This document shows positions 1 to 64,000 of a stretch of 64,000 nt of DNA, piece after piece. The notes beneath the pieces were generated by a model that made no database searches, was not told the origin of the DNA, and worked only from the letters and a program-made list of their open reading frames with translations. The stretch is from contig NC_079167.1 in the NCBI RefSeq assembly GCF_947568905.1, forward strand, positions 33,294,001 to 33,358,000. The letters run 5' to 3'. Positions within the stretch are counted from its first letter, which is position 1. The number at the start of each line of letters is the position of its first letter. This DNA is from Ostrea edulis. Lineage: Eukaryota. Both the position numbers and the translations under genes were made by a program.

Positions 1-114
1 TAAGTTTAAATGTCATAACAAAAGCAATGGTGCTGCTTTTCTTGTTCTTGTGGTAGAGCATCCTTACCCATTTGAAATGATAAACTGTTTAATTCATATT
101 AATTTATAATAGTA

Positions 115-480
115 CACGTGTTTGGCTGTCAAGTGAAGAGAGGGAAGTTTGGAAGGACACCAAGGTCGGCCATACCTCAGATTTAAGGACGTCTGCAAGC
201 GAGACATGAAGGCCTGCCATATTAAGCCAGAGTCCTGGGAAGCTGTTAGTCTGGAAACAGACTGTATCAGTTGGTCTCAAAGAGGGAGAGATTGTGATGC
301 GGCAGCTTAACTGCAAGAAAGCCAGCCATCAAGAACCGAGATTACGGATGCAGAGACGCCTGTCTTCTCATGTCTGGCCTGTGGGGGAGGGGTTCAGGGC
401 GAGGATTGGACTCTACAGCCACAGAAGACGATGTTTATCTTCTCAGAGCGCTAACCTAGTCTTTAAGACTGAAGGATGCC
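115..480 (+). mobile_element. RTE-clade LINE, 3' terminal fragment (decayed)
   Basis: Translates to GRPYLRFKDVCKRDMKACHIKPESWEAV and ...GEGFRARIGLYSHRRRC, typical of the RTE ORF C-terminus and its terminal Zn-knuckle; the frame is broken. Confidence 0.75.
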
Positions 481-662
481 ATGTTTTACATGTGTTTAGT
501 GTTTTTAATTTAGTGATAAATAATTTCACTGAACACAAGTACTTATAAAAATTAGACATTTTATTATTCCAAAAGGGTAAGGGTGATATATACCAAATTC
601 TTGGACAATTAAAGTATAGTTTTCTTCCTACAAGATACTTTCATTAAAATGCACTGTCTCAC

Positions 663-2608
663 TTTTCCTGGGATATTGGTAGACAAGCCAAAGTACGTTC
701 TATCAGCTTATCAACATTTACCTGTTCAACTGTTGTACTAGAGCAGAGAAGGGGTTCAATTCCGACTAGATTGATCTAGTACTTCTGCAGGTAGCGCTGG
801 GGGTACTTACTGATTTCAGTGGAGGATGATCTAGCTGGGGACAGTTTACGCCAGATAAGTCAAATCCATCTTCTAATCTCCTCACATCAAAATAGTATTT
901 CCTAGACAAACATGCAATATATAATCAGAATATATATATTACAGGTGACTCTCGATAACTAGAAGTTCAAGGGACCTTGATAAAACTTTGAGAAATCAAG
1001 AGTTCGAGAGATCGAAATTTGGAAATTGAAGGTCCGCCGGTATGGTTCAGATTTTACAGTAACCGAAAATGTATACCAACAAGATCATATGATATCGTTT
1101 TGACATGTTTCCCTTCATATTCGTCAGGTACTTTGATATCAAAATAAAAAACCTTACTTTTCAAAACATTTCAAAGTTTATGCATTTATTTGTTCTTTAA
1201 TCATGCTTAGATAGGCATACAAAACCAAGTTCCAATGACGCTTTACTATCGCAAACTATACAGAGCACAATGTTATGTTGCTTTACCCAAAGCAGAAATT
1301 CTAATGAATGAGAAAAACGATGTTTTAGAGTAACTTTACACAAAGAACAAACGCGAGAAATTTAACAGTCTGTAAAATCTCTAAATTATGTATAAAACTT
1401 ACTCTCTCGTTGTGACGTCAAAACAAAGTATAGATTTTACTCATAGTTGGATTATATATAAATTTAATCATCACGACACAAAACCCCAGTGCAAGGTGTA
1501 AACTGACCAATTAGCCAATTGTATACTCAAGTGTGTCACCTCCACAAAGAAGCACCGGCAATGTTTCACCTATGTAAACACCTAATTACCCCTCCGGCAT
1601 TCAACAAAATCCAGGTAAGACCCGAGCGGAAATTATTACATGTTTGGGTAACGGTGGGTATACGCTACCACCACTTCGAGAGATCGAGAGTGAAAAACAA
1701 TTAAATGTGTTTTATGGGACCCAACTTCACTTTGAGAGATCGAGAACTTCGAGAGATCGAACGTTCGAGAGATTGATAGTAAATTTGCTTTGTTATATAA
1801 AGAGAAAAATCGGGACCATGATTTCACTTCGAGAGATCAAAGCCATCGAGAGTCACCTGTACATATATTTCTACCTTTCATATTATGGAATGTGTTATGT
1901 TCACAAATTCTTTCTCATAAAATCTACACATGCAAGCTTTAAATAAATCAAACTATGCTTGATGATTTTCTTTGGGACCAACATCCACGTAAAAATATAA
2001 CTACAAGTGTGTATAATTAATATTCAACGTCCACATAAAAATATATAACTACAAGAGTGTATAATTAATATTCAACGTCCACGTAAAATATAACTACAAG
2101 TATAACTAATTTTCAATGTCCACATAAAAATATAACTAAAAGTATGTATAACTAATATTCAATGTCCACGTAAAAATATAACTAAAAGTGTGTATTACTA
2201 ATATTCAACGTCCACATAAAAATATAACTACAAGTGTGTATAACTAATATTTGTGTTCAGATCACCTTTATCAACTTTTCTTCCACATCAATGGTTTAAT
2301 AAAGTATTTTTACTGTTTAAATACATGTAGTACTTGTTTATATATTGCTATATGATATAAAGTAAGCAATTAAATTGGCCAGTTATATCAACCTATGATT
2401 TAGTTGGCCATGTCTGCACTGATTTGACATAATATATCAGAATTTTGTGGAATTTATAGAAATATTCAGTGCGACATTAGACTTTGTAACCTTTCTGTGA
2501 TCTTTTACTTCACTAACTTTTAGCATGAGAACGAAGACTAGCAGACATTGTGAACATTTCAACTTACAGTTTCTTGGCAACACATTTAACCACGGCCTCC
2601 GACGACAT
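663..2608 (-). CDS. 5' part of an unidentified spliced gene: exons 2608-2568, 901-811, 721-663; probably continues toward or beyond the left window edge
   Basis: ATG at 2608 in accATG context with an in-frame upstream stop. Donor CT|GTAAGT (phase 2) joins acceptor tctag|G; donor TCA|GTAAGT (phase 0) joins acceptor aacag|GTA; donor AA|GTGAGA follows. Product: MSSEAVVKCVAKKLKYYFDVRRLEDGFDLSGVNCPQLDHPPLKSVNVDKLIERTLACLPISQE. Family not recognised. Confidence 0.55.
942..1859. mobile_element. Non-autonomous Tc1/mariner(pogo)-type TIR element (MITE), 918 bp
   Basis: Perfect 15-bp TIR CAGGTGACTCTCGAT...ATCGAGAGTCACCTG, flanked by TA at 940-941 and 1860-1861; internal ttcgagagatc sub-repeats; no transposase ORF. 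Confidence 0.85.
1984..2251. repeat. ~46-bp minisatellite, ~6 copies
   Basis: Unit tccacgtaaaaatataactacaagtgtgtataattaatattcaacg repeated with variants. Confidence 0.85.
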
Positions 2609-3239
2609 GGTGTAAAAATATGGAGTCCACACAAATCCAAATCAATGTTATTAAATAAAGAAATTCATCTTCTTTCACATGTTGGAGAACGACGGATTAC
2701 TCCAAACATATAAACAAATTCTTCCGCTAACGGGTACCTGTCGATATAGTCCAGGATAATCATTAGAAATTTCTATTTATATCATTGTAGCTTTTCTAAT
2801 ATAAATGACAAGAAATTGTTTTAAATGTATTTTACTTCGCATTTTTATTTAAATCCTAGAGGTCAACTGGCAATAATTATATATTTCTCTAATTGTTTTG
2901 GTTACTAAGATGAACAACATTTTACTACGCGAAACAAGGGCAATAACTGTATTAAGTTGAATTGGAGATATCACGACTAGGCCCTGTTCTATGAGTGATG
3001 TCTGCAAAATAGTTAAATAGATAAATAAATAATGAATTAATAATTTGACATAACTATCTACTCTTAATTCTTAATGTACTTTTTTTTAAAAACATCAAGG
3101 ACTGCCTAAATAATAGATACCAAAGAATCGAAACCCATTGTAAAGTACTAGCTATATATATATGTAACCCTGTCAATGCAGTTTATGCTAGAAGGTTATT
3201 TACTAAATTTCACACATGCAGTTTGACGTCACATGTAGG

Positions 3240-4045
3240 CCTACTTGTAGATGATATTTTGAATCAATCATTTGTTATTGGTACAGGCTTAAAATCAAAA
3301 TGAATTTAAACTACTTGAGGATTCTTATCTATGTATAGTAAATTTTTACATTTCAACAACAAACTGTCATGGTACTCACTAGTAGAAAAAGCTTTAGAAT
3401 ATGTTAAAATTGGATATCCGTTAAGAGATTCTAGTCAGTATAAATTTAAGAAAATTGTGAATAAATTACTCTGTGATAAATACACTGAAACCTGGTATAA
3501 TAATCGAAATAAATTAATTGATTGATGGGAAACTGTGCACTTATTTCAAACTAAGGAGCACCTTGGTTTTGAGAACTATCTTAATAAAGTTAAAAAATTT
3601 GATATTAGAAGATCTATTTGTAAGTTACGGATATCAGCTCATAAATTAATGATTGAAGTTGGTAGATATTCTGGTATTACTAGGAGTGAACGAATATGTA
3701 ACAAATGCAACTCCGGTTCATTAGGTGATGAGATTCATTTTTTGATTAAATGTGAAAATTTTGTTGATGAAAGAAAGTCTTTTTGTGGTGCAATAGAAAA
3801 AACAGTTAATTTTTTTTTTTTTTACTAAACTCAATGATGAACATTCATTTACATACTATGTTCTGAAGAGCCATCTATTCTAAATATAACTGGAAAACTT
3901 ATTTTGAACAATATATGACACTGTATTTGTATATAAATATGTTATGTAATCACATTTATCGTTACTTGTATATGTATATGTGCATTATTTGTATGTATTT
4001 TCATGCTGCCCCTTGAGGGCCCTTGATTGGAAAATAAAATGTTCT
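3240..4045 (+). mobile_element. Non-LTR retrotransposon 3' end (RTE-X/CR1-like ORF2 C-terminus), decayed
   Basis: ORF 3535-3828 contains ENYL...CKLRISAHKLMIEVGRY...ERICNKC...GDEIHFLIKC, a C-terminal CCHC module of this LINE type. Confidence 0.75.
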
Positions 4046-4916
4046 TTGTTCTATAGACTGATTACTACCCCTACATTTTTGAGGATTACCATACTCCCTA
4101 CCTTTTCAAACTGATGGATGGATCCCCCCCCCCCCCTCCAACCAACCAACACAAATTTTGAAGTTTTGGCAGCAATTTAAGCGAATATCTTGCGGAACTT
4201 TGTTTTTCTTTTCTTTCGTGTTTTTTTTTTTTTCTCCCTTGACTGACCCTGTTCGTAAAGTTCGGTTTATTTGAATAATCAGTATTGTTATACAGGTCAG
4301 AAATAATTGTAACAATGATAAATTAAGTAGATCTTATGATATTGAAATTTCTCAATGCTAAAAATCCTTCAAGGGTAAACCATTACACTAGAAATCGTGT
4401 GATTTTTTTTATTATGTTTTTAATAAGATTAATTACACGAGGGTTAGCGCTAGGGTTAGGATTTAATTACCGGTACTGAGTATTCACAACACTTCTCTGG
4501 TGGCCACCCCTGTACAGTTTGGCATTGTTTACAGTGTCATTAAATATCGTTATATTTAAATTCCAATACTGAAATATTGAAGTGTAGTTTGGTTTATTGA
4601 ACACTAAGCTATTCATGTTGACGTCACAATGGCAATTCAATTGATAACAAAAATTAAACATTTCGTGTTGTACAAAAAAGATTTGCGGTTCCAAGTAAAC
4701 ATACATGTAAATATGTACCTGATCGACTATAACCCCCCCCCCCCCCACGAAATAGCCAAAATCACCACGCAATATATGCTAAAATCTTACTACCCAAACC
4801 CTGCAATAGTGGATCAGCAAAGGCCCTTTGGGGGTCCCATATTATCCCCACTTGCCCCAAACATTATTTTGCTTCTGACGCCAATGTATGTACATTGATG
4901 AATAGAATGATCGTGG

Positions 4917-7900
4917 TTCTTCTTGACTTGACTTCGCAGACGAAGATTTTACGAAGGGGGGTTGTACACGCCGATTGCAGACTCGCTGGTGGCTGACAAG
5001 ACCAATGCGGGGAAAACAGATTCGGCCGCAGCCATAGGTCTGGTCCGCCTGGTGTAGCTGCTGTTCTATTCTTCCTCCTGCATGCAGCGTTTCTCTCTCA
5101 TGATCTTACTGCGTGAGTCCTCAAAGGAGGAGACAGTGTGGTGCCACGTGACTCGGTCAGCAGCAGGAGTAGGCCACTTGTGGTGGTCAATATTGTAGGA
5201 ACCAAGGGATTTCATCAAGGAGTCTTTATAACGTTTCTTCGGTGCTCCTCTGTACCGGTGGCCAGTGGGGAGTTCGTCGTAAAGGACTATCTTTGGCAGT
5301 CGGTGGTCCTCAATACTGGACACGTGCCCTGCCCAACTTATAGCTGCGACTTCATCAACATGCCTCGATGCTGGTGATCTCAGTATGTCCGAGAACCTCG
5401 ACAATGGTCACATAGTCGTTCCATGAGATTTTGAGGATGGTGCGGAGACAGCGCTGATGGAAGCGCTCCAGTAGTCGTAGATGGTGGCGATAGATGACCC
5501 ACGACTCAAAGCCGTACTGGAGTATGGTAAGTATTACGGTTTTGTAGACGCTAATCTTGGTGCTCTGCTTCAGGTGCTTGTTGTTCCAAACTCTTTTGTG
5601 TAGCCTGCCGAGGGCGCTGTTTGCTTTTGCCAGTCTGTTGTCAATTTCCTTGTCAATCTTGGCGTCTGATGTGATAGTACTCCCCAGGTACGTGAACCGG
5701 TGAACTGTCTTTAGCTCAGTCTCGCCAATGAGGATGTGCGGAGTGCAGTACACTTCATGGTGCACACTGGTGGAGGACTTCCGTCTTTTTCAGACTAATC
5801 TCAAGTCTGAAAAGCTTGGCGGTCTCTGCAAAGCAAGACCTTAGATGCTGCAAGGCTCTTTCGGAATGGGCTACGAGGGCAGCGTCGTCGGCAAAGAGGA
5901 GGTCTCTTATCATCTATTCAAGAGTCTTTGTGTGGACCTGCCATCAAGGCGGTAGTGGATGTAAACTGCGTCATCATCGTTGTTGAATTTTTTGTGGCTT
6001 GCTTAAGCATCATAATGAAGAAGATGCTGAACAAAGTCGGTGCCAGGACACATCCCTGTTTCACGCCGTTGATGATGGGGGGGGGGGGGGGGATTCGGAG
6101 AGGTCATTATGCAGTCTGTCCTGGCCATACTGGTCTTCATGCAGTTGGGTTACCATGCAAAGAAACTTTGGGGAACAGCCGGGGTGTCCCATGATCAGCC
6201 ATAGTCCCTTTCTGCTCACCGTATCGAACGCTTTGGTCAGGTCAACAAACGTTACATATAGTCCTTTGTTTTGTTCCCAGTACTTCTCTTGTAGCTGCCT
6301 GAGGACAAAGACCATGTCTGTTGTGCCTCTTTTTGCTTTGAAACCACATTGGGTTTGAGGCAGATGGTCTTCTGCGATGGTAGGTATCAACCTGTTCGGG
6401 AGCACTCGAGCAAGGATTTTTCCTGCGATTGATAGAAGAGTGATCCCTCGGTAGTTGGAGCAATTTGACTTTTCACCTTTATTTTTGTACAAGGTTACGA
6501 TGATTGCGTCACGTAGGTCTCTTGGAAGTTTGCTCTGCTCCCAACAACAGACAAGGAGTTCGTGGAGTTTGTTGTGTAATGCTTGGCCTCTGCCTTTCCA
6601 GATCTCCGCTGGAATTCCACCAACTCCTGCTGCCTTGTGACTCTTTAACTGCCCTATGGCTTTGATGAGTTCTTCCATAGAAGGTGGTTCATTCAGTTCT
6701 ACCTTGACTGGTAGCTTTGGGGTGTGGAGAATTGCCGAGTCCTGAACAACTCTGTCAGCACTGAAGAGGGCCTGGAAGTGCTCAGACCAACGACACAGGA
6801 TGGATGATTTGTCTGTGAGGAAAGCCTGGCCATCCACACTGCGCAGGGGACTCTGGGTCTGATGTGTAAGACCGTACAGTGCCTTGAGGTCTTCATAGAA
6901 TCCTCTGTAGCCGACAGTGTCTGAGCTTTTGCTGTGTTCTTTCCACAAGGTTGGTCCACCATTTGTTCTGGGTGTCTCGAAGCTTTTGCTGGAATTTGCT
7001 ACAAACACGACGGAAGGCGTTTTTTTTTTCACATGGCAAGACGGCTGAGCCATGTGAGCTTGGTAGGCTGATCTCTTCTTTACCAGCAATTCTTGAATCT
7101 CTTGACTGTTCTCGTCGAATCAGTCTCTGCTCTTCTCCGAGGTATACCCCAGAACTTCTTTGGATGTTTGCAGGATAGCAGTTTTCAGTTTATCCCAGAG
7201 TGTTTCAGGAGAGTGATCTTCAGGACAGATGTCATTTTCAAGTTTGGTCAGTAGGGCTACCTGGAAGACAGCTTTCACTTCTTCAGATTGGAGTTCGCTG
7301 AGTCTGAATGGTTTTTTTTTGGGGGGGGGGGCTTTCCTTCTTGGTTTGGGTTTGAAGTGCAACCTGAGTTTACAGCGCACTAGACGATGGTCGGTATGAC
7401 ATTCTGCGCTGGACTTCACTCTGGTGTGCAGAACATCTCTGAGTTGGCGCACTAGAACATAATCAATGAGGTGCCAGTGTTTACACCGAGGATGCATCCA
7501 GGCTGTCTTCAGATAGTCCTTTTGCTGAAAGATGGTGTTAGTGATGATCAGTTGCTGCTCAGTGCACAACTCCAGTAGCATACGCCCATTGTCGTTGCAG
7601 TTTCCAACGTCGTGTTTGCCAAGTACTCCTTTCCAAGCAGTTGCATCTTGGCCCACTCGGGAGTTAAAGTCGCAAAGGATTATCAACTTATCATCTGTAG
7701 GGGTGCTTTGGAGAAGGCTGCGGAGCGCTGAGTAGAACTTGTCTTTTTCTGCAGGCTCAACTTGAAGAGTTGGGGCGTATACACTAAAGAGTGTGGCATA
7801 CTGCTTATTCTTCAGAGGGAGACGCATGAACATGACACAGTCAGAATGACCGGTTGGCAGGTTTTCCAGCTCGGAGACAATGGATGTTCTGATCATGAAA

Positions 7901-8445
7901 CCGACACCTGCAAGATGCTTTTCTGTTGCTAGTTTCCCTGACCAAAACATGCTGTATCCAGCGCTGTGCTCCTGAAGAATACCCTCCTCCGGAAAGGTTG
8001 CCTCACTAAGGGCAGCAATGTCAACATCTAACCTGGACAGTTCAGGTGCGACCAGAGCAGAGCGGCGTTCGGCTCTGTTGTCATTTTTGTCAAGCATGGT
8101 TCTAATGTTTCAACATGCGAGTTTCAGCGCTTTAGCACCTTTACAGGTGGGTGCGTACCTTTCTTTCGTTGTAGTTGTTCGACCGTTTATAAAGATACCC
8201 GTTGACCGCGGCAAGCCAACTGGGGGAATGTGAGACAAGCTTTGTTTAGGCCACCTTTTCTAGGTCCCTCTCCGTACGGAGCAAGCAGTGTTGTCCTTAA
8301 ATAGGGCTACTTGGTCGTTCAGAGTGCTGCCGAATGATACTGTCGTCTCTGGGGCTACCAATATCCTGAACTGCCTGCATGCAGGATTGGAACTGCGACT
8401 TCCAGTGACATCTTCCACCTGCCGTTTTCGCCCCTTTCCCATCGC
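4917..8445 (-). mobile_element. Near full-length RTE (BovB-like) LINE with frameshifts: 5'UTR, APE endonuclease, RT, C-terminal Zn-knuckle
   Basis: APE motifs in ORF 7120-8097 (DIAALSE, SVYAPT, LCDFNSRVG, HWHLIDYVL, TDHRLV). RT motifs in 6061-7089 (NYRGITLLSIAGKILA, QCGF, FVDLTKAFDTV). GVKQGCV and LFADD are frameshifted around 5880-6070. CGRICFPRIGLVSHQRVC near 4980-5030, then a short aagtcaagtcaagaagaa tail. Confidence 0.93.
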
Positions 8446-8529
8446 AACAAGACTAAATCAAAACTGATGGCCGTAGTGAACGTGTCCTTTGTGCCTGCGC
8501 ACGGTTATACACAAACATATCACAATAGC

Positions 8530-8935
8530 GTAGGTGTGTTGTAACAGTGGGTATGCTATAAAATGGGTATGCTATAACAGTGCGCATATTATAACAGCGG
8601 GCATACTATAGCAGTGGAGATGCTATAATATAGGATGCTATTGAGAGTGGGCGCGCTATAACAGTGTAACATTGGTATGCTAAAACAGTGGGCGTGTTGT
8701 GAGAGTGCAGTAGGTGTGCTATGACAGTGGGTATGTGTATATCATATAACACGGGCATGCTGTAACAACGAGCACGCTATATCATGGATATACTATATAA
8801 CATGAGGATGTTATAATAGTGGGCCTTCTATGATAGTGGGAGTGCAGTGGGCATGCTATATCACATACGCATGCCTTAAGAAACATGGACTCGCATATGC
8901 ATGCTATAACAGTGGGCGATCTATAACGACGGGCA
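8530..8935. repeat. Degenerate ~19-20 bp tandem repeat
   Basis: Recurrent gtgggtatgctataaca-like units. Confidence 0.6.
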
Positions 8936-8969
8936 GACTACAACTGTGGACGTATTGTTGAACAGTGGA

Positions 8970-10270
8970 ATGCAAGGTGAAGATAACGAACAGTGATCAA
9001 TCTCATAACTCCTACAAGCAATACAAAATAGATAGTTGGGCAAACACGGACCCCTGGACACACCAGAGGTGGGATCAGGTGTCTAGGAGGAGTAAACATC
9101 CCCTGTTGACCGGTCACACCCGCCGTGAGCCCCATATCCTGATCAGGTAAACGGAGTTATCTGCAGTCAAAATCAGTGTGCCAAGAACGGCTTAACAATC
9201 GGTATGAAACACGTCAGACAGCATTTGACCCAATGAGAGGTTGTATTGACGAACTAGATCGTTATAACGACCATAGAATTTGCGAAATGCTGACTTCAAT
9301 CGAGACTGTTGAAATCCCTGTACCATCAACTTGTTTGTCAGTAGCTTACCTCGATTTAAAAACTGACTATACCCAGAACAAGCTCTTGCATATCGAATCA
9401 GTTGAGATATATAAACACCATATGCAGGTGATAATGGAATGTTGCTACATAAATGTGGGAAGTTGACGATGGAGAAGCTGAAATCATCCCGTTTGTCATA
9501 CAGTTGAGTTGTCAGTTTGCCGTTAATGTCTACTTTCAATAAAATATCTAAGTATGAAGCAGAAGTGGACGACTCTGTGGTGTCCTTTATTTCGAGCTCA
9601 CAGGGATATATCAAATCGACATATGAATGAAAGCTATCATTGTTAATAGACAAAACGTCATCGATATATCTAAAAGTCGAATTGAAGGTCACAGCGAGAG
9701 ATTTTTTCTTCTCACGTACAAGTTTTTGAATAAATTCTGCTTCATATGAATATAGAAACAGGTCAGCTAACAAAGGAGCACAATTCGTGCCCATGGGAAT
9801 TCCAACATACTGTTGGAAAACCTGATCACCAAAGACCACGAAGATATTGTCAATGAGGAATTCTAGCATATTTTTTATTTCAACTTCAGAGTACTTGTGC
9901 GTGGAATCAGAGTGGTGTTTAACAAAGTAAGTTTTTGAATGAATGATCACTAGATATGAATATTTCCGTTTTCCGTTTTTGTTGAAGAAGCAACTGTCTA
10001 TGATGTCAAAAAGTCTAGTCTTTAATTTATCGTGAGGAATGGTCGTGTATAGTGTTGAAAAGTCATAGGTTTTAATGCTATTGATTTGGGAAAAATTCTG
10101 TGATTTCAAGTTTACTAAAAGTTCTTTAGAATTTTTTAGAATCCACATTTGATTAACACCACTTCTGGCATATGTAGTCGCACAGTAAGTTTGAAGTTTC
10201 TCCTTCACAGCTGTTAACATTTTCGTGAGGAGCAAAGATAGGGGCTTGGTAGAGCACTTACTGAATCTAG
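8970..10270 (-). mobile_element. Penelope-like element (Naiad-type), 5'-truncated copy 1: RT C-terminal part plus 3'UTR
   Basis: ORF 9192-10304: KCSTKPLS, TYDFSTLYTTIPH, GIPMGTNCAPLLADLFL, FRYIDDVL. The ORF ends after the RT thumb with no C-terminal GIY-YIG. Highly similar to 41700-43005. Confidence 0.85.
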
Positions 10271-10337
10271 CACGATAGAGGCGATGAATAAGACCAATCT
10301 GCACTCAACGGGGGATGGGGGCCTGTCAAGAAAGCAT

Positions 10338-10339
<2 letters not shown>

Positions 10340-10389
<50 letters not shown>
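10340..10389. repeat. (AG)25 microsatellite
   Basis: Direct reading. Confidence 0.95.
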
Positions 10390-10391
<2 letters not shown>

Positions 10392-11106
10392 TTTCTCTGT
10401 CCACCCTGCCCCATATTAGTTTAAACAATTATTATTCAATGCTCTATGACAATATGTAACTGCAAAATACAATAACACCAGATATTGGAAAGCAACCCAT
10501 ATTGTATATCGCATATAAAAACTGAAAAGTGAATTCTGATTCTCACTAACCAACTAATAATTCTTAGTATTACTTGTTGAAATCAGTTTTGTTAGCGATC
10601 GAATTTCTTTTTTCTTTTTTCCCCCTGTTATTTTGTTTGTTTGTTTAGTGTTTGCTTGTTATGTGATTAATGTGCTGTGTGGAAAAATATCGGATATATC
10701 AAAATATATTATAATCGAAGGAACAGGAAATAAATTCAAAATGTAAAGAAAAGAAAAAGAAATATTTTTGTGATATCTGAAAACAGGTCGGGTTCGAATC
10801 GATATAGCAGTCGGGATCGATTATTAAAATACGTGCGAAAAAATAGTTCGCATTGCGCTGTAAGGTTTTTCCCCCCTGATATAGTTCAACTATTAAAAAA
10901 GTAAAACAAATGACTGATTTCGATGTGACTTTTGTTCCCCAAATATACACTGAAAATAAATGTTGTCCAGAAAATTGCAACGCACTATTTTCTTTCGCGA
11001 TTAATTTGCATAAAAAATCATAATGAAAACAACAATGGAGGATGTGAAGCAGACGGGTTAATAATGTTTTTAAAGCATTGAAGCTGTTTTTTGTGCAACG
11101 TAAGCC

Positions 11107-11173
11107 ATGGAATTGGCAAAATCAGTATTTGGTTCAAGAAATCCAGACGGATACAGCAGCAAAGCTGCAGCAG
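11107..11173 (+). CDS. SGSM3: SGSM3 coding exon 1
   Basis: gccATGg start; [22 protein letters not shown]; phase-1 donor G|GTGCGT is compatible with the next exon. Confidence 0.75.
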
Positions 11174-14114
11174 GTGCGTGTGTCTAGAGATTTTCTTTAA
11201 TGAGGATCTGAAGTTCGCAAAACATGGCGAACATATGCCACATAGGCAATGTTTGGGTATGCTGTGATTTATCGATAGGCTTAGACTAAAAGACTGCAAG
11301 ATGTGCACGCAGTAATCACAACGCAGAAGCACATTTTCTCCATGTCGGGCTCGGTTGTTTCATTACTTATGTGATAGATAATTGTACAACTGTTGTATGC
11401 CATATCACACGTTCAAAATGTTGAATAATTTCAGTTGAGACGTTGTCTGAGGATGAAGATGACTTTGTGGCTGGTCATGGGGAGAATATTGGTGTCTCTT
11501 CCACTCACTACCATACCACGTCAGACTTTGTTCCGACTCCCGGGGGTCCATTTTCAGCATTGACTCCATCAATGTGGCCAGAGGACATCCTCGCAAATTT
11601 AGGAAACCCAGTAGGTACCCCCCTCCCCCAAGGAAATGTTGGTGCATTTAGATCATCTATTATAGTTCCTTGCCAATGAACCATGCATGACACTTCTTTG
11701 TCATGAATGACATCTTATCACAATATGCTTGAAATTTACAATATGAATTCTCTTTTAATAGTATGTTGCAATCAGTATAAATCTAATTCTAAACCTGCTC
11801 TAGGTCTTACCATGACCAAACTTGCATGATAATTATATTTTGGGATTTCTTTATGTATGAAAATTGCAGTATAATATATTTATCTTTGTAGCTTGTACAT
11901 AGAGGGCATATATTAAGGTATCAGGAGAACTCGTACCCAGGAGAACTCGTACCCAGAAATTTGGGTATGAGTTCTCCAAGAGAAGTCGTACCCATCAATA
12001 TCTGGGTACGAGTTCTCCTGCAGAAAAACTTTGTCATTTTAATAAATAGAAATGTGGTTATGAGTTCTCCTAAAGAAAAACTTGTCAATTGTATCATAAA
12101 AATCTGGGTACGAGTTCTTTCAGGAGAACTCTTACCCAGCTTTTTGACAGAAATGACAAAGTTTTTTCTGCAGAACTCGTACCCAGATTTATCGGATAAA
12201 ATGACTATGTTTTTTTCTCAGGGAGAACTCATACCCAGAGTTTTATAATACAATTGACAAGTTTTTCTGCAGGAGAACTCGTACCCACTTTTCTATTTGA
12301 TAAAATGACAACTTGAAGTTTTTCTGCAGGAGAACTCGTACCCAGGTATTGATGGGTACGATTTCTCTTGGAGAACTCGTACCCAAATTTCTGGATACAA
12401 GTTCTCCAGAAGTCATATATGCATATATGTACTTAGAATCAATATGCATATTCTGCTTTAGAATTTTTAGATACGCCAAAGTTAAGTACCGTGTGAAATA
12501 TTCATGTACTTAATAAATGTAGTTGCTTTACAACTGCAAACCCTTCTTGAGCCTGGTGATGGTTCAAACCCAAGGTATTTAAAATAGGTAGTGACTGTAC
12601 CTTCATTAATTGCTTGATGTTAAAAGTGAAAGGCATGGGCCCTTTTGGAACTGAGGCTATTATGTGTCATGGTTGACATTGCCAAGTAAAGAAACCTCGC
12701 TGCTAAAGTACAGAGTTCCAAGTAGTCAAAATTTATGGGACTTCACCTACAATTGGTGATGTCTTTATACTAGTAAAATCTCATGAGTGGGATCTAAAAC
12801 AACAGACAATAAACAAACAGAACTTAATGTAGTCTTGATTGAAATGACTTTAATTCTTGTGTATATATTTGCAATAGGCAAACAGCTTTAACAGCATCTA
12901 AGGAGTATATTTAATGAAGAAGATTGAATTTTATTTTACTATGCATCTAATGAAAAGTATATCGATGACTTGCTAATAGAAAAATGACAGTCCCACACAA
13001 TGATTATGTTGTGATGAGTGTCGAACCCAGTGTGGTGTGTGTGTATATATATATATGTATATTCAGATGATTTGTACATTTAATGCTTATTAATTGCTTA
13101 TTAATTTCTATAGCCAGAAGACCCTAGTGGCCAGCTTGATTACAGATATGATGAGTTTGGATTTAAAGTGGAGGAAGAAGGTGTGTGTGTAGATAATGTT
13201 TTAGTACTCTAAATGTGACATCAGTGAATGTAGCTGAAGTACCATCACAAGCCATGGAATACTGCCTGTATACTTATTTTAGCAGGATTCATAGCCATGG
13301 AATACTGCCTGTATACTTATTTTAGCAGGATTCATAGCCATGGAATACTGCCTGTATACTTATTTTAGCAGGATTCATAGCCATGGAATACTGCCTGTGT
13401 ACTTATTTTAGCAGGATTCATATTCTAGTACCTTTGGCAGTGAAGCAAGAGTGCCAATTTATGGTCTTGTTAAACTTAAAAATCAATGTATCCAGTATTA
13501 AACACAGAATAATTGTTACATCATGTTAACACCAAATAGTACAACAGATCTGATTATTCGGAATTTTAAATCTGTTAAAATATGTACACAATTGCAAGGT
13601 TTATGTCCACAAATGTGGTGTGGCAAACAGAGAATGGACAACAATGGCTGCTGTGAAAGTCGTTAGCTCAGATTTTGCGACATTTATTTCAAAGTAATTT
13701 TTTTCACATATCTTGACATATAATTCTATAGAGCAATCTATCTAGCCCCGTAATCAGATATGTGACTGTTGTATTAATTTTTTTTTGTAGATGGCCCAGA
13801 GGAAAACTCAAGTAAGCTCTTAAGCACCCCATTTATTGAGGACCCTCAGCATCGGTTGAAATGGACAGCATATCTGGAGTTCACACACAACAATGAAGTG
13901 GGAGATCTGACATGGGACAAGGTGAAGGCTTATTATCTCCCTTGAAACAGATTTGTTGAGCGACACTTGTGTACAAGGTTTAAGCCACATTGTATAAAGA
14001 TCTTGGTTCCTTTTGGTTGTTTTAGGTCAAATGTAATGCATCAAGGTGTTTATCAAACTTTGAGAAATGGTACCTTGCTTTTCAAATCTAAAAGGTCAAA
14101 ACTACTGGATGAGA

Positions 14115-14152
<38 letters not shown>

Positions 14153-17100
14153 GATGTGCAAGACTGAAAGCCTTATCAATTTCACATTTTGGGGATGTTC
14201 CACACATTCTCACGATGTCAAGGTTTCGTGATTACATACAACACCTGTGTATGGAGGTAGGTATTCACAAAACCTTTGACATTGTGAAGATGTGTGTAAG
14301 ACAGCATCCCCCAAATGTGAAATTGAGGATGTCTTGCACAAGGTTATGATTTCTTGTTGGTTTTATAAAGTAAAAGGACAAGGTCACTGGAAAGCCTTTT
14401 GAAAATATGCTGAAAGCTTATTAAATCCCACTCTTTACATATTTTATACCTCATTAAGGAGTTACATTCTGGTTCTTTGATGATTCTTGAAGAAACAATG
14501 AACTTGATATTTCATGCATGATTACAAATGGTGGGTGTGAGATCCCCATGGATTGTCGAGGAAATTACTAAAAGGTTAAACTCACTGTTGTCAGTATTGG
14601 TTCTATAAAAGAAACAAAGAAATAATTTGATTTCACACAGTATTTTCCATATGTAGTATTTACAAACTTCTTATCATTTAAGTCGAAGGTAAATATATGC
14701 CCAATTCCATTATACATGTATTATACAATGAATTAAATCTATTTTCAAATCAATCTACCATAAAGCATGATATTCAGTACATTTGCAATTTTCTTTTAAT
14801 TGAGAATTAATATTGATAAGTCACATGAGGGTGGGGATACCTTAATTGTGAGTACAGAATTAAGGACACAGAATACCCCCAAAAATTGTTATAGAATTTT
14901 GTAAAACTGTTTATAAATGTTTTAATATTGATAAAACCACATTTACCACAAAATTTTCCTATCAAACCACCTTTATTTTTGAATCATTCACAAATCTTTA
15001 CTTGAAAATTTAAATTCAATGGAAAAGCATTACTCAAAAATTTAAATTCTTCAAAAATGTCTTTTTATTGGTGCATTTCATGTACATGTATTAATGACTG
15101 GTTTTAATACATAATTTTAAAAAAATCAAATATTAATAGAAAATTCCACATAAACACAGCAAAATTCTGTTTCATTTGATGCATCCAAAATCTTTGTTAG
15201 AATCTCAAGAATTTAGAAACATTTATAATTACAATAATTGTATGCCTCTGTGTAATGATTGATTGATTGTATCTTGCTGAACTTCTCTCTCAAGAATTTT
15301 TCACTCTTATGGAGACGTCTCTGTGTAATGAAATCTTTTCCTCTTGTGCAGGTTGAACCACGGCTTCCCAGATCGGAGAAGCTGAGAGCCATGGTGAAGC
15401 AGGGTATTCCCCACTCGCTACGGCCACACATTTGGATGAGGCTGTCGGGGGGAATGGAAAAGAAACTCAAGTCTGATGTCACATACAAAGACATCGTCAA
15501 AGCCAGCTCTAATGATCTACTTATGACATCAAAACAAATTGAGAAGGTAGCAGACATTAAAGAAATAAATTTTATTTTTGAAAACGTGAGGGAATGAACG
15601 ATGATGCTTCATGCTATTTGTTTAAATAGACTTCTATATTTATCGAGATTCATACATGCATCGTTTACAACTGCAGTGCATTCATGAGGAAATGTTTATT
15701 ATTACAATTTGTGAGGCGAAAATGTTGGAATTGTAAATTTCACATTGTAGTCATAATTTTGCACACTATCCACAATAATATTGTACAATGTACAGTTTCA
15801 TTGGTACATAGATTAAAAACTCGTGTTACTATCCACGATAATATTGTACATCAGTTTCATTGGTACAAAGATTAAAAGATCCTATTTTTCTGGTATAGAT
15901 TGATTTGTTTCTTACAGCCTTGTATCTGTTACAGGACTTACTGAGAACAATGCCAAGCAATGCCTGTTTCTGTAATATCCATGGGACTGGGGTCCCCAGA
16001 CTAAGACGGATACTGAGGGGCCTGGCCTGGCTGTACCCAGACATAGGTTACTGTCAGGGTACAGGAGTGGTAAGTCTTGTTACTGTCAGGGTACAGTAGT
16101 AGCAGGAAATAATCCACCGGAAATAGCATTTCATGTCGCTAAATCTTGTCCATTAAAAAAAAACATACATGTAACAGTTTGTAAATAGTATTGGCAAAAT
16201 TTTCTTTTACAGTTAATTTTTCAGATACATTGTCCTATGTTTGAGATTAAAACTTTTCGAAAAACCATATTACAAAGTATTATTTAATACATAAAAACCA
16301 TATTACAAAGTAAATTTTGCATTACTGTCATGACTTGATATTGTTAAAAAATGAGCTGAAAAGGAAAGTATGCATACATATGTGCAGTAGACCGGAACTA
16401 AATGTTTGATTTATTTGGAGTAGATAGCTAGCTCCCTTTTGCTGTTTATGGAGGAGGAGGACACGTTCTGGATGATGTGTGCCATTATCGAGGACCTGCT
16501 GCCGGCTTCTTACTACTCCAGTACTTTGATTGGGATACAGGCAAGAATCGGACCAAACAAATACAGTGGAACCTCATTATTTTGTTCCAATATAATATGC
16601 AGTGTAGCGTAATAAACAGGGAACATAAAAACGAGGTTCCACTGTACATTATTCAGTGAAAGTTTTTTTATATCCTCGTATGTGTTCTTAAAGCTTGTTT
16701 TGATGCTGATAGTCTTATTTACAGCAAATGAATTTTGGCAGAAAAAAAAGTGTAGCTTGAGTGTACACTTATGATAATAAATGTGTGTTGATATGAAACA
16801 CTGTTTTGTTTTCTACATACAGGCAGACCAGAGAGTGATGAGACACTTGATCATTAGCTACTTAACAGAAATAGACCTTGTTCTTAAGGAACATGACATT
16901 GGTATGTACAAAACATAAAATAGGAAAAGAGTAGTGTTATCTAAAACTTGGAAACGTCTACTGACAAATCATGCATCAGGTTGTAGTGCTCATCATGCTC
17001 AGCTCATGCATTCTATGTGGTTTGCTTTGTGTTGAAATGCATGGAGTAAATACTGACTAACTTGAGGAAACTAAAGTATCTGACAGATTATACATGTATG

Positions 17101-20100
17101 TAGCAATATTGGCTTTAAAAAGTCTTGAAAATGAAGATGAATAGATATTGATAAAATTAGCTGATAGTGTTAATTTCTGTGTTGTTGACATCTACACCTG
17201 GCATGTAGAGACCTTGGCCTGTGTTTACTAACAACCTGAGTCCTGTAGCATGCTGCATGTCTTTACAGAGCTGTCCCTAATCAGCCTGCACTGGTTCCTC
17301 ACACTCTTTGCCAGTGTCGTTCACATGAAGGTACTCCTCAGGATCTGGGATTTATTTTTCTATGAGGGCTCCACTGTTCTCTTCCAGATCACGATGGGCA
17401 TGCTCAAAATGAAGGTTTGTCACACTGTTTACACAAGTCTCATGTGAAATCAGGATTTATATGATTGTGTGTCTAATGAATGAGAGCCGTATTAGGTTTT
17501 GTTCAAGTCACTGCATGACAATGGGAGTTGTCCTCCTTAAAGTTAGGACAATGTTAATGATGATTAACAACTGAAAAATAAACTTATGGAATGCACCCAT
17601 GAACAAGTAATATTTTGCGACATCATTGTGTACATCCAGGAAGCATTTATCAATATAAAAATACCACACACCAGGAAATTTTCACCCTGTTTTATTTTCA
17701 ACCATACGCATTGGAAATTGATTTCTCTCAGATTTGAATTTGCCCGATGTTGTTTTTACTACTTAAAAGTAATGAAAGAATATATCCTTGCTCAGTTTTA
17801 AACTTTCCTATGAAGAATAAAGGATTTTCCCTGCATATACTATGCGATATTTAAATGAGGTTTCCTGGTTATATCGATATCAATAATTTTCTGCGGTTGG
17901 AAATTTTTGTGAGATTTGATCTTTAAATGGTAGCAAATTATATTCTACATATCCAATTTCTGCAATTGCATTATACCTACCGGAGTCTGTGTACCTATGA
18001 GCATGTATATATATTTTGCACTTGTAATTTTGCCGGTGTTTTTCCAATCTGCAAAAAATGGACAACCACAGAAAATACCTGTTATATGGTTTATGATTGG
18101 CAGAGATAACAATATGCAAAGTAAAGACTCTAAAGAGAGAGTAATTTATCAATCTCAAACATTCTCAACAAGGAAAATATGGTTTTTTTTATGTGTGATA
18201 TAAAGATTATTATATTTCATGTTTAAATGAAAAAAAAGTTTTCAATGTGATTTTATTATTGGTAGTAATTTGGTTTCCTCATTTTTTTTGTTGAAAACCA
18301 ACTTGAGTTGTTTTTGTGGTTCTGTCAGAGCACGAATTCAGTACATTTATTGCTCTGATGTAAAGGAAGATGATGGAGTATATTGCGGGGAAATTAACAC
18401 ATCAATGATAGGATTTATAAAAATTTTTCTATTCATATAATTGATGATTCCACAATATAAGACAATGTGCATATGTTTCATAGGAGGATGAGTTGCGTAC
18501 TCTGGATAACTCGGCACAAATTTTTAACTCCCTTTCTGATGTACCTGGGGATGTTCAAGATGTGGAGGATCTCATAGAGGTAAACAGCACTGAAGGATTT
18601 GTCATTTGAACCTCATTTGAAAAGGCATGCAAATTGTTGACATTGGAAAAGGTGTTTGTTCATTGTTTATTTTATCGTGAATTGTTGACAGGTGTCTTGT
18701 GTTTTAGATTTCCTATCGAGTGGCTGGGTCACTCACAGACATGGTTATAGAATCTCAAAGAAGGAAACATTTGGCTTATCTAATGGCTGATCAAGGAGCA
18801 ATAGTCAATCCCGATTCAGCAAAGAACCTGCCAAAACAAGTGGGTAATTTCTTCTTTTTTTTTATATGGAGTACTGAAATAAATTGCATGTAAATTTAAT
18901 TAAGTGTATAAATCATGATAACTTAGTTTTGAAGTAAATTTTATGAGGTTATGGATTTGCTAAATTAGGTTTCTTGTGAATGGTTTTGTATAAATTTGTG
19001 GTGATGAACAAATTTAATGTTGGCAAAAATGATATCTTGCTGATAAAATTGGACAAGACAGTATTAAGGAAATAAAGTTGCATGAATTTTAAGTAATTCA
19101 AAGTATGCAATAAAGTAAAATGCTTACATACAGCAATTCTATGTTTTGTCCTTCATCTTTTTAGTTCCCTACTGGCAAACCGGAGGGGACTTTAGGTTTG
19201 CACTCTGTCTCTCCATCTGTCAGTCTCACCATCTGTCTGCAAGTCTGTGACAAATCAGTTTTCTAAATTTTTTTCAACATGCATGCAGATATTCATTTGG
19301 TATATTGCTTTAACATGACAAGTTACAGATCAAGTTCAAATTTTGTTCTTTTCCATTGATTTCCTGCAGAGTTATGTCCCTTGAACTTAGCATAAACTGT
19401 TGATTCATGATTTTTCACGCAGAATATTACTCAGACGACTTGACATGGGGCCGGTAGGGGACATTTATTGCTATGCAGTACTTACAAAATGCTTGTTTTT
19501 AACAGCAATTAAACAAAAGACATTTGAAGAGGTCTCGTTCCCTGGTCTCAACATTACTGTGGGGTGAAGTCGAAGAAGATGATTTTGGGAAAGCTAAAAA
19601 CATTCGCCAAACTGAAATTCTGGTTGACTTGCGGGAAGCAATACTGAAAATAGCTCGTCACTTCCAGTCATTGGATCCAAAGAACAACAAAGTGGTAAAC
19701 AAAATTTCAAAGTTCTGCATGGATATGTGATAGGGTCTTATTATCTTTTTAATGGTCAAGATATTTGGAATTTTAAATTTAAAGAATGTTACCCAATTTA
19801 GAATAAGCTTGGAAATGAGTAACAGTCCAGTAGTGACATTTTGATGTAGTGATTGAGAAGAGGTAATTAGTATTTCTTATCTTTTTCCAGTAGAAATATT
19901 ATGACTGTTGTCAGTTTTCTTGTCATATCAAAATTTTTCACAGGAGTGATTGATGCATTTACATGTATTTTCCAAATCATACTGTATACCAGAAATGTAG
20001 ATTTACGTGAGAAACGCTTTTCCTTTCATAGGAATGGGTCTAGAATATAAAAATTTCACAAAGAAAATATTTTCCCAATTCTAATAGTGCTATCTTTTCC

Positions 20101-23100
20101 CATTCCTAAAACACTGAAGTAAACAAGCACTGAAGTATAAGGAATCTTTTGATCAGATATTGACAGCAGATTATGCAATGGAAAGTCATGCCAAAGATCT
20201 GGAGAATTATGTGAACGTAGCAAGGAACAAACGACGTCGGGCCAAGGCTCTCCTGGACTTTGAACGTCATGACGACGATGAACTGGGCTTCAGGAAGAAT
20301 GACATTATCACTGTATGTATTCATTACTGGACATAACTTCATCTACATTGTATGTAAAAAAAAAAATTCAAACTTTCACACTGCCCAAGATGATTTCAAT
20401 TTTTTTCTAGATTGTATATGTTATTGAACAGATATTTATGTATCCATATCAAAGATGCAGGTGCCCTGTAGTTCTGTCTGTGTGTCTGTATGTCAACACT
20501 TGTTTGTAACATGTGTTATATAATCTATAGACTTTGTATCCAGTATGTAAGTATACAATGGTCAGAGGGGAAAATATGTAAATTTTTAGGTCAGAAGGTC
20601 AAAATTCAAGGTCATAAGATAATGACTTTCAGTATTATATATTAACTTTTATGATATTCATGTTCATACAAAGGTAGAGGGAGGTGAAAGAAGGATGTTC
20701 AATAATTTTGGAGTATTAGGTCAAAGGTCAGAATAGTGCTGGTTTAATGAGCTTACTGCAGGTTTTGAATTATTTGTCACTTTGATTGTTTCGTTAGTGT
20801 AACTGTGGAGCATTAAAGTTTTTTGAATCTGTTGTATAATCTTTCTCTACAGATCATATCTCAGAAAGATGAGCACTGTTGGGTTGGGGAGTTGAATGGT
20901 TTGAGGGGCTGGTTTCCTGCGAAGTTTGTGGAGTTACTGGATGAGAGGAGTAAGCACTACAGCTCAGCTGGGGACGACAGTGTCACAGAGACCATCACAG
21001 ACCTCGTCAGGGGGACGTAAGTCTGATACAGATTTAATGTCACTGTCACAGACCTCGTCAGGGGAACGTAAGTCTGATACAGATTTAATGTCACTGTCAC
21101 AGACCTCGTCAGGGGGACGTAAGTCTGATACAGATTTAATGTCACTGTCACAGAGACTGTCACAGACCTCGTCAGGGGAACGTAAGTCTGATACAGATTT
21201 AATGTCACTGTCACAGACCTCGTCAGGGGGACGTAAGTCTGATACAGATTTAATGTCACTGTCACAGAGACTGTCACAGACCTCGTCAGGGGAACGTAAG
21301 TCTGATACAGATTTAATGTCACTGTCACAGACCTCGTCAGGGGGACGTAAGTCTGATACAGATTTAATATCACTGTCATGGAGACCATCAAAGATGTGGT
21401 CAGGGAAATGTGAGGCTAGATATTGAGATTAAATGTCCTTAATAGGTATAGATAGTGTTTGATTGAATGATAATTTAAAAGAGAAAATGAGATGCTATAA
21501 ATAAAGCAGATAGGGGAAAATAGTCATATTCAATGTTTCAATGGTATGTACATTGTATCTTTTACTCATTATGGAAACTTTGTGTTTCAGACTCTGTCCA
21601 GCATTAAAAGCAGTGTTTGAGCACGGATTGAAGCGGTCATCAATTTTAGGGTCTGCCTGTCATCCTTGGTTGTTTTTTGAGGAGGTGGGTGGTTTATTAT
21701 TGCAGTTTTGGATGAACTGCTATAAATATGAGAATTAAGATATTATATGTGAAAGGAAATACGATGTAAGTAATTGTGATTTGGTATGTAGTGATTTTTA
21801 TTCACAGGCGGCCACCAAAGAAGTAGAGAAGGACTTCCAGTCGGTGTATTCCAGGCTGGTGTTATGCAAGACATACAGGTAATTAAGACATTTATTAATG
21901 ACTGAAATGTACAAAACTGATTTAATATTGAATATACCAGCTTCAAGGAAATTGTTGGGGGGATGTCTGTAGTTTCCATGCTATTATTCAAATATGTTTT
22001 GGCTTCGGGTGATGATACATCATGCCTGTAGTTAACTGAAAGATGATTTCTTTTGAAGGCGGGGGGGGGGGGGGGGGGGGGGGGGGGGTCATTAAGTCAA
22101 AGGTCAGGGTCAAATTGGAGCATTTTTCAAAATTGAATCCCATTAGAGCAGTTCTTTAATAGTAATAACAGGACAATTTAAAAATGTGGCACACATTTTA
22201 TAAGGGAGGAAACTCTGAGGTCACACGTTTACAATCTTTGTTTTACTATGAATGACTATTTTACTATAAAATATGTTCAAACCAACATTTTTGTAGACTT
22301 GATGAAGATGGCAAAGTACTTACACCAGAGGAGATACTATACAGGGTATGTATAGGTCTTCCCCCGATCATAAAACTTTATCAAGTACTAATACTAGAGG
22401 AGATCTATACGGGGTATGTGTTTAATGTCATAGAAGTTACAGGAAACTGGCGGCTGTAATACTACTACTGCTGTGTAAATTGTGTAATCAACACCAAATG
22501 ATATCTCCATGGTTTATCTAATGTATAGATTGTGTTTTGATTGACATGTAGATAAACATTATTTGTTGATTGTAGGCGGTCCACGCTGTCAATGTATCAC
22601 ATGATGCCTGCCACGCCCAGATGGATGTCAAGTTTCGATCACTTATTTGTTGTGGCCTTAAGTAAGCCTGATATTTCACTTTCTTATGATACTGTCCCAT
22701 GGAGATCCCGGTTAGAATAGGTTCTCAGTACCCCTTCCTTGTTGTGAGAGGCGACTGAATGGGGTGGTCTTTCGGATGAGACCGTAAAAACCGAGGCCCC
22801 ATGTCACAGCAGGTGTGGCATGATAAAGATCACCTACTGTGACACGGGACCTTGGTTTTGCTGTCTCATCCAAAAGATCGCCCCATTTAGTCGCCTCTTA
22901 CAACAAGCAAGGGGTATGGAGGACCTACTCTAACCCGAATCCCCATGGGTTTCCATTATAAAACTTTTGAGATGATTAAAGGGGAGATGTATCATACCTC
23001 AAAAGTAGGTCATGATTAATGATGAACAATAGATTTTTGAAATGATTGATTGACATAATTGGTTCACTGTTGTTTGGATTTGTGAGGTGGATAATGTTTA

Positions 23101-26100
23101 CTTAAGATGTACATGGGTTGCTGCTATCTGTTTGTGTTGTACAGGGCAATGGATTTTAACTTGGAGATACACTCTGCGTAAATACTGTATCAAATCTTGT
23201 ACATCCCTCTGTCAATGATCCAAGTGTATGGTAAAGTTTGATAAAGTATATGTATTTCTCTTGGTACCTCATCCTCTGGGGATACAGGTTAGAACAAGTC
23301 CTCAGTACCCCTTGCTTGTCGTAAGAGGCGACTAGATGGGGCAGTCCTTCGGATGAGACCGCAAAAATTAAGATCCCATGTCACAGCAGGTGTGGCATGA
23401 TAAAAATTCCTCCCTGCTCAAAGGCCGTAAGTGCTGAGCATAGGCCCAAATTTTTCAGCCCTTTACCAGCAATGGTCACCATATGTGTGAAAAATTCTCG
23501 ACCAGGACGTTACACAATATAAAACCATTCAACTTTGTTACCTCTACCAATTCATTTTTGATTAGTTTTATCATTGGTCATGATAACCTTGTTTTAGGAT
23601 CACATGTTGTGTAGTACAGGTATGAATTTCACTAGAAAGTCATTTGTAAGCATCAAAATGAGATTGATACTTAATAAAATGTGAGAGAGCAATTGTTACC
23701 CCTTTGGAGTTTTATGTAATTGCAAGTAGTCTTATATGCTATAACACATTGTTATTGTGTATATTCATTAAGTGAGTAACGAGTATCTTCTGCAGATAAA
23801 AATTTTGCAATTCGATCCTTAATAGGAAACAAATTATTTTCTGCATTTCCAATTTTTCTGGTTGCATTATACCTATATATATACCTATATGTGTCTATAT
23901 ATATACATGTGTAGAAACACGACTGAAGAAGACCGGTAACACGGTCGAAATATTTCGACTAAGTGTTTAGAGTTTTTATATATATATATAAATATAAATA
24001 ATATATACTGTATTGCGATTTTAATTTTCGGTATTGCGATTTTAATTTTCTGTAAAAACGGACTGTACTGTTTTACTATTTGTACATTTTTACTATTTGT
24101 ATTGTTTTTCACAGTGAGCAGGTTCTACACTTATGGCTGGAGACACTATGTTCCTGTATGGACATTGTAGAGAAATGGTATCACCCCTGGTCGTTCATGC
24201 GCAGTCCCGGATGGGTACAGATCAAATGTGAACTGAGGTAAGTACAATTTTAAGTACAGTTATAGTTACAATCATATACAGCTATAATGTAAAGGTGTTG
24301 TCGGTACTCGTTGTTTAACATAGATTTTAATGCATGCTATTTGAAATTTAGTGCACCCTTGCTGTTGTGGGAACACCTTTGTATAAAATATATTTTGATT
24401 TGCATCTACCTTCTTCATAGACATATATCCTTTGTGAAAGTTTTGTGTGTAATAATAATACTGTATAGCAGGAAATTAAATCGCAGAGTTAATTTTCGAT
24501 ATATTTGCTGAAACAAAATTTCCGCGAATTTAACATTCAGTGAATTAATCTTTCCTATTGAAGGATATTAAGATTTGTTTTTCCGCGAATTAAACCAACC
24601 ACGATTTGTTGCTAAATGAAAAAATCACGATTTTTTCTGACCGCGATATTAACCTGCTATACAGTATGCTGAGAAAAAGAAAAATCACTGTTGTTAACCA
24701 GAGTTCTAAAGCATATGATATAGCTGAAATGCAGCATCTAAAGCCTACACTAAGCAGATAGATAAATCATATGCAGCTTCGATATTCAATAAATAGAATG
24801 ATATGATTACAGTAACATTGATATTTACTTCCAAATCAAGGGAAAAACTCGTAAGGAAGCAAATCTAGCCATCCTTTACTGTATTCAAGAACATAGACCT
24901 TTAAGAAATAAATTTCATTTTTGAACTGCAACACTTCACTCTGGCATGCGACACATTAATGCTTCATGAAAAGCATGCCAGCGTTAAGTTTTGGAGTTCA
25001 TGTGTACTTCATGTATTTTCAGAAATGAAATAAATTTCTTATTTTTACATTTCTACTTTGAAATTCATTTCTGTTGGAATTTCCGGCCGTTTGAATAGAC
25101 ATACAATATTCATTAAGATTCATACGCTCATTGTTCACAACTGCAGGGCATTCATGAGGAAATGTTTATCATTACAATTTGTAATGATATCAAAGGCAGA
25201 AACATTGGAAATGTAAATATTTAAGAATGAACAGATTATGAATACTGTAAAGAGTTAGGAAACAGTGAAACATCAGAGGGTGTCTCGTGTAACCCTCACT
25301 TCTGACTTCGTGGCTGCCTGCTGATGATGAGTTGATATATTGTGGTTTATTACAGGCTTTTGGCTCAGTTTGCCTTTAATCTGTCCATGGATTGGGAATT
25401 ACAAGTCAGCAAAAAGAAATCTCCGACTTTCTCAATCACAAAATCTGTCCAAGACATTCTCATCAAGCACCACCTCTTCAGTTGGGAAATATGATTCAAA
25501 ATGAAATTATTTTACACATGATTGAATGTGCAATAGAATTTCCACACCAGTCAAGTACACATGTACATTTACATTGTACAAATATTTTTTTAGAATTTGT
25601 ATTGATGCTCACCAAGAAACCTTTGAAGATCATGAGATGAAAATTGTCTTGTATTTTTTGTTTCCCATGTTAAGGAATTGGGAGTTTTGCCTGACTTAAT
25701 ATATAGGCACTTCTATGAAAATCAGTCACACAATTTATCTGTATTTTACAAATTGCAGCAAATCCCAAACATTCCAGCAATATTGAGTATGCTTATGATT
25801 GAACATGAGCAGCTGAAAATATCATACCATAGTTACGCAATCAGTCAAAATACATCTCATACATGTGCTTTGGGGGTTTCCTATAGGAATTTTCTGTTGA
25901 GCTTTGTCATGCAGTAGATGTTTTTGTTCTAGTTACCTGCATGTTCTGTGGTGGTGGATTTCATATCAATATTAAAATGGAAGTCTTTCTATTGAAACAT
26001 TTTGTTAAAAGCTGTAGTAGCACTTATTCTGATGAGAAATAATTTTTGAAAAATGAAGAGCTAATTTTAGATTTGTAAAGCAATTCCTGATGCTTTGTTA

Positions 26101-29100
26101 ATTTCAACAGAGTCTTGTCTCAGTTGGCTTTCAACTTGTCTCCGGAATGGGAAATACCTAAACGAGGAACTCCACAAAAAGCACAGGTCAAAAATGGCGT
26201 ACGAGATATGCTTATTAAGCATCACCTGTTTAGTTGGGAGATATGAGTAAAACACATGTCAGATGTAGATAATGGTGAAGGCCCACTCTGATATGATATG
26301 ATATCAAGACAACACTTCATATATGTATGTCATTAGAGTGTTAAGTTAGATGTATAGATTCTCTTAACAGCAAAATACAAAACAGGGGTACAACTTCCTT
26401 GTTGGATAGCTCAGAAAGTTTACAACCTGGGAAATGTTTGCAATGTTGTCAGTGGTACATACAGGGCATATATTGCCCTTGCCATAGGCATCGTCTCGAG
26501 TTTTATCATTGGATTCCCATTGTCCGTTAAAGGTTTTACTGGTAACCCCATAACTTAAATTGCATCAGTATTTGTAATTCGTACCAGTATCAACTGTATT
26601 AGGGGTGTTTGTCATCGGCAGTCACTGGCTACCTGTAGTAACAACCGTGCATTTTCAGAAAGGAAATCCAATTAATGTGATGGCAGTTCCTCTTAACATG
26701 AAAAATGTTGTCATACTACAACTAGAAAATGATTTTTCATTATCCTTAAATTACAGGTAGATAATTAAATATTTTAAATTTTCCAATCCTTTTTGAATTA
26801 AAAAAAACAATTCTCTCCTAAAAGTGTTATCTATGGATGTCTAAATTTTAACGCAGATAAAGTTCCAGACGGTTGAATAGGTCACACATGTGGAAGACTA
26901 CGGTCAGTCACCTTTATACTGAGAATAATTACTGAGTAGTAAAAGCCCATATTGATGATTGTACAAGGCTGCAATTGGCATGTAAGATAGGGGACCCATA
27001 GAAACACCAGGTCAATGACATTAGTGCTAAAGATATACCAGTGGTTCGTTAAATCACTGATTGGTACCATCAGCAGCTGCCTAATTCAAATTAGATGATA
27101 GATCTACCCACACACTCCTTACACTGACCTTGTGTAGTGAAATGAGGGAACGGATCAAAAGATCTAACTTTAATCGGCAAAATAGTTGAACAAGTATCAC
27201 TGTTGGTTTAAGTCAAGGTCACAAAGTTACTATTCGCTAGTAGTAAACAAGCCAAGCTCTTTCCAATAACATACATGTACATGTATAAATTTTCCTGCAG
27301 CAAGATTTGATGATATAGTGTGTGTGTTGATCTATAAATGAATTCTCCTCTCCTAATGACAAAGGTCATGTGTCAGGTTAGTGTAAGAATTAATTAAAGT
27401 ATGAAAATATGGGGGTGGGGGTGGGGTGGGGGGACACATAGATATCAAAATTTTTATTGGGGAATATTGTGGTGTGCTAAAGTAATAAATTATTTATTCA
27501 AAACATGACTGCATGCATGCTAAGCAGCTGTGTTTACCTTTGGTGTGCAATGGTGTGATCAGTGCATTTGTATAATCACACGTGGATATAGGTATCAGAT
27601 TATCTAAAAGTGACTCCACAGATATTTTGATAAAATTCAGAATAGATCTTGACAGTTTCTTTATGGTTAATTCCCGTCTCATTTTGATGCTTATAAAATA
27701 CTTCAGTGCTACTGTGTAAATTAGGATGTATATACTATTTGTTGATGTTGAAGACAGCCTAATTTTTTCAGTGTATGAAAATAAATAAAATGATGACCGA
27801 GGCTAGGATTTCATAAAAAATATAAAAGTATCGAATTCTGATCTTGTAGGTGTCATATTAAAGATCTTTTTAAGGACTATTATTCAGGATTCACCCCCAT
27901 CAAAAGGTCTCTCTGAATCTAATGTTTCCCATCACCAGGGTCATCTTCGGTGAAATTTTAGCCAAATTCACCCATCATTATTATCTAGTACTCGGGCCAC
28001 AAAATACCTGAATAAAAAAAGGTAGCCCCAGGTAATAACTAAACTTGCATATACATGTATAGACATTAAAGAGTGGCATGCAAATTTGAATGAAGGCAAG
28101 CTCAGGTGTACAAGACCAATGTCACACCTGTGTGATTTTCAGACTTCAAATCAAACTGAAAGTGAAACTTGATAGATGAAATTTTTGTAACCTCACTGAG
28201 CTATCAAATTCTCATTGGATACCCAGACTGCTATGTGTAATATCAGGATCATTCCTTCACTAGTTCTCAGTCTCTCAATATGTGTACTAACATTTCATGC
28301 TGCCTGTAGATGGAACATTTTATAATACAACAAATCTTTTTTTGTTTATTGATGTTAGGCACTTTGGGTTATTTCATATTAAAGTAATTTGATAATATCC
28401 AGTTTTTGTTACCTTTACTGCAAAGAATTGAAATCCATCTGTATAAATGTTCAATATAGTATTGTGATACTCTTTTGTTTTTGTTAGTTTTCTCAGGATG
28501 TTGTAATGAAATCCATTCTTTTTATGTTGTAACACCTATTTGTTGTGTTCTGAATTGAACTTATTATTTGAAATTTTATTTATATGAATAAAAAAGGCTC
28601 CCTATGTTTTATACTCTATTATACACACTGTTGACAACTGTTAATAAATACATTGCAATAATACATTTACTTTTTGTTTTAACTCTGTTTATTTGTACTC
28701 TTAATTTAAAGTATGAATACTGTAAACCAGCTTCTATTCACAGCTACTTTATTTCGCGATTCACCTGTGGTAAACTGGTTTGCGACAAGTGTTTTTCACG
28801 ATCGAGCCTTTTTCATTACAGATGACAGACATTCATGTACTGGACGGCAATGAGAAATATTCATGACAATTAGGTTCTCGCTAATGTCGCGAAATTTTCT
28901 CACACGCAAATAAAAGTTGGTTTTCAGTATACAACATGATATAGGTTAGTCCGAAATATACGTTTTCCAGACTTTTTTATGATTTTGATATTTACTGTGC
29001 CAGGAAAACGTCAGATCCGGCGCCATTACGTAAACTGGAAATTTGCCACCTCCAGCTGGAGGCGGCATTCTCGGGCCGATTTTAAATACTTGCGAGCCGA

Positions 29101-29783
29101 ATTTAATGTTAAACTCATAATTTTTCAATAAAACGATGCTTCCTGTTCTTACTAATATCTATTAAAAGAGTGATATCTTCTCCAAAATTCGATAACAGAA
29201 GCACGCAATTTGTAGTCAACCGAATTTGAGCGAACGAGTCACGTGACTCAAAACAGCTCGACAGTTTGTTAAAATGTTTTCTTGAGGCTGTTTATGTGCT
29301 TAAAGTACCCATAAAATCGATATTAGCAAGTACAGGAAGCATCGTTTTATTGATTAATTATGAGTTTAACATTAAATTCGGCTCGCAAGTATTTAAAATC
29401 GGCCCCAGAATGCCGCATCCAGCTGGAGGCGGTGAATTTCCAGTTTACGTAATGGCGCCGGTTCTGACGTTTTCCTGGCACGGTAAATATCAAAATCATA
29501 AAAAAGCCAGGAAAACGTCAGATATTTTGGACTAGATATAGGTATTTATAAAGAAAGTGAATTTGCAGTACAAATATTTATACTTTATGGCACTTGGAGG
29601 CGTGTATGTATAAATATAATTTTCTTCACCTGATCTGTTCATTTCAGACTTTTATCCCAGTTTTCATTCAAGCTTTCAAGGGATTGGGAAATCCCACATC
29701 AGACAAAAACTTCCTACCAGCCATTGAAGGAAGGCGTGAAAGATATGTTGGTTAAACATCATCTGTTTAGCTGGGACCTGTAA
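11107..29783 (+). CDS. SGSM3: Small G protein signaling modulator 3 (RUN and TBC1 domain-containing protein 3): TBC-SH3-RUN, 19 shared coding exons plus 3 alternative last exons, 802-803 aa
   Basis: Exons: 11107-11173, 11435-11610, 13114-13180, 13791-13921, 15352-15546, 15935-16069, 16424-16540, 16823-16901, 17269-17414, 18484-18579, 18708-18839, 19506-19694, 20157-20312, 20853-21016, 21591-21684, 21808-21878, 22297-22345, 22576-22661, 24115-24237, then 25356-25494 or 26111-26246 or 29648-29783. All phases are compatible; 2273 nt shared plus 136 or 139 nt. Hallmarks: [90 protein letters not shown]. Confidence 0.96.
11435..11610 (+). CDS. SGSM3: SGSM3 exon 2
   Basis: tttcag|TT GAG...; [21 protein letters not shown]; donor CCA|GTAGGT. 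Confidence 0.9.
11927..12413. mobile_element. Foldback MITE built from gagaactcgtaccca sub-repeats (SGSM3 intron 2)
   Basis: About 95 bp at the left end is the reverse complement of the right end; a related partial copy lies at 59690-60100. Confidence 0.75.
13114..13180 (+). CDS. SGSM3: SGSM3 exon 3
   Basis: [22 protein letters not shown]; tag| acceptor, G|GTGTGT donor. Confidence 0.9.
13250..13421. repeat. 43-bp tandem repeat x4 (intron 3)
   Basis: Unit agccatggaatactgcctgtatacttattttagcaggattcat. Confidence 0.92.
13791..13921 (+). CDS. SGSM3: SGSM3 exon 4
   Basis: [44 protein letters not shown]. Confidence 0.95.
14176..14326. other. Imperfect ~150-bp inverted repeat (hairpin) in intron 4
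   Basis: Left arm tcaatttcacattttggggatg...gatgtcaaggtttcgtga pairs with right arm tcacaaaacctttgacattg...catcccccaaatgtgaaattga; arms ~60 bp, loop ~30 nt. Confidence 0.75.
15352..15546 (+). CDS. SGSM3: SGSM3 exon 5 (TBC domain start)
   Basis: [33 protein letters not shown]...KQIEK. Confidence 0.96.
15935..16069 (+). CDS. SGSM3: SGSM3 exon 6 (TBC catalytic motifs)
   Basis: [12 protein letters not shown]...[12 protein letters not shown]; carries the arginine and glutamine fingers. Confidence 0.96.
16424..16540 (+). CDS. SGSM3: SGSM3 exon 7 (followed by a GC-AG intron)
   Basis: [39 protein letters not shown]; donor CAG|GCAAGA. Confidence 0.92.
16823..16901 (+). CDS. SGSM3: SGSM3 exon 8
   Basis: [26 protein letters not shown]. 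Confidence 0.94.
17269..17414 (+). CDS. SGSM3: SGSM3 exon 9
   Basis: [49 protein letters not shown]. Confidence 0.96.
18484..18579 (+). CDS. SGSM3: SGSM3 exon 10
   Basis: [32 protein letters not shown]. Confidence 0.93.
18708..18839 (+). CDS. SGSM3: SGSM3 exon 11
   Basis: [30 protein letters not shown]...NLPKQ. Confidence 0.93.
19160..19499 (+). mobile_element. Helentron-associated non-autonomous element (HINE-like) abutting the exon 12 acceptor
   Basis: Starts and ends in T-runs. Left sub-terminal hairpin gttccctactgg..ccggaggggac, then tctg/tcca microsatellite-like stretch; right sub-TIR ccggtaggggac followed by a short terminal segment ending gcttgttttt. Confidence 0.65.
19506..19694 (+). 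CDS. SGSM3: SGSM3 exon 12
   Basis: [12 protein letters not shown]...[35 protein letters not shown]. Confidence 0.95.
20157..20312 (+). CDS. SGSM3: SGSM3 exon 13 (SH3 N-half)
   Basis: [11 protein letters not shown]...[26 protein letters not shown]. Confidence 0.96.
20853..21016 (+). CDS. SGSM3: SGSM3 exon 14 (SH3 C-half)
   Basis: [34 protein letters not shown]...TITDLVRG(T). Confidence 0.96.
20996..21378 (+). repeat. 51/63-bp minisatellite made from the exon 14 end and its 5' splice site, 7 copies
   Basis: Unit cacagacctcgtcagggg(g/a)acGTAAGTctgatacagatttaatgtcactgt; GTAAGT at 21017, 21068, 21119, 21182, 21233, 21296, 21347. Confidence 0.95.
21591..21684 (+). CDS. SGSM3: SGSM3 exon 15 (RUN domain start)
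   Basis: [31 protein letters not shown]. Confidence 0.96.
21808..21878 (+). CDS. SGSM3: SGSM3 exon 16
   Basis: [23 protein letters not shown](R). Confidence 0.95.
22061..22088. repeat. Poly-G tract (28 nt) in intron 16
   Basis: Direct reading. Confidence 0.9.
22297..22345 (+). CDS. SGSM3: SGSM3 exon 17
   Basis: [16 protein letters not shown]. Confidence 0.95.
22576..22661 (+). CDS. SGSM3: SGSM3 exon 18
   Basis: [28 protein letters not shown](N). Confidence 0.95.
22696..22949. mobile_element. Fold-back (self-inverted) SINE copy in intron 18
   Basis: Forward 5' half of the SINE family seen at 62112-62375, followed directly by the same segment in reverse orientation. Confidence 0.8.
23272..23530 (+). 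mobile_element. SINE-like repeat (same family as 43596-43860 and 62112-62375)
   Basis: Shared gttagaa..gtcctcagtaccccttgcttgtcgtaagaggcgacta..ttcggatgagaccgc..tgtcacagcaggtgtggca core. Confidence 0.85.
23915..23968 (+). ncRNA. Minimal type I hammerhead-ribozyme-like motif (PLE-terminus type) between TA tracts
   Basis: cga-CTGAAGA-a-gaccg(gtaaca)cggtc-GAAA-ta-TT-tcg: core motifs, 5-bp stem II, palindromic AATATT stem III, stem I cga/tcg extended by aaacac/gtgttt. There is one extra A after CUGANGA. Activity untested. Confidence 0.5.
24115..24237 (+). CDS. SGSM3: SGSM3 exon 19 (last shared exon)
   Basis: [40 protein letters not shown]; phase-2 donor AG|GTAAGT. Confidence 0.96.
24461..24664. 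mobile_element. 204-bp MITE
   Basis: TIR CTGTATAGCAGG...CCTGCTATACAG with TA on both sides. Confidence 0.8.
25356..25494 (+). CDS. SGSM3: SGSM3 alternative terminal exon 20a
   Basis: ttattacag|G; (R)[45 protein letters not shown]; ATTAAA at 25971. Confidence 0.85.
26111..26246 (+). CDS. SGSM3: SGSM3 alternative terminal exon 20b
   Basis: tttcaacag|A; (R)[44 protein letters not shown]; AATAAA at 28587 and 28643. Confidence 0.9.
28718..28929. mobile_element. ~210-bp MITE-like element
   Basis: Imperfect TIRs tactgtaaaccagctt / aagttggttttcagta. Confidence 0.55.
28947..29534. mobile_element. 588-bp foldback DNA transposon derivative with 9-bp TSD (AcademH-like, or MULE-like)
   Basis: Termini TAGTCC...GGACTA; ~210-bp inverted arms (the mirrored ORFs 28946-29128 and 29266-29535 reflect them); perfect TSD GATATAGGT at 28938-28946 and 29535-29543. 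Confidence 0.88.
29648..29783 (+). CDS. SGSM3: SGSM3 alternative terminal exon 20c (closest to the vertebrate C-terminus as I recall it)
   Basis: catttcag|A; (R)[44 protein letters not shown]; AATAAA at 31280. Confidence 0.92.
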
Positions 29784-30119
29784 TCTGTTAAATTGGGATT
29801 TAATATATCAGATGAAATGGGATAATTTTTATCAGTTGAATATTGAAATACATGTATATCATTTGAATCTATTATATCAGTTGAATTGGGATAAATTACA
29901 TGTTCTGTAAAACGGCAAAAATTTGTGGTGGTTTGATTTCTGCTAATTTTACAACAAGCAGTTAGTTGTGAACATCAGCTCTCATGGAAATATTTGCATT
30001 AAAGCTTTTGAGTTCCTATTGTCATTAGCTTTACGAAATTGAACTCAAGTGACCAGATTTAAGGTTAGAATTTATGAGCTTTACTCCTTTGCATGTTTTT
30101 CTTGTATTACTAACAGTAC

Positions 30120-30415
30120 ATCAGCTGATTTCAGATCTATTGTATCATTTATACTTGGATCTATCATACCAGCTGAATTGGGATCTATTATATCAGCTGA
30201 ATTGGGATCTATCACATCAACTGAATTGGGATCTATTATATCAGTTGAATTGGGATCTACAATGTATTTCATCAGTGGAATTTGGATCTATTATATCAGC
30301 TGAATTTGGATCTATTATATCAGCTGAATTGGGATCTATTATATCAGCTGAATTGGGATCTATTATATCAGTGGAATTGGGATCTATTATATCAGCTGAA
30401 TTGGAATCTATTTTA
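30120..30415. repeat. 24-bp minisatellite (~11 copies) in the putative 3'UTR of exon 20c
   Basis: Unit atcagctgaattgggatctattat. Confidence 0.88.
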
Positions 30416-31395
30416 TCACTTATTGTACTTCAGAACATACCTGGATTAAGATCTAAATACTGCAGCATGTTAGAATGTGACCTAATTCTGTTTTCTTTTT
30501 GATTTTCTGCTTGGTTTTGATATGAACACAAATACCAAGGTATGTTGCTATCGGAACTTTAGTTGACTGAGAAACGTTGATTGGTTACAGGGGTGGATCC
30601 AGAAAATTGACAGGGGACAGGGGATTGCATCCCAGTTTTGTACCTTTTCCACCCAGAAGGGGGAAGGGGGAGTGGAGAGCCGAAACTGTCAAAAAATAAT
30701 TTTGTTAGAAATGTTGAACCCCCTTAATGCCCTTCTTAATATGCCACTGTGTGATTGATTGATTCATTGAACACAGTCTTGTGTATTGGGTCTAAATCGT
30801 GGATCTTGCATTTTCCCTTTCAATTCTGTTTCAAACCAAAACAGTTATTAGTTTTGAGTTTTCATTTTCCATCATCTTGCCAGTATTGTAATGCAAGTAC
30901 TAAAATATATATTTTTGCATCAACCCAGAACATTGATATCTCTCAGCTTTTCTTAAGGACTGCACTATGGACATTTGCTACATACCACAATACACTGAGA
31001 GTCTCTACATACACGCGCAGGACTCGATCCAGTCTTGTTATATCTGTCTGTGATATGTATTTTTGATGTTTTATAAGTGTGTTGCTGTGCTGCATTATTT
31101 TAAATGAACGGAAATGGGGAACTTCTATTTCTTATAGAGATGCCGATATAACGGTGGATGAAAGGACACAAATAGACAATCAAAAATATGCTGGAATTGG
31201 AAGGAATGCTTGAATTATTTTTGAGAAAGTTAACTTTAGACTATATAGTAATTGTCATTTAGATTTAACCCATTCATTAAATAAAATATGAGAAATTACT
31301 GGTTTTCATTTGAATGTTATGTAGTAATGGTGAATTGGGTGGGTAGAGGTGGACAGAGCTCTACTTTTCATCTTCTTGCGCTCTTTCCTACCCCC

Positions 31396-32108
31396 TTTTT
31401 AGGTCACCTGAATCATTCAGGTGACCTATTGCTATCTGTTTTTGTCCGTCGTCGTTCGTCGTGCATTAACATTTGAACATTTTCAGCTTCTTCTCTGAAA
31501 CACCTGAACCAATTTCAACCAATTTTGGCATATAGCATCAGTGGGTGGAGGGGAACAAAAATTGTGAAATTTGTGGTCCCTGCCCCCCTGGGGCCTGAGG
31601 GGTGGGGCAAAAACCATCAAAATGAGTGTAATTTTAAAAAATCTTCTTCTTTACTCCTGGACATCAAGAAGCCAAACTGTGGGCATAATTATAATGAGCG
31701 TTGAGCCCTCTACCAAAATTGTGAAATTCATGGCCCCTGGGGCAGGGGTTCTTGTGTTAGGGTGGGGCTCTATTGGTCATATAGTAAAAATGTAGAAATT
31801 CTTTGAAAATCTTCTTCTCTGTCTCTGGGTATTAAGTAGACAAACTAATAGCATGGTAATGATGAGCAAGGATGCCTCTTTAAAAATTGTGAAATTCATA
31901 GCCCCTGGATCAGGGGTTCTGGTGTGTTAGGGTGGGGCTCTATTGGTCATATAGTGAAAATGTAGAAATTCTTTGAAAATCTTCTTCTCTGTCTCTGGGT
32001 ATTAAGTAGACAAACTAATAGCATGGTAATGATGAGCAAGGATGCCTCTTTAAAAATTGTGAAATTCATGGCCCCTGGATCAGGAGTTCTGGTGCTAGGG
32101 TGGGGCTC

Positions 32109-32158
<50 letters not shown>

Positions 32159-32705
32159 GTCCTTGGGTATTAAGTAGACAAACCAATAGCATGGTTATGA
32201 TGAGCAAGTATGCCTCTTTCAAAATTGTGAAATTCATGGCCCCTGGGTCAGGGGTTCTGGTATTAGGGTGGGGCCCTATTGATCATATAGTGAAAATGCA
32301 TTTTATTTCTTTGAAAATCTTCTCCTCTGCTGCTGGGTATTAAGTAGACAAACTAATAGTATGATAATGATGATCAAGGATGCTTCTTTCAAAACTGAAA
32401 TTTATGGCCCCTGGGTCAGGAGTTCTGGTGCAAAGGCAGGGCTGATTGATTATATAGTGAAAATGCAATATTTCTTTGAAAATCTTCTTCTATGTTACTG
32501 GGTATTAGGTAGCCAAACTAATAGCATAGTTATGATGAGCATGGATGACTCTCCTGAAATTCATGGCCCCAGGGTTAGGGGTTCTGGTGTTTGGGCGGGG
32601 CCCTATTGATCTTATATAGTGAAAATGCATTTTATTTCTTTGAAAATCTTCTTCTCTGCCCCTGGGTATTAAGTAGACAAACTAATAGCATGGTTCTGAT
32701 GAGCA
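31396..32705 (+). mobile_element. HINE (Helentron-associated) element carrying a ~168-bp satellite array (~6 units)
   Basis: Starts tttttAGGTCACCTGAatcatTCAGGTGACCT (sub-terminal hairpin) plus gtccgtcgtcgt microsatellite; units begin gtgaaattcatggcccc at 31721, 31889, 32059, 32227, ~32396, ~32556. Confidence 0.85.
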
Positions 32706-34039
32706 TATATATAAACATATATATTTTAAGTTAATTGCGGAAGGTTTTTACTTTAAATCTATCCGGGAATATAGTTGCCTACTATACACTTCGTGCATTA
32801 GTTGCCTACCATAACAGTCGCGCAGCTTGATAGAACTTTTGAATCTTGCAACATTGTGTTTGTAATTAATAAAGTTTTGAAATAAATAATTTCCTTTTTT
32901 ATGCATATTACTTGAGGAGGGGGTCATATTGAGTTGCACCTGTTGTTAAGTTGGTAGGTTGGTCAGTAGACCAAATTTCTGCTCAATATCTAGATATATC
33001 TAGAGAATGCTATGTTTATTAAACATCATACTTATTGCACTGTTACCCCATGAAAAGGAGTTGGCTCCAATTTTGTGGTCAAGAGTTAAAGTACTCTAAT
33101 CAGCAGTATTTGACTTATCCTGATATCTGATGCTTTCGGCCTCACAAAGGTAGAGGCGGGCATGTGGAAATTGAAGTACAAGCCCAAACGGCATGTAAAT
33201 TTAGAGGCTTAAACCTTTAGCGATGTACTTTTCCTTTTGATTCAAACGATCAATTTATTCATCAGATGTAACATTATGAAATAGCCAATTAAATAACACT
33301 GGTAACAATTAAAATGCACTGAAAAGTTCGATTAAGGACATACGCAATGTAGTTTTGAACTTTATTTTCTGTCATTTACGATTAGTAATAAAATTGAGAA
33401 CAGAAGATGTATTGTAGCTAAAGATGTGGAAAAATAGATTTCCTTTGGTGGGAAAAGGCAACTAATGTAAGTATTTGTTTGAGCTAATCTAATTAGTATA
33501 CATGCCTGCCCAAAGGGCATGTGCTGAAAAAAAAAATTGGCAAATCTTGTCCATTCAATATCCTGAGAACCATTTCCTTGAAAGACATCAAACTTGATAC
33601 ACTGGTTCCCTTGTAGAGTAAATGGCCCTGTTGATTTTGCGGTCATCAGATCAAAGGTTAAAAATCGAACTAAAAATGCAAAGATCTACACCCTTAAAAA
33701 TATCTTGAGTACCCTTTGCTCGACAGAGGTCAGACTTGATGCACTGGTTCCTTTCGGAGAAGATGACCATTGTAGCTAATAAAATCACAAAGACAAGGGT
33801 AAACTGAATAATAGGAATATATACAACTACTCAATACTTTAAGAACCCTTTGCTTGACAGACATGAAATTATTATGTATATTGGTTTTATTTAAGGAGTA
33901 AATAACCCTTTTCTTTATGATGTCTCAGACTTAGGTTTTTTAAAAAGGATTATTGATTGAACATAAAAATTCTTATATTTAAACACAAACCTAATTCAAA
34001 CATTGGAAGGTTGTTATATGATACTCAGGTGACCTATAA

Positions 34040-35505
34040 GGCCCCTTGGCCTCTTGTCTCTCTGTCCAGTCCTTTTTCTATCAGCCCTCTCACTCCTTTT
34101 CTATTCACATTTATCTATCTCCCTATCTTTCCCCATCTCCTCTCTCTTTCCCTATTTGTGTTTCCATATCCCATCCCCTATCCTTGTCTCCCTATTCCCA
34201 TCCCCTATCCTTGTCTCGCTACTCCCATCCCCTTTCTTTCACTATCCCTGTCCCCATTTCCCTGTCTCTTTTTCCCCATTCTCCTTTCTCTCTCTATCCA
34301 CTTTTCCCTGTCTCCCCATTTCCTTTTCTATCCTCTTTTCCCTGTCTCCCTATTCTCATCCCCTATCACTGTCTCCCTATTCCCATCCCCTATCCTTGTC
34401 TCCCTATTCCCATCCTCTATCCTTGTCTCCCTATTCTCATCCCCTATCCTTCTCTCCCTATTCTCATCCCCTATCCTTCTCTCCCTATTCTCATCCCCTT
34501 TCCTTGTCTCCTTATTCCCATCCTCTATCCTTGTCTCCCTATTCCCATCCCCTATCCTTGTCTCCCTATTCCCATCCCCTATCCTTGTCTCCCTATTCCC
34601 ATCCCCTATCCTTGTCTCCCTATTCTCATCCCCTACCACTGTCTCCCTATTCCTATCCCCTATACTTATCTCCCTATTCCCATCCCCTATCCTTCTCTCC
34701 CTATTCCCACCCCCTATCCTTGTCTCACTATTCTCAGCCCCATATCCTTGTCTCCCTATTCTCATCCCATATCCTTGTCTCCTTATTCCTATCCCCTTTC
34801 TCTCACTATCCCTGTTCCCATTTCCTTGTCTCTTGTCATTCTCCTCTCCCTCCCTATCCCCCTTTCCTCTCTTTATTCCCACCCCTTTCTCTCCCTTTGG
34901 ATCCCCTTTCTATTCTCATCTCTTTCTTTTTCTCACTGACCCTCCTTTCCCTCTCTTCTTATCCCCTTTCTCTATCTTCTTGTCCCCATTCTTCCTTTTC
35001 TTATCGTCTCTCCCTATCCCCTATCTCTCTTTCCCTATCCCCATTTCTCTCTTTCCCTTTCCCATCTCTTTTTTAAAACCCCTTTTCACCCCCTCCCCAT
35101 TACCCTGTCTCTATTCCCATCTCCTTCTTCTCTCTCCGTATCCCATTTCTTCCTATTCTCATCCCATTACTTCCCCTCTCCTTTCTCCTGTTCTTATCCC
35201 CATTGCCTGTCTCCCTATTCCCAACTCTTTTCTCTTCATTCCAACCCCTCTTCTCTATCCCTGTCTCTATCACCTCGCTAACTGCCCCGTCCCCATTTCC
35301 CTGTTTTTATCCCTTTTCTCTCCTTATCCCCACTTCTCTGTTTCCTTATACCCATCACCTTTCTTTTTCTCTCTTAATCCCCATCTTATGACAATACACA
35401 CACTTTCCCTATCCTCCTTCCACTTTTTCTCTCTATCCCTATCTACCTTTTCCTATTCTCCATCCATTTCCCTCTATCCATATCCTCCTTTTCTTCCCCC
35501 TTCTA
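34040..35505. repeat. ~1.5-kb C/T-rich low-complexity tract with a 27-bp core repeat
   Basis: Unit cctatccttgtctccctattcccatcc; the strand is strongly pyrimidine-biased. The long ORFs here are by-products. Confidence 0.92.
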
Positions 35506-35589
35506 TGATTAGAATCGTTAGTAATACTATCTGTCTCTAGAAGCCCAGGGCTGCGTTCAAGATCATAGCAGCTAGCCTAGGGATTAGGT

Positions 35590-35704
35590 GTTATTTTGAG
35601 GCGAAAAGACAACAAAACGATGCTAGTATATATCACATTTTCGTCCAGAAATAACGAAAAGACGACAAAATGATAATATTAGTTACTTTTCGCCTCAAAA
35701 TAAC
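35590..35704. other. 19-bp perfect inverted repeat with a 77-bp spacer (small MITE-like)
   Basis: gttattttgaggcgaaaag ... cttttcgcctcaaaataac. Confidence 0.7.
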
Positions 35705-37510
35705 GGAAAGAAAACACATTGTAAAATGGCACAAATAGGCCACCATACCTGGCCGCGCAGCCCAGGACGTATGATGTAGTTTGCCTCGATTTCCTGGGTA
35801 TGGAGTTTTGAATGGTTTCGAAAACTCAATACCCCTACCCTTATAACGTCTTAATTTAAGGTAACAGTTTGAGAAACAAGTACTTGTGGTATGGATAAAG
35901 CTTTCAGTTATAACACTCTGAAATATATGAAGTGGTGGGGGTACTCCCTGTATTAGTAAATCAGCGACCCCAGTACAGCCTTGTTGCGGTTAACCTCAGG
36001 AGCGGGTGACGAACGTGGTGTCACAGTAGTATCAGAAGGTGCACACCTATTTCAATGGATTGGCCTTGGTGATAAGTACTATCTATATTGTATAAATAGT
36101 GATAAAGAGGCACGGTGCTGACGTACTACAGCAAAAATATGTCAACAACCAGCACACCCAAGGCTAGCAATACACATCACATACCTAACTCAAAAGGTTG
36201 ACATTGCTACTGCAAGCTAATGATACAATGGCGAATTCTTGGAGGAAAATGAGGAAACTCAGAACTTTTATCATCACACGATCACTCATCAAGAAACGCA
36301 AATAGAGCCTATCTGACTTGCTCATACCGCTAGGCTTGGTCCAACATTCCAACACGCCCTTAGTCCGTTAGTAGCATGGGTATATTCAACGTCATGCATG
36401 CAGTTGCGTTTCCGGAACCTTGACCTTCCTTGACTTGATTAAACTTGCGATCTCTACTCCATTCTCACCTGATCGAGATGATCCTCTTTAACAGGATCGG
36501 CCTGAAATCCACTGGTCAATAAGTTTATGTAATACTGTAATCAGATAATCTGTTATCAAAATCTTATTCAAGTGCAATCCCACGAACCTTATCTAACTTT
36601 GTAAATATGCACTGGATTACTCAAGAATGACAATTTAATAGAATCTTTTTTATGGTTACCTTGACCTTGTACGGAAGTATCGTACGAGCAGCGTGGAAGT
36701 ATACTGAACAGTACATGCTGTGACTGTTTTATTATTTTATCCTTGTCCACGAAACTTGAGTTTTCTCTCCCCAAGCTTACCTATAGTTAAAATAAAGTTA
36801 GTCATGAAATACGAATATTTAGAAATTTATGCGTAGAAATCATTTCAGTGGATAAAACTATGATATATTTTAAACTTTTCAGTTAATTTAAATTACATTA
36901 CCCTTGAAGGTTTCAAGCTGGTAAGGTTTCAAGGTGTTCGTCGACTGAGAGGCCGAGCCGCCGAAAGAAGGAGCAGACGAACATGGCTTGAAAAGAAGAA
37001 GATAAATTGGTATCCTACAAGTATCATATACTTGGCAGCGAATAACGTATCAATTTTGGGATATGAGATGCCATATCGCAGTGAAAGAGGCCACTGGCCC
37101 AATGAGCGTTAATTGTTATGATAGATATACCTTTGTTGTAAAATTTTAAAACCTATTTATACAAAACTTGACCCGAAGTGTAGTGCTTAAAGCAAGAGTT
37201 TGTTTTTCCCTTCTAAACGTTTTTGATTAACATTTTCACAAAACTGCAAAGTTTAAATCTTAAAGGGGATAAGCTGTCATTTTGTCATCAAAAATTGATT
37301 TCAATGAAAATTGCTTTATATTATATATTTCAGTAATAACACCAGTATTTAATGATTTCAAACACTTTTGATCCTTAAAGCAGGCACATGGCTATGTAAT
37401 TTTGGTGATTAAATAATTATTGTCTTGCAAGACAACAATTCTTCCTTATACATTTCTTTACACTAAAAGCGGTTATCTAACGTAATTTTATTTGGTTTCT
37501 CCTGTTTTTG

Positions 37511-37511
<1 letters not shown>

Positions 37512-37564
<53 letters not shown>
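37512..37564. repeat. (TA)n microsatellite
   Basis: Direct reading. Confidence 0.95.
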
Positions 37565-37568
<4 letters not shown>

Positions 37569-39074
37569 TGTATATACATGTATATTAGTTATTGATATAT
37601 ATTTCTTTGAGAAAAAAGGTAGCCATTACTTTCACAGCTAATGCCCCTTTAATCAAACTTGGCCTATCGACGGTTTTTTAGGTCACCTGAGTCACTTGTC
37701 TGAATTTGTTAGCCTATGTGAAGTTTTTATCCCCTTTAACAACGTTGCAAATGGTACAACCACTCATCATTAAAAGTGTCTATAAGTACGGAAAGAGTTG
37801 TGGACATTACCCTTACCATTAGCCCGGCATTGATGGTACCACCATTAATGGAACGCTCGATCGTTGCCGCCTGGCGATATTAGTAAGGTAAATAATGGCT
37901 GCCGTGTTTACCTTGCAGCGACGCAACGATAATGGAAAACATACAAAGAGCACCATTTCAGTGTTCGGTCTCACACTTCTGACATTGGTAGCAGATAGGG
38001 AAGAGAAAGATGCCTACTCATATTCTGTATCAAAAAGGTCGTAGGTCAAGGTCATGTTAAATACTTGAATTAAAGAGTGACAATCCTGTATTCAGTCTCA
38101 TACTGGATACAAAGAAGGCGGAGGGGAAGAGAAAGAGAGAGAGATGTCTATTCACTCTATTGACCTTTAGGTTAAAAGTGCATAGGTCAAGGTCATTGAC
38201 AGAAATCATTGTGGACTCATTTTGTCTTTCTTCCTGTTTGTGGAAATTGGGAAATGACTATGTCAGCAATAGGTCAGGAGCACATATTACAATGTTATGA
38301 ACGTAATAAAACCTTGGCCTAGAAACCGTAGGTGTGACGGAGAATATGCTTACAGATATGAGAGGGTGCTCTGCTTTGTGGTGCATGTCCTTGTAATATT
38401 AAATAAATTTTTAAAAAGTCCACTGCTAAGCAGCCTATGAGGGATTACAGGACAACCAGTTAAGCTTTGACACACCTACTGGTCTATTCAGATATTAGGT
38501 TCAGGTCACTATTCAATTCGGGCAGTAGGTCAGATGTCTTGCGGTTGGTTGTGCTGTATTTTAAGTTTATTTTAGCACAATGGCTTCTCTAGGTAAATTT
38601 AACATACCCTAGGTCAGGTCATGGTCATAAAGCCAATTCTTTTATTAATCAATATCTCCTGAACTATTCAAGATAAGGCATTCATATTTTGTATATAGAT
38701 TTATTATAACAAGGTATTTCATATCATACCATGATCATTGACCTTGTGACCTTGGTCTTATCCAGAACTGTAAGATCATATTAGTCATATTGGTGTTGAG
38801 GCATTTCTGTGTTATGTGAATTCAATTCCTTTTCAGTTATTTTGTGATCCTTTGGGGCTAGGTTGGGCCACAATATGGGGTCAAAATTGTTAATGGGAAT
38901 AAAGAATGATAAAAAAAATCTTTAGATTGTTAGAAATCTTTTCTTTAGAAAAATATGAACCTCTCATACCTTGGCTGCATCAACCTAAGACGTAAACATA
39001 AGTAAATTCTTTGTTTCATTTGACCTAGACACATTACATTTCATGTGTAGTGATTGCTTATTCACCAAATACAC

Positions 39075-39280
39075 GGCTCTTGGAAGTGAGACACGCGGGT
39101 CTTTCGAATGAGACCGTATTTATGAAAACTGAGGTCCTGTGTCGCGGCAAGCGTTGGCACGATAAAGAACTCTCACTGCTACGGCACTTAGCGCGATGCG
39201 TATAGGTCTAAATTTGTGGTATTTCACCTACAACTGGTGACGTCTCAGTATGAGTGAAAAAGGGACGTAAAACAAACAAA
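39075..39280 (+). mobile_element. SINE-like repeat, partial
   Basis: tttcgaatgagaccgt..gaggtcctgtgtcgc..ggcacgataaagaac core; tail acgtaaaacaaacaaa. Confidence 0.7.
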
Positions 39281-39294
39281 TTAGATACTTGGAC

Positions 39295-39957
39295 CTGAAT
39301 ATAGACTGAACTCTGTGATTATGGATTTATCAACACCTGAATATTGACTGAACTCTGTGATTATAGATTTATCAACACCTGAATATAGACTGAACTCTAT
39401 GATTATGGATATTTCAACACCTGAATATAGACTGAACTCTATGATTATGGATATTTCAACACCTGAATATAGACTGAACTCTATGATTATGGATATTTCA
39501 ACACCTGAATATAGACTGAACTCTATGATTATGGATTTATCAACACCTGAACATAGACTGAACTCTGTGATTATGGATTTATCAACACCTGAATATAGAC
39601 TGAACTCTGTGATTATGGATTTATCAACACCTGAATATAGACTGAACTCTATGATAATGGATTTATCAACACCTGAATATAGACTGAACTCTGTGATTAT
39701 GGATTTATCAACACCTGAATATAGACTGAACTCTATGATTATGGATATTTCAACACCTGAATATAGACTGAACTCTATGATTATGGATATTTCAACACCT
39801 GAATATAGACTGAACTCTATGATTATGGATTTTTCAACACCTGAATATAGACTGAACTCTATGATTATGGATATTTCAACACCTGAATATAGACTGAACT
39901 CTATGATTATGGATTTATCAACACCTGAATATAGACTGAACTCTATGATTATGGATG
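39295..39957 (+). repeat. 42-bp in-frame minisatellite x~16 (STPEYRLNSMIMD[L/I])
   Basis: ORF 39357-40052 reads through 14 units into PLE coding sequence. Confidence 0.95.
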
Positions 39958-40262
39958 TCGCCCATCACAGGCTCTTTAAACCAGCATGGACCATGGGTGA
40001 TATTTCTTCCAAATCATGCCGCCAGTTCCTTAAGCTCCAAACAAATGAATAGATGCCGTCAACATAAGCAACATTCTTCGCCATAAAAGAGTTCAGTCGT
40101 GTATTCCAACTTATTTTAAGTTCAAGTCTACACCCTGTATTTCCTACAGCTATACTTCTACTATTGCATCCAAACTTTTTTAATTATAAACAAACTTTGC
40201 AGTGCCTAGATATAGACCATCTTATACGTAACCCACCAACGTGTTCTTGATCTTCTTTCAAC

Positions 40263-41128
40263 TATAGTCCAGCTGAACATGTCATTATGGTGATGTTGAT
40301 ATATAGTCCAGCTGAACATGTCATTATGGTGATGTTGATATATAGTCCAGCTGAACATGTCATTATGGTGATGTTGATATATAGTCCAGCTGAACATGTC
40401 ATTATGGTGATGTTGATATATAGTCCAGCTGAACATGTCATTATGGTGATGTTGATATATAGTCCAGCTGAACATGTCATTATGGTGATGTTGATATATA
40501 GTCCAGCTGAACATGTCATTACTGGTGATGTTGATATATAGTCCAGCTGAACATGTCATTATGGTGATGTTGATATATAGTCCAGCTGAACATGTCATTA
40601 TGGTGATGTTGATATATAGTCCAGCTGAACATGTCATTATGGTGATGTTGATATATAGTCCAGCTGAACATGTCATTATGGTGATGTTGATATATAGTCC
40701 AGCTGAACATGTCATTATGGTGATGTTGATATATAGTCCAGCTGGACATGTCATTACTGGTGATGTTGATATATAGTCCAGCTGAACATGTCATTATGGT
40801 GATGTTGATATATAGTCCAGCTGGACATGTCATTATGGTGATGTTGATATATAGTCCAGCTGGACATGTCATTACTGGTGATGTTGATATATAGTCCAGC
40901 TGAACATGTCATTATGGTGATGTTGATATATAGTCCAGCTGGACATGTCATTACTGGTGATGTTGATATATAGTCCAGCTGAACATGTCATTATGGTGAT
41001 GTTGATATATAGTCCAGCTGGACATGTCATTACTGGTGATGTTGATATATAGTCCAGCTGAACATGTCATTATGGTGATGTTGATATATAGTCCAGCTGG
41101 ACATGTCATTACTGGTGATGTTGATATA
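40263..41128 (+). repeat. 39/40-bp minisatellite x~22 derived from the PLE YSPAGHVITGDVDI segment
   Basis: Units atatatagtccagctg(a/g)acatgtcatta(c)tggtgatgttg. Confidence 0.95.
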
Positions 41129-43063
41129 GTTGAAGATGAGGACCTCAAATCACTTATTCTAAAAAGTTCTAAATACAGAGAACCTCGGTCTTTTAATTGG
41201 CGACAGAACTTCATCATCTATTATGAATTCTGTCGAAGATTATGCCAGACGATGGGGTAAATATGAAAAAGAAGAACTTGATACATTGTCAGAATGGATT
41301 AAAAGCATAAGAGGAATATTAAAATCCCGCATTCGACATATGAAAACAAAAGTAGGTACCATCTATCCTTCTGTGTTTAGTAAACCAGAAGTGATAAAAG
41401 AATTAAATAGGTTACATGAGGAATAATATGTTTTGATTCCAGCTGACAAAGCTTGTAAAACATTGTCTTTGTTTGTAAGGCTCATTATTACAACTGTATT
41501 TTCAACGAACTTCGCATTAATTCCACTTTTGGTAATCGTACTTATACTCCAACTGCCCTTTCAAGAGATGAAATTCTTTAAAACCATGCTTCAGTTTTAG
41601 ACACATTTAATATCCCAGTCAATGGGTCGAATGAATATGAGTTACCTTACCTATACTGGATTCCTAAACTACATAAAACCCCTTACAAAGATACATTGCT
41701 GGATCCAGTAAGTGCTCTACCAAGCCCCTATCTTTGCTCCTCACGAAAATGTTAACAACTGTGAAGGAGAAACTTCAAACTTACTGTGCGACTACATATG
41801 CCAGAAGTGGTGTTAATCAAATGTGGATTCTAAAAAATTCTAAAGAACTTTTAGTAAACTTGAAATCGCAGAATTTTTCCCAAATCAATAACATTAAAAC
41901 CTATGACTTTTCAACACTATACACGACCATTCCTCACGATGAATTAAAGACTAGACTTTTTGATATCATAGACAGTTGCTTCTTCAACAAAAATGGAAAA
42001 CGGAAATATTCATATCTAGTGATCAGTCATTCAAAAACTTGCTTTGTTAAACACCACTCTGATTCCACGCACAAGTACTCTGAAGTTGAAATCAAAAATA
42101 TGCTAGAGTTCCTCATTGACAATATCTTCGTGGTCTTTGGTGATCAGGTCTTCCAACAGTCTGTTGGAATTCCCTTGGGCACGAATTGTGCTCCTTTGTT
42201 AGCTGACCTGTTTCTATATTCATATGAAGCAGGATTTATTCAAAAACTTCTACGTGAGAAGAAAAAATCTCTCGCTGTGGCCTTCAATTTGACATTTCGA
42301 TATATCGATGACGTTTTCTCTATTCACAATAATAACTTTCATTCATATATCGATTTGATATATCCCTGTGAGCTCGAAATAAAGGACACCACAAAGTCGT
42401 CCACTTCTGCTTCATACTTAGATATTTTATTGAAAGTAGACATTAACGTCAAACTGACAACTCAACTGTATGACAAACGGGATGATTTCAGCTTCTCCAT
42501 CGTCAACTTCCCATATTTATGTAGCAATAGTCCATTATCACCAGCATATGGTGTTTATATATCTCAACTGATTCGATGTGCAAGAGCTTGTTCTGCGTAT
42601 ACATGTAGTCAGTTTTTAAATCGAGGTAAGCTACTGACAAACAAGTTGATGGTACAGGGGTTTCAACAGTCTCGATTGAAGTCAGCATTTCGCAAATTCT
42701 ATGGTCGTTATAACGATCTAGTTCGTCAATACAACCTATCATTGGGTCAAATGCTGTCTGACGTGTTTCATACCGATTGTTAAGCCGTTCTTGGCACACT
42801 GATTTTGACTGCGGATAAATCCGTTGACCTGATCAGGATATAGAGCTCACGGCGGGTGTGACCGGTCAACAGGGAATGCTTACTCCTCCTAGGCACCTGA
42901 TCCCACCTCTGGCGTGTCCAGGGGTCCGTGTTTGCTCAACTATCTATTTTGTATTGCTTATAGGAGTTTTGAGATTGATCACTGTTCGTTATCTTCACCT
43001 TGCATACATTCTAATGAATACAATACTTTTTAGAATTGCAAGTCATAATTTTTTACCAAATGA

Positions 43064-43297
43064 TATTGTATGCTACAAACATTCACTGCTATTGTACGCT
43101 ACAAACATCCACTGCTATTGTATGCTACAAACATCCACTGCTATTGTATGCTACAAACATTCACTGCTATTGTATGCTACAAACATTCACTGCTATTGTA
43201 TGCTACAAACATTCACTGCTATTGTATGCTACAAACATCCGCTGCTATTGTATGCTACAAACATTCACTGCTATTGTATGCTACAAACATTCACTGC
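43064..43297. repeat. 26-bp minisatellite x9
   Basis: Unit tattgtatgctacaaacattcactgc. Confidence 0.93.
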
Positions 43298-43595
43298 TAT
43301 TTATAAGTCATCAACTGTTCATATCGGTTTATTATCAATGAGGGTTATTCATGTTATCAGAATGACCTGCACTCTTAATTTTTTGTTATTAGTATTGATA
43401 ATCAAATCATTCTATTCAAATTCTATCTTTAAAGAACAAAAATCACATAGCATGGAACACCGAAATTGATAATTGAATTCTCCTTGATAATTGATTTGAT
43501 ATGAGTACTGTTTACAGGGGACCCCCCACCCCCACCCCGGAAAGTGCCTTAGTCTTTATCACGGGATGTATATTATACAGAAGGATTGTATGGTT

Positions 43596-43860
43596 GATTG
43601 AATATTGTTTAACGTCCCTCTCAAGAATCTTGAAAAATCACTAATATGGAGACACCACCATTGCCGGTGAAGGGCTGCAAAATTTAGGCCTATCCTCGGC
43701 GTTTACGGCCCTTGGGCAGAGAGGGATCTTTATCGTGCCACACCTGCTGTGACACGGGGCCTCGGTTTTTGCGGTCTCATCCGAAGGACCGCCCCATTTT
43801 GTCGCCTCTTACGACAAGCAAAGGGTACTGAGGACCTATTTTAACCCGGATCCCCACGGG
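43596..43860 (-). mobile_element. SINE-like repeat, full family copy
   Basis: Reverse complement of the 62112-62375 family. Confidence 0.85.
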
Positions 43861-46296
43861 ATTATATAGAAGGAAGACTGAATAATTACAACACGTGTCA
43901 TCGGTGGGGATCCGTTGAAATCATTGTGATAAGATCCAGGGGGCGGAGGTTGTCAGGACACCCCCGGAATATTTGTCATGTACTGTCATAGGTGTTTTCT
44001 ATAACGAAGCCAAAACGCATTTTGTTTGGGGGATCTAGATCCGACCTCGTTACATATGCTAATATTTTTAGATTGGATTTTTAAAAACTGCTTTGTTAAA
44101 CAGATTATCCATGCATTGCACTTTTGAATTACAAACATGCATCAAATATCATTAGATATATTTTGTGGCGTGATCACCGCTGTAGGAGACGGGTATGTAC
44201 TAAAAAGTGCACAGCATGGCCATGTGGTTATAGGAGTGCCCAAAATACACTTAGGTGATACATAGTTGTTTGTTTTCATCAAATGTAGACCAAAAATAAG
44301 GCCCCACTGAAACTTCCTGGATCCGTCCCTGATAATAATTGTGCTCCCATAAGACATTCCATTAACGGGGGTGGGAGTGGAGTGAAGGTATCAAGTATCG
44401 GGGTCAAGAGGGGATGGGGTGGTGGGGGTGGAGAGTGGGGTGGCTTGGAGCTCTTGGATCCAGCAAAGTGAAATGCAAGATACGTTTGAAGACGCTTTGA
44501 TGGTTTTGTTCTGTCAGATATAGTGAAAGGAACATATAAAGCTGTTTATACCCGCGGAAAATCCGTAGGAGTAGGAATTTTCTTAAATGAATAAATCTTT
44601 TTTTTTTTTTTTTTTTTTTATCATGCAATGAATATGTTTATGTTATAATCTACATGTGTTATCTAATGATTTCAGTATCGATTAAGATGCTTTGTATTCT
44701 TCTTCTCTGCTGGCCCTAACGCTGTATCGTCAAATCATCAGCGTAGATGTGATATCATTTCCCCCAACTCTATTTATTTTTGGCAGAAAAACAATTAATT
44801 TTGCACCAAAAAAAAAAAAAAATATATATATTTAGTGGCATACTAGTATGCGATATGTCCTTCGATTTCAACGTTGAACCATGTGTGTACTTTCATGGAA
44901 ATTAAATGTATTTTCAACGTTGTCAATGCCATTTTATGAAATTTCTATGTAGGTATATATTCAGTGAAGGAATCTAGCTATATAGGCCGGATTCTATTGC
45001 GATTTCTGTTGTTCATGGTCCCATATAGCTTCACTAGCACATAATTCCACGTGCGTTTTGTGATGCAGTAAACATCCTGTTTTTGTTTTTGAGAGGTGTT
45101 TCGCAATTTTCTTACTACTGAAATTATAATGCAGCTTGGGAAATGTGACCTAGAATTTTAATTTATGTTCTATATATTTAGTTGATATTTTGATAAACGA
45201 ATTCCATTTGATTAGAGCTTGTGATACCGGGTCACGTGTGAGGACGCCATCCCAGATGTAAACATTGTTGATTGAAAATATGGTTATATTTGTACTATAA
45301 TGATGTGATTGCGCAATGATTTGTAAATATCAATATAACGATGAGTATTATTTTTGAATTTGTTGCTGCAAAAATCCTACATGGGAGAAAATAGTGTCGT
45401 TCGTTCACATGGTTTGCGCTCAAAGGGGATGGGAATATGTTGACGACACATGTGTTTAATACACTCGTCTTAATTCATGAAATATTTTTTTCCCCCAAAA
45501 ATAAATTTCTAATTCGTTTGATTCATGAATGTACATATATTTTCATTATAATTGTTTAAAAAAGAAAACTAATCTTGAGTATATTTTACAGAATAAGAAT
45601 GGTTAAATATATTATACAGGTATTAACATTCCCAAAACACGTTCAGATTTCAAAACAAAAAACATGCACGAAGTGGCTCCTGGGCTTGGTATGTTTTAAA
45701 TTGTACACTTAGTTCACAATTATTTAGGTTAGGTCAGACACACTCACTGGTCAATAACAGTTGTGAGATATACTGAGATAAATATATATGTTATCTTCCA
45801 TAACCTAAATTTCCGTAAACAAAACTTTATATATAAATGTTTCAAATACTTTGTCGGAAAATACAGTGTATTCGTAAGATTAAATGAATATTTTTCAGTA
45901 TATGCCATTGAGAAAAAAAAGAAGATTTTTAAAGGATTATATAGTTTATCGCAACTGTTCAGTTTTCCGACGAAATTAACCCTACACACTTGAATAAAAA
46001 CAAACAAACAAACATGGGAATAAAATCCCCAATTTTGATGTAAATAGCGATGGTACGATTCGGAACATTCAATAGGTTATTTGCGTCACTAGGGGTACAA
46101 ATTATGATGCGATACTCGTCCGAGGAGCATGCGACACCGATGGAATGATTCGATTGGTCAATTCTCTTGATTGACAAGGTCACCACTCCCATGGAGTAGG
46201 TAAAGAATGGTATAATAATGGTCCAAAAATGTTTTTTTTAGCAGATGGATATATAACCCTTTCCGTAATTAATAGTAGAAACCTTTTCCGTTGACG

Positions 46297-47913
46297 ATGA
46301 AGAACACTTTGATATCATCGCTCGGGCTTTTGTCCTGTGTCATCATGTTGAAGACGGGTAAGTTTTACATCTTCTTTTTTAGTTCGTTATCCCCTCTTTT
46401 CAAGATAATGGTATCATTATTGAACATTATCATACACACGTTAATACGATATGACTAAATTAACCACTTTGTTAGAGGAAGTAAAACAATTGACCTCAAT
46501 ATCATTCAATATCTTTCGATTCTATGAATCTAATCTAAAGATCTAGCTATCTCTATGGGGAAAAAACCAACCAACCAACCAACCAAAAAAAAAAAAAAAA
46601 AAAAAAAAAAAGGGAATAAATTGATTTAATAAAAAAAATTGGAGAATTCGTGGTTTTTAAAAACATAGAATTGGTTTTGATAAATTACAATATAAACTTT
46701 AATTTATCACCATATTTTTGTTTCTATGCCCATAAACTCAATGCTAAAAATCATTGTGAATTTTCCATAATGATTTCGAATTCCACCAAACTACCTGTAT
46801 TTTAAAGTGACATGAATAGCCGCCTATCCCATTGGACCATTGCAATTTGCTAGAAAATACTTTAAAGTTACAAAAAATAAAAATAAATATCAGCCCATTT
46901 TACGAAAGCAATCGTCCGATGTCAGGAACCAATCGGTCACAACGACATGAAAAGGGGTGTAAACGCGCGAGCTAAACTACCGGATATATAACAGTTACAA
47001 TAATCCCATCAAAGACGCTTAAACTTAGATAACATCTAATCTGTCAACAAGCCACATCAAACGTGAAAATTACATTAGTACAATGAGTTTACCGATGTCA
47101 TTCTTCTACCAGGTTTAACAAGGTGTATACATTTTGTGTAAAATAAAACTGTTTTAAAAAGATAATCGAATTCATCAGTTCCATGCTTAAACATCCCCCT
47201 TTTGCCACTTCTACGATGAGAGAGAGAGAGAGAGGGGGGGGGGGGGGCGGGGGTGCTGAATGTGATGCAGTTCTAGTGCGCGACTTTTTGAAAATATGAT
47301 AGAAATAGGGAAGGGAATATCTTTTGTGTTATCAATACAGGCCTGAGGGTGTTGCATTTATCTTCTTTTTGGAATTTTGAAAAGTGCATTTCTTATTTCA
47401 TTTGTGCAGTCCTTTGCAAGATCTACTCTCGTCAAAATCGGAGAGAAAATTAACCTATATATACCTTACCACAGAATACAAATTAGACCATGCTGTAGAC
47501 TTACAGTATTTTCTCTTCGTTTTTCAGCTGAATCTATTATTCCCCCGTTCATGCAGTACACCCAGCGGGAGGAGGCAGTGGTGCACAGGTTCCGGCCGAC
47601 GGCAGACAGATGTTGTAGGGTGGGACAGAGAGCAGCCAGGAAGATGATGTCGTGTAGCATCCGTAACAGCCAAAGACTTTTCAATAGTGTTCACACAGCC
47701 CGGAGTTCGAATGGTGGCATAATTCTTAGAAATACGGACTCGTTTTTCTCCAAGGTTACTGTGTGCGCCACCAACTTCTCAACATCATTCGAAAAATGCT
47801 GTGTGAACAAAGAAAATTTTTTGAAAGAAATTAGGATTTGTAGGAGGCGATATAGGGAGAGAGACTTCCGTGCTAAATGCATAAAAATTGCGAAATCAAA
47901 GTATGGACAGTGA
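46297..47913 (+). CDS. Secreted cationic 148-aa protein with an anaphylatoxin/fibulin-like cysteine module; exons 46297-46357 and 47528-47913
   Basis: Exon 1: acgATG, MKNTLISSLGLLSCVIMLKT (signal-peptide-like), phase-1 donor G|GTAAGT. Exon 2: strong acceptor ttttctcttcgtttttcag|CT, same phase, 127 open codons to TGA. Cys pattern CCxxG..x12-C..C..FxKCC. Confidence 0.8.
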
Positions 47914-49956
47914 GGATGAGTTCTGATGTGTTTCGCCATGTTTATGGCGTCATTACTACGGCAGCGTTTATTCCATATTGTAACTTATAAATTCATTTAC
48001 ATTCATTTTAAAAAAAAAATCATATGTTGTGTGTATGGCGACGTTATCAAAATGTCATTGTATAAATGTAATTTATTTTTTTGCCTGCTTTGAATATGCT
48101 TCATATTAAATTCATACATCAGTTATTATTCTGGCTTATACCTCGTTTATTATGTATTCTGCGTTAGAAACAGGTTACACAATCACTACCTATGTGATTG
48201 AGAGCTACGTCAATACGTCTTCCCAACCCCTCGAAAACACCAAGGATTTTCCCATTCGAGAATTTTGTACTCGTGTGGAGACATCATCATCTGTGGATGA
48301 AGTACTACAAATTTTGACCTATAATGAGCTTACGGCCAAATCGGTGAGGGTTCTTTATCGTGTCAATGCCTGCCGCGACTCGGAATCGCTGTTTTTAAGG
48401 CCATGTTGGAAAAATTCGTAACCTTCCCTTCTAATGTTGGGCGTCTGGTGAAGGAACAGGCATTACCTATGTCAAACGTCTCCAAGTTTGATTTGACTAG
48501 CCACACCGGAATTGAGAATCGAACCCGGGCCTCCTGGTTGCAACACCCTCCTCCAAGAAACCCTACAAAACAAACAAAAACACCAAAGTGTCCACAACTG
48601 GAGACACCGCGATCCGTAAGACAACGCGTGTTAAAATCAGTCTTTATCGGTTTAGTAGGTAGTGGCGATAGTGTGAATTTATCTTTCTTTGGAGCTAATA
48701 CTATGCTGATCATAATATAATTGATCGGCTATTTTGCGAGAAGACTATCTCAACATTAAGCTACCCCTCCCGCCCGCCCTCCAACAGTTTATGTAAACAG
48801 ATCAGTGAAAAGCTTATTACATTAAGCTTCCCCCTCCCCCGCCTTCCCTTCAACACTTTATGTAAACAAACCAGTAAAAAGCATATTAAAGGATTTTCAG
48901 ATTTAGGGGATTGGGACACAAAGCCATGCACGTGTTGTTTCATCTTTTCTGTCTTTATTAGCGCTCTGTTAGGATACCCATCACGTCATATGTTATATGG
49001 AGAAAATATAAAGACCCCCACCCCCATTCTCTCTTTTCGCAAGGATCAATCTATTATCGATTAACGTAAGAAACCCTTCCGATGGCAAAGTGTATTTTGA
49101 TTAGTTCTAAGTATATCGAGTCATTTAACTTGCTTCATGTGTCAGGGGTGGATCCAGGAATTTTTGAAAGGGGGGTGTTTCTACCATTAATTTTGATTTT
49201 CAAAAAAAAAAGGGGGGGGGGGGGCTCAAAATGCATAATTTTTATACCTTTATCAGCAAAAGTTTCTGAAGAAAATTGTATATAATATATATAATCCCTG
49301 GAACCTCTCTCTGGATCCGCCATTTTGTGTCTCCGTTACGTTCAGAAAATTATCAACGAACAAACAGGCAAACAAACAAGTTGCAATGACAGAAAAAGGA
49401 CTTCTCTATTAACCCTACTTGTATTCACATTACTACTACTCGGAAAATTGATTTAGTTACACATATATATATGGATGACTTCCCTGAACCAATTCATTAT
49501 TTTTAATCTTGATAACAACGAACACAGAGATAAATAAATTGACATGACCATGATATTCTGATACCGTAAATAAATACCTAGGGTTTGGCCTTGTTGTGAG
49601 ATAACTCCATGGTCATTGGATATGAACACCGATGTTGCAAGTATTCGTCACGGTACATGGTTTCACACACTGTAATATCTTAACATTTGAAACGTGTGAT
49701 ATTTAGAAGAAAGAAAATAATGTTTCTGGGAAGGCACTCAATAGATATGTCATTACGTCAGAGCTTTCACCAATGATATTACGTGGAATATCAAATGTCA
49801 ACTTTTTTTCTTCATCTTTCTTGCGATAAATGAATTTTTTTTAGATACCCCGACTAGTTTCTTCAGTTCTTCTGGAGTATATCATTGACATACACTAATA
49901 TATATATATATATATATATATATAAAGCACAGAAAATTTCACTTTATTTGGATACC

Positions 49957-50052
49957 CACTTTCGCCCCTACCCGGGGTTGAACTCACGACCTGCGGAACC
50001 AAATCTCCTAGCAGCATGTAACCAGCACGCTAGACCGATCGACCATCTAGGC
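49957..50052 (-). mobile_element. tRNA-derived SINE head or tRNA pseudogene inserted between (TA)n tracts
   Basis: Minus strand gcctagatggtcgatcggtctagcg (A-box-like) ... gagttcaaccccg (B-box); (TA)n at 49897-49924 and 50057-50113. Confidence 0.6.
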
Positions 50053-50055
50053 AAG

Positions 50056-50116
<61 letters not shown>

Positions 50117-51308
50117 CGCCGATAGAGTATACCCGACTAGTTTCTTCAATTCTTCAGGAGTATATCATTAACATAATATGTACTAATATATTAACATAAT
50201 ATCATAGAATAACATACACATATACTGATCCTGAAGAATTTAAGAAACTAGTCGCGTATACTCTATCGGATTTATGATATTTTTTCTCACTATATAGATA
50301 TATACATGTATATATAAAGATATCCATGCATGATGTATAAGAAACATCTTTGTAAAATGAGAGATATGTTGCTTTTATTTCAATTTCACATTTGTAAGTC
50401 AAGGTTCTCCTCTAATTATATGATATTTTAGTGTATGAGAATATGAAGCACATTTAAATCTTATCAGTGGCGTATTCAATGAATTTTCACCGAAAATGAT
50501 TTCAAAATTATCATTCTCCTATTTTTAGAGTTACCTCTCTTTGTATACATTATTATAATGATGATCTGTCAAGTGGGTATTGCTGTCTGCTTTTTTTTTT
50601 TCAAAGCTCTATTTTCCTTTGTTTTGATATAATTATCTGAAAGCTATCTGCTTGTTTTCATGCAATCTGCAGTGACGGCGTCATAAAAGAGATTTCTCCG
50701 ATATCGGCCATCTTTTGAGTCTTATGATCAAGTCATTTCTGCTTCAATTTTGATGAAATAGACATCATTAATTTTAGAAATATCATTTTTCATATTTGAT
50801 ACAAATGAAGTATTGTAGGTGCAGATGGTCTAGTATACAAATTAAAAGAGAATTGATACTTTACAAATGGTCAAATATAGAATACTGTCAAGTATGAAAC
50901 ATAGAAATTAATAAAGATAAGTAAGTTTATTACAATTTTGGACCCAGAGGACATAACAGCAAGACAGCTTATAAAGAAGGAAATTTAAAAAAAGTTTACA
51001 ACATTAACTACAGATTACAGCAACTGCAAACTACATATTGATGTAGCATGTGGGGGAAACGGGTACATACATATATGAATTGCAAATCAGATGTAAATAC
51101 ATAAGTAAATGGACAGTATCAGTATTGTAACAACATATGAATAAGAAACTATAATGATTTTTGCAGTTTTAAAGCATCACTTCTTTTTCTGAAAGTTTTA
51201 TCTAAATATTCACCCAATTTGACAATTACTAGTTTGTTTTATATATATTTATATATATATATATATATATATTAAAATTCCACAAAATGTCCATGGTATA
51301 GGTAATAA

Positions 51309-51372
<64 letters not shown>

Positions 51373-52186
51373 AAATAAAAAGAATATATAAATGGAGAAT
51401 TAAAGATTTAATTTTCCACTGTTTTACACGCCATACTAAATAATCATGGGGTTATTTTCAAAATTGAAAAAGACGTGAGAACCACTGAGATATGCAAGTT
51501 TTCAAGTCCTTTTATCAATTCTCTTGTGCACGTTTTAAAAGGTATCCCGTTAAAAACGTTCATTTTCCTTCAGCACCATATCTATAGGCGTGATAATTGT
51601 TGGCGTGACATTTGACCGTGAACGCCCGCCAGAGGGAGCATGCAGATAGATGCGTCATTCAAAGCTCTCAGTTACATCTAACTACATATAGTGTGTACTG
51701 ACAAATTTTAGTCTTTTTATCGCTTAGTATTCGTTGAAAACAAAACACTTTCTCAGGCTAAATTTATTTTAAAATCAGATAATGTGATACTCTAAGGTCA
51801 AATATGTGATTACGTTTAAACGTTTCCCTAAATAAATATCTGCAGTTTTAATCTTGATGTGTATTGTAAATCATTTCAAGTGGTAGTCGTAGATATTTAT
51901 AAAAAATAAAAAAAAGGCTCTAAGAACACCACATTCAAGTTTTCCGTTTATTCGCGCATTTTATATAGTAGAATGGAACACTAAAAATCTGAACATTATC
52001 TCTGCAATTGTTTATTAAAAATTTTAAAAATTCAGTAGAATTTAGGCCCGTGCAGTTGTTATAAAAACATAAGATATTGTAAATCATTTCGAGCAAAAAT
52101 AACGAAATTTACAGTAACTCCAAACTCCCCGTCGAGGCCTCATTACGCCACCTACGAATAGTTTGACAGTAACTCTAACCCAACTG

Positions 52187-52226
52187 TGACGTCAGCGACG
52201 TACATAAATATTGAAATATGACGTCA
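52187..52226. promoter_or_regulatory. Two perfect CRE palindromes (TGACGTCA) bracketing the start codon
   Basis: TGACGTCA at 52187-52194 and 52219-52226; function is inferred only. Confidence 0.3.
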
Positions 52227-52967
52227 TGGCAGAGAAAATCAGCTGAAAGTGTTGTCCATGCAATTTTGTTTTTAGCATTCATTTTTTGCTTTCTTGGGTG
52301 TTGTGAAACTACAAAGGACCTGAATATACACGAACTTCGACTTGTGGCTCAGCATTTGAAGCATGAGGACTGCAGGAAACTTATCGCCGCTCTCCACCAT
52401 AAAGAATTTTATCTGAAAGTAGAGGAAGTGAAAGCAGAAAACACAAATAAGTCGTGTTTATTTCTGCTGTTGAAATGGGACAGAACAGAGGGCCGGGGCA
52501 AAACCTTTTATGACCTTCCTTTACGCCTGAGACAGCTGGGCCATGTTGTCCTCGCCAAGAAACTTTCCAAGATAGTCTACCACGAAAAAGCTCTCAATTT
52601 GAAGAGGACCTTAACGGACGACCCTTTCAAGACCATGGTTGATAAAGACTCGTTCTTACTGGACAATGACAAGGTCCAGCGAGAGGTTCACGTTCAAACG
52701 GACGAGGGCTCCATCGACTTCATTACTTTATTCTGGGCTGTATGTGGAGCCATGTCATTTTTTATTTTGTTGAGAATTTCCTTTCGGATATTTTGCCCTG
52801 GGGCTTTTGCAAGGTTCTGGAAAAAGATGTCACCACAGCCTGTCAGTGATGGCTGCCAGTTCTGCTGTAGTGAGATAGACCGAATTACCGCGAGATTAAA
52901 GAAACTATACAAACGATACGTCGTAGGAATACACGTGGAAAATGATTTATTGGATGAAGAAGTGTGA
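52218..52967 (+). CDS. TMDD1: Transmembrane and death domain protein 1-like: signal peptide, death-domain-like region, TM helix, short tail; single exon, 249 aa
   Basis: Hydrophobic N-terminus HAILFLAFIFCFLGCC; helical DD-like region ELRLVAQHL..DCRKLIAAL..CLFLLLKW..L.LRLRQLGH..LAKKL; DDPFK motif; TM FITLFWAVCGAMSFFILL. The family assignment is from memory of the TMDD1 architecture. Confidence 0.72.
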   Translation: MTSWQRKSAESVVHAILFLAFIFCFLGCCETTKDLNIHELRLVAQHLKHEDCRKLIAALHHKEFYLKVEEVKAENTNKSCLFLLLKWDRTEGRGKTFYDLPLRLRQLGHVVLAKKLSKIVYHEKALNLKRTLTDDPFKTMVDKDSFLLDNDKVQREVHVQTDEGSIDFITLFWAVCGAMSFFILLRISFRIFCPGAFARFWKKMSPQPVSDGCQFCCSEIDRITARLKKLYKRYVVGIHVENDLLDEEV

Positions 52968-54998
52968 GATGGTATACTATGTTCGGGTATATCTACTCAG
53001 TTTTACCATTTGTTTGGAATAAGAAGTATTTTCTGAAAATCACATTCAGTTCACCAAGGGCTAAATGGCAGGACACACAAGCCAGAAAACATACGACTCT
53101 CCGTATAGATACAGTTAATTACCGAGTGAGAGAGATTGATGTACAGCAGTTCATGACGTTGTATAGAGAGGCTGGGCTGGGTACTGTTAGCGATCCAATT
53201 TTACAAAGTTACTGACTGTTCCCTAGTATCAAGGCTTCTATGTTGATCATTAGATGATCGAAGCCAGTACAAAATCTGCAGTCTTTGGAGTTAAAAAAAA
53301 TTATAATCCTGTACATTTTGTTGTTAATATAGAAAGCTTCAAATTCACGTGAATTTATACACTTTATGTTCATTCGATAAAAATGTTTTGTGACTAGATT
53401 TTCATGGTTTTGGTGTGAAAGTAGCAAATAAAACTGCTGCTAAAATGCAACAAGTATGAAAGACAAGAATTTGTTTTTTTTTTTAAATTCTGTCGATTGT
53501 CACTAAAGTCGTTAGCTCAATAATGACTGCACAGAATTTCGAGCAGTAAAATATATTTCCACTTTGATGTAATACTAAGCCAATTATACATGTAGCATGC
53601 ATATATCGGTATTGCCAATGTTTGCCCTCGTTAGCCATTTTTGTAATTTGTACACTGCAAATGTTGAATTTCCAATCGAGTGTTTATGGTGCAGGTGTAA
53701 TTACTGTTAATGATGATTGTGTCTAGAAGGAGTCGAAAAAAAGAGAGGGATATATCCTATTCTAGTATAATTTGATATCTGGCTGCTATTAGACCCGATC
53801 TACCTGAATCATCAATCAAACCGCCATAATGATTCGTAGACGGTGTCATTGTATAAAAAAGTAAGAGTATTCTCTGTAAACAGTTTTTAGATACTAAGAT
53901 GTTCTCGAAGTAATTGTTTGATTTCCATAAATCTGAGTTCTCTCCGTGGATGATTAAACGAGAAGATAACGAGAATTGACAGCGCCCTCTGTGGTTTGCT
54001 GAGAGATACCGTGACACTCGGAAGTGTGCGTGCTTCTCCGGCTTCAGATGGACGATCCATAGACTTGTACCCTATCTCGCTTCACAAAATTACAATACCA
54101 AATATAATCCCGCAAGAAAAATCTGACACAGACAGAGTTCTTTAGGAGAAGATTGCGATTGATTTAAACGGTCTTGAAGGGACGGATGAGCTGATTGCTT
54201 ATCTATACTTCATTTGCTTGGATGACATTTGATTCATAAGAATAAATAATGCCAATAGTCTTAGCACTTATTCTGGCTTTTAATATTTCTGATCATTTCG
54301 ATGCTTTTAGGTATTAAATCTTTTTAAAAAATCCCTTTAATCTTGTAAATTCAAGAGTACATTCATGTGGGGGAAAGCGCGATAGCGTATCCATGAAACT
54401 GTTTCATTTAATACATTTGAAAATTAATGATTTCATGTTGATACAGAAATAGCTGAAAGTTAATGATAACATTAAGAGTTATTTTTGTGAGTTTTACACA
54501 TAAGAAACTTTTGGTGGTAAAAAAAAGGAGGTAAATTGACTCGCCGTGTCTACAGAGTGTTTGTATTGCAGGAGAGACGTCTGCGCTGTATCGTCAATCT
54601 CAGCCTCTTAAGACTGATTAGAATTCTTAGACTGATTAGATTTTGAGATATCAGTTTTCGAGATTGATAACCCCACAGACATGCCGTGGCACGAATTAAC
54701 ATCCAGAGAGCAAAAAGAAATTGCCACGTGGATATCATACTCACCCTGGCACTTTCTCACTTTCCCTCTTTTAGAATTATTAATTATCTGGCGGTCGCCA
54801 AATAAATTTCATATCATTATCTGGCGACCACTATATATTCTCACTTTTCCTTCTTTAGAATTATGATATTTTTATTTGATTATCTGGCGGCCGCCAAATA
54901 AATTTCTAACTGCCACCACATAGAATACGCAAGTTTCGAGATACATCCAAGTTATTTCCCGTTAGAGAACCTTCGTACGCAGCAAGGCGCGAAACAGT

Positions 54999-55415
54999 AT
55001 GAAATTTCCTAGATGTCTGCTCTTTTGCGATGGAGGTAAGTTCGGTGCTCTGTTAAACGCTTCCAAACAAGGGTGAGTACAAGTTGTATACATTCATTAT
55101 AGATTGGCTATGTAAACAAGGATAAAAGTCATGAAAGCGTAAATTTGAATTATTGTTTGCAAATAAGATATTGTTTTTATGTTTCCACTTTAGTCAAACA
55201 TTTCTTATTTTGTATTTCCTACATTTATATATTTTAACAGATGCCGCGTTTGACTAATTCCATGTGACACCAGCCAGAAACTTATTGGATGGCCGACAGA
55301 TAAAATGTTCTCACCTGGCACCAAACGGCTTCCGTATGCTGACATATCGATGCTCTCTACCATTTCTTCCGATAGGTCACGTAAACGTAATCAAAAACAA
55401 GAAACACGGAAATCG
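54999..55415 (+). other. Putative spliced exons of an unidentified transcript (exon ending 55035; exon 55241-55415)
   Basis: Donor GAG|GTAAGT at 55036, acceptor ..attttaacag at 55240, donor TCG|GTAAGT at 55416; only short ORFs. Confidence 0.35.
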
Positions 55416-58400
55416 GTAAGTTGAAATCAATGTTCATGGCTATCTGGCGAACACATGTTAAGGTCATACATGACGATTTTGCCATTTTTAAAAACTTTTT
55501 ATTTTTTATTTTTCCGAAATAGATTTAAATTCTGCAAGACTTCGTATGCCAGTCTGGTTATACATTACCTAATCAGTAATGCAAGGGTCTCAGGTTCAAT
55601 CTCGGATTGATCCAAAGAGTTTCCTCCCCTTCTTTGCCACAAAGATTGAGTAATTCGTACAACCTTCTGTCATAAGAATTGATTTTTACGTTTTTTTACT
55701 TGCCACAACATGGAACTATCAAAATATATGCTTTTAAAACAGTCATGGTTTTATGTCCTAAGACGTTTTGTTTGTTTGTAGAAACAAAATGGGATGTAAG
55801 TGAATTATACCCGAAATGTCATGAAAAATTATACACATGTAAATATTGATATGTTACGTCACATATGACCTTGAATAAGTACTAGTATTTATAAGAATTA
55901 TACCAGTGTTTAGATGTAAATTCTTGAATCTTTCATAAATTTGAAGAATTTACGTTGACCCATGTGGGTTTCCACCTGTCTGAAGTCTGCAAATGCGTTA
56001 CTGATATTTCTAATAAGAAATTTTGACGTCATTAACAAGGAAGATTCTGATACTAAGCTTCCACAATACAAGGGATAGTTGATTTTACGAATAGTGGCAT
56101 TATTGAATTAGACATTTGAAGCGCTTGATTTCTATGAAAGATTTTTCAATTTGTCTGATGTCTGTACTGGACTGCCTTATCATGTGGTCTGGCGACAGAC
56201 ACGGTGCAGATGGGTGGTAGCGAGGTCGGATTAGTATTGGCAGAAATCAATAAAGCCCAGCAGTATATACAAGAGGCAAGTGAAAAAATTAATTAAGATT
56301 TACAGAGAAACAATACCCGGCTCCAATGTATAATTGATGGAGCCCTAAGAAGGGTGATTAATTTTCACGGACTTTTAGGGGCTTCTACTTAAGGTATCTC
56401 TTTAATTACTCCAGACAAGTTATTTGTGTTCAATGAACTAAGGAGGCGGGGTCAATGTTTTAATACCATCCTAATGGAGACTGTTTAGTGTCCCAGACTA
56501 AAGACAACGCGGTATTTTATCTCCCAGCCATCTATTAGTCCTCCGCCGCCCCGTATGAGCAGTGGATGTGTATGTTTTGATATGTTTCTTCTCAAAGTGT
56601 CGTGGATTAGCAGAATAAACATCAATTATTGCTATGATAATGGCATCACCAGAATATTTAAAATAAAGATCAAATCTAGTTTCTCAAAAACGCCTCGTAG
56701 CCCGTAAATAAAGGCAATCAAAGTCTGATATCAAGCAGGAATTGATAACAGAAGTATTATTTAAAAAGGGAAAATAAAAAAAGTATAGTAAAACTCGAAT
56801 GCAGCGAACACGGATATAACGAATTTATGGTTAGAGTGAAGTGAAACCGATTTCTTTGGCAGACTCCTTACATATTCTATATATAAAAAAATCTGTCTCT
56901 ATAACGAACACGGATACAGCGAATTTGCGGTTATAGTGATTCTTCGGCAAATTCCTTTATATTCTATATAAAAATCTGCGCCTATAATGAACATGGATAC
57001 AGCGAATGTGCGAGTTCCCATCAAACAGGAAGTTGATATTTGTGAGGTAGACATGTCACATAGTGTCCATTGGAACAGAAGAATTTACAGTCCCCTTACA
57101 GTGACCTTGACCTTTTACATGACATTGACACCGATACCAACCCAACTCAGATCTTAATATACAATTATCAGATAATTTTGAAATGTGGCAAAATTTTTAC
57201 ACAAGGCTGAACCAACCAACACACTACCATATAAACCACCAAATACCTTTATTTCCTACGCAAATAAAATGACACATTCTGATTGACTGTTAAGCAGGTG
57301 TAAATATCCATACCCCCGATTATCAAGGAGAAAATTGTTAGGTAAGAAATGCATTGATTTCGAGGTTGGGATCTACTGTAATTAGAAAGCACGGAGAGAC
57401 ATCATGATCGCTCAGGCGTATCGAATCCTGTGTCAGACTGCTGCATAGTCTCTCACTACAGAATGCGCATACAATTATACTAAGAACATATATCGGGGGA
57501 TTTCCCCAGCTATATTGTAGGCAGACCAGCGAGACATGAAGTTGCTTTTTGTGCACGTTGTAGGTCTTTTGCTGACATGTATGAGTCATTATTGCGGAGC
57601 CCATTTTTTAAACTCGCATATCTTTTTTTTTAATTTACGTGTTTTTCTTTTTTCTTTTCTTTCAATAGCTTACATTCAAAGCTTATTATTGTTCTATATC
57701 TGATATTAGTAAAAACAAAGGAAAATAAATCGAGTGGGAATTTGAACTTCTTTCTGAAATAATTTTTTTTTAAATGTTCTCAGCTGTTATAAACACTCCA
57801 TCATAAAACAACGAACCTTGCACTTATGAAATTCACCACCTCTAGCTAGATTAAGAAGAGGGGGGAAAAAACCCACAATTCTAATATGGAACATGCAAGC
57901 ATCTCTCACTTATAATTAAGATTATCCCACCTCTAATTCGAAAATAAATCAAGGAAAATACACTTCATGCTGTCTAGTGCATATTGAAACTTACGTCGAA
58001 CTTCTAACGTTTAAGGGCAATTATCATTAGCACTTTTGAAATATTGTGTATTTTTTTCCTTTCAGGGCTACTTTGTTTTTCTATCGCTGTCAGCAAAGAT
58101 TATTTTGTGCTTTCCAATAGTTCTTCCAAAGTCAACAAAACTCTTCACAAAGTGATAAGGCGACATAATATTTGACAGTTGGTGTGAAATAAAACAAGTA
58201 GGCGGGAGATATACATTTCTGAAGATTTATTCAACCTCCAGTTGTTGTTATAATTGATCGTTTATTGAAACATGTTGATATTCTAAGGCGGACTGAACGA
58301 TGCATTTTGCATGAATACTACAAAAATGTATTGACATAACATATTATTGCGCATGAAGTATTGCAAAATCTTCGATTCACTTTTACCTATAATCTTAATT

Positions 58401-58548
58401 TACTGTGTCAATACATTTTATTTACATATAAAGTAGTTCCACGTATTACATTACATTTTTCAGTCGGAGGTTTAAAATATATTTACATCATGCCATCCAA
58501 TGTTGAACTGAGACAATCATACTTGATGTCCATAGGGTTAAACGTCAT

Positions 58549-59475
58549 AGACAGCCACACACGACGAACTACCGAGACAGCCACAACTAGATGTCTATAA
58601 GATTAGACATAATGGACAGTCACACATGACGAACTACCGAGACAGACACAACTAGATGTGTATAAAATTAGACATAATGGACAGTCACACATGACGAACT
58701 ACCGAGACAGACACAACTAGATGTCTATAAAATTAGACATTATAGACAGTCACACATGAGAAATACCGAGACAGCCACAACTAGATGTCTATAAGATTAG
58801 TCATTATAGACAGCCACACACAACGAATTACCGAGACAGCCACAACTAGATGTCTATAAAATTAGACATTATAGACAGTCACACATGACGGACTACCGAG
58901 ACAGTCACAACTAGATGTCTATAAGATTAGACATTATAGACAGTCACAACTAGATGTCTATAAGATTAGACATTATAGACAGTCACACATGACGAACTAT
59001 CGAGACATCCACAACTAGATGTCTATAAAATTAGACATTATAGACAACCACACATGACGAACTACCGAGACAGCCACAACTAGATGTCTATAAAATTAGA
59101 CATTATAGAGAGTCACACATGACGAACTACCAAGACAGATACAACTAGATGTCTATAAGATTAGACATTATAGAGAGTCACACATGACGAACTATCAAGA
59201 CAGATACAACTAGATGTCTATAAGATTAGACATTATAGAGAGTCACACATGACGAACTACCGAGACAGCCACAACTAGATGTCTATAAGATTATACATTA
59301 TAGACATTCACACTTGTCGAACTACCGAGACAGTCACAACTAGATGTCTATAAGATTATACATTATAGACAGTCACACATGACGAACTACCGAGACATCC
59401 ATAACTAGATGTCTATAAGATTAGACATTATAGACATTCACACATGACGAACTATCGAGACATCCATAACTAGTA
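58549..59475. repeat. ~65-bp minisatellite x~14
   Basis: Unit gacagtcacacatgacgaactaccgagacagccacaactagatgtctataagattagacattata, with one internally deleted unit. Confidence 0.93.
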
Positions 59476-59689
59476 GATGTTCGTTAGACACAATTTAGGT
59501 AGACACACGCGGTGAACTAACGTGCATATGACATATAGACCGTATTAAGTCTTACCTCTATGCTGCTTTGAATAATACAGGTATTTTTATATTAATCATT
59601 TTATGAACGTAGAAATTATGGAACGTGATTAACTAAGTTATTTGATGCCAGACTTTCTTACAAAGTCAATGGACATTTCTATCATTGTG

Positions 59690-60100
59690 ATTTCACAAGG
59701 TTACATTGACCAAGGGATTTTTATGATAGAAATGACAATTTTTTTTCTCTCCAGGAGAACTCGAACCCAGATTTTTAGGCTAGAAATGACGACGTTTTTC
59801 TCCAGGATAACTCGTACCCAGATTTATCCGATAAAATGACAAAGTTTTTCCCCCTGGAGAACTCGTACTCAGATTTTTATAATAAAATTGACAAAGTTTT
59901 TCTCTAGGAGAACTCGTACCCATATTTTTATTTGGTAAATTGACAAAGTTTTTCTCCGGGAGAACTCATACCTAAATATTGATGGGTACAACTTCTCTTG
60001 GAGAACTCGTACCCGGGTACGAGTTGTCCTGGAGAAGTCGTAACCGGGTACAACTTCTCCAGGAGAACTCGTACCCAAATTTACGAGTTCTCCAGAAGTA
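59690..60100. mobile_element. Partial copy of the gagaactcgtaccca foldback MITE
   Basis: Same sub-repeats as 11927-12413; ends gagttctccagaagt as that copy does. Confidence 0.75.
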
Positions 60101-61055
60101 ACAAAATTTACATTTCCTGTGTTTTGTCTTTGATATCTTTACAAATTGTAAAGATCGTCATTTCCTCATGAATGCACTGCTGTTATAGACAATGTGCGTA
60201 TGAATCTTGATTAAAAATAGTATGTCTGTTTTAACGACTGGAAATTCCGACAGAAATGGAAGTAGAATGTAAATATAAGAATTGGAAACAAACGCGTTAG
60301 CGCTACGTGAAGTATTCCGGCGTGACGCGTCGCAGGTTATACCCTCATGTATTTTCAAAAATTAAATGTATTTCATTATCATTATGTTATAATTTTCATC
60401 CTCTAAATGAAGATTTCAATACACAATTTGCGGCTGTGCTGTTTACAGGAAGGTTTGCCCATGACTAAACATAAATCAGTACTATCTTTGATGAAGCACA
60501 AATTGAAATTTGTCTGTTCCAGTTAGGGGTCGTATAAATAGGGATCGGTTGATCGGTTGTAGTTTTCTTGCAACAGTCTAAACAAGCTACAACGATGTTT
60601 TGCCCACTTTGATTAACAATTTAAACATGCATGTAATATCAACACAGTGCTGATTAAATGCTCGTATTTGTTATTTTATTTTAGATCAAGCCCTTGTGAC
60701 CGTTTTTAATTTATTTTACGTACATGCATATTTAACGAGGTTTCCTCTTTATTCGATGCGGTGTCCTAAAGCTATTTCTAGCTTCCTTTACTGTAATCCT
60801 TTCATTTGCTTACTACCTGATTGGATTAAAGTATCCATTGAAACAAGTTTATTTCATCGATAAGGAATAAATGTTTCACAATTCCCTTCTTTAGTACTGT
60901 CATATATAAAGGGGCTGGGGACTGACACAACAGGAGCGGGCCTGAGTGACCACCAACATTACTCTTACAATAGAAGACATGAATAGAAGCATCAAGAAAA
61001 GAATGACGAGTGCAGTTTATTTATGTCTTGAATTGAAATAAACTGCATGACGCCG

Positions 61056-61112
61056 CAGTCTGACTAAAGCCAACCCCTACTAATTCAGGAGGGGCTGGCT
61101 GTAGTCAGACTG
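61056..61112. mobile_element. 57-bp micro-MITE (hairpin) with 10-bp TSD
   Basis: CAGTCTGACTAAAGCCAACCCCT-11 nt-AGGGGCTGGCTGTAGTCAGACTG flanked by CATGACGCCG direct repeats. The boundary could alternatively be 55 bp with a 12-bp TSD. Confidence 0.8.
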
Positions 61113-61299
61113 CATGACGCCGCAAGCTAGGAACACACTGACTCTATGCAGGTCCGGAACACCCACCGGCGTTTCGTGGACAGGTCTAACCTCTCAGGTA
61201 GACAAAATATGGCGCTTAATTCACTGTCGTGGATAATATTTAAATTTGGAATCTGCTGGTGGGTTTGTTACACATTTATTTTCGAAAACTGTATAGAAC

Positions 61300-61403
61300 T
61301 AGCTGTAGAACTGTAGCTCTGTGAAAAAATATTATGACAGAACAATCTCTAATCCGTCACAATATTTTTTTTTTTTTTTTAGAGAGCTACAGTTCTGCAG
61401 CTA
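61300..61403. mobile_element. 104-bp hairpin MITE with 9-bp TSD (AcademH-like termini)
   Basis: TAGCTGTAGAACTGTAGCTCT...AGAGCTACAGTTCTGCAGCTA; TSD GTATAGAAC at 61291-61299 and 61404-61412. Confidence 0.82.
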
Positions 61404-61731
61404 GTATAGAACACGCTTACATTTTCATAACTGAATATAAAAAATACAGTTATTTTTTCCAACTGATGGGGTACATTGTCTGTAAATGCATATCATGAAG
61501 GGTGATTCAGCTCGGACGTTTAGTCAATGTTTCCCATACACAGAACACGATAATAAAATCCTGTAATGTATAAAAATTCTCCATCGTCGGATCCTCACGG
61601 CCAATCTCGTCTTCTACTCATCACGAAGACGAGGTCAGCCGTGGGTATCCGACGATGAAAGTTCTACTGAAATCATTAATACTAGATGCGACCACCATTT
61701 TATTCAATATGCATCGCTAAAGCGTACCACT

Positions 61732-62045
61732 GGTCGCAGAAGTCTAGTGGTAAGGGCGCTCACTTTGTAACCAGGAGGGCCGGGTTCGCCGCTTGATCCC
61801 GACGGTGAGTCACACCTAAGACGTTTGACATAGATTGGTGATTGCTCCTTCCCCAAGCGCCCTGCCTTAGAAGTGAAAGTTACCGGTGAAGTGAAAGTTA
61901 CGGGTCTTACGGATGTGACTTTAAAAACGGAAGTCACGTGTCACTCTAGGCGTTGGCACGATAAAGAACCATTACTGCTACGGCCCTAATCGCCATACAC
62001 AGATCTATATCTACATCCTCGAATGGGATGTAAAACAATGCAAAA
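61732..62045 (+). mobile_element. tRNA-headed SINE (Meta/MESC-like core inferred)
   Basis: A-box-like agtctagtggtaagggcgc, B-box-like gggttcg; core acggatgtgactttaaaaacggaagtcacgtgtcac..ggcacgataaagaacc; A-rich tail. Confidence 0.65.
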
Positions 62046-62111
62046 ATTGTTTTAAGCGTTATAAAGCAAACACGATCATTCGTAGACAGCGAGTCTTCTC
62101 CGATGTTTTAT

Positions 62112-62375
62112 CCCGTGGGGATCCGGGTTAGGGGTTAGAATAGGTCCTCACTATCCTTTGCCTGTCGTAAGAGGCGACTAAATGGGGCGGTCCTTCGGAT
62201 GAGACCGCAAAAACCGAGGTCCCGTGTCACAACTGGTGTGGCACAATAAAGATCCCTCCCTGCTTAAAGGACATAAGCGCCGAGCATAGGCCTAAATTTT
62301 GCAGCCCTTCACCGCTAATGGTGACGTCTCCATGTGAGTGAAAAATTCTTGAGCAGTAAACAATATACAATTTAT
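62112..62375 (+). mobile_element. SINE-like repeat, full family copy
   Basis: cccgtggggatccggg..gtcgtaagaggcgactaaatggggcggtccttcggatgagaccgc..aaacaatatacaat. Confidence 0.85.
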
Positions 62376-64000
62376 CAACCAACCGATGTTTATCTAACCT
62401 GCCACTCCCCAAAAATTTGGATCCACTATCTTTGATGGAAGTAGTTGTCATGTTCTTGATGTTGCATTTATTGCCACCCGGTAAATTAAAATTCCCAACA
62501 CCTCTTCCAAGATATCATTACTTAGAGTCATGAGGCTCAACTAAACCCTTTCTTTTTCGCTTAATCTTGCTAATAAGCAGCCCAAGACGTAAAATCGAAT
62601 CCATGTTTCAGGAGTAAAGAATTTTATGACAATATCCAATAGCATACATTGACTTACTGACAGAAATACAATAAAACTGTTTCTGATGAAGAGGTCAATC
62701 TATTTACACTGCAGACTGTATTCACTTCCTGCATGCTTGTCATCTTGGATCTCCAGAGGAAAGCGAGTATAATAATTTTGAAAAAATCCACTAAAGTCTT
62801 TCAGGAAAACATATTTAATTTTATTATGTTACAAAGATGACACAATTTCTTGACTTCTTAACATAATCCTTGCTTGCCATTCGAAAATTTATAACTTCGG
62901 GTAAACATTTTTTTTTTCACCCAGGAAACGAGTCTTCACAATTTCCATGGAATATTTTCTAAAACAATTTTAGCCATATTTCATAAGATTACAAGTTGAC
63001 TTTTAAATACCAACAAACAGCATTTAAAAGATACACATGTTATAGAACCAGTGATGCACTACTAGGACGCCACGTCAAGTCACATAAAACGCCTGTCAAT
63101 GTTCTAGAATTGCCTTTGGAATTTAGAACAATTGATAAAATCAGTTTTAATTTTCTAGTTTTTGGCACGCCTTTCACTGTTTTACATGTTCACTTTTCAT
63201 ACGGGATGATAGAATTGACACTACCAGACAAGGTTTAAAACGTTGACGGGATCGAACAGTTGACCTTGAAGGGCGGTCCACTGCCCGCGTTATGCTGGAA
63301 AATCAGTCAGAAGAATCCATGTCCTGAAATCAGCGACTCTTTTTGGAAGGAAGAACCATAATTGTAGAAGTATATGTTAATTCTACATAAAAACTGAAAA
63401 TGCGGAAATACTGAAAATGTACAGAAGAAATTGAATAAACCTTTCACATTCCTATTAATTTTTCATGAAACTGTTGTGTTTTGTATTGAGTTGCATGATC
63501 TGGGCCCTGACATTAAGCACGACAGTGTAAATGTAGGTGGACATATTAATAAACATACCTAATAAATGTCAGTTTGGCAGTCAACTCCAAACCACGACAG
63601 GATATCATTAGCAAATGAAGGAACGCCATTTCAAACACCAATGTGACAAGGATGCAGTGAATCTGTAATTCTAATGAGGAGTAGTTCCCCTGTATATTAT
63701 GCATCAGAAAGGAATATTCTTTCCTTTAACATTTTTTTCTACAGCAAAATTGTAACGATGTAAACTCGTGTTCTTGAGATTGTTTCGTTTGTATTTTCTA
63801 ACATCAGCACATGATGACATTAATAACCAATGTGTGATTAAAATATAACAATGCAATTCATTGATGAATATAAATTACAGATGAGTATAAAAATCAGGAG
63901 GACACACATACAAGTGAAATATCACATTCTTTCAACATGTCAATTTCATTTTCTCCAGTTTACTTATATCATTTATTTGCGTCATATCAGAGTTTCTGTA

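What the first reader, a model, noticed from the sequence alone, without database searches (positions are those of the whole stretch)
25356..29783. SGSM3 has three tandem, mutually exclusive paralogous last exons
Seen in the sequence: after the phase-2 donor of exon 19 (24238) there are three separate phase-2 acceptors, each opening an intact 44-45 aa frame that ends in the same motif. 20a: [45 protein letters not shown]. 20b: [44 protein letters not shown]. 20c: [44 protein letters not shown]. Each has a candidate poly(A) signal downstream (25971; 28587/28643; 31280). The nucleotide sequences and the central ~12 residues are strongly diverged, while the end of the RUN domain, the W, and KHHLFSW[DE][IL] are kept, and the flanking DNA is not similar. 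Established knowledge: human SGSM3 ends in a single such exon (..[23 protein letters not shown], recalled). Inference: an old exon triplication kept by selection. It would give a switchable cassette that changes the RUN-domain end and tail (small-GTPase or partner specificity) together with three different 3'UTRs. I know of no description of this for SGSM3.
Basis: partly seen in the sequence, partly recalled or inferred. Interest (0 to 1): 0.85.

Follow-up and report, generated by a model that had tools for sequence, protein, structure and literature searches.

The report
Three alternative SGSM3 C-terminal exons
The flat oyster's SGSM3 gene really ends in three old, selected copies of its last coding exon that give three alternative protein tails, but public gene annotation already lists the three isoforms and many other molluscs have the same arrangement.

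Summary
After exon 19 (ends 24237) there are exactly three phase-2 acceptors (25356, 26111, 29648). Each opens a 44-45 aa paralogous unit that ends in KHHLFSW[DE][IL] and a stop. The window is Ostrea edulis chromosome OX387707.1. RefSeq already lists the three tails as SGSM3 isoforms X1 (20a), X3 (20b) and X2 (20c).

All three units are under purifying selection. Between paralogues, synonymous sites are saturated and pN is about 0.3. Against Crassostrea gigas orthologues, dN/dS is 0.12, 0.14 and 0.03.

C. gigas RNA assemblies show all three junctions from exon 19. The same a-b-c order occurs in the gastropod Haliotis. Three tail types are annotated across bivalves and gastropods, so the triplication predates their split. 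Similar arrays exist in an annelid, and multiple tail isoforms are annotated in a brachiopod, nemerteans and crinoids.

The units therefore behave as nested alternative 3' splice sites, not as three separate last exons with their own 3' ends.

The kind is known (KRAS 4A/4B-like duplicated terminal coding exons). I found no paper on it for SGSM3. Interest is modest.

The parts
11107..24237 (+). SGSM3 coding exons 1-19 (ATG at 11107; TBC, SH3 and most of the RUN domain). Exon 19 is 24115-24237 and ends with the first two bases (AG) of a split Arg codon.
   Evidence: RefSeq protein XP_056018405.1 (P0403) maps at 100% in 20 coding exons. Pfam RabGAP-TBC, SH3 and RUN hit the exon translations, and exon 19 matches RUN profile positions 76-117 of 131.
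25356..25494 (+). Unit 20a: acceptor ...ttattacag|G, 45 codons, stop TGA. Tail of isoform X1 (a-type, ...[16 protein letters not shown]).
   Evidence: Orthologue in C. gigas has dN/dS 0.12. The exon 19->20a junction is seen in many C. gigas RNA contigs.
26111..26249 (+). Unit 20b: acceptor ...tttcaacag|A, 44 codons, stop TGA. Tail of isoform X3 (b-type, ...[16 protein letters not shown]).
   Evidence: dN/dS is 0.14. The exon 19->20b junction is seen in C. gigas RNA contig L005.
26247..26280 (+). About 30 nt starting at the 20b stop codon, conserved between O. edulis and C. gigas, with a 5'-splice-site-like GTAAAA. Possible regulatory element.
   Evidence: Neighbouring non-coding DNA is only about 60% alike in forced global alignments. 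Its function is inferred, not shown.
29648..29786 (+). Unit 20c: acceptor ...catttcag|A, 44 codons, stop TAA. Tail of isoform X2 (c-type, ...[20 protein letters not shown]). This is the copy closest to the single tail of other phyla.
   Evidence: dN/dS is 0.03. The exon 19->20c junction is seen in C. gigas RNA contig L006.
29787..31300 (+). Presumed distal 3'UTR, up to AATAAA at 31280. It includes a 24-nt minisatellite at about 30070-30460.
   Evidence: Hexamers; repeat. The 3' end in O. edulis is not verified. It is placed by analogy with the distal poly(A) site seen in C. gigas.

Best explanation
The 3' end of the Ostrea edulis SGSM3 gene is an array of three paralogous terminal coding units, a, b and c. 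Each unit has its own 3' splice site and about 45 codons followed by a stop. The codons encode the last element of the RUN domain, a variable linker and the conserved C-terminal stretch ..D[IM]L.KHHLFSW...

The single donor of exon 19 is joined to one of the three acceptors. The first unit included sets the protein's C-terminus. Anything downstream, including the later units, is untranslated. One gene therefore makes three SGSM3 proteins with the same TBC, SH3 and RUN body but different RUN ends and tails.

Shown: all three units exist, are intact and are under purifying selection; all three junctions are used in the related oyster C. gigas; the a-b-c array predates the bivalve-gastropod split.

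Inferred:
- The choice in O. edulis is likewise made at the acceptor, with a shared distal poly(A) site.
- The first-transcribed acceptor (a) is the default, and upstream acceptors must be repressed for b or c to be used.
- The tails change the partner or small-GTPase preference of the RUN domain.
For: Sequence:
- Three intact phase-compatible units, and no others in the window.
- Each acceptor has a CTGAT branch-point-like motif and a pyrimidine-rich tract upstream.

Annotation:
- The window is 100% identical to O. edulis OX387707.1.
- The tails equal RefSeq isoforms X1, X3 and X2.
- X1 maps at 100% in 20 exons.

Selection:
- Between paralogues pS is 0.78-0.96 (saturated) and pN is 0.28-0.31.
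- O. edulis vs C. gigas dN/dS is 0.12 (a), 0.14 (b) and 0.03 (c), against 0.02 for exon 19. Fisher p is at most 4e-5 for each.
- Flanking DNA is only about 60% alike in forced alignments.

Transcripts:
- C. gigas intron-free RNA contigs join exon 19 to a (L009-L014), to b (L005) and to c (L006).
- The exact a-type protein is indexed in 76 blocks of the collection (two of them genome assemblies), the b-type on 1 contig and the c-type on 2.
- L009 and L010 run unspliced from the a acceptor through b and c. L009 ends in AATAAA plus a poly(A) tail.

Depth:
- Three tail types are annotated in oysters, scallops, mussels, Mya, Mercenaria, Haliotis, Patella, caenogastropods and Biomphalaria.
- The Haliotis locus has the order a-b-c.
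- Molluscan a-type tails fall on one side of a branch with 93/91 support.
- The annelid Ridgeia has three intact units, with the canonical one last.
Against: - No O. edulis transcript was available. Exact look-ups of X2 and X3 found nothing, and X1 was found only in the genome record. Usage in this species therefore rests on RefSeq models and on C. gigas.
- The long a-type contigs come from de Bruijn graph assemblies. In principle these could thread pre-mRNA reads, although every upstream intron is removed in them and one ends in a poly(A) tail.
- Shorter a- and b-type contigs stop at about L007:20000-20290 without a tail. An internal poly(A) site is neither shown nor excluded.
- Contig counts are a crude proxy for isoform abundance.
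- The protein-level consequence is untested. The structure model was unusable (pLDDT 43.6).
- The tree has 44 columns and does not resolve b from c or place the non-molluscan copies.
Confidence: 0.85

Rival explanations
1. True alternative last exons. Each unit is a separate terminal exon with its own cleavage and polyadenylation site, so the choice is a competition between splicing and polyadenylation and gives three unrelated 3'UTRs.
For: Poly(A) hexamers lie after each unit in O. edulis: ATTAAA 25971, several after 20b, AATAAA 31280. Several C. gigas a- and b-type contigs end at about L007:20000-20290, between b and c. A conserved 5'-splice-site-like block follows the 20b stop. Such elements are known to aid use of internal terminal exons, for example calcitonin/CGRP exon 4 (my own knowledge).
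Against: Every C. gigas a-type contig reads past the ATTAAA that follows 20a. L009 and L010 continue through b and c, and L009 reaches the distal AATAAA with a poly(A) tail. No contig that stops between b and c carries a poly(A) tail, and no canonical hexamer lies near L007:20290.
Confidence: 0.25
2. Only one unit matters. 20c is the ancestral-type tail. 20a and 20b would be decaying duplicates that annotation pipelines and assemblers pick up as splicing noise.
For: 20c is by far the most conserved unit (dN/dS 0.03) and is closest to the single tail of arthropods and deuterostomes. Some lineages show damaged models: the Dreissena X1 tail is frame-shifted and the Haliotis rubra X3 tail is truncated. 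Only one tail type was seen in the octopus proteins listed.
Against: 20a and 20b are intact in every oyster examined, with dN/dS 0.12-0.14 while synonymous sites are near saturation. Orthologous a- and b-type tails persist across bivalves and gastropods in the same order. In C. gigas the a-type is the form most often assembled, indexed in 76 blocks against 1-2 contigs for the others.
Confidence: 0.04
3. Recurrent, lineage-specific duplications rather than one ancient triplication. Molluscs, annelids, brachiopods, nemerteans and crinoids would each have multiplied the exon independently, and possibly bivalves and gastropods did too.
For: The crinoid pair differs only in the last 23 residues and looks recent. 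The tree does not join annelid, brachiopod or nemertean extra copies to molluscan a or b. Short tails under similar constraint can converge.
Against: Within molluscs, a-type tails of bivalves and gastropods sit together (93/91). The order a-b-c and the spacing pattern (a and b close, c further away) are shared by Ostrea, Crassostrea and Haliotis. Chained ab initio models give the same order in caenogastropods.
Confidence: 0.35

Closest known systems
KRAS exons 4A/4B (PMC9882654)
   Same: Two homologous, tandem last coding exons give alternative C-termini on an unchanged catalytic body. As I recall, the upstream unit carries its own stop and the downstream one then lies in the 3'UTR. The arrangement is old and conserved.
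   Different: KRAS has two units and SGSM3 has three. As I recall, 4A is a spliced internal exon followed by 4B. In the oyster transcripts seen here, the downstream units are retained unspliced after the upstream acceptor is used. KRAS 4A is thought to have come from NRAS by exon shuffling (PMC9882654), whereas here the copies look like local tandem duplications. The affected part is a membrane-targeting tail in KRAS and the end of a RUN domain here.
CDC42 alternative terminal exons 6 and 7 (my own knowledge, not checked here)
   Same: Paralogous alternative last coding exons change the C-terminal end of a small-GTPase-pathway protein in a tissue-dependent way.
   Different: Two units, each regarded as a terminal exon with its own 3'UTR. 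They change lipid-modification motifs, not a folded domain's end.
Tandem mutually exclusive exon clusters (Kondrashov and Koonin 2001; Letunic et al. 2002; both cited in PMC9882654)
   Same: They originate by tandem exon duplication, keep the same phase and length, put only one copy into the protein, and are anciently conserved.
   Different: Classical clusters are internal exons flanked by donors and acceptors, and exclusivity is enforced at the RNA level. Here the units are terminal and have no donor. Exclusivity comes from the stop codon of the first unit included.
Single-tailed SGSM3 (RUTBC3) of arthropods, cephalochordates, hemichordates and vertebrates
   Same: Same TBC-SH3-RUN architecture, and a c-like tail ...[19 protein letters not shown]..
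   Different: Only one tail type was seen among the proteins retrieved for these groups. Length variants in Branchiostoma lie inside the linker.

Membership tests
SGSM3 / RUTBC3 orthologue | RabGAP-TBC, then SH3, then a C-terminal RUN domain | tested here: met
   Pfam hits on the exon translations, in that order along the gene. The precomputed Pfam domains of the matching proteins agree.
SGSM3 / RUTBC3 orthologue | Identity to an annotated SGSM3 protein | tested here: met
   XP_056018405.1 (O. edulis SGSM3 homolog isoform X1) maps at 100% in 20 exons. The window is 100% identical to OX387707.1.
Tandemly duplicated, alternatively used homologous exons | Adjacent exons are homologous and share phase and near-equal length | tested here: met
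   49-52% amino-acid identity to 20c, 18 invariant columns, all phase 2, 44-45 codons.
Tandemly duplicated, alternatively used homologous exons | Each copy is joined to the common upstream exon in real transcripts | tested here: met
   Shown for the C. gigas orthologues (L005, L006, L009-L014 mapped on L007). For O. edulis only RefSeq models are available.
Tandemly duplicated, alternatively used homologous exons | Only one copy is present in any mature mRNA (mutual exclusivity at RNA level) | tested here: not met
   C. gigas a-type contigs L009 and L010 contain the b and c units in their 3'UTR. Exclusivity holds only for the translated product.
Tandemly duplicated, alternatively used homologous exons | All copies are under purifying selection and conserved across species | tested here: met
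   dN/dS is 0.03-0.14. The three types occur across bivalves and gastropods.
Alternative last exons with separate poly(A) sites | Each terminal exon ends at its own cleavage and polyadenylation site | tested here: inconclusive
   In C. gigas the long a-type and the c-type share the distal site, and no tailed contig ends between units. There are no 3'-end data for O. edulis; only hexamers are seen.
Nested alternative 3' splice sites in one composite terminal exon | One donor, several acceptors, a common downstream sequence and a common 3' end | tested here: met
   C. gigas L007: donor at 18607, acceptors at 18900, 19680 and 20723. L006 ends just before, and L009 at, the distal AATAAA at 23111. 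Applied to O. edulis by inference.

The most novel reading that the evidence does not exclude
A three-way C-terminal switch of the SGSM3 RUN domain is an ancient feature, perhaps more than 500 million years old. It is shared at least by bivalves and gastropods and possibly by all Lophotrochozoa, since an annelid has three units and a brachiopod and nemerteans have several tail isoforms. The a, b and c tails would give the Rab-GAP different small-GTPase or partner specificities or different localisation, chosen by regulated acceptor use. This has not been described in the literature I could search.
Probability: 0.4. Interest if true: 0.5.

Novelty: new member of a known kind. Interest (0 to 1): 0.3.

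Why it matters
SGSM3 links Rab and Rap signalling through a TBC GAP domain and a RUN domain. Swapping the last RUN element and the conserved C-terminal stretch, while keeping the rest of the protein, is a natural experiment on what that end of the domain does. Three tails have been kept apart since before bivalves and gastropods diverged. Similar arrays arose or persist in annelids, brachiopods, nemerteans and crinoids. This argues that the tails are functionally distinct, and it gives ready-made variants for binding and localisation assays.

For genome annotation, the chained ab initio models in Pomacea, Batillaria, Mya, Paralvinella, Ridgeia and Lamellibrachia show that such arrays are easily mis-joined into one false protein.

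It is not a new principle. Duplicated alternative terminal coding exons are known, and RefSeq already lists these isoforms.

Tried and rejected
1. Exact look-ups of the O. edulis X2 and X3 proteins to find O. edulis RNA contigs returned nothing. X1 was found only in the genome record. There is therefore no same-species transcript evidence.

2. The short metagenome and Logan contigs carrying P0001 and P0050 (L001-L003) were too short to show the array. L001 served only as a related-oyster copy of 20c.

3. The Lingula and Lineus loci could not be fetched. Lingula had no record and the Lineus gene range was too long. Brachiopod and nemertean exon order is therefore untested.

4. An AlphaFold2 model of the RUN region built from a 60-sequence alignment was unusable (mean pLDDT 43.6), so no fold search was run. 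I did not try a second model. It would have needed a much larger typed list of references for uncertain gain.

5. A sequence search of the PDB found only the RUSC2 and NESCA RUN domains (6if2, 4giw). The NESCA match ends in the stretch aligned with the first ~14 residues of exon 20, and no solved structure covers the KHHLFSW end.

6. I first read the gap in the C. gigas 3'UTR alignment (L007 21072-22262) as a 3'UTR intron. I rejected that reading. The gap has no GT-AG, it has 14-nt terminal inverted repeats and a TA duplication, and it is absent from the C. angulata assembly.

7. I looked for intronic pairing elements of the docking/selector type. Only chance-level short inverted repeats and one MITE turned up.

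8. Paper searches for SGSM3 with alternative last exon, RUN domain plus alternative splicing, or Crassostrea found nothing relevant.

9. An earlier-findings search for similar cases in this genome returned nothing.

Full report
**What is in the sequence**

Exon 19 of a plus-strand gene ends at 24237 (GAACTGAG|gtaagt), leaving AG as the first two bases of a codon. Three AG acceptors follow, with the exons starting at 25356, 26111 and 29648. Each completes an Arg codon and opens a frame of 45, 44 and 44 codons. The stops lie at 25492-25494, 26247-26249 and 29784-29786.

They share 18 invariant columns:
- an N-terminal block (L.Q..F.LS..WE);
- a variable middle;
- a C-terminal block (V.D.L.KHHLFSW).

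At the DNA level the copies are 57-62% identical, and the similarity stops at the exon edges. The motif K[HQ]H[LIVM][FY][ST]W occurs nowhere else in the six frames of the window.

**What gene it is**

Translations of the upstream exons hit Pfam RabGAP-TBC, SH3 and RUN, in that order. Exon 19 covers RUN profile positions 76-117 of 131. The alternative units therefore supply the last RUN element plus a tail.

The window is 100% identical to Ostrea edulis chromosome OX387707.1; locus L004 equals window 1107-39783. RefSeq protein XP_056018405.1 (SGSM3 homolog isoform X1) maps at 100% in 20 coding exons from an ATG at 11107. The three tails match RefSeq isoforms exactly:

| Unit | Isoform | Accession |
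|---|---|---|
| 20a | X1 | XP_056018405.1 |
| 20b | X3 | XP_056018408.1 |
| 20c | X2 | XP_056018407.1 |

The three-tail structure is thus already in the public annotation of this very gene.

**Selection**

Between the paralogues, the proportion of synonymous differences is 0.78-0.96, which is saturated. The non-synonymous proportion is 0.28-0.31, or about 0.2 in the two conserved blocks. The duplication is therefore old, and no copy has drifted freely.

Between O. edulis and Crassostrea (Magallana) gigas orthologues the values are:

| Exon | dN/dS |
|---|---|
| 20a | 0.12 |
| 20b | 0.14 |
| 20c | 0.03 |
| exon 19 (constitutive) | 0.02 |

The excess of synonymous change is significant for each unit, with Fisher p at most 4e-5. 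Flanking non-coding DNA is only about 60% alike in forced alignments.

**Use in transcripts**

No O. edulis RNA contig could be retrieved. For C. gigas, the public-run assemblies hold intron-free contigs that encode the complete protein with each tail:
- a-type: indexed in 76 blocks of the collection, two of them genome assemblies and the rest RNA contigs of 2-10 kb (L009-L014 fetched);
- b-type: one contig (L005);
- c-type: two contigs (L006 fetched).

Mapped on the C. gigas genome (L007), exon 19 (18484-18607) is joined to 18900 (a), 19680 (b) or 20723 (c).

**How the choice is made**

The long a-type contigs L009 and L010 continue unspliced from the a acceptor through the b and c units. L009 ends in AATAAA (L007:23111) followed by a poly(A) tail. 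The c-type contig ends at the same place.

The one gap in these alignments (L007 21072-22262) is not an intron. It has 14-nt terminal inverted repeats and a TA duplication, and it is missing from the C. angulata assembly. It is a transposon insertion polymorphism.

The array therefore behaves as one composite terminal region with three nested 3' splice sites. The first unit included ends translation at its own stop, and the later units become 3'UTR. Exclusivity is at the protein level, not the RNA level.

Shorter a- and b-type contigs stop between b and c without a tail, so an internal cleavage site is neither shown nor excluded.

In O. edulis each acceptor has a CTGAT branch-point-like motif and a pyrimidine-rich tract. 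The donor of exon 19 is close to consensus. The a acceptor is transcribed first, and the a-type is the form most often assembled in C. gigas. I therefore infer that a is the default and that b and c require the upstream acceptors to be held back. This step is inference.

A block of about 30 nt starting at the 20b stop is conserved between the two oysters and contains a 5'-splice-site-like GTAAAA. It is a candidate regulatory element. The contigs seen read through it.

**How old it is**

A profile of the three tails found 128 cluster representatives, many of them stray genomic reading frames of SGSM3 last exons from many invertebrates.

Among annotated proteins, different paralogous tails follow the identical ...VQIKCELR in the following groups:
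- oysters, scallops, mussels, Mya, Mercenaria and Dreissena;
- Haliotis, Patella, Littorina, Babylonia, Pomacea, Biomphalaria and other gastropods.

Most of these have three types that match a (..DIL..HHLFSW), b (..GVRDMLI.HHLFSW) and c (..P[LF][16 protein letters not shown]).

In the Haliotis asinina locus the units lie in the order a (67003), b (68245), c (71550) after exon 19. This is the same order and spacing pattern as in the oysters. Ab initio models that wrongly chain the copies give the same order in caenogastropods and Mya.

In a tree of 83 tails, the molluscan a-type sequences lie on one side of a branch with 93/91 support. Types b and c are not resolved from the single-copy tails of other phyla, as expected for 44 columns. 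I conclude that the triplication predates the bivalve-gastropod split.

Outside molluscs:
- The annelid Ridgeia has three intact units, with the canonical one last.
- Paralvinella and Lamellibrachia models chain two units.
- Lingula has three tail isoforms and Lineus has two.
- Crinoids have two that differ only in the last 23 residues.

Whether these share an origin with the molluscan array is open.

Arthropods, a priapulid, a hemichordate, amphioxus and the vertebrates retrieved showed only one tail type.

**What it probably does**

The first ~14 residues of each unit align with the end of the solved NESCA RUN domain (4giw). No solved structure covers the KHHLFSW end. My structure model was too poor to use.

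RUN domains bind small GTPases. From my own knowledge, SGSM3 has been reported to bind Rap and Rab proteins and merlin through this region. The likely effect is therefore a change in partner preference or localisation of an otherwise unchanged Rab GAP. This is inference only.

**Comparison and verdict**

The kind is known. Tandemly duplicated terminal coding exons that give alternative C-termini occur in KRAS (4A/4B, PMC9882654) and, from my own knowledge, in CDC42.

This case differs in three ways:
- it has three units;
- the units act as nested acceptors rather than spliced cassettes;
- it alters the end of a folded domain.

I found no paper on it, but RefSeq already models the isoforms. The novelty is modest.

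Noticed in passing
window 28960-29518 (insertion roughly 28718-29545): MITE-like element with 204-nt inverted arms (93% complementary) and a 151-nt loop, in the interval between 20b and 20c. The related-oyster contigs L001 and L002 align up to 28717 and resume at 29546, so the element looks like a recent insertion in O. edulis.
   Followed up: partly
window 30070-30460, with diverged copies from 29783: 24-nt minisatellite (about ATCAGCTGAATTGGGATCTATTAT) in the presumed 3'UTR right after 20c. Diverged copies start at the stop codon. The related-oyster contig L001 also carries copies.
   Followed up: no
window 26247-26280 and L007 19815-19850: About 30 nt starting at the 20b stop codon are nearly identical between O. 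edulis and C. gigas, although the surrounding non-coding DNA is not. The block contains a 5'-splice-site-like GTAAAA.
   Followed up: partly
L007 21072-22262 (C. gigas GCA_963853765.1): 1.19-kb element with 14-nt terminal inverted repeats (CCGTATATACTCGC) and a TA duplication, inside the SGSM3 3'UTR. It is absent from C. gigas RNA contigs and from the C. angulata assembly L008, so it is an insertion polymorphism.
   Followed up: yes
L016 about 34006-34300 (Ridgeia piscesae): A 42-nt tandem repeat reiterates the last 13 codons plus stop ([13 protein letters not shown]) of the distal SGSM3 unit six more times, directly after the real exon end.
   Followed up: no
proteins P0256, P0262, P0456, P0143, P0134, P0221: Ab initio gene models in Pomacea, Batillaria, Mya, Paralvinella, Ridgeia and Lamellibrachia chain two or three of the alternative units into one false C-terminus. 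The Dreissena X1 (P0308) tail is frame-shifted and the Haliotis rubra X3 (P0307) tail is truncated.
   Followed up: partly
window 31477-32710: Two or more tandem copies about 85% alike of an element whose reading frames repeat KIVKFMAPG.GVLVLGWG..., downstream of SGSM3 (self-match of L004 30532-31600).
   Followed up: no
window 1107-2608 (-) and 7120-8097 (-): The upstream neighbour on the minus strand is a PLAT plus ankyrin-repeat gene. Between it and SGSM3 lies a 325-aa open frame with weak endonuclease/reverse-transcriptase-associated (Exo_endo_phos) hits, probably a LINE fragment (gene table of L004).
   Followed up: no
proteins P0037, P0051, P0075-P0081 and similar: Vertebrate genomic reading-frame fragments are homologous only from about ..[24 protein letters not shown] onward. 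This suggests that vertebrates split this tail with an extra intron, so the vertebrate last coding exon may be shorter than the molluscan unit.
   Followed up: no

What the first reader, a model, noticed from the sequence alone, without database searches (positions are those of the whole stretch)
46297..47913. Hidden two-exon gene for a free-standing, highly cationic anaphylatoxin-like secreted protein
Seen in the sequence: a 20-codon signal-peptide-like exon with a GTAAGT phase-1 donor splices in frame to a 386-nt exon. The product is MKNTLISSLGLLSCVIMLKTA-ESIIPPFMQYTQREEAVVHRFRPTADRCCRVGQRAARKMMSC...VTVCATNFSTSFEKCCVNKENFLKEIRICRRRYRERDFRAKCIKIAKSKYGQ*. The mature part has 8 Cys spaced CC-x12-C-x36-C-x10-CC-x12-C-x12-C, with 27 K/R versus 10 D/E (net about +17, hand count). 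Established knowledge: complement C3a has CC-x12-C-x12-C-x6-CC with CCxxG and FxxCC, fibulins carry related repeats, and C3a-derived peptides are antimicrobial. The CCxxG, x12 spacing and FxKCC all match here, with a long insertion and an added basic tail. Inference: a stand-alone anaphylatoxin-domain protein, not cut from C3 or fibulin, could be an invertebrate immune mediator or antimicrobial peptide.
Basis: partly seen in the sequence, partly recalled or inferred. Interest (0 to 1): 0.8.

Follow-up and report, generated by a model that had tools for sequence, protein, structure and literature searches.

The report
Secreted cationic cysteine-rich oyster protein
This is a real, expressed two-exon flat-oyster gene, already in public annotation as an uncharacterised protein; it encodes a small secreted, very basic, four-disulfide helical protein of an undescribed family shared by molluscs and an annelid, and the proposed kinship with complement anaphylatoxins could not be shown.

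Summary
Exon 1 (46297-46357) splices to exon 2 (47528-47913) through a 1170-nt GT..AG phase-1 intron. One RNA-run contig carries exactly this junction and runs on into a 3'UTR that ends near 48125. The 148-aa product is identical to RefSeq 'uncharacterized protein LOC125668219 [Ostrea edulis]', so the gene is not hidden. The hand counts are right: 8 Cys, 27 K/R against 10 D/E, pI 10.3.

It is not a fibulin or C3 fragment. It is single-copy and under purifying selection (dN/dS 0.07-0.21 among oysters). Its intron position is conserved from oysters to scallop, and it lies downstream of SGSM3 in two oyster genera.

A profile search found about 33 relatives of mostly 140-270 aa in bivalves, gastropods, octopuses and the annelid Owenia. 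All are unnamed and none has a Pfam domain. They share CC-x12-C-x28..47-C-x9..11-CC-x12-C-x10..12-C, a conserved mature N-terminus and extreme basicity.

The parts
46212..46219 (+). TATA-like box (TATAATAA), possible core promoter
   Evidence: Read from the sequence only. It lies about 45 nt upstream of the first base covered by the RNA contig (46263). Inference, not tested.
46263..46296 (+). 5'UTR (minimum extent)
   Evidence: The X1 636-nt spliced contig starts at 46263. The true start may lie further upstream.
46297..46357 (+). Coding exon 1: Met1 to the first base of codon 21; signal-peptide-like N-terminus MKNTLISSLGLLSCVIMLKT
   Evidence: It has a hydrophobic 14-residue core after Lys2. 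The same exon boundary is found in Saccostrea and Pecten. SignalP was not available.
46358..47527 (+). Intron, 1170 nt, GT..AG, phase 1, holding (CCAA)n/poly-A and (GA)n/poly-G simple repeats
   Evidence: Joint 46356/47527 '(cut +1)', skipping 1170 nt, in the X1 contig. Donor GTAAGT and acceptor tttttcag are in the sequence.
47528..47910 (+). Coding exon 2: the last two bases of codon 21 and residues 22-148 (Cys-rich cationic domain)
   Evidence: It is 100% identical to P0001 and covered by RNA-run contigs of X1, X2 and X6.
47911..47913 (+). Stop codon TGA
   Evidence: The orthologue in Saccostrea stops at the same position.
47914..48125 (+). 3'UTR with poly(A) signal variant ATTAAA at 48105-48110
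   Evidence: Contigs end at 48067 (X1), 48082-48088 followed by adapter (X6) and 48125 (X2). The hexamer was read.

Best explanation
The locus is the Ostrea edulis gene LOC125668219. It is a single-copy, two-exon, transcribed and selected gene. Exon 1 supplies a signal peptide and exon 2 supplies the whole mature protein of about 127 aa.

The protein belongs to an unnamed family found in bivalves, gastropods, cephalopods and at least one annelid. The family is defined by four features: a conserved mature N-terminus ([VA]-[DE]-[SA]-V-I-P-x-[YF], mostly followed by R-A-K); eight near-invariant cysteines (CC-x12-C, a variable loop of 28-47 residues, then C-x9..11-CC-x12-C-x10..12-C); invariant CCxxG and FxKCC motifs; and a polybasic C-terminal helix that ends [KR][KR]Y.

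Shown here: transcription and splicing, conservation, purifying selection, basicity, and a confident all-helical predicted core (helices 25-37, 66-82, 84-107 and 111-125 in mature numbering).

Inferred: it is secreted and folds into a compact helical core clamped by four disulfides. Cys2-Cys5 is inferred from their joint loss in two members, and Cys7-Cys8 probably staples the last helical hairpin.

Proposed mechanism, at about 45%: it acts outside the cell as a conserved binding ligand (hormone-, cytokine- or matrix-binding-like). The conserved N-terminal peptide and the basic helices would contact a specific, probably anionic, partner. I favour this over a fast-evolving membrane-killing peptide. 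It is not demonstrably a member of the anaphylatoxin (ANATO) family.
For: Gene and transcript: spliced contig, 3' end; identical RefSeq model.
Single copy: the next best match in the genome has E = 0.5.
Orthology: Saccostrea shows 65% identity, the same two-exon phase-1 structure, and the same position downstream of the SGSM3 last exon. Pecten has the same intron position and phase.
Selection: dN/dS is 0.07, 0.11 and 0.21 with saturated dS.
Family: 34 hits at E<=1e-3, 13 of them at E<=1e-10, with one (P0028) spurious. Named members come from Mytilus, Pecten, Argopecten, Potamilus, Patella, Lottia, Pomacea, Physella, Bradybaena, Elysia, three Octopus species and Owenia, and all are 'uncharacterized'.
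Conserved features: Cys and motif conservation; every core has pI 9.5-11.3.
Fold: AlphaFold2 with 36 sequences gave pLDDT 78.7 and pTM 0.64, with the core above 90 and all-helical.
Disulfide: Cys2 and Cys5 are lost together in P0018 and P0026.
Against: Secretion rests on the look of the N-terminus only. SignalP was not run, and the -3 residue before the presumed cleavage site is Lys in O. edulis. The function is entirely inferred: there are no tissue, induction or binding data. Strong basicity with amphipathic helices is equally what a host-defence peptide looks like. The model's loop 45-68 and its N-terminus have low confidence. The coupled Cys loss is one evolutionary event in two related sequences. 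Motif-level matches to ANATO (CCxxG with invariant Gly, x12 spacing, FxxCC, Cys2-Cys5) mean a very remote relationship cannot be excluded.
Confidence: 0.6

Rival explanations
1. It is a very divergent, free-standing anaphylatoxin-fold protein, homologous or convergent with the ANATO modules of C3/C4/C5 and fibulins. Compared with ANATO it has a long loop inserted between Cys3 and Cys4, one extra helical turn between Cys4 and the second CC, and an added C-terminal helix stapled by a fourth disulfide. It would act as a cationic mediator.
Confidence: 0.17
2. It is a host-defence effector: a cationic, disulfide-stabilised helical antimicrobial or membrane-active protein released by haemocytes or epithelia. 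The first reader offered this as an alternative.
For: Net charge is about +17 and pI 10.3. Basicity holds across the whole family, at pI 9.5-11.3. The C-terminal helices are amphipathic and basic. The N-terminus is of the secretory type.
Against: The gene is single-copy in this genome. Selection is strongly purifying. Specific non-charged motifs, a fixed N-terminal peptide and gene structure are conserved across molluscs and an annelid. Known bivalve antimicrobial peptides are typically multi-copy, lineage-restricted and fast-evolving (general knowledge, not tested here). No induction or activity data exist.
Confidence: 0.2
3. It is the 5' part of a larger gene (fibulin- or C3-like), or a chance ORF or pseudogene.
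Against: Contigs of three runs from three studies (one on record as RNA, two guessed) run through 47900 and the stop into the 3'UTR, ending at 48067-48125 after an ATTAAA, with no joint there. The RefSeq model is the same 148 aa. Orthologues end at the same residue. The only long downstream ORF (52218-52967) has its own ATG and no Pfam or EGF domain. dN/dS of 0.07-0.21 excludes a pseudogene.
Confidence: 0.02

Closest known systems
Anaphylatoxin domain (Pfam ANATO PF01821; C3a, C4a, C5a and the ANATO modules of fibulin-1/-2)
   Different: No significant sequence, profile or fold match was found. This protein has eight Cys rather than six, a 28-47-residue loop where ANATO has 12, ten residues rather than six before the second CC, and an extra C-terminal helix. 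It is encoded by its own gene with its own signal peptide, rather than being cut from C3/C4/C5 or embedded in fibulin. It has no C-terminal Arg effector motif.
Molluscan cysteine-rich neurotrophic factor (Lymnaea CRNF, Aplysia apCRNF)
   Same: Both are small secreted cysteine-rich mollusc proteins of about 120-150 aa without vertebrate homologues, acting or proposed to act as extracellular ligands.
   Different: CRNF and apCRNF share 11 conserved cysteines and are argued to form a cystine knot (PMC3966541). This family has 8 Cys with two CC pairs and a helical prediction. No database member of this family carries the CRNF name. The sequences themselves were not compared.
CRASP, the cysteine-rich atrial secretory protein of Achatina
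   Same: It is a secreted, all-alpha, disulfide-stabilised orphan protein of a mollusc, of similar size (158 aa).
   Different: CRASP is acidic and N-glycosylated, has ten Cys and different spacing motifs (C-9-C-6-C-28-C and C-11-C-8-C-10-C), and has no CC pairs (PMC4596865).
Saposin-like cationic effectors (NK-lysin, granulysin, amoebapores)
   Same: They are compact helical bundles held by several disulfides, are strongly basic, and are secreted. They are a functional model for the antimicrobial rival.
   Different: They have six Cys without CC pairs. No Pfam saposin hit and no structural match was found among the top rows.

Membership tests
ANATO (PF01821) | Scores above the Pfam gathering cut-off (21.4 bits) against the ANATO HMM | tested here: not met
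   No family was reported for the mature protein at E<=10. None of 36 family members matches ANATO at E<=1.
ANATO (PF01821) | Profile-level homology to bona fide anaphylatoxins | tested here: not met
   hhalign of the family against C3a gave probability 4.6%, and against a six-sequence C3a profile 1.2%. Trimmed, loop-deleted and global runs gave at most 3.6%. The family profile finds no C3a, C4a or C5a chain at E<=10. As a control, C3a alone finds C5a and C4a at 1e-8 to 1e-7. Caveat: the C3a profile was shallow and mammalian only.
ANATO (PF01821) | Six-Cys signature CC-x(about 12)-C-x(11-12)-C-x6-CC | tested here: not met
   Only CC-x12-C fits. Cys3-Cys4 is 28-47 residues, Cys4-CC is 9-11 residues, and there are two further Cys. 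The second half of the protein (CC-x12-C-x10..12-C) fits the first half of the ANATO pattern equally well, so the match is ambiguous.
ANATO (PF01821) | Disulfide connectivity C1-C4, C2-C5, C3-C6 | tested here: inconclusive
   Cys2 and Cys5 are lost together in P0018 and P0026, which implies a Cys2-Cys5 bond.
ANATO (PF01821) | Four-helix bundle that superimposes on C3a or C5a | tested here: inconclusive
ANATO (PF01821) | Released from C3/C4/C5 by convertase, or embedded in fibulin; C-terminal Arg effector site | tested here: not met
   It has its own two-exon gene and its own signal peptide, and the transcript ends near 48125. The C-terminus is KYGQ, or [KR][KR]Y-x across the family.
Unnamed LOC125668219-like family (molluscs and annelid) | Hydrophobic leader, conserved mature N-terminus, the 8-Cys pattern CC-12-C-n-C-10-CC-12-C-10..12-C, and a polybasic C-terminal helix ending in Tyr | tested here: met
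   hmmsearch E-values run from 9e-67 to 1e-4 for 33 relatives. The alignment shows invariant C28, G32, C42, C79, C91 and C104, and at least 90% conservation of C29, A36, K75, F87, K89, C90 and C117.
CRNF (molluscan cysteine-rich neurotrophic factor) | Eleven conserved cysteines, proposed cystine knot | tested here: not met
   This family has eight conserved Cys and a helical prediction, against the description in PMC3966541. No direct sequence comparison was possible.

The most novel reading that the evidence does not exclude
The family is an ancient extracellular signalling ligand that predates the split of molluscs and annelids. On this reading it is a free-standing, anaphylatoxin-like helical cytokine or hormone of Lophotrochozoa with its own receptor. 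That would make it either a stand-alone relative of the ANATO module or a wholly new disulfide-stapled helical fold.
Probability: 0.12. Interest if true: 0.8.

Novelty: new variant of a known kind. Interest (0 to 1): 0.4.

Why it matters
Lophotrochozoans have few defined protein hormones or cytokines, and no free-standing anaphylatoxin-like mediator is known in any animal. This work turns a single ORF into a defined family with orthologues in commercially important bivalves, in model gastropods, in octopuses and in an annelid. The family has a clear signature, a usable structural model and a testable disulfide prediction. If the protein proves to be a ligand with a receptor, it would add a conserved signalling axis to mollusc and annelid biology. 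If it proves antimicrobial, it would be an unusually ancient and conserved host-defence protein, with possible relevance to oyster disease. As it stands, it is an already annotated, uncharacterised gene whose proposed link to complement is not supported.

Tried and rejected
1. Pfam scan of the mature protein (E<=10) and of 36 family members (E<=1): nothing consistent, no ANATO.
2. PDB sequence search with the 4-sequence and the 36-sequence profile: only chance rows, such as mt-SAF20 and a herpesvirus processivity factor.
3. ANATO HMM against the whole oyster genome in six frames: 0 matches at E<=1. This is uninformative, because the model has only 36 positions and exons split it.
4. Paralogue search in the genome: none found.
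5. First AlphaFold run with four oyster sequences: pLDDT 56.7, unusable.
6. Fold searches: Foldseek PDB, the VIA second look at those matches, and the ESM Atlas found nothing related.
7. ESM Atlas feature search with two members: no usable hit.
8. hhalign in several modes, including with the loop removed: not significant.
9. CRNF and CRASP as possible identities: rejected on Cys number, charge and spacing as described in the papers.
10. Literature searches for the FEKCC motif and for six locus identifiers: nothing.
11. Word search with C3a to build a deep ANATO profile: only six mammalian C3a fragments, so the profile stayed shallow.
12. Database protein P0002 as evidence of expression: rejected. 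Its 'N-terminus' is intron read-through with an in-frame TGA on a genomic contig.
13. The bacterial-type promoter scan is irrelevant to an animal gene.
14. No complex prediction was run, because no binding partner is claimed.

Full report
**1. The observation**

The ATG is at 46297, and 20 codons plus one base end at 46357, followed by GTAAGT. A pyrimidine tract and CAG end at 47527. Exon 2 runs from 47528 to the TGA at 47911-47913. My script located both exons and rebuilt the coding sequence, whose 148-aa translation is letter for letter the database protein P0001.

The mature 127 residues have 8 Cys spaced CC-12-C-36-C-10-CC-12-C-12-C. They hold 27 K/R and 10 D/E, with pI 10.3 and mass 14.9 kDa.

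**2. Is it a real gene?**

Yes, and it is already annotated. The word search returned a 148-aa protein, 100% identical, named 'uncharacterized protein LOC125668219 [Ostrea edulis]'. 'Hidden' is therefore wrong.

Public reads confirm the model. In run X1 a 636-nt contig lies on 46263-46356 and then on 47527-48067. The joint skips 1170 nt with GT..AG ends. Contigs of X1, X2 and X6, from three studies, pass straight through the stop codon and the candidate donor near 47900. Only X2 is on record as RNA; the other two are guessed to be RNA. The contigs end at 48067-48125, 15 nt past an ATTAAA at 48105-48110. No joint leaves the gene at 47900.

Downstream there is only one long ORF (52218-52967). 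It has its own ATG and no Pfam domain. The 'fibulin 5' end' alternative is thus refuted as far as contigs can show.

**3. Conservation**

- *Oyster orthologues.* They are 65-70% identical and keep all eight Cys.
- *Microsynteny.* In Saccostrea cucullata the orthologue lies about 8 kb downstream of an SGSM3-like gene (RabGAP-TBC/SH3/RUN) on the same strand. The last exon of that gene matches window 29634-29780 at 94% amino-acid identity.
- *Gene structure.* Ostrea, Saccostrea and the scallop Pecten maximus all have two coding exons. Each has a phase-1 intron after the first base of codon 20 or 21, at the leader/mature junction.
- *Selection.* Nei-Gojobori dN/dS on the mature part is 0.07, 0.11 and 0.21 for the three oyster pairs, with saturated dS. 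This is purifying selection.
- *Copy number.* The oyster genome has no paralogue; the next best match has E = 0.5.

**4. A wider family**

Pfam and the word search left the protein unexplained, so I ran the exhaustive profile search with the four mature oyster sequences. It gave 34 proteins at E<=1e-3, 13 of them at E<=1e-10. One, P0028, is a spurious repeat protein.

The rest are mostly 140-270 aa. Source names place them in these groups:
- Bivalves: Mytilus, Pecten, Argopecten, Potamilus.
- Gastropods: Patella, Lottia, Pomacea, Physella, Bradybaena, Elysia.
- Cephalopods: three Octopus species.
- Annelid: Owenia fusiformis.

Every name is 'uncharacterized', 'hypothetical' or 'unnamed', and none has a Pfam domain. 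No paper in the library mentions six of the locus identifiers or the FEKCC motif.

The alignment shows these shared features:
- A hydrophobic leader.
- A conserved start of the mature chain, [VA]-[DE]-[SA]-V-I-P-x-[YF], usually followed by R-A-K.
- The block F-[RK]-P-T-x2-[RK]-C-C-[KR]-[IV]-G-E-[KR]-x-A-[KR]-K-x-[LM]-S-C.
- A variable loop of 28-47 residues.
- The block K-[IL]-x-K-C-[SA]-x2-[YF]-x-K-x-F-E-K-C-C-x-Y-[RK]-x2-[FY].
- Two more Cys, then a polybasic end [KR]-[KR]-Y-x.

All cores have pI 9.5-11.3.

Two related members, P0018 and P0026, have lost the second Cys of the first pair and the first Cys of the second pair together. That is the signature of a Cys2-Cys5 disulfide.

**5. Structure**

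With four sequences AlphaFold gave pLDDT 56.7. With 36 sequences it gave pLDDT 78.7 and pTM 0.64. Residues 21-44 and 70-127 score about 86-98. The model is all-helical, with core helices at 25-37, 66-82, 84-107 and 111-125. The variable loop 45-68 and the N-terminus are of low confidence.

The fold searches gave:
- Foldseek against the PDB: nothing better than E = 4.
- The ESM Atlas shape search: unrelated bacterial rows.

No known fold is recognised. The tool's own notes warn that this does not prove a new fold.

**6. The anaphylatoxin idea**

*Tests against it.*
- Pfam ANATO gives nothing for this protein or for any of 36 members.
- The family profile finds no C3a, C4a or C5a chain at E<=10. 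As a control, the C3a sequence finds C5a and C4a at 1e-8 to 1e-7.
- hhalign gives 4.6% against C3a and 1.2% against a six-sequence C3a profile. It gives at most 3.6% after trimming, deleting the loop or forcing a global alignment.
- In most of those runs hhalign preferred to lay the family's second CC-x12-C-x12-C on the first half of ANATO. The Cys pattern therefore fits ANATO in two different ways, which is what one expects of a non-diagnostic resemblance.
- Spacings (28-47 against 12; 9-11 against 6), Cys number (8 against 6), the extra C-terminal helix, the C-terminus ([KR][KR]Y-x against LGLAR) and the genetic context all differ.

*Verdict.* Membership is not shown. A remote structural likeness stays possible, and I put it at about 0.17.

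**7. Other identities considered**

Lymnaea and Aplysia CRNF have 11 conserved Cys and are argued to be cystine-knot-like (PMC3966541). Achatina CRASP is acidic with ten Cys and different spacings (PMC4596865). Neither fits.

**8. How it most likely works**

*Shown:* the gene is transcribed, spliced, conserved and under purifying selection. The product has a leader-like N-terminus, eight conserved Cys, extreme basicity and a confidently helical predicted core.

*Inferred:* exon 1 directs the chain into the ER. The mature chain folds into a helical core clamped by four disulfides. Cys2-Cys5 comes from covariation, Cys7-Cys8 probably staples the last hairpin, and the other two pairs are unknown. 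The variable loop is a tolerated surface insertion.

Several things are conserved for more than half a billion years in a mostly single-copy gene: specific uncharged positions, a fixed N-terminal peptide and a fixed C-terminal end. I therefore think a specific extracellular binding function, hormone-, cytokine- or matrix-ligand-like, is the most likely (about 0.45). A microbicidal role is next (about 0.2). Neither has been tested.

**9. Novelty and score**

The gene model is public, so nothing was hidden. What is new here:
- The delineation of an unnamed family of molluscs and an annelid with a clear signature.
- A usable structural model.
- An inferred disulfide.
- A negative result for the ANATO hypothesis.

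Many orphan secreted Cys-rich families exist in lophotrochozoans. This one is more conserved than most. Interest is 0.4.

Read laying was given 2601 letters. No masked N stretches were touched. The scan's only other note on this feature (s1-292129) is the same stretch read again, not other DNA.

Noticed in passing
window 48336-48422: A high-copy dispersed repeat lies just downstream of the gene. Summed contig depth in run X20 is 11,143 there against about 34 in the flanks, with many contigs breaking at 48344 and 48379. ARAGORN finds no tRNA in it.
   Followed up: partly
window 34339-34821 (array region 34117-35256): A pyrimidine-rich 27-bp minisatellite has 17 copies at 89% match, with a 108-bp higher-order period. 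It explains the extreme GC skew (-0.64) and AT skew (-0.39) of the 34-36 kb bin.
   Followed up: partly
window 52218-52967 (+): An uninterrupted 249-aa ATG ORF, with a hydrophobic N-terminal segment and a second hydrophobic stretch near residue 175, has no Pfam family. It may be an intronless gene for a membrane protein.
   Followed up: partly
P0018 and P0026 (family members from Logan assemblies): Both have replaced Cys2 (CC to CR or CA) and Cys5 (CC to AC) together while keeping the other six Cys. This natural double loss points to a Cys2-Cys5 disulfide.
   Followed up: yes
L006 (Logan contig carrying P0002), 435-878: The first 22 or so residues of database protein P0002 are a read-through of the intron's 3' end and contain an in-frame TGA. 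The 'protein' is a prokaryote-style ORF call on a genomic contig, not a transcript.
   Followed up: yes
window 46375-46556 (intron): Run X1 also holds a 271-nt, low-depth contig lying inside the intron. Its first 20 letters differ from the window just after the donor. It is either unspliced pre-mRNA of a second haplotype or DNA carry-over. Run X20 shows two haplotype contigs over 46334-46477.
   Followed up: no
window 46557-46623 and 47212-47260 (intron): These are simple repeats, (CCAA)n followed by a 30-nt poly-A, and (GA)n followed by poly-G. Contigs of all runs break at both.
   Followed up: no
window 25345-25491, 26109-26243, 29634-29780: The last exon of the Saccostrea SGSM3-like gene matches three places in the window, at 45%, 51% and 94% amino-acid identity.
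   Followed up: partly
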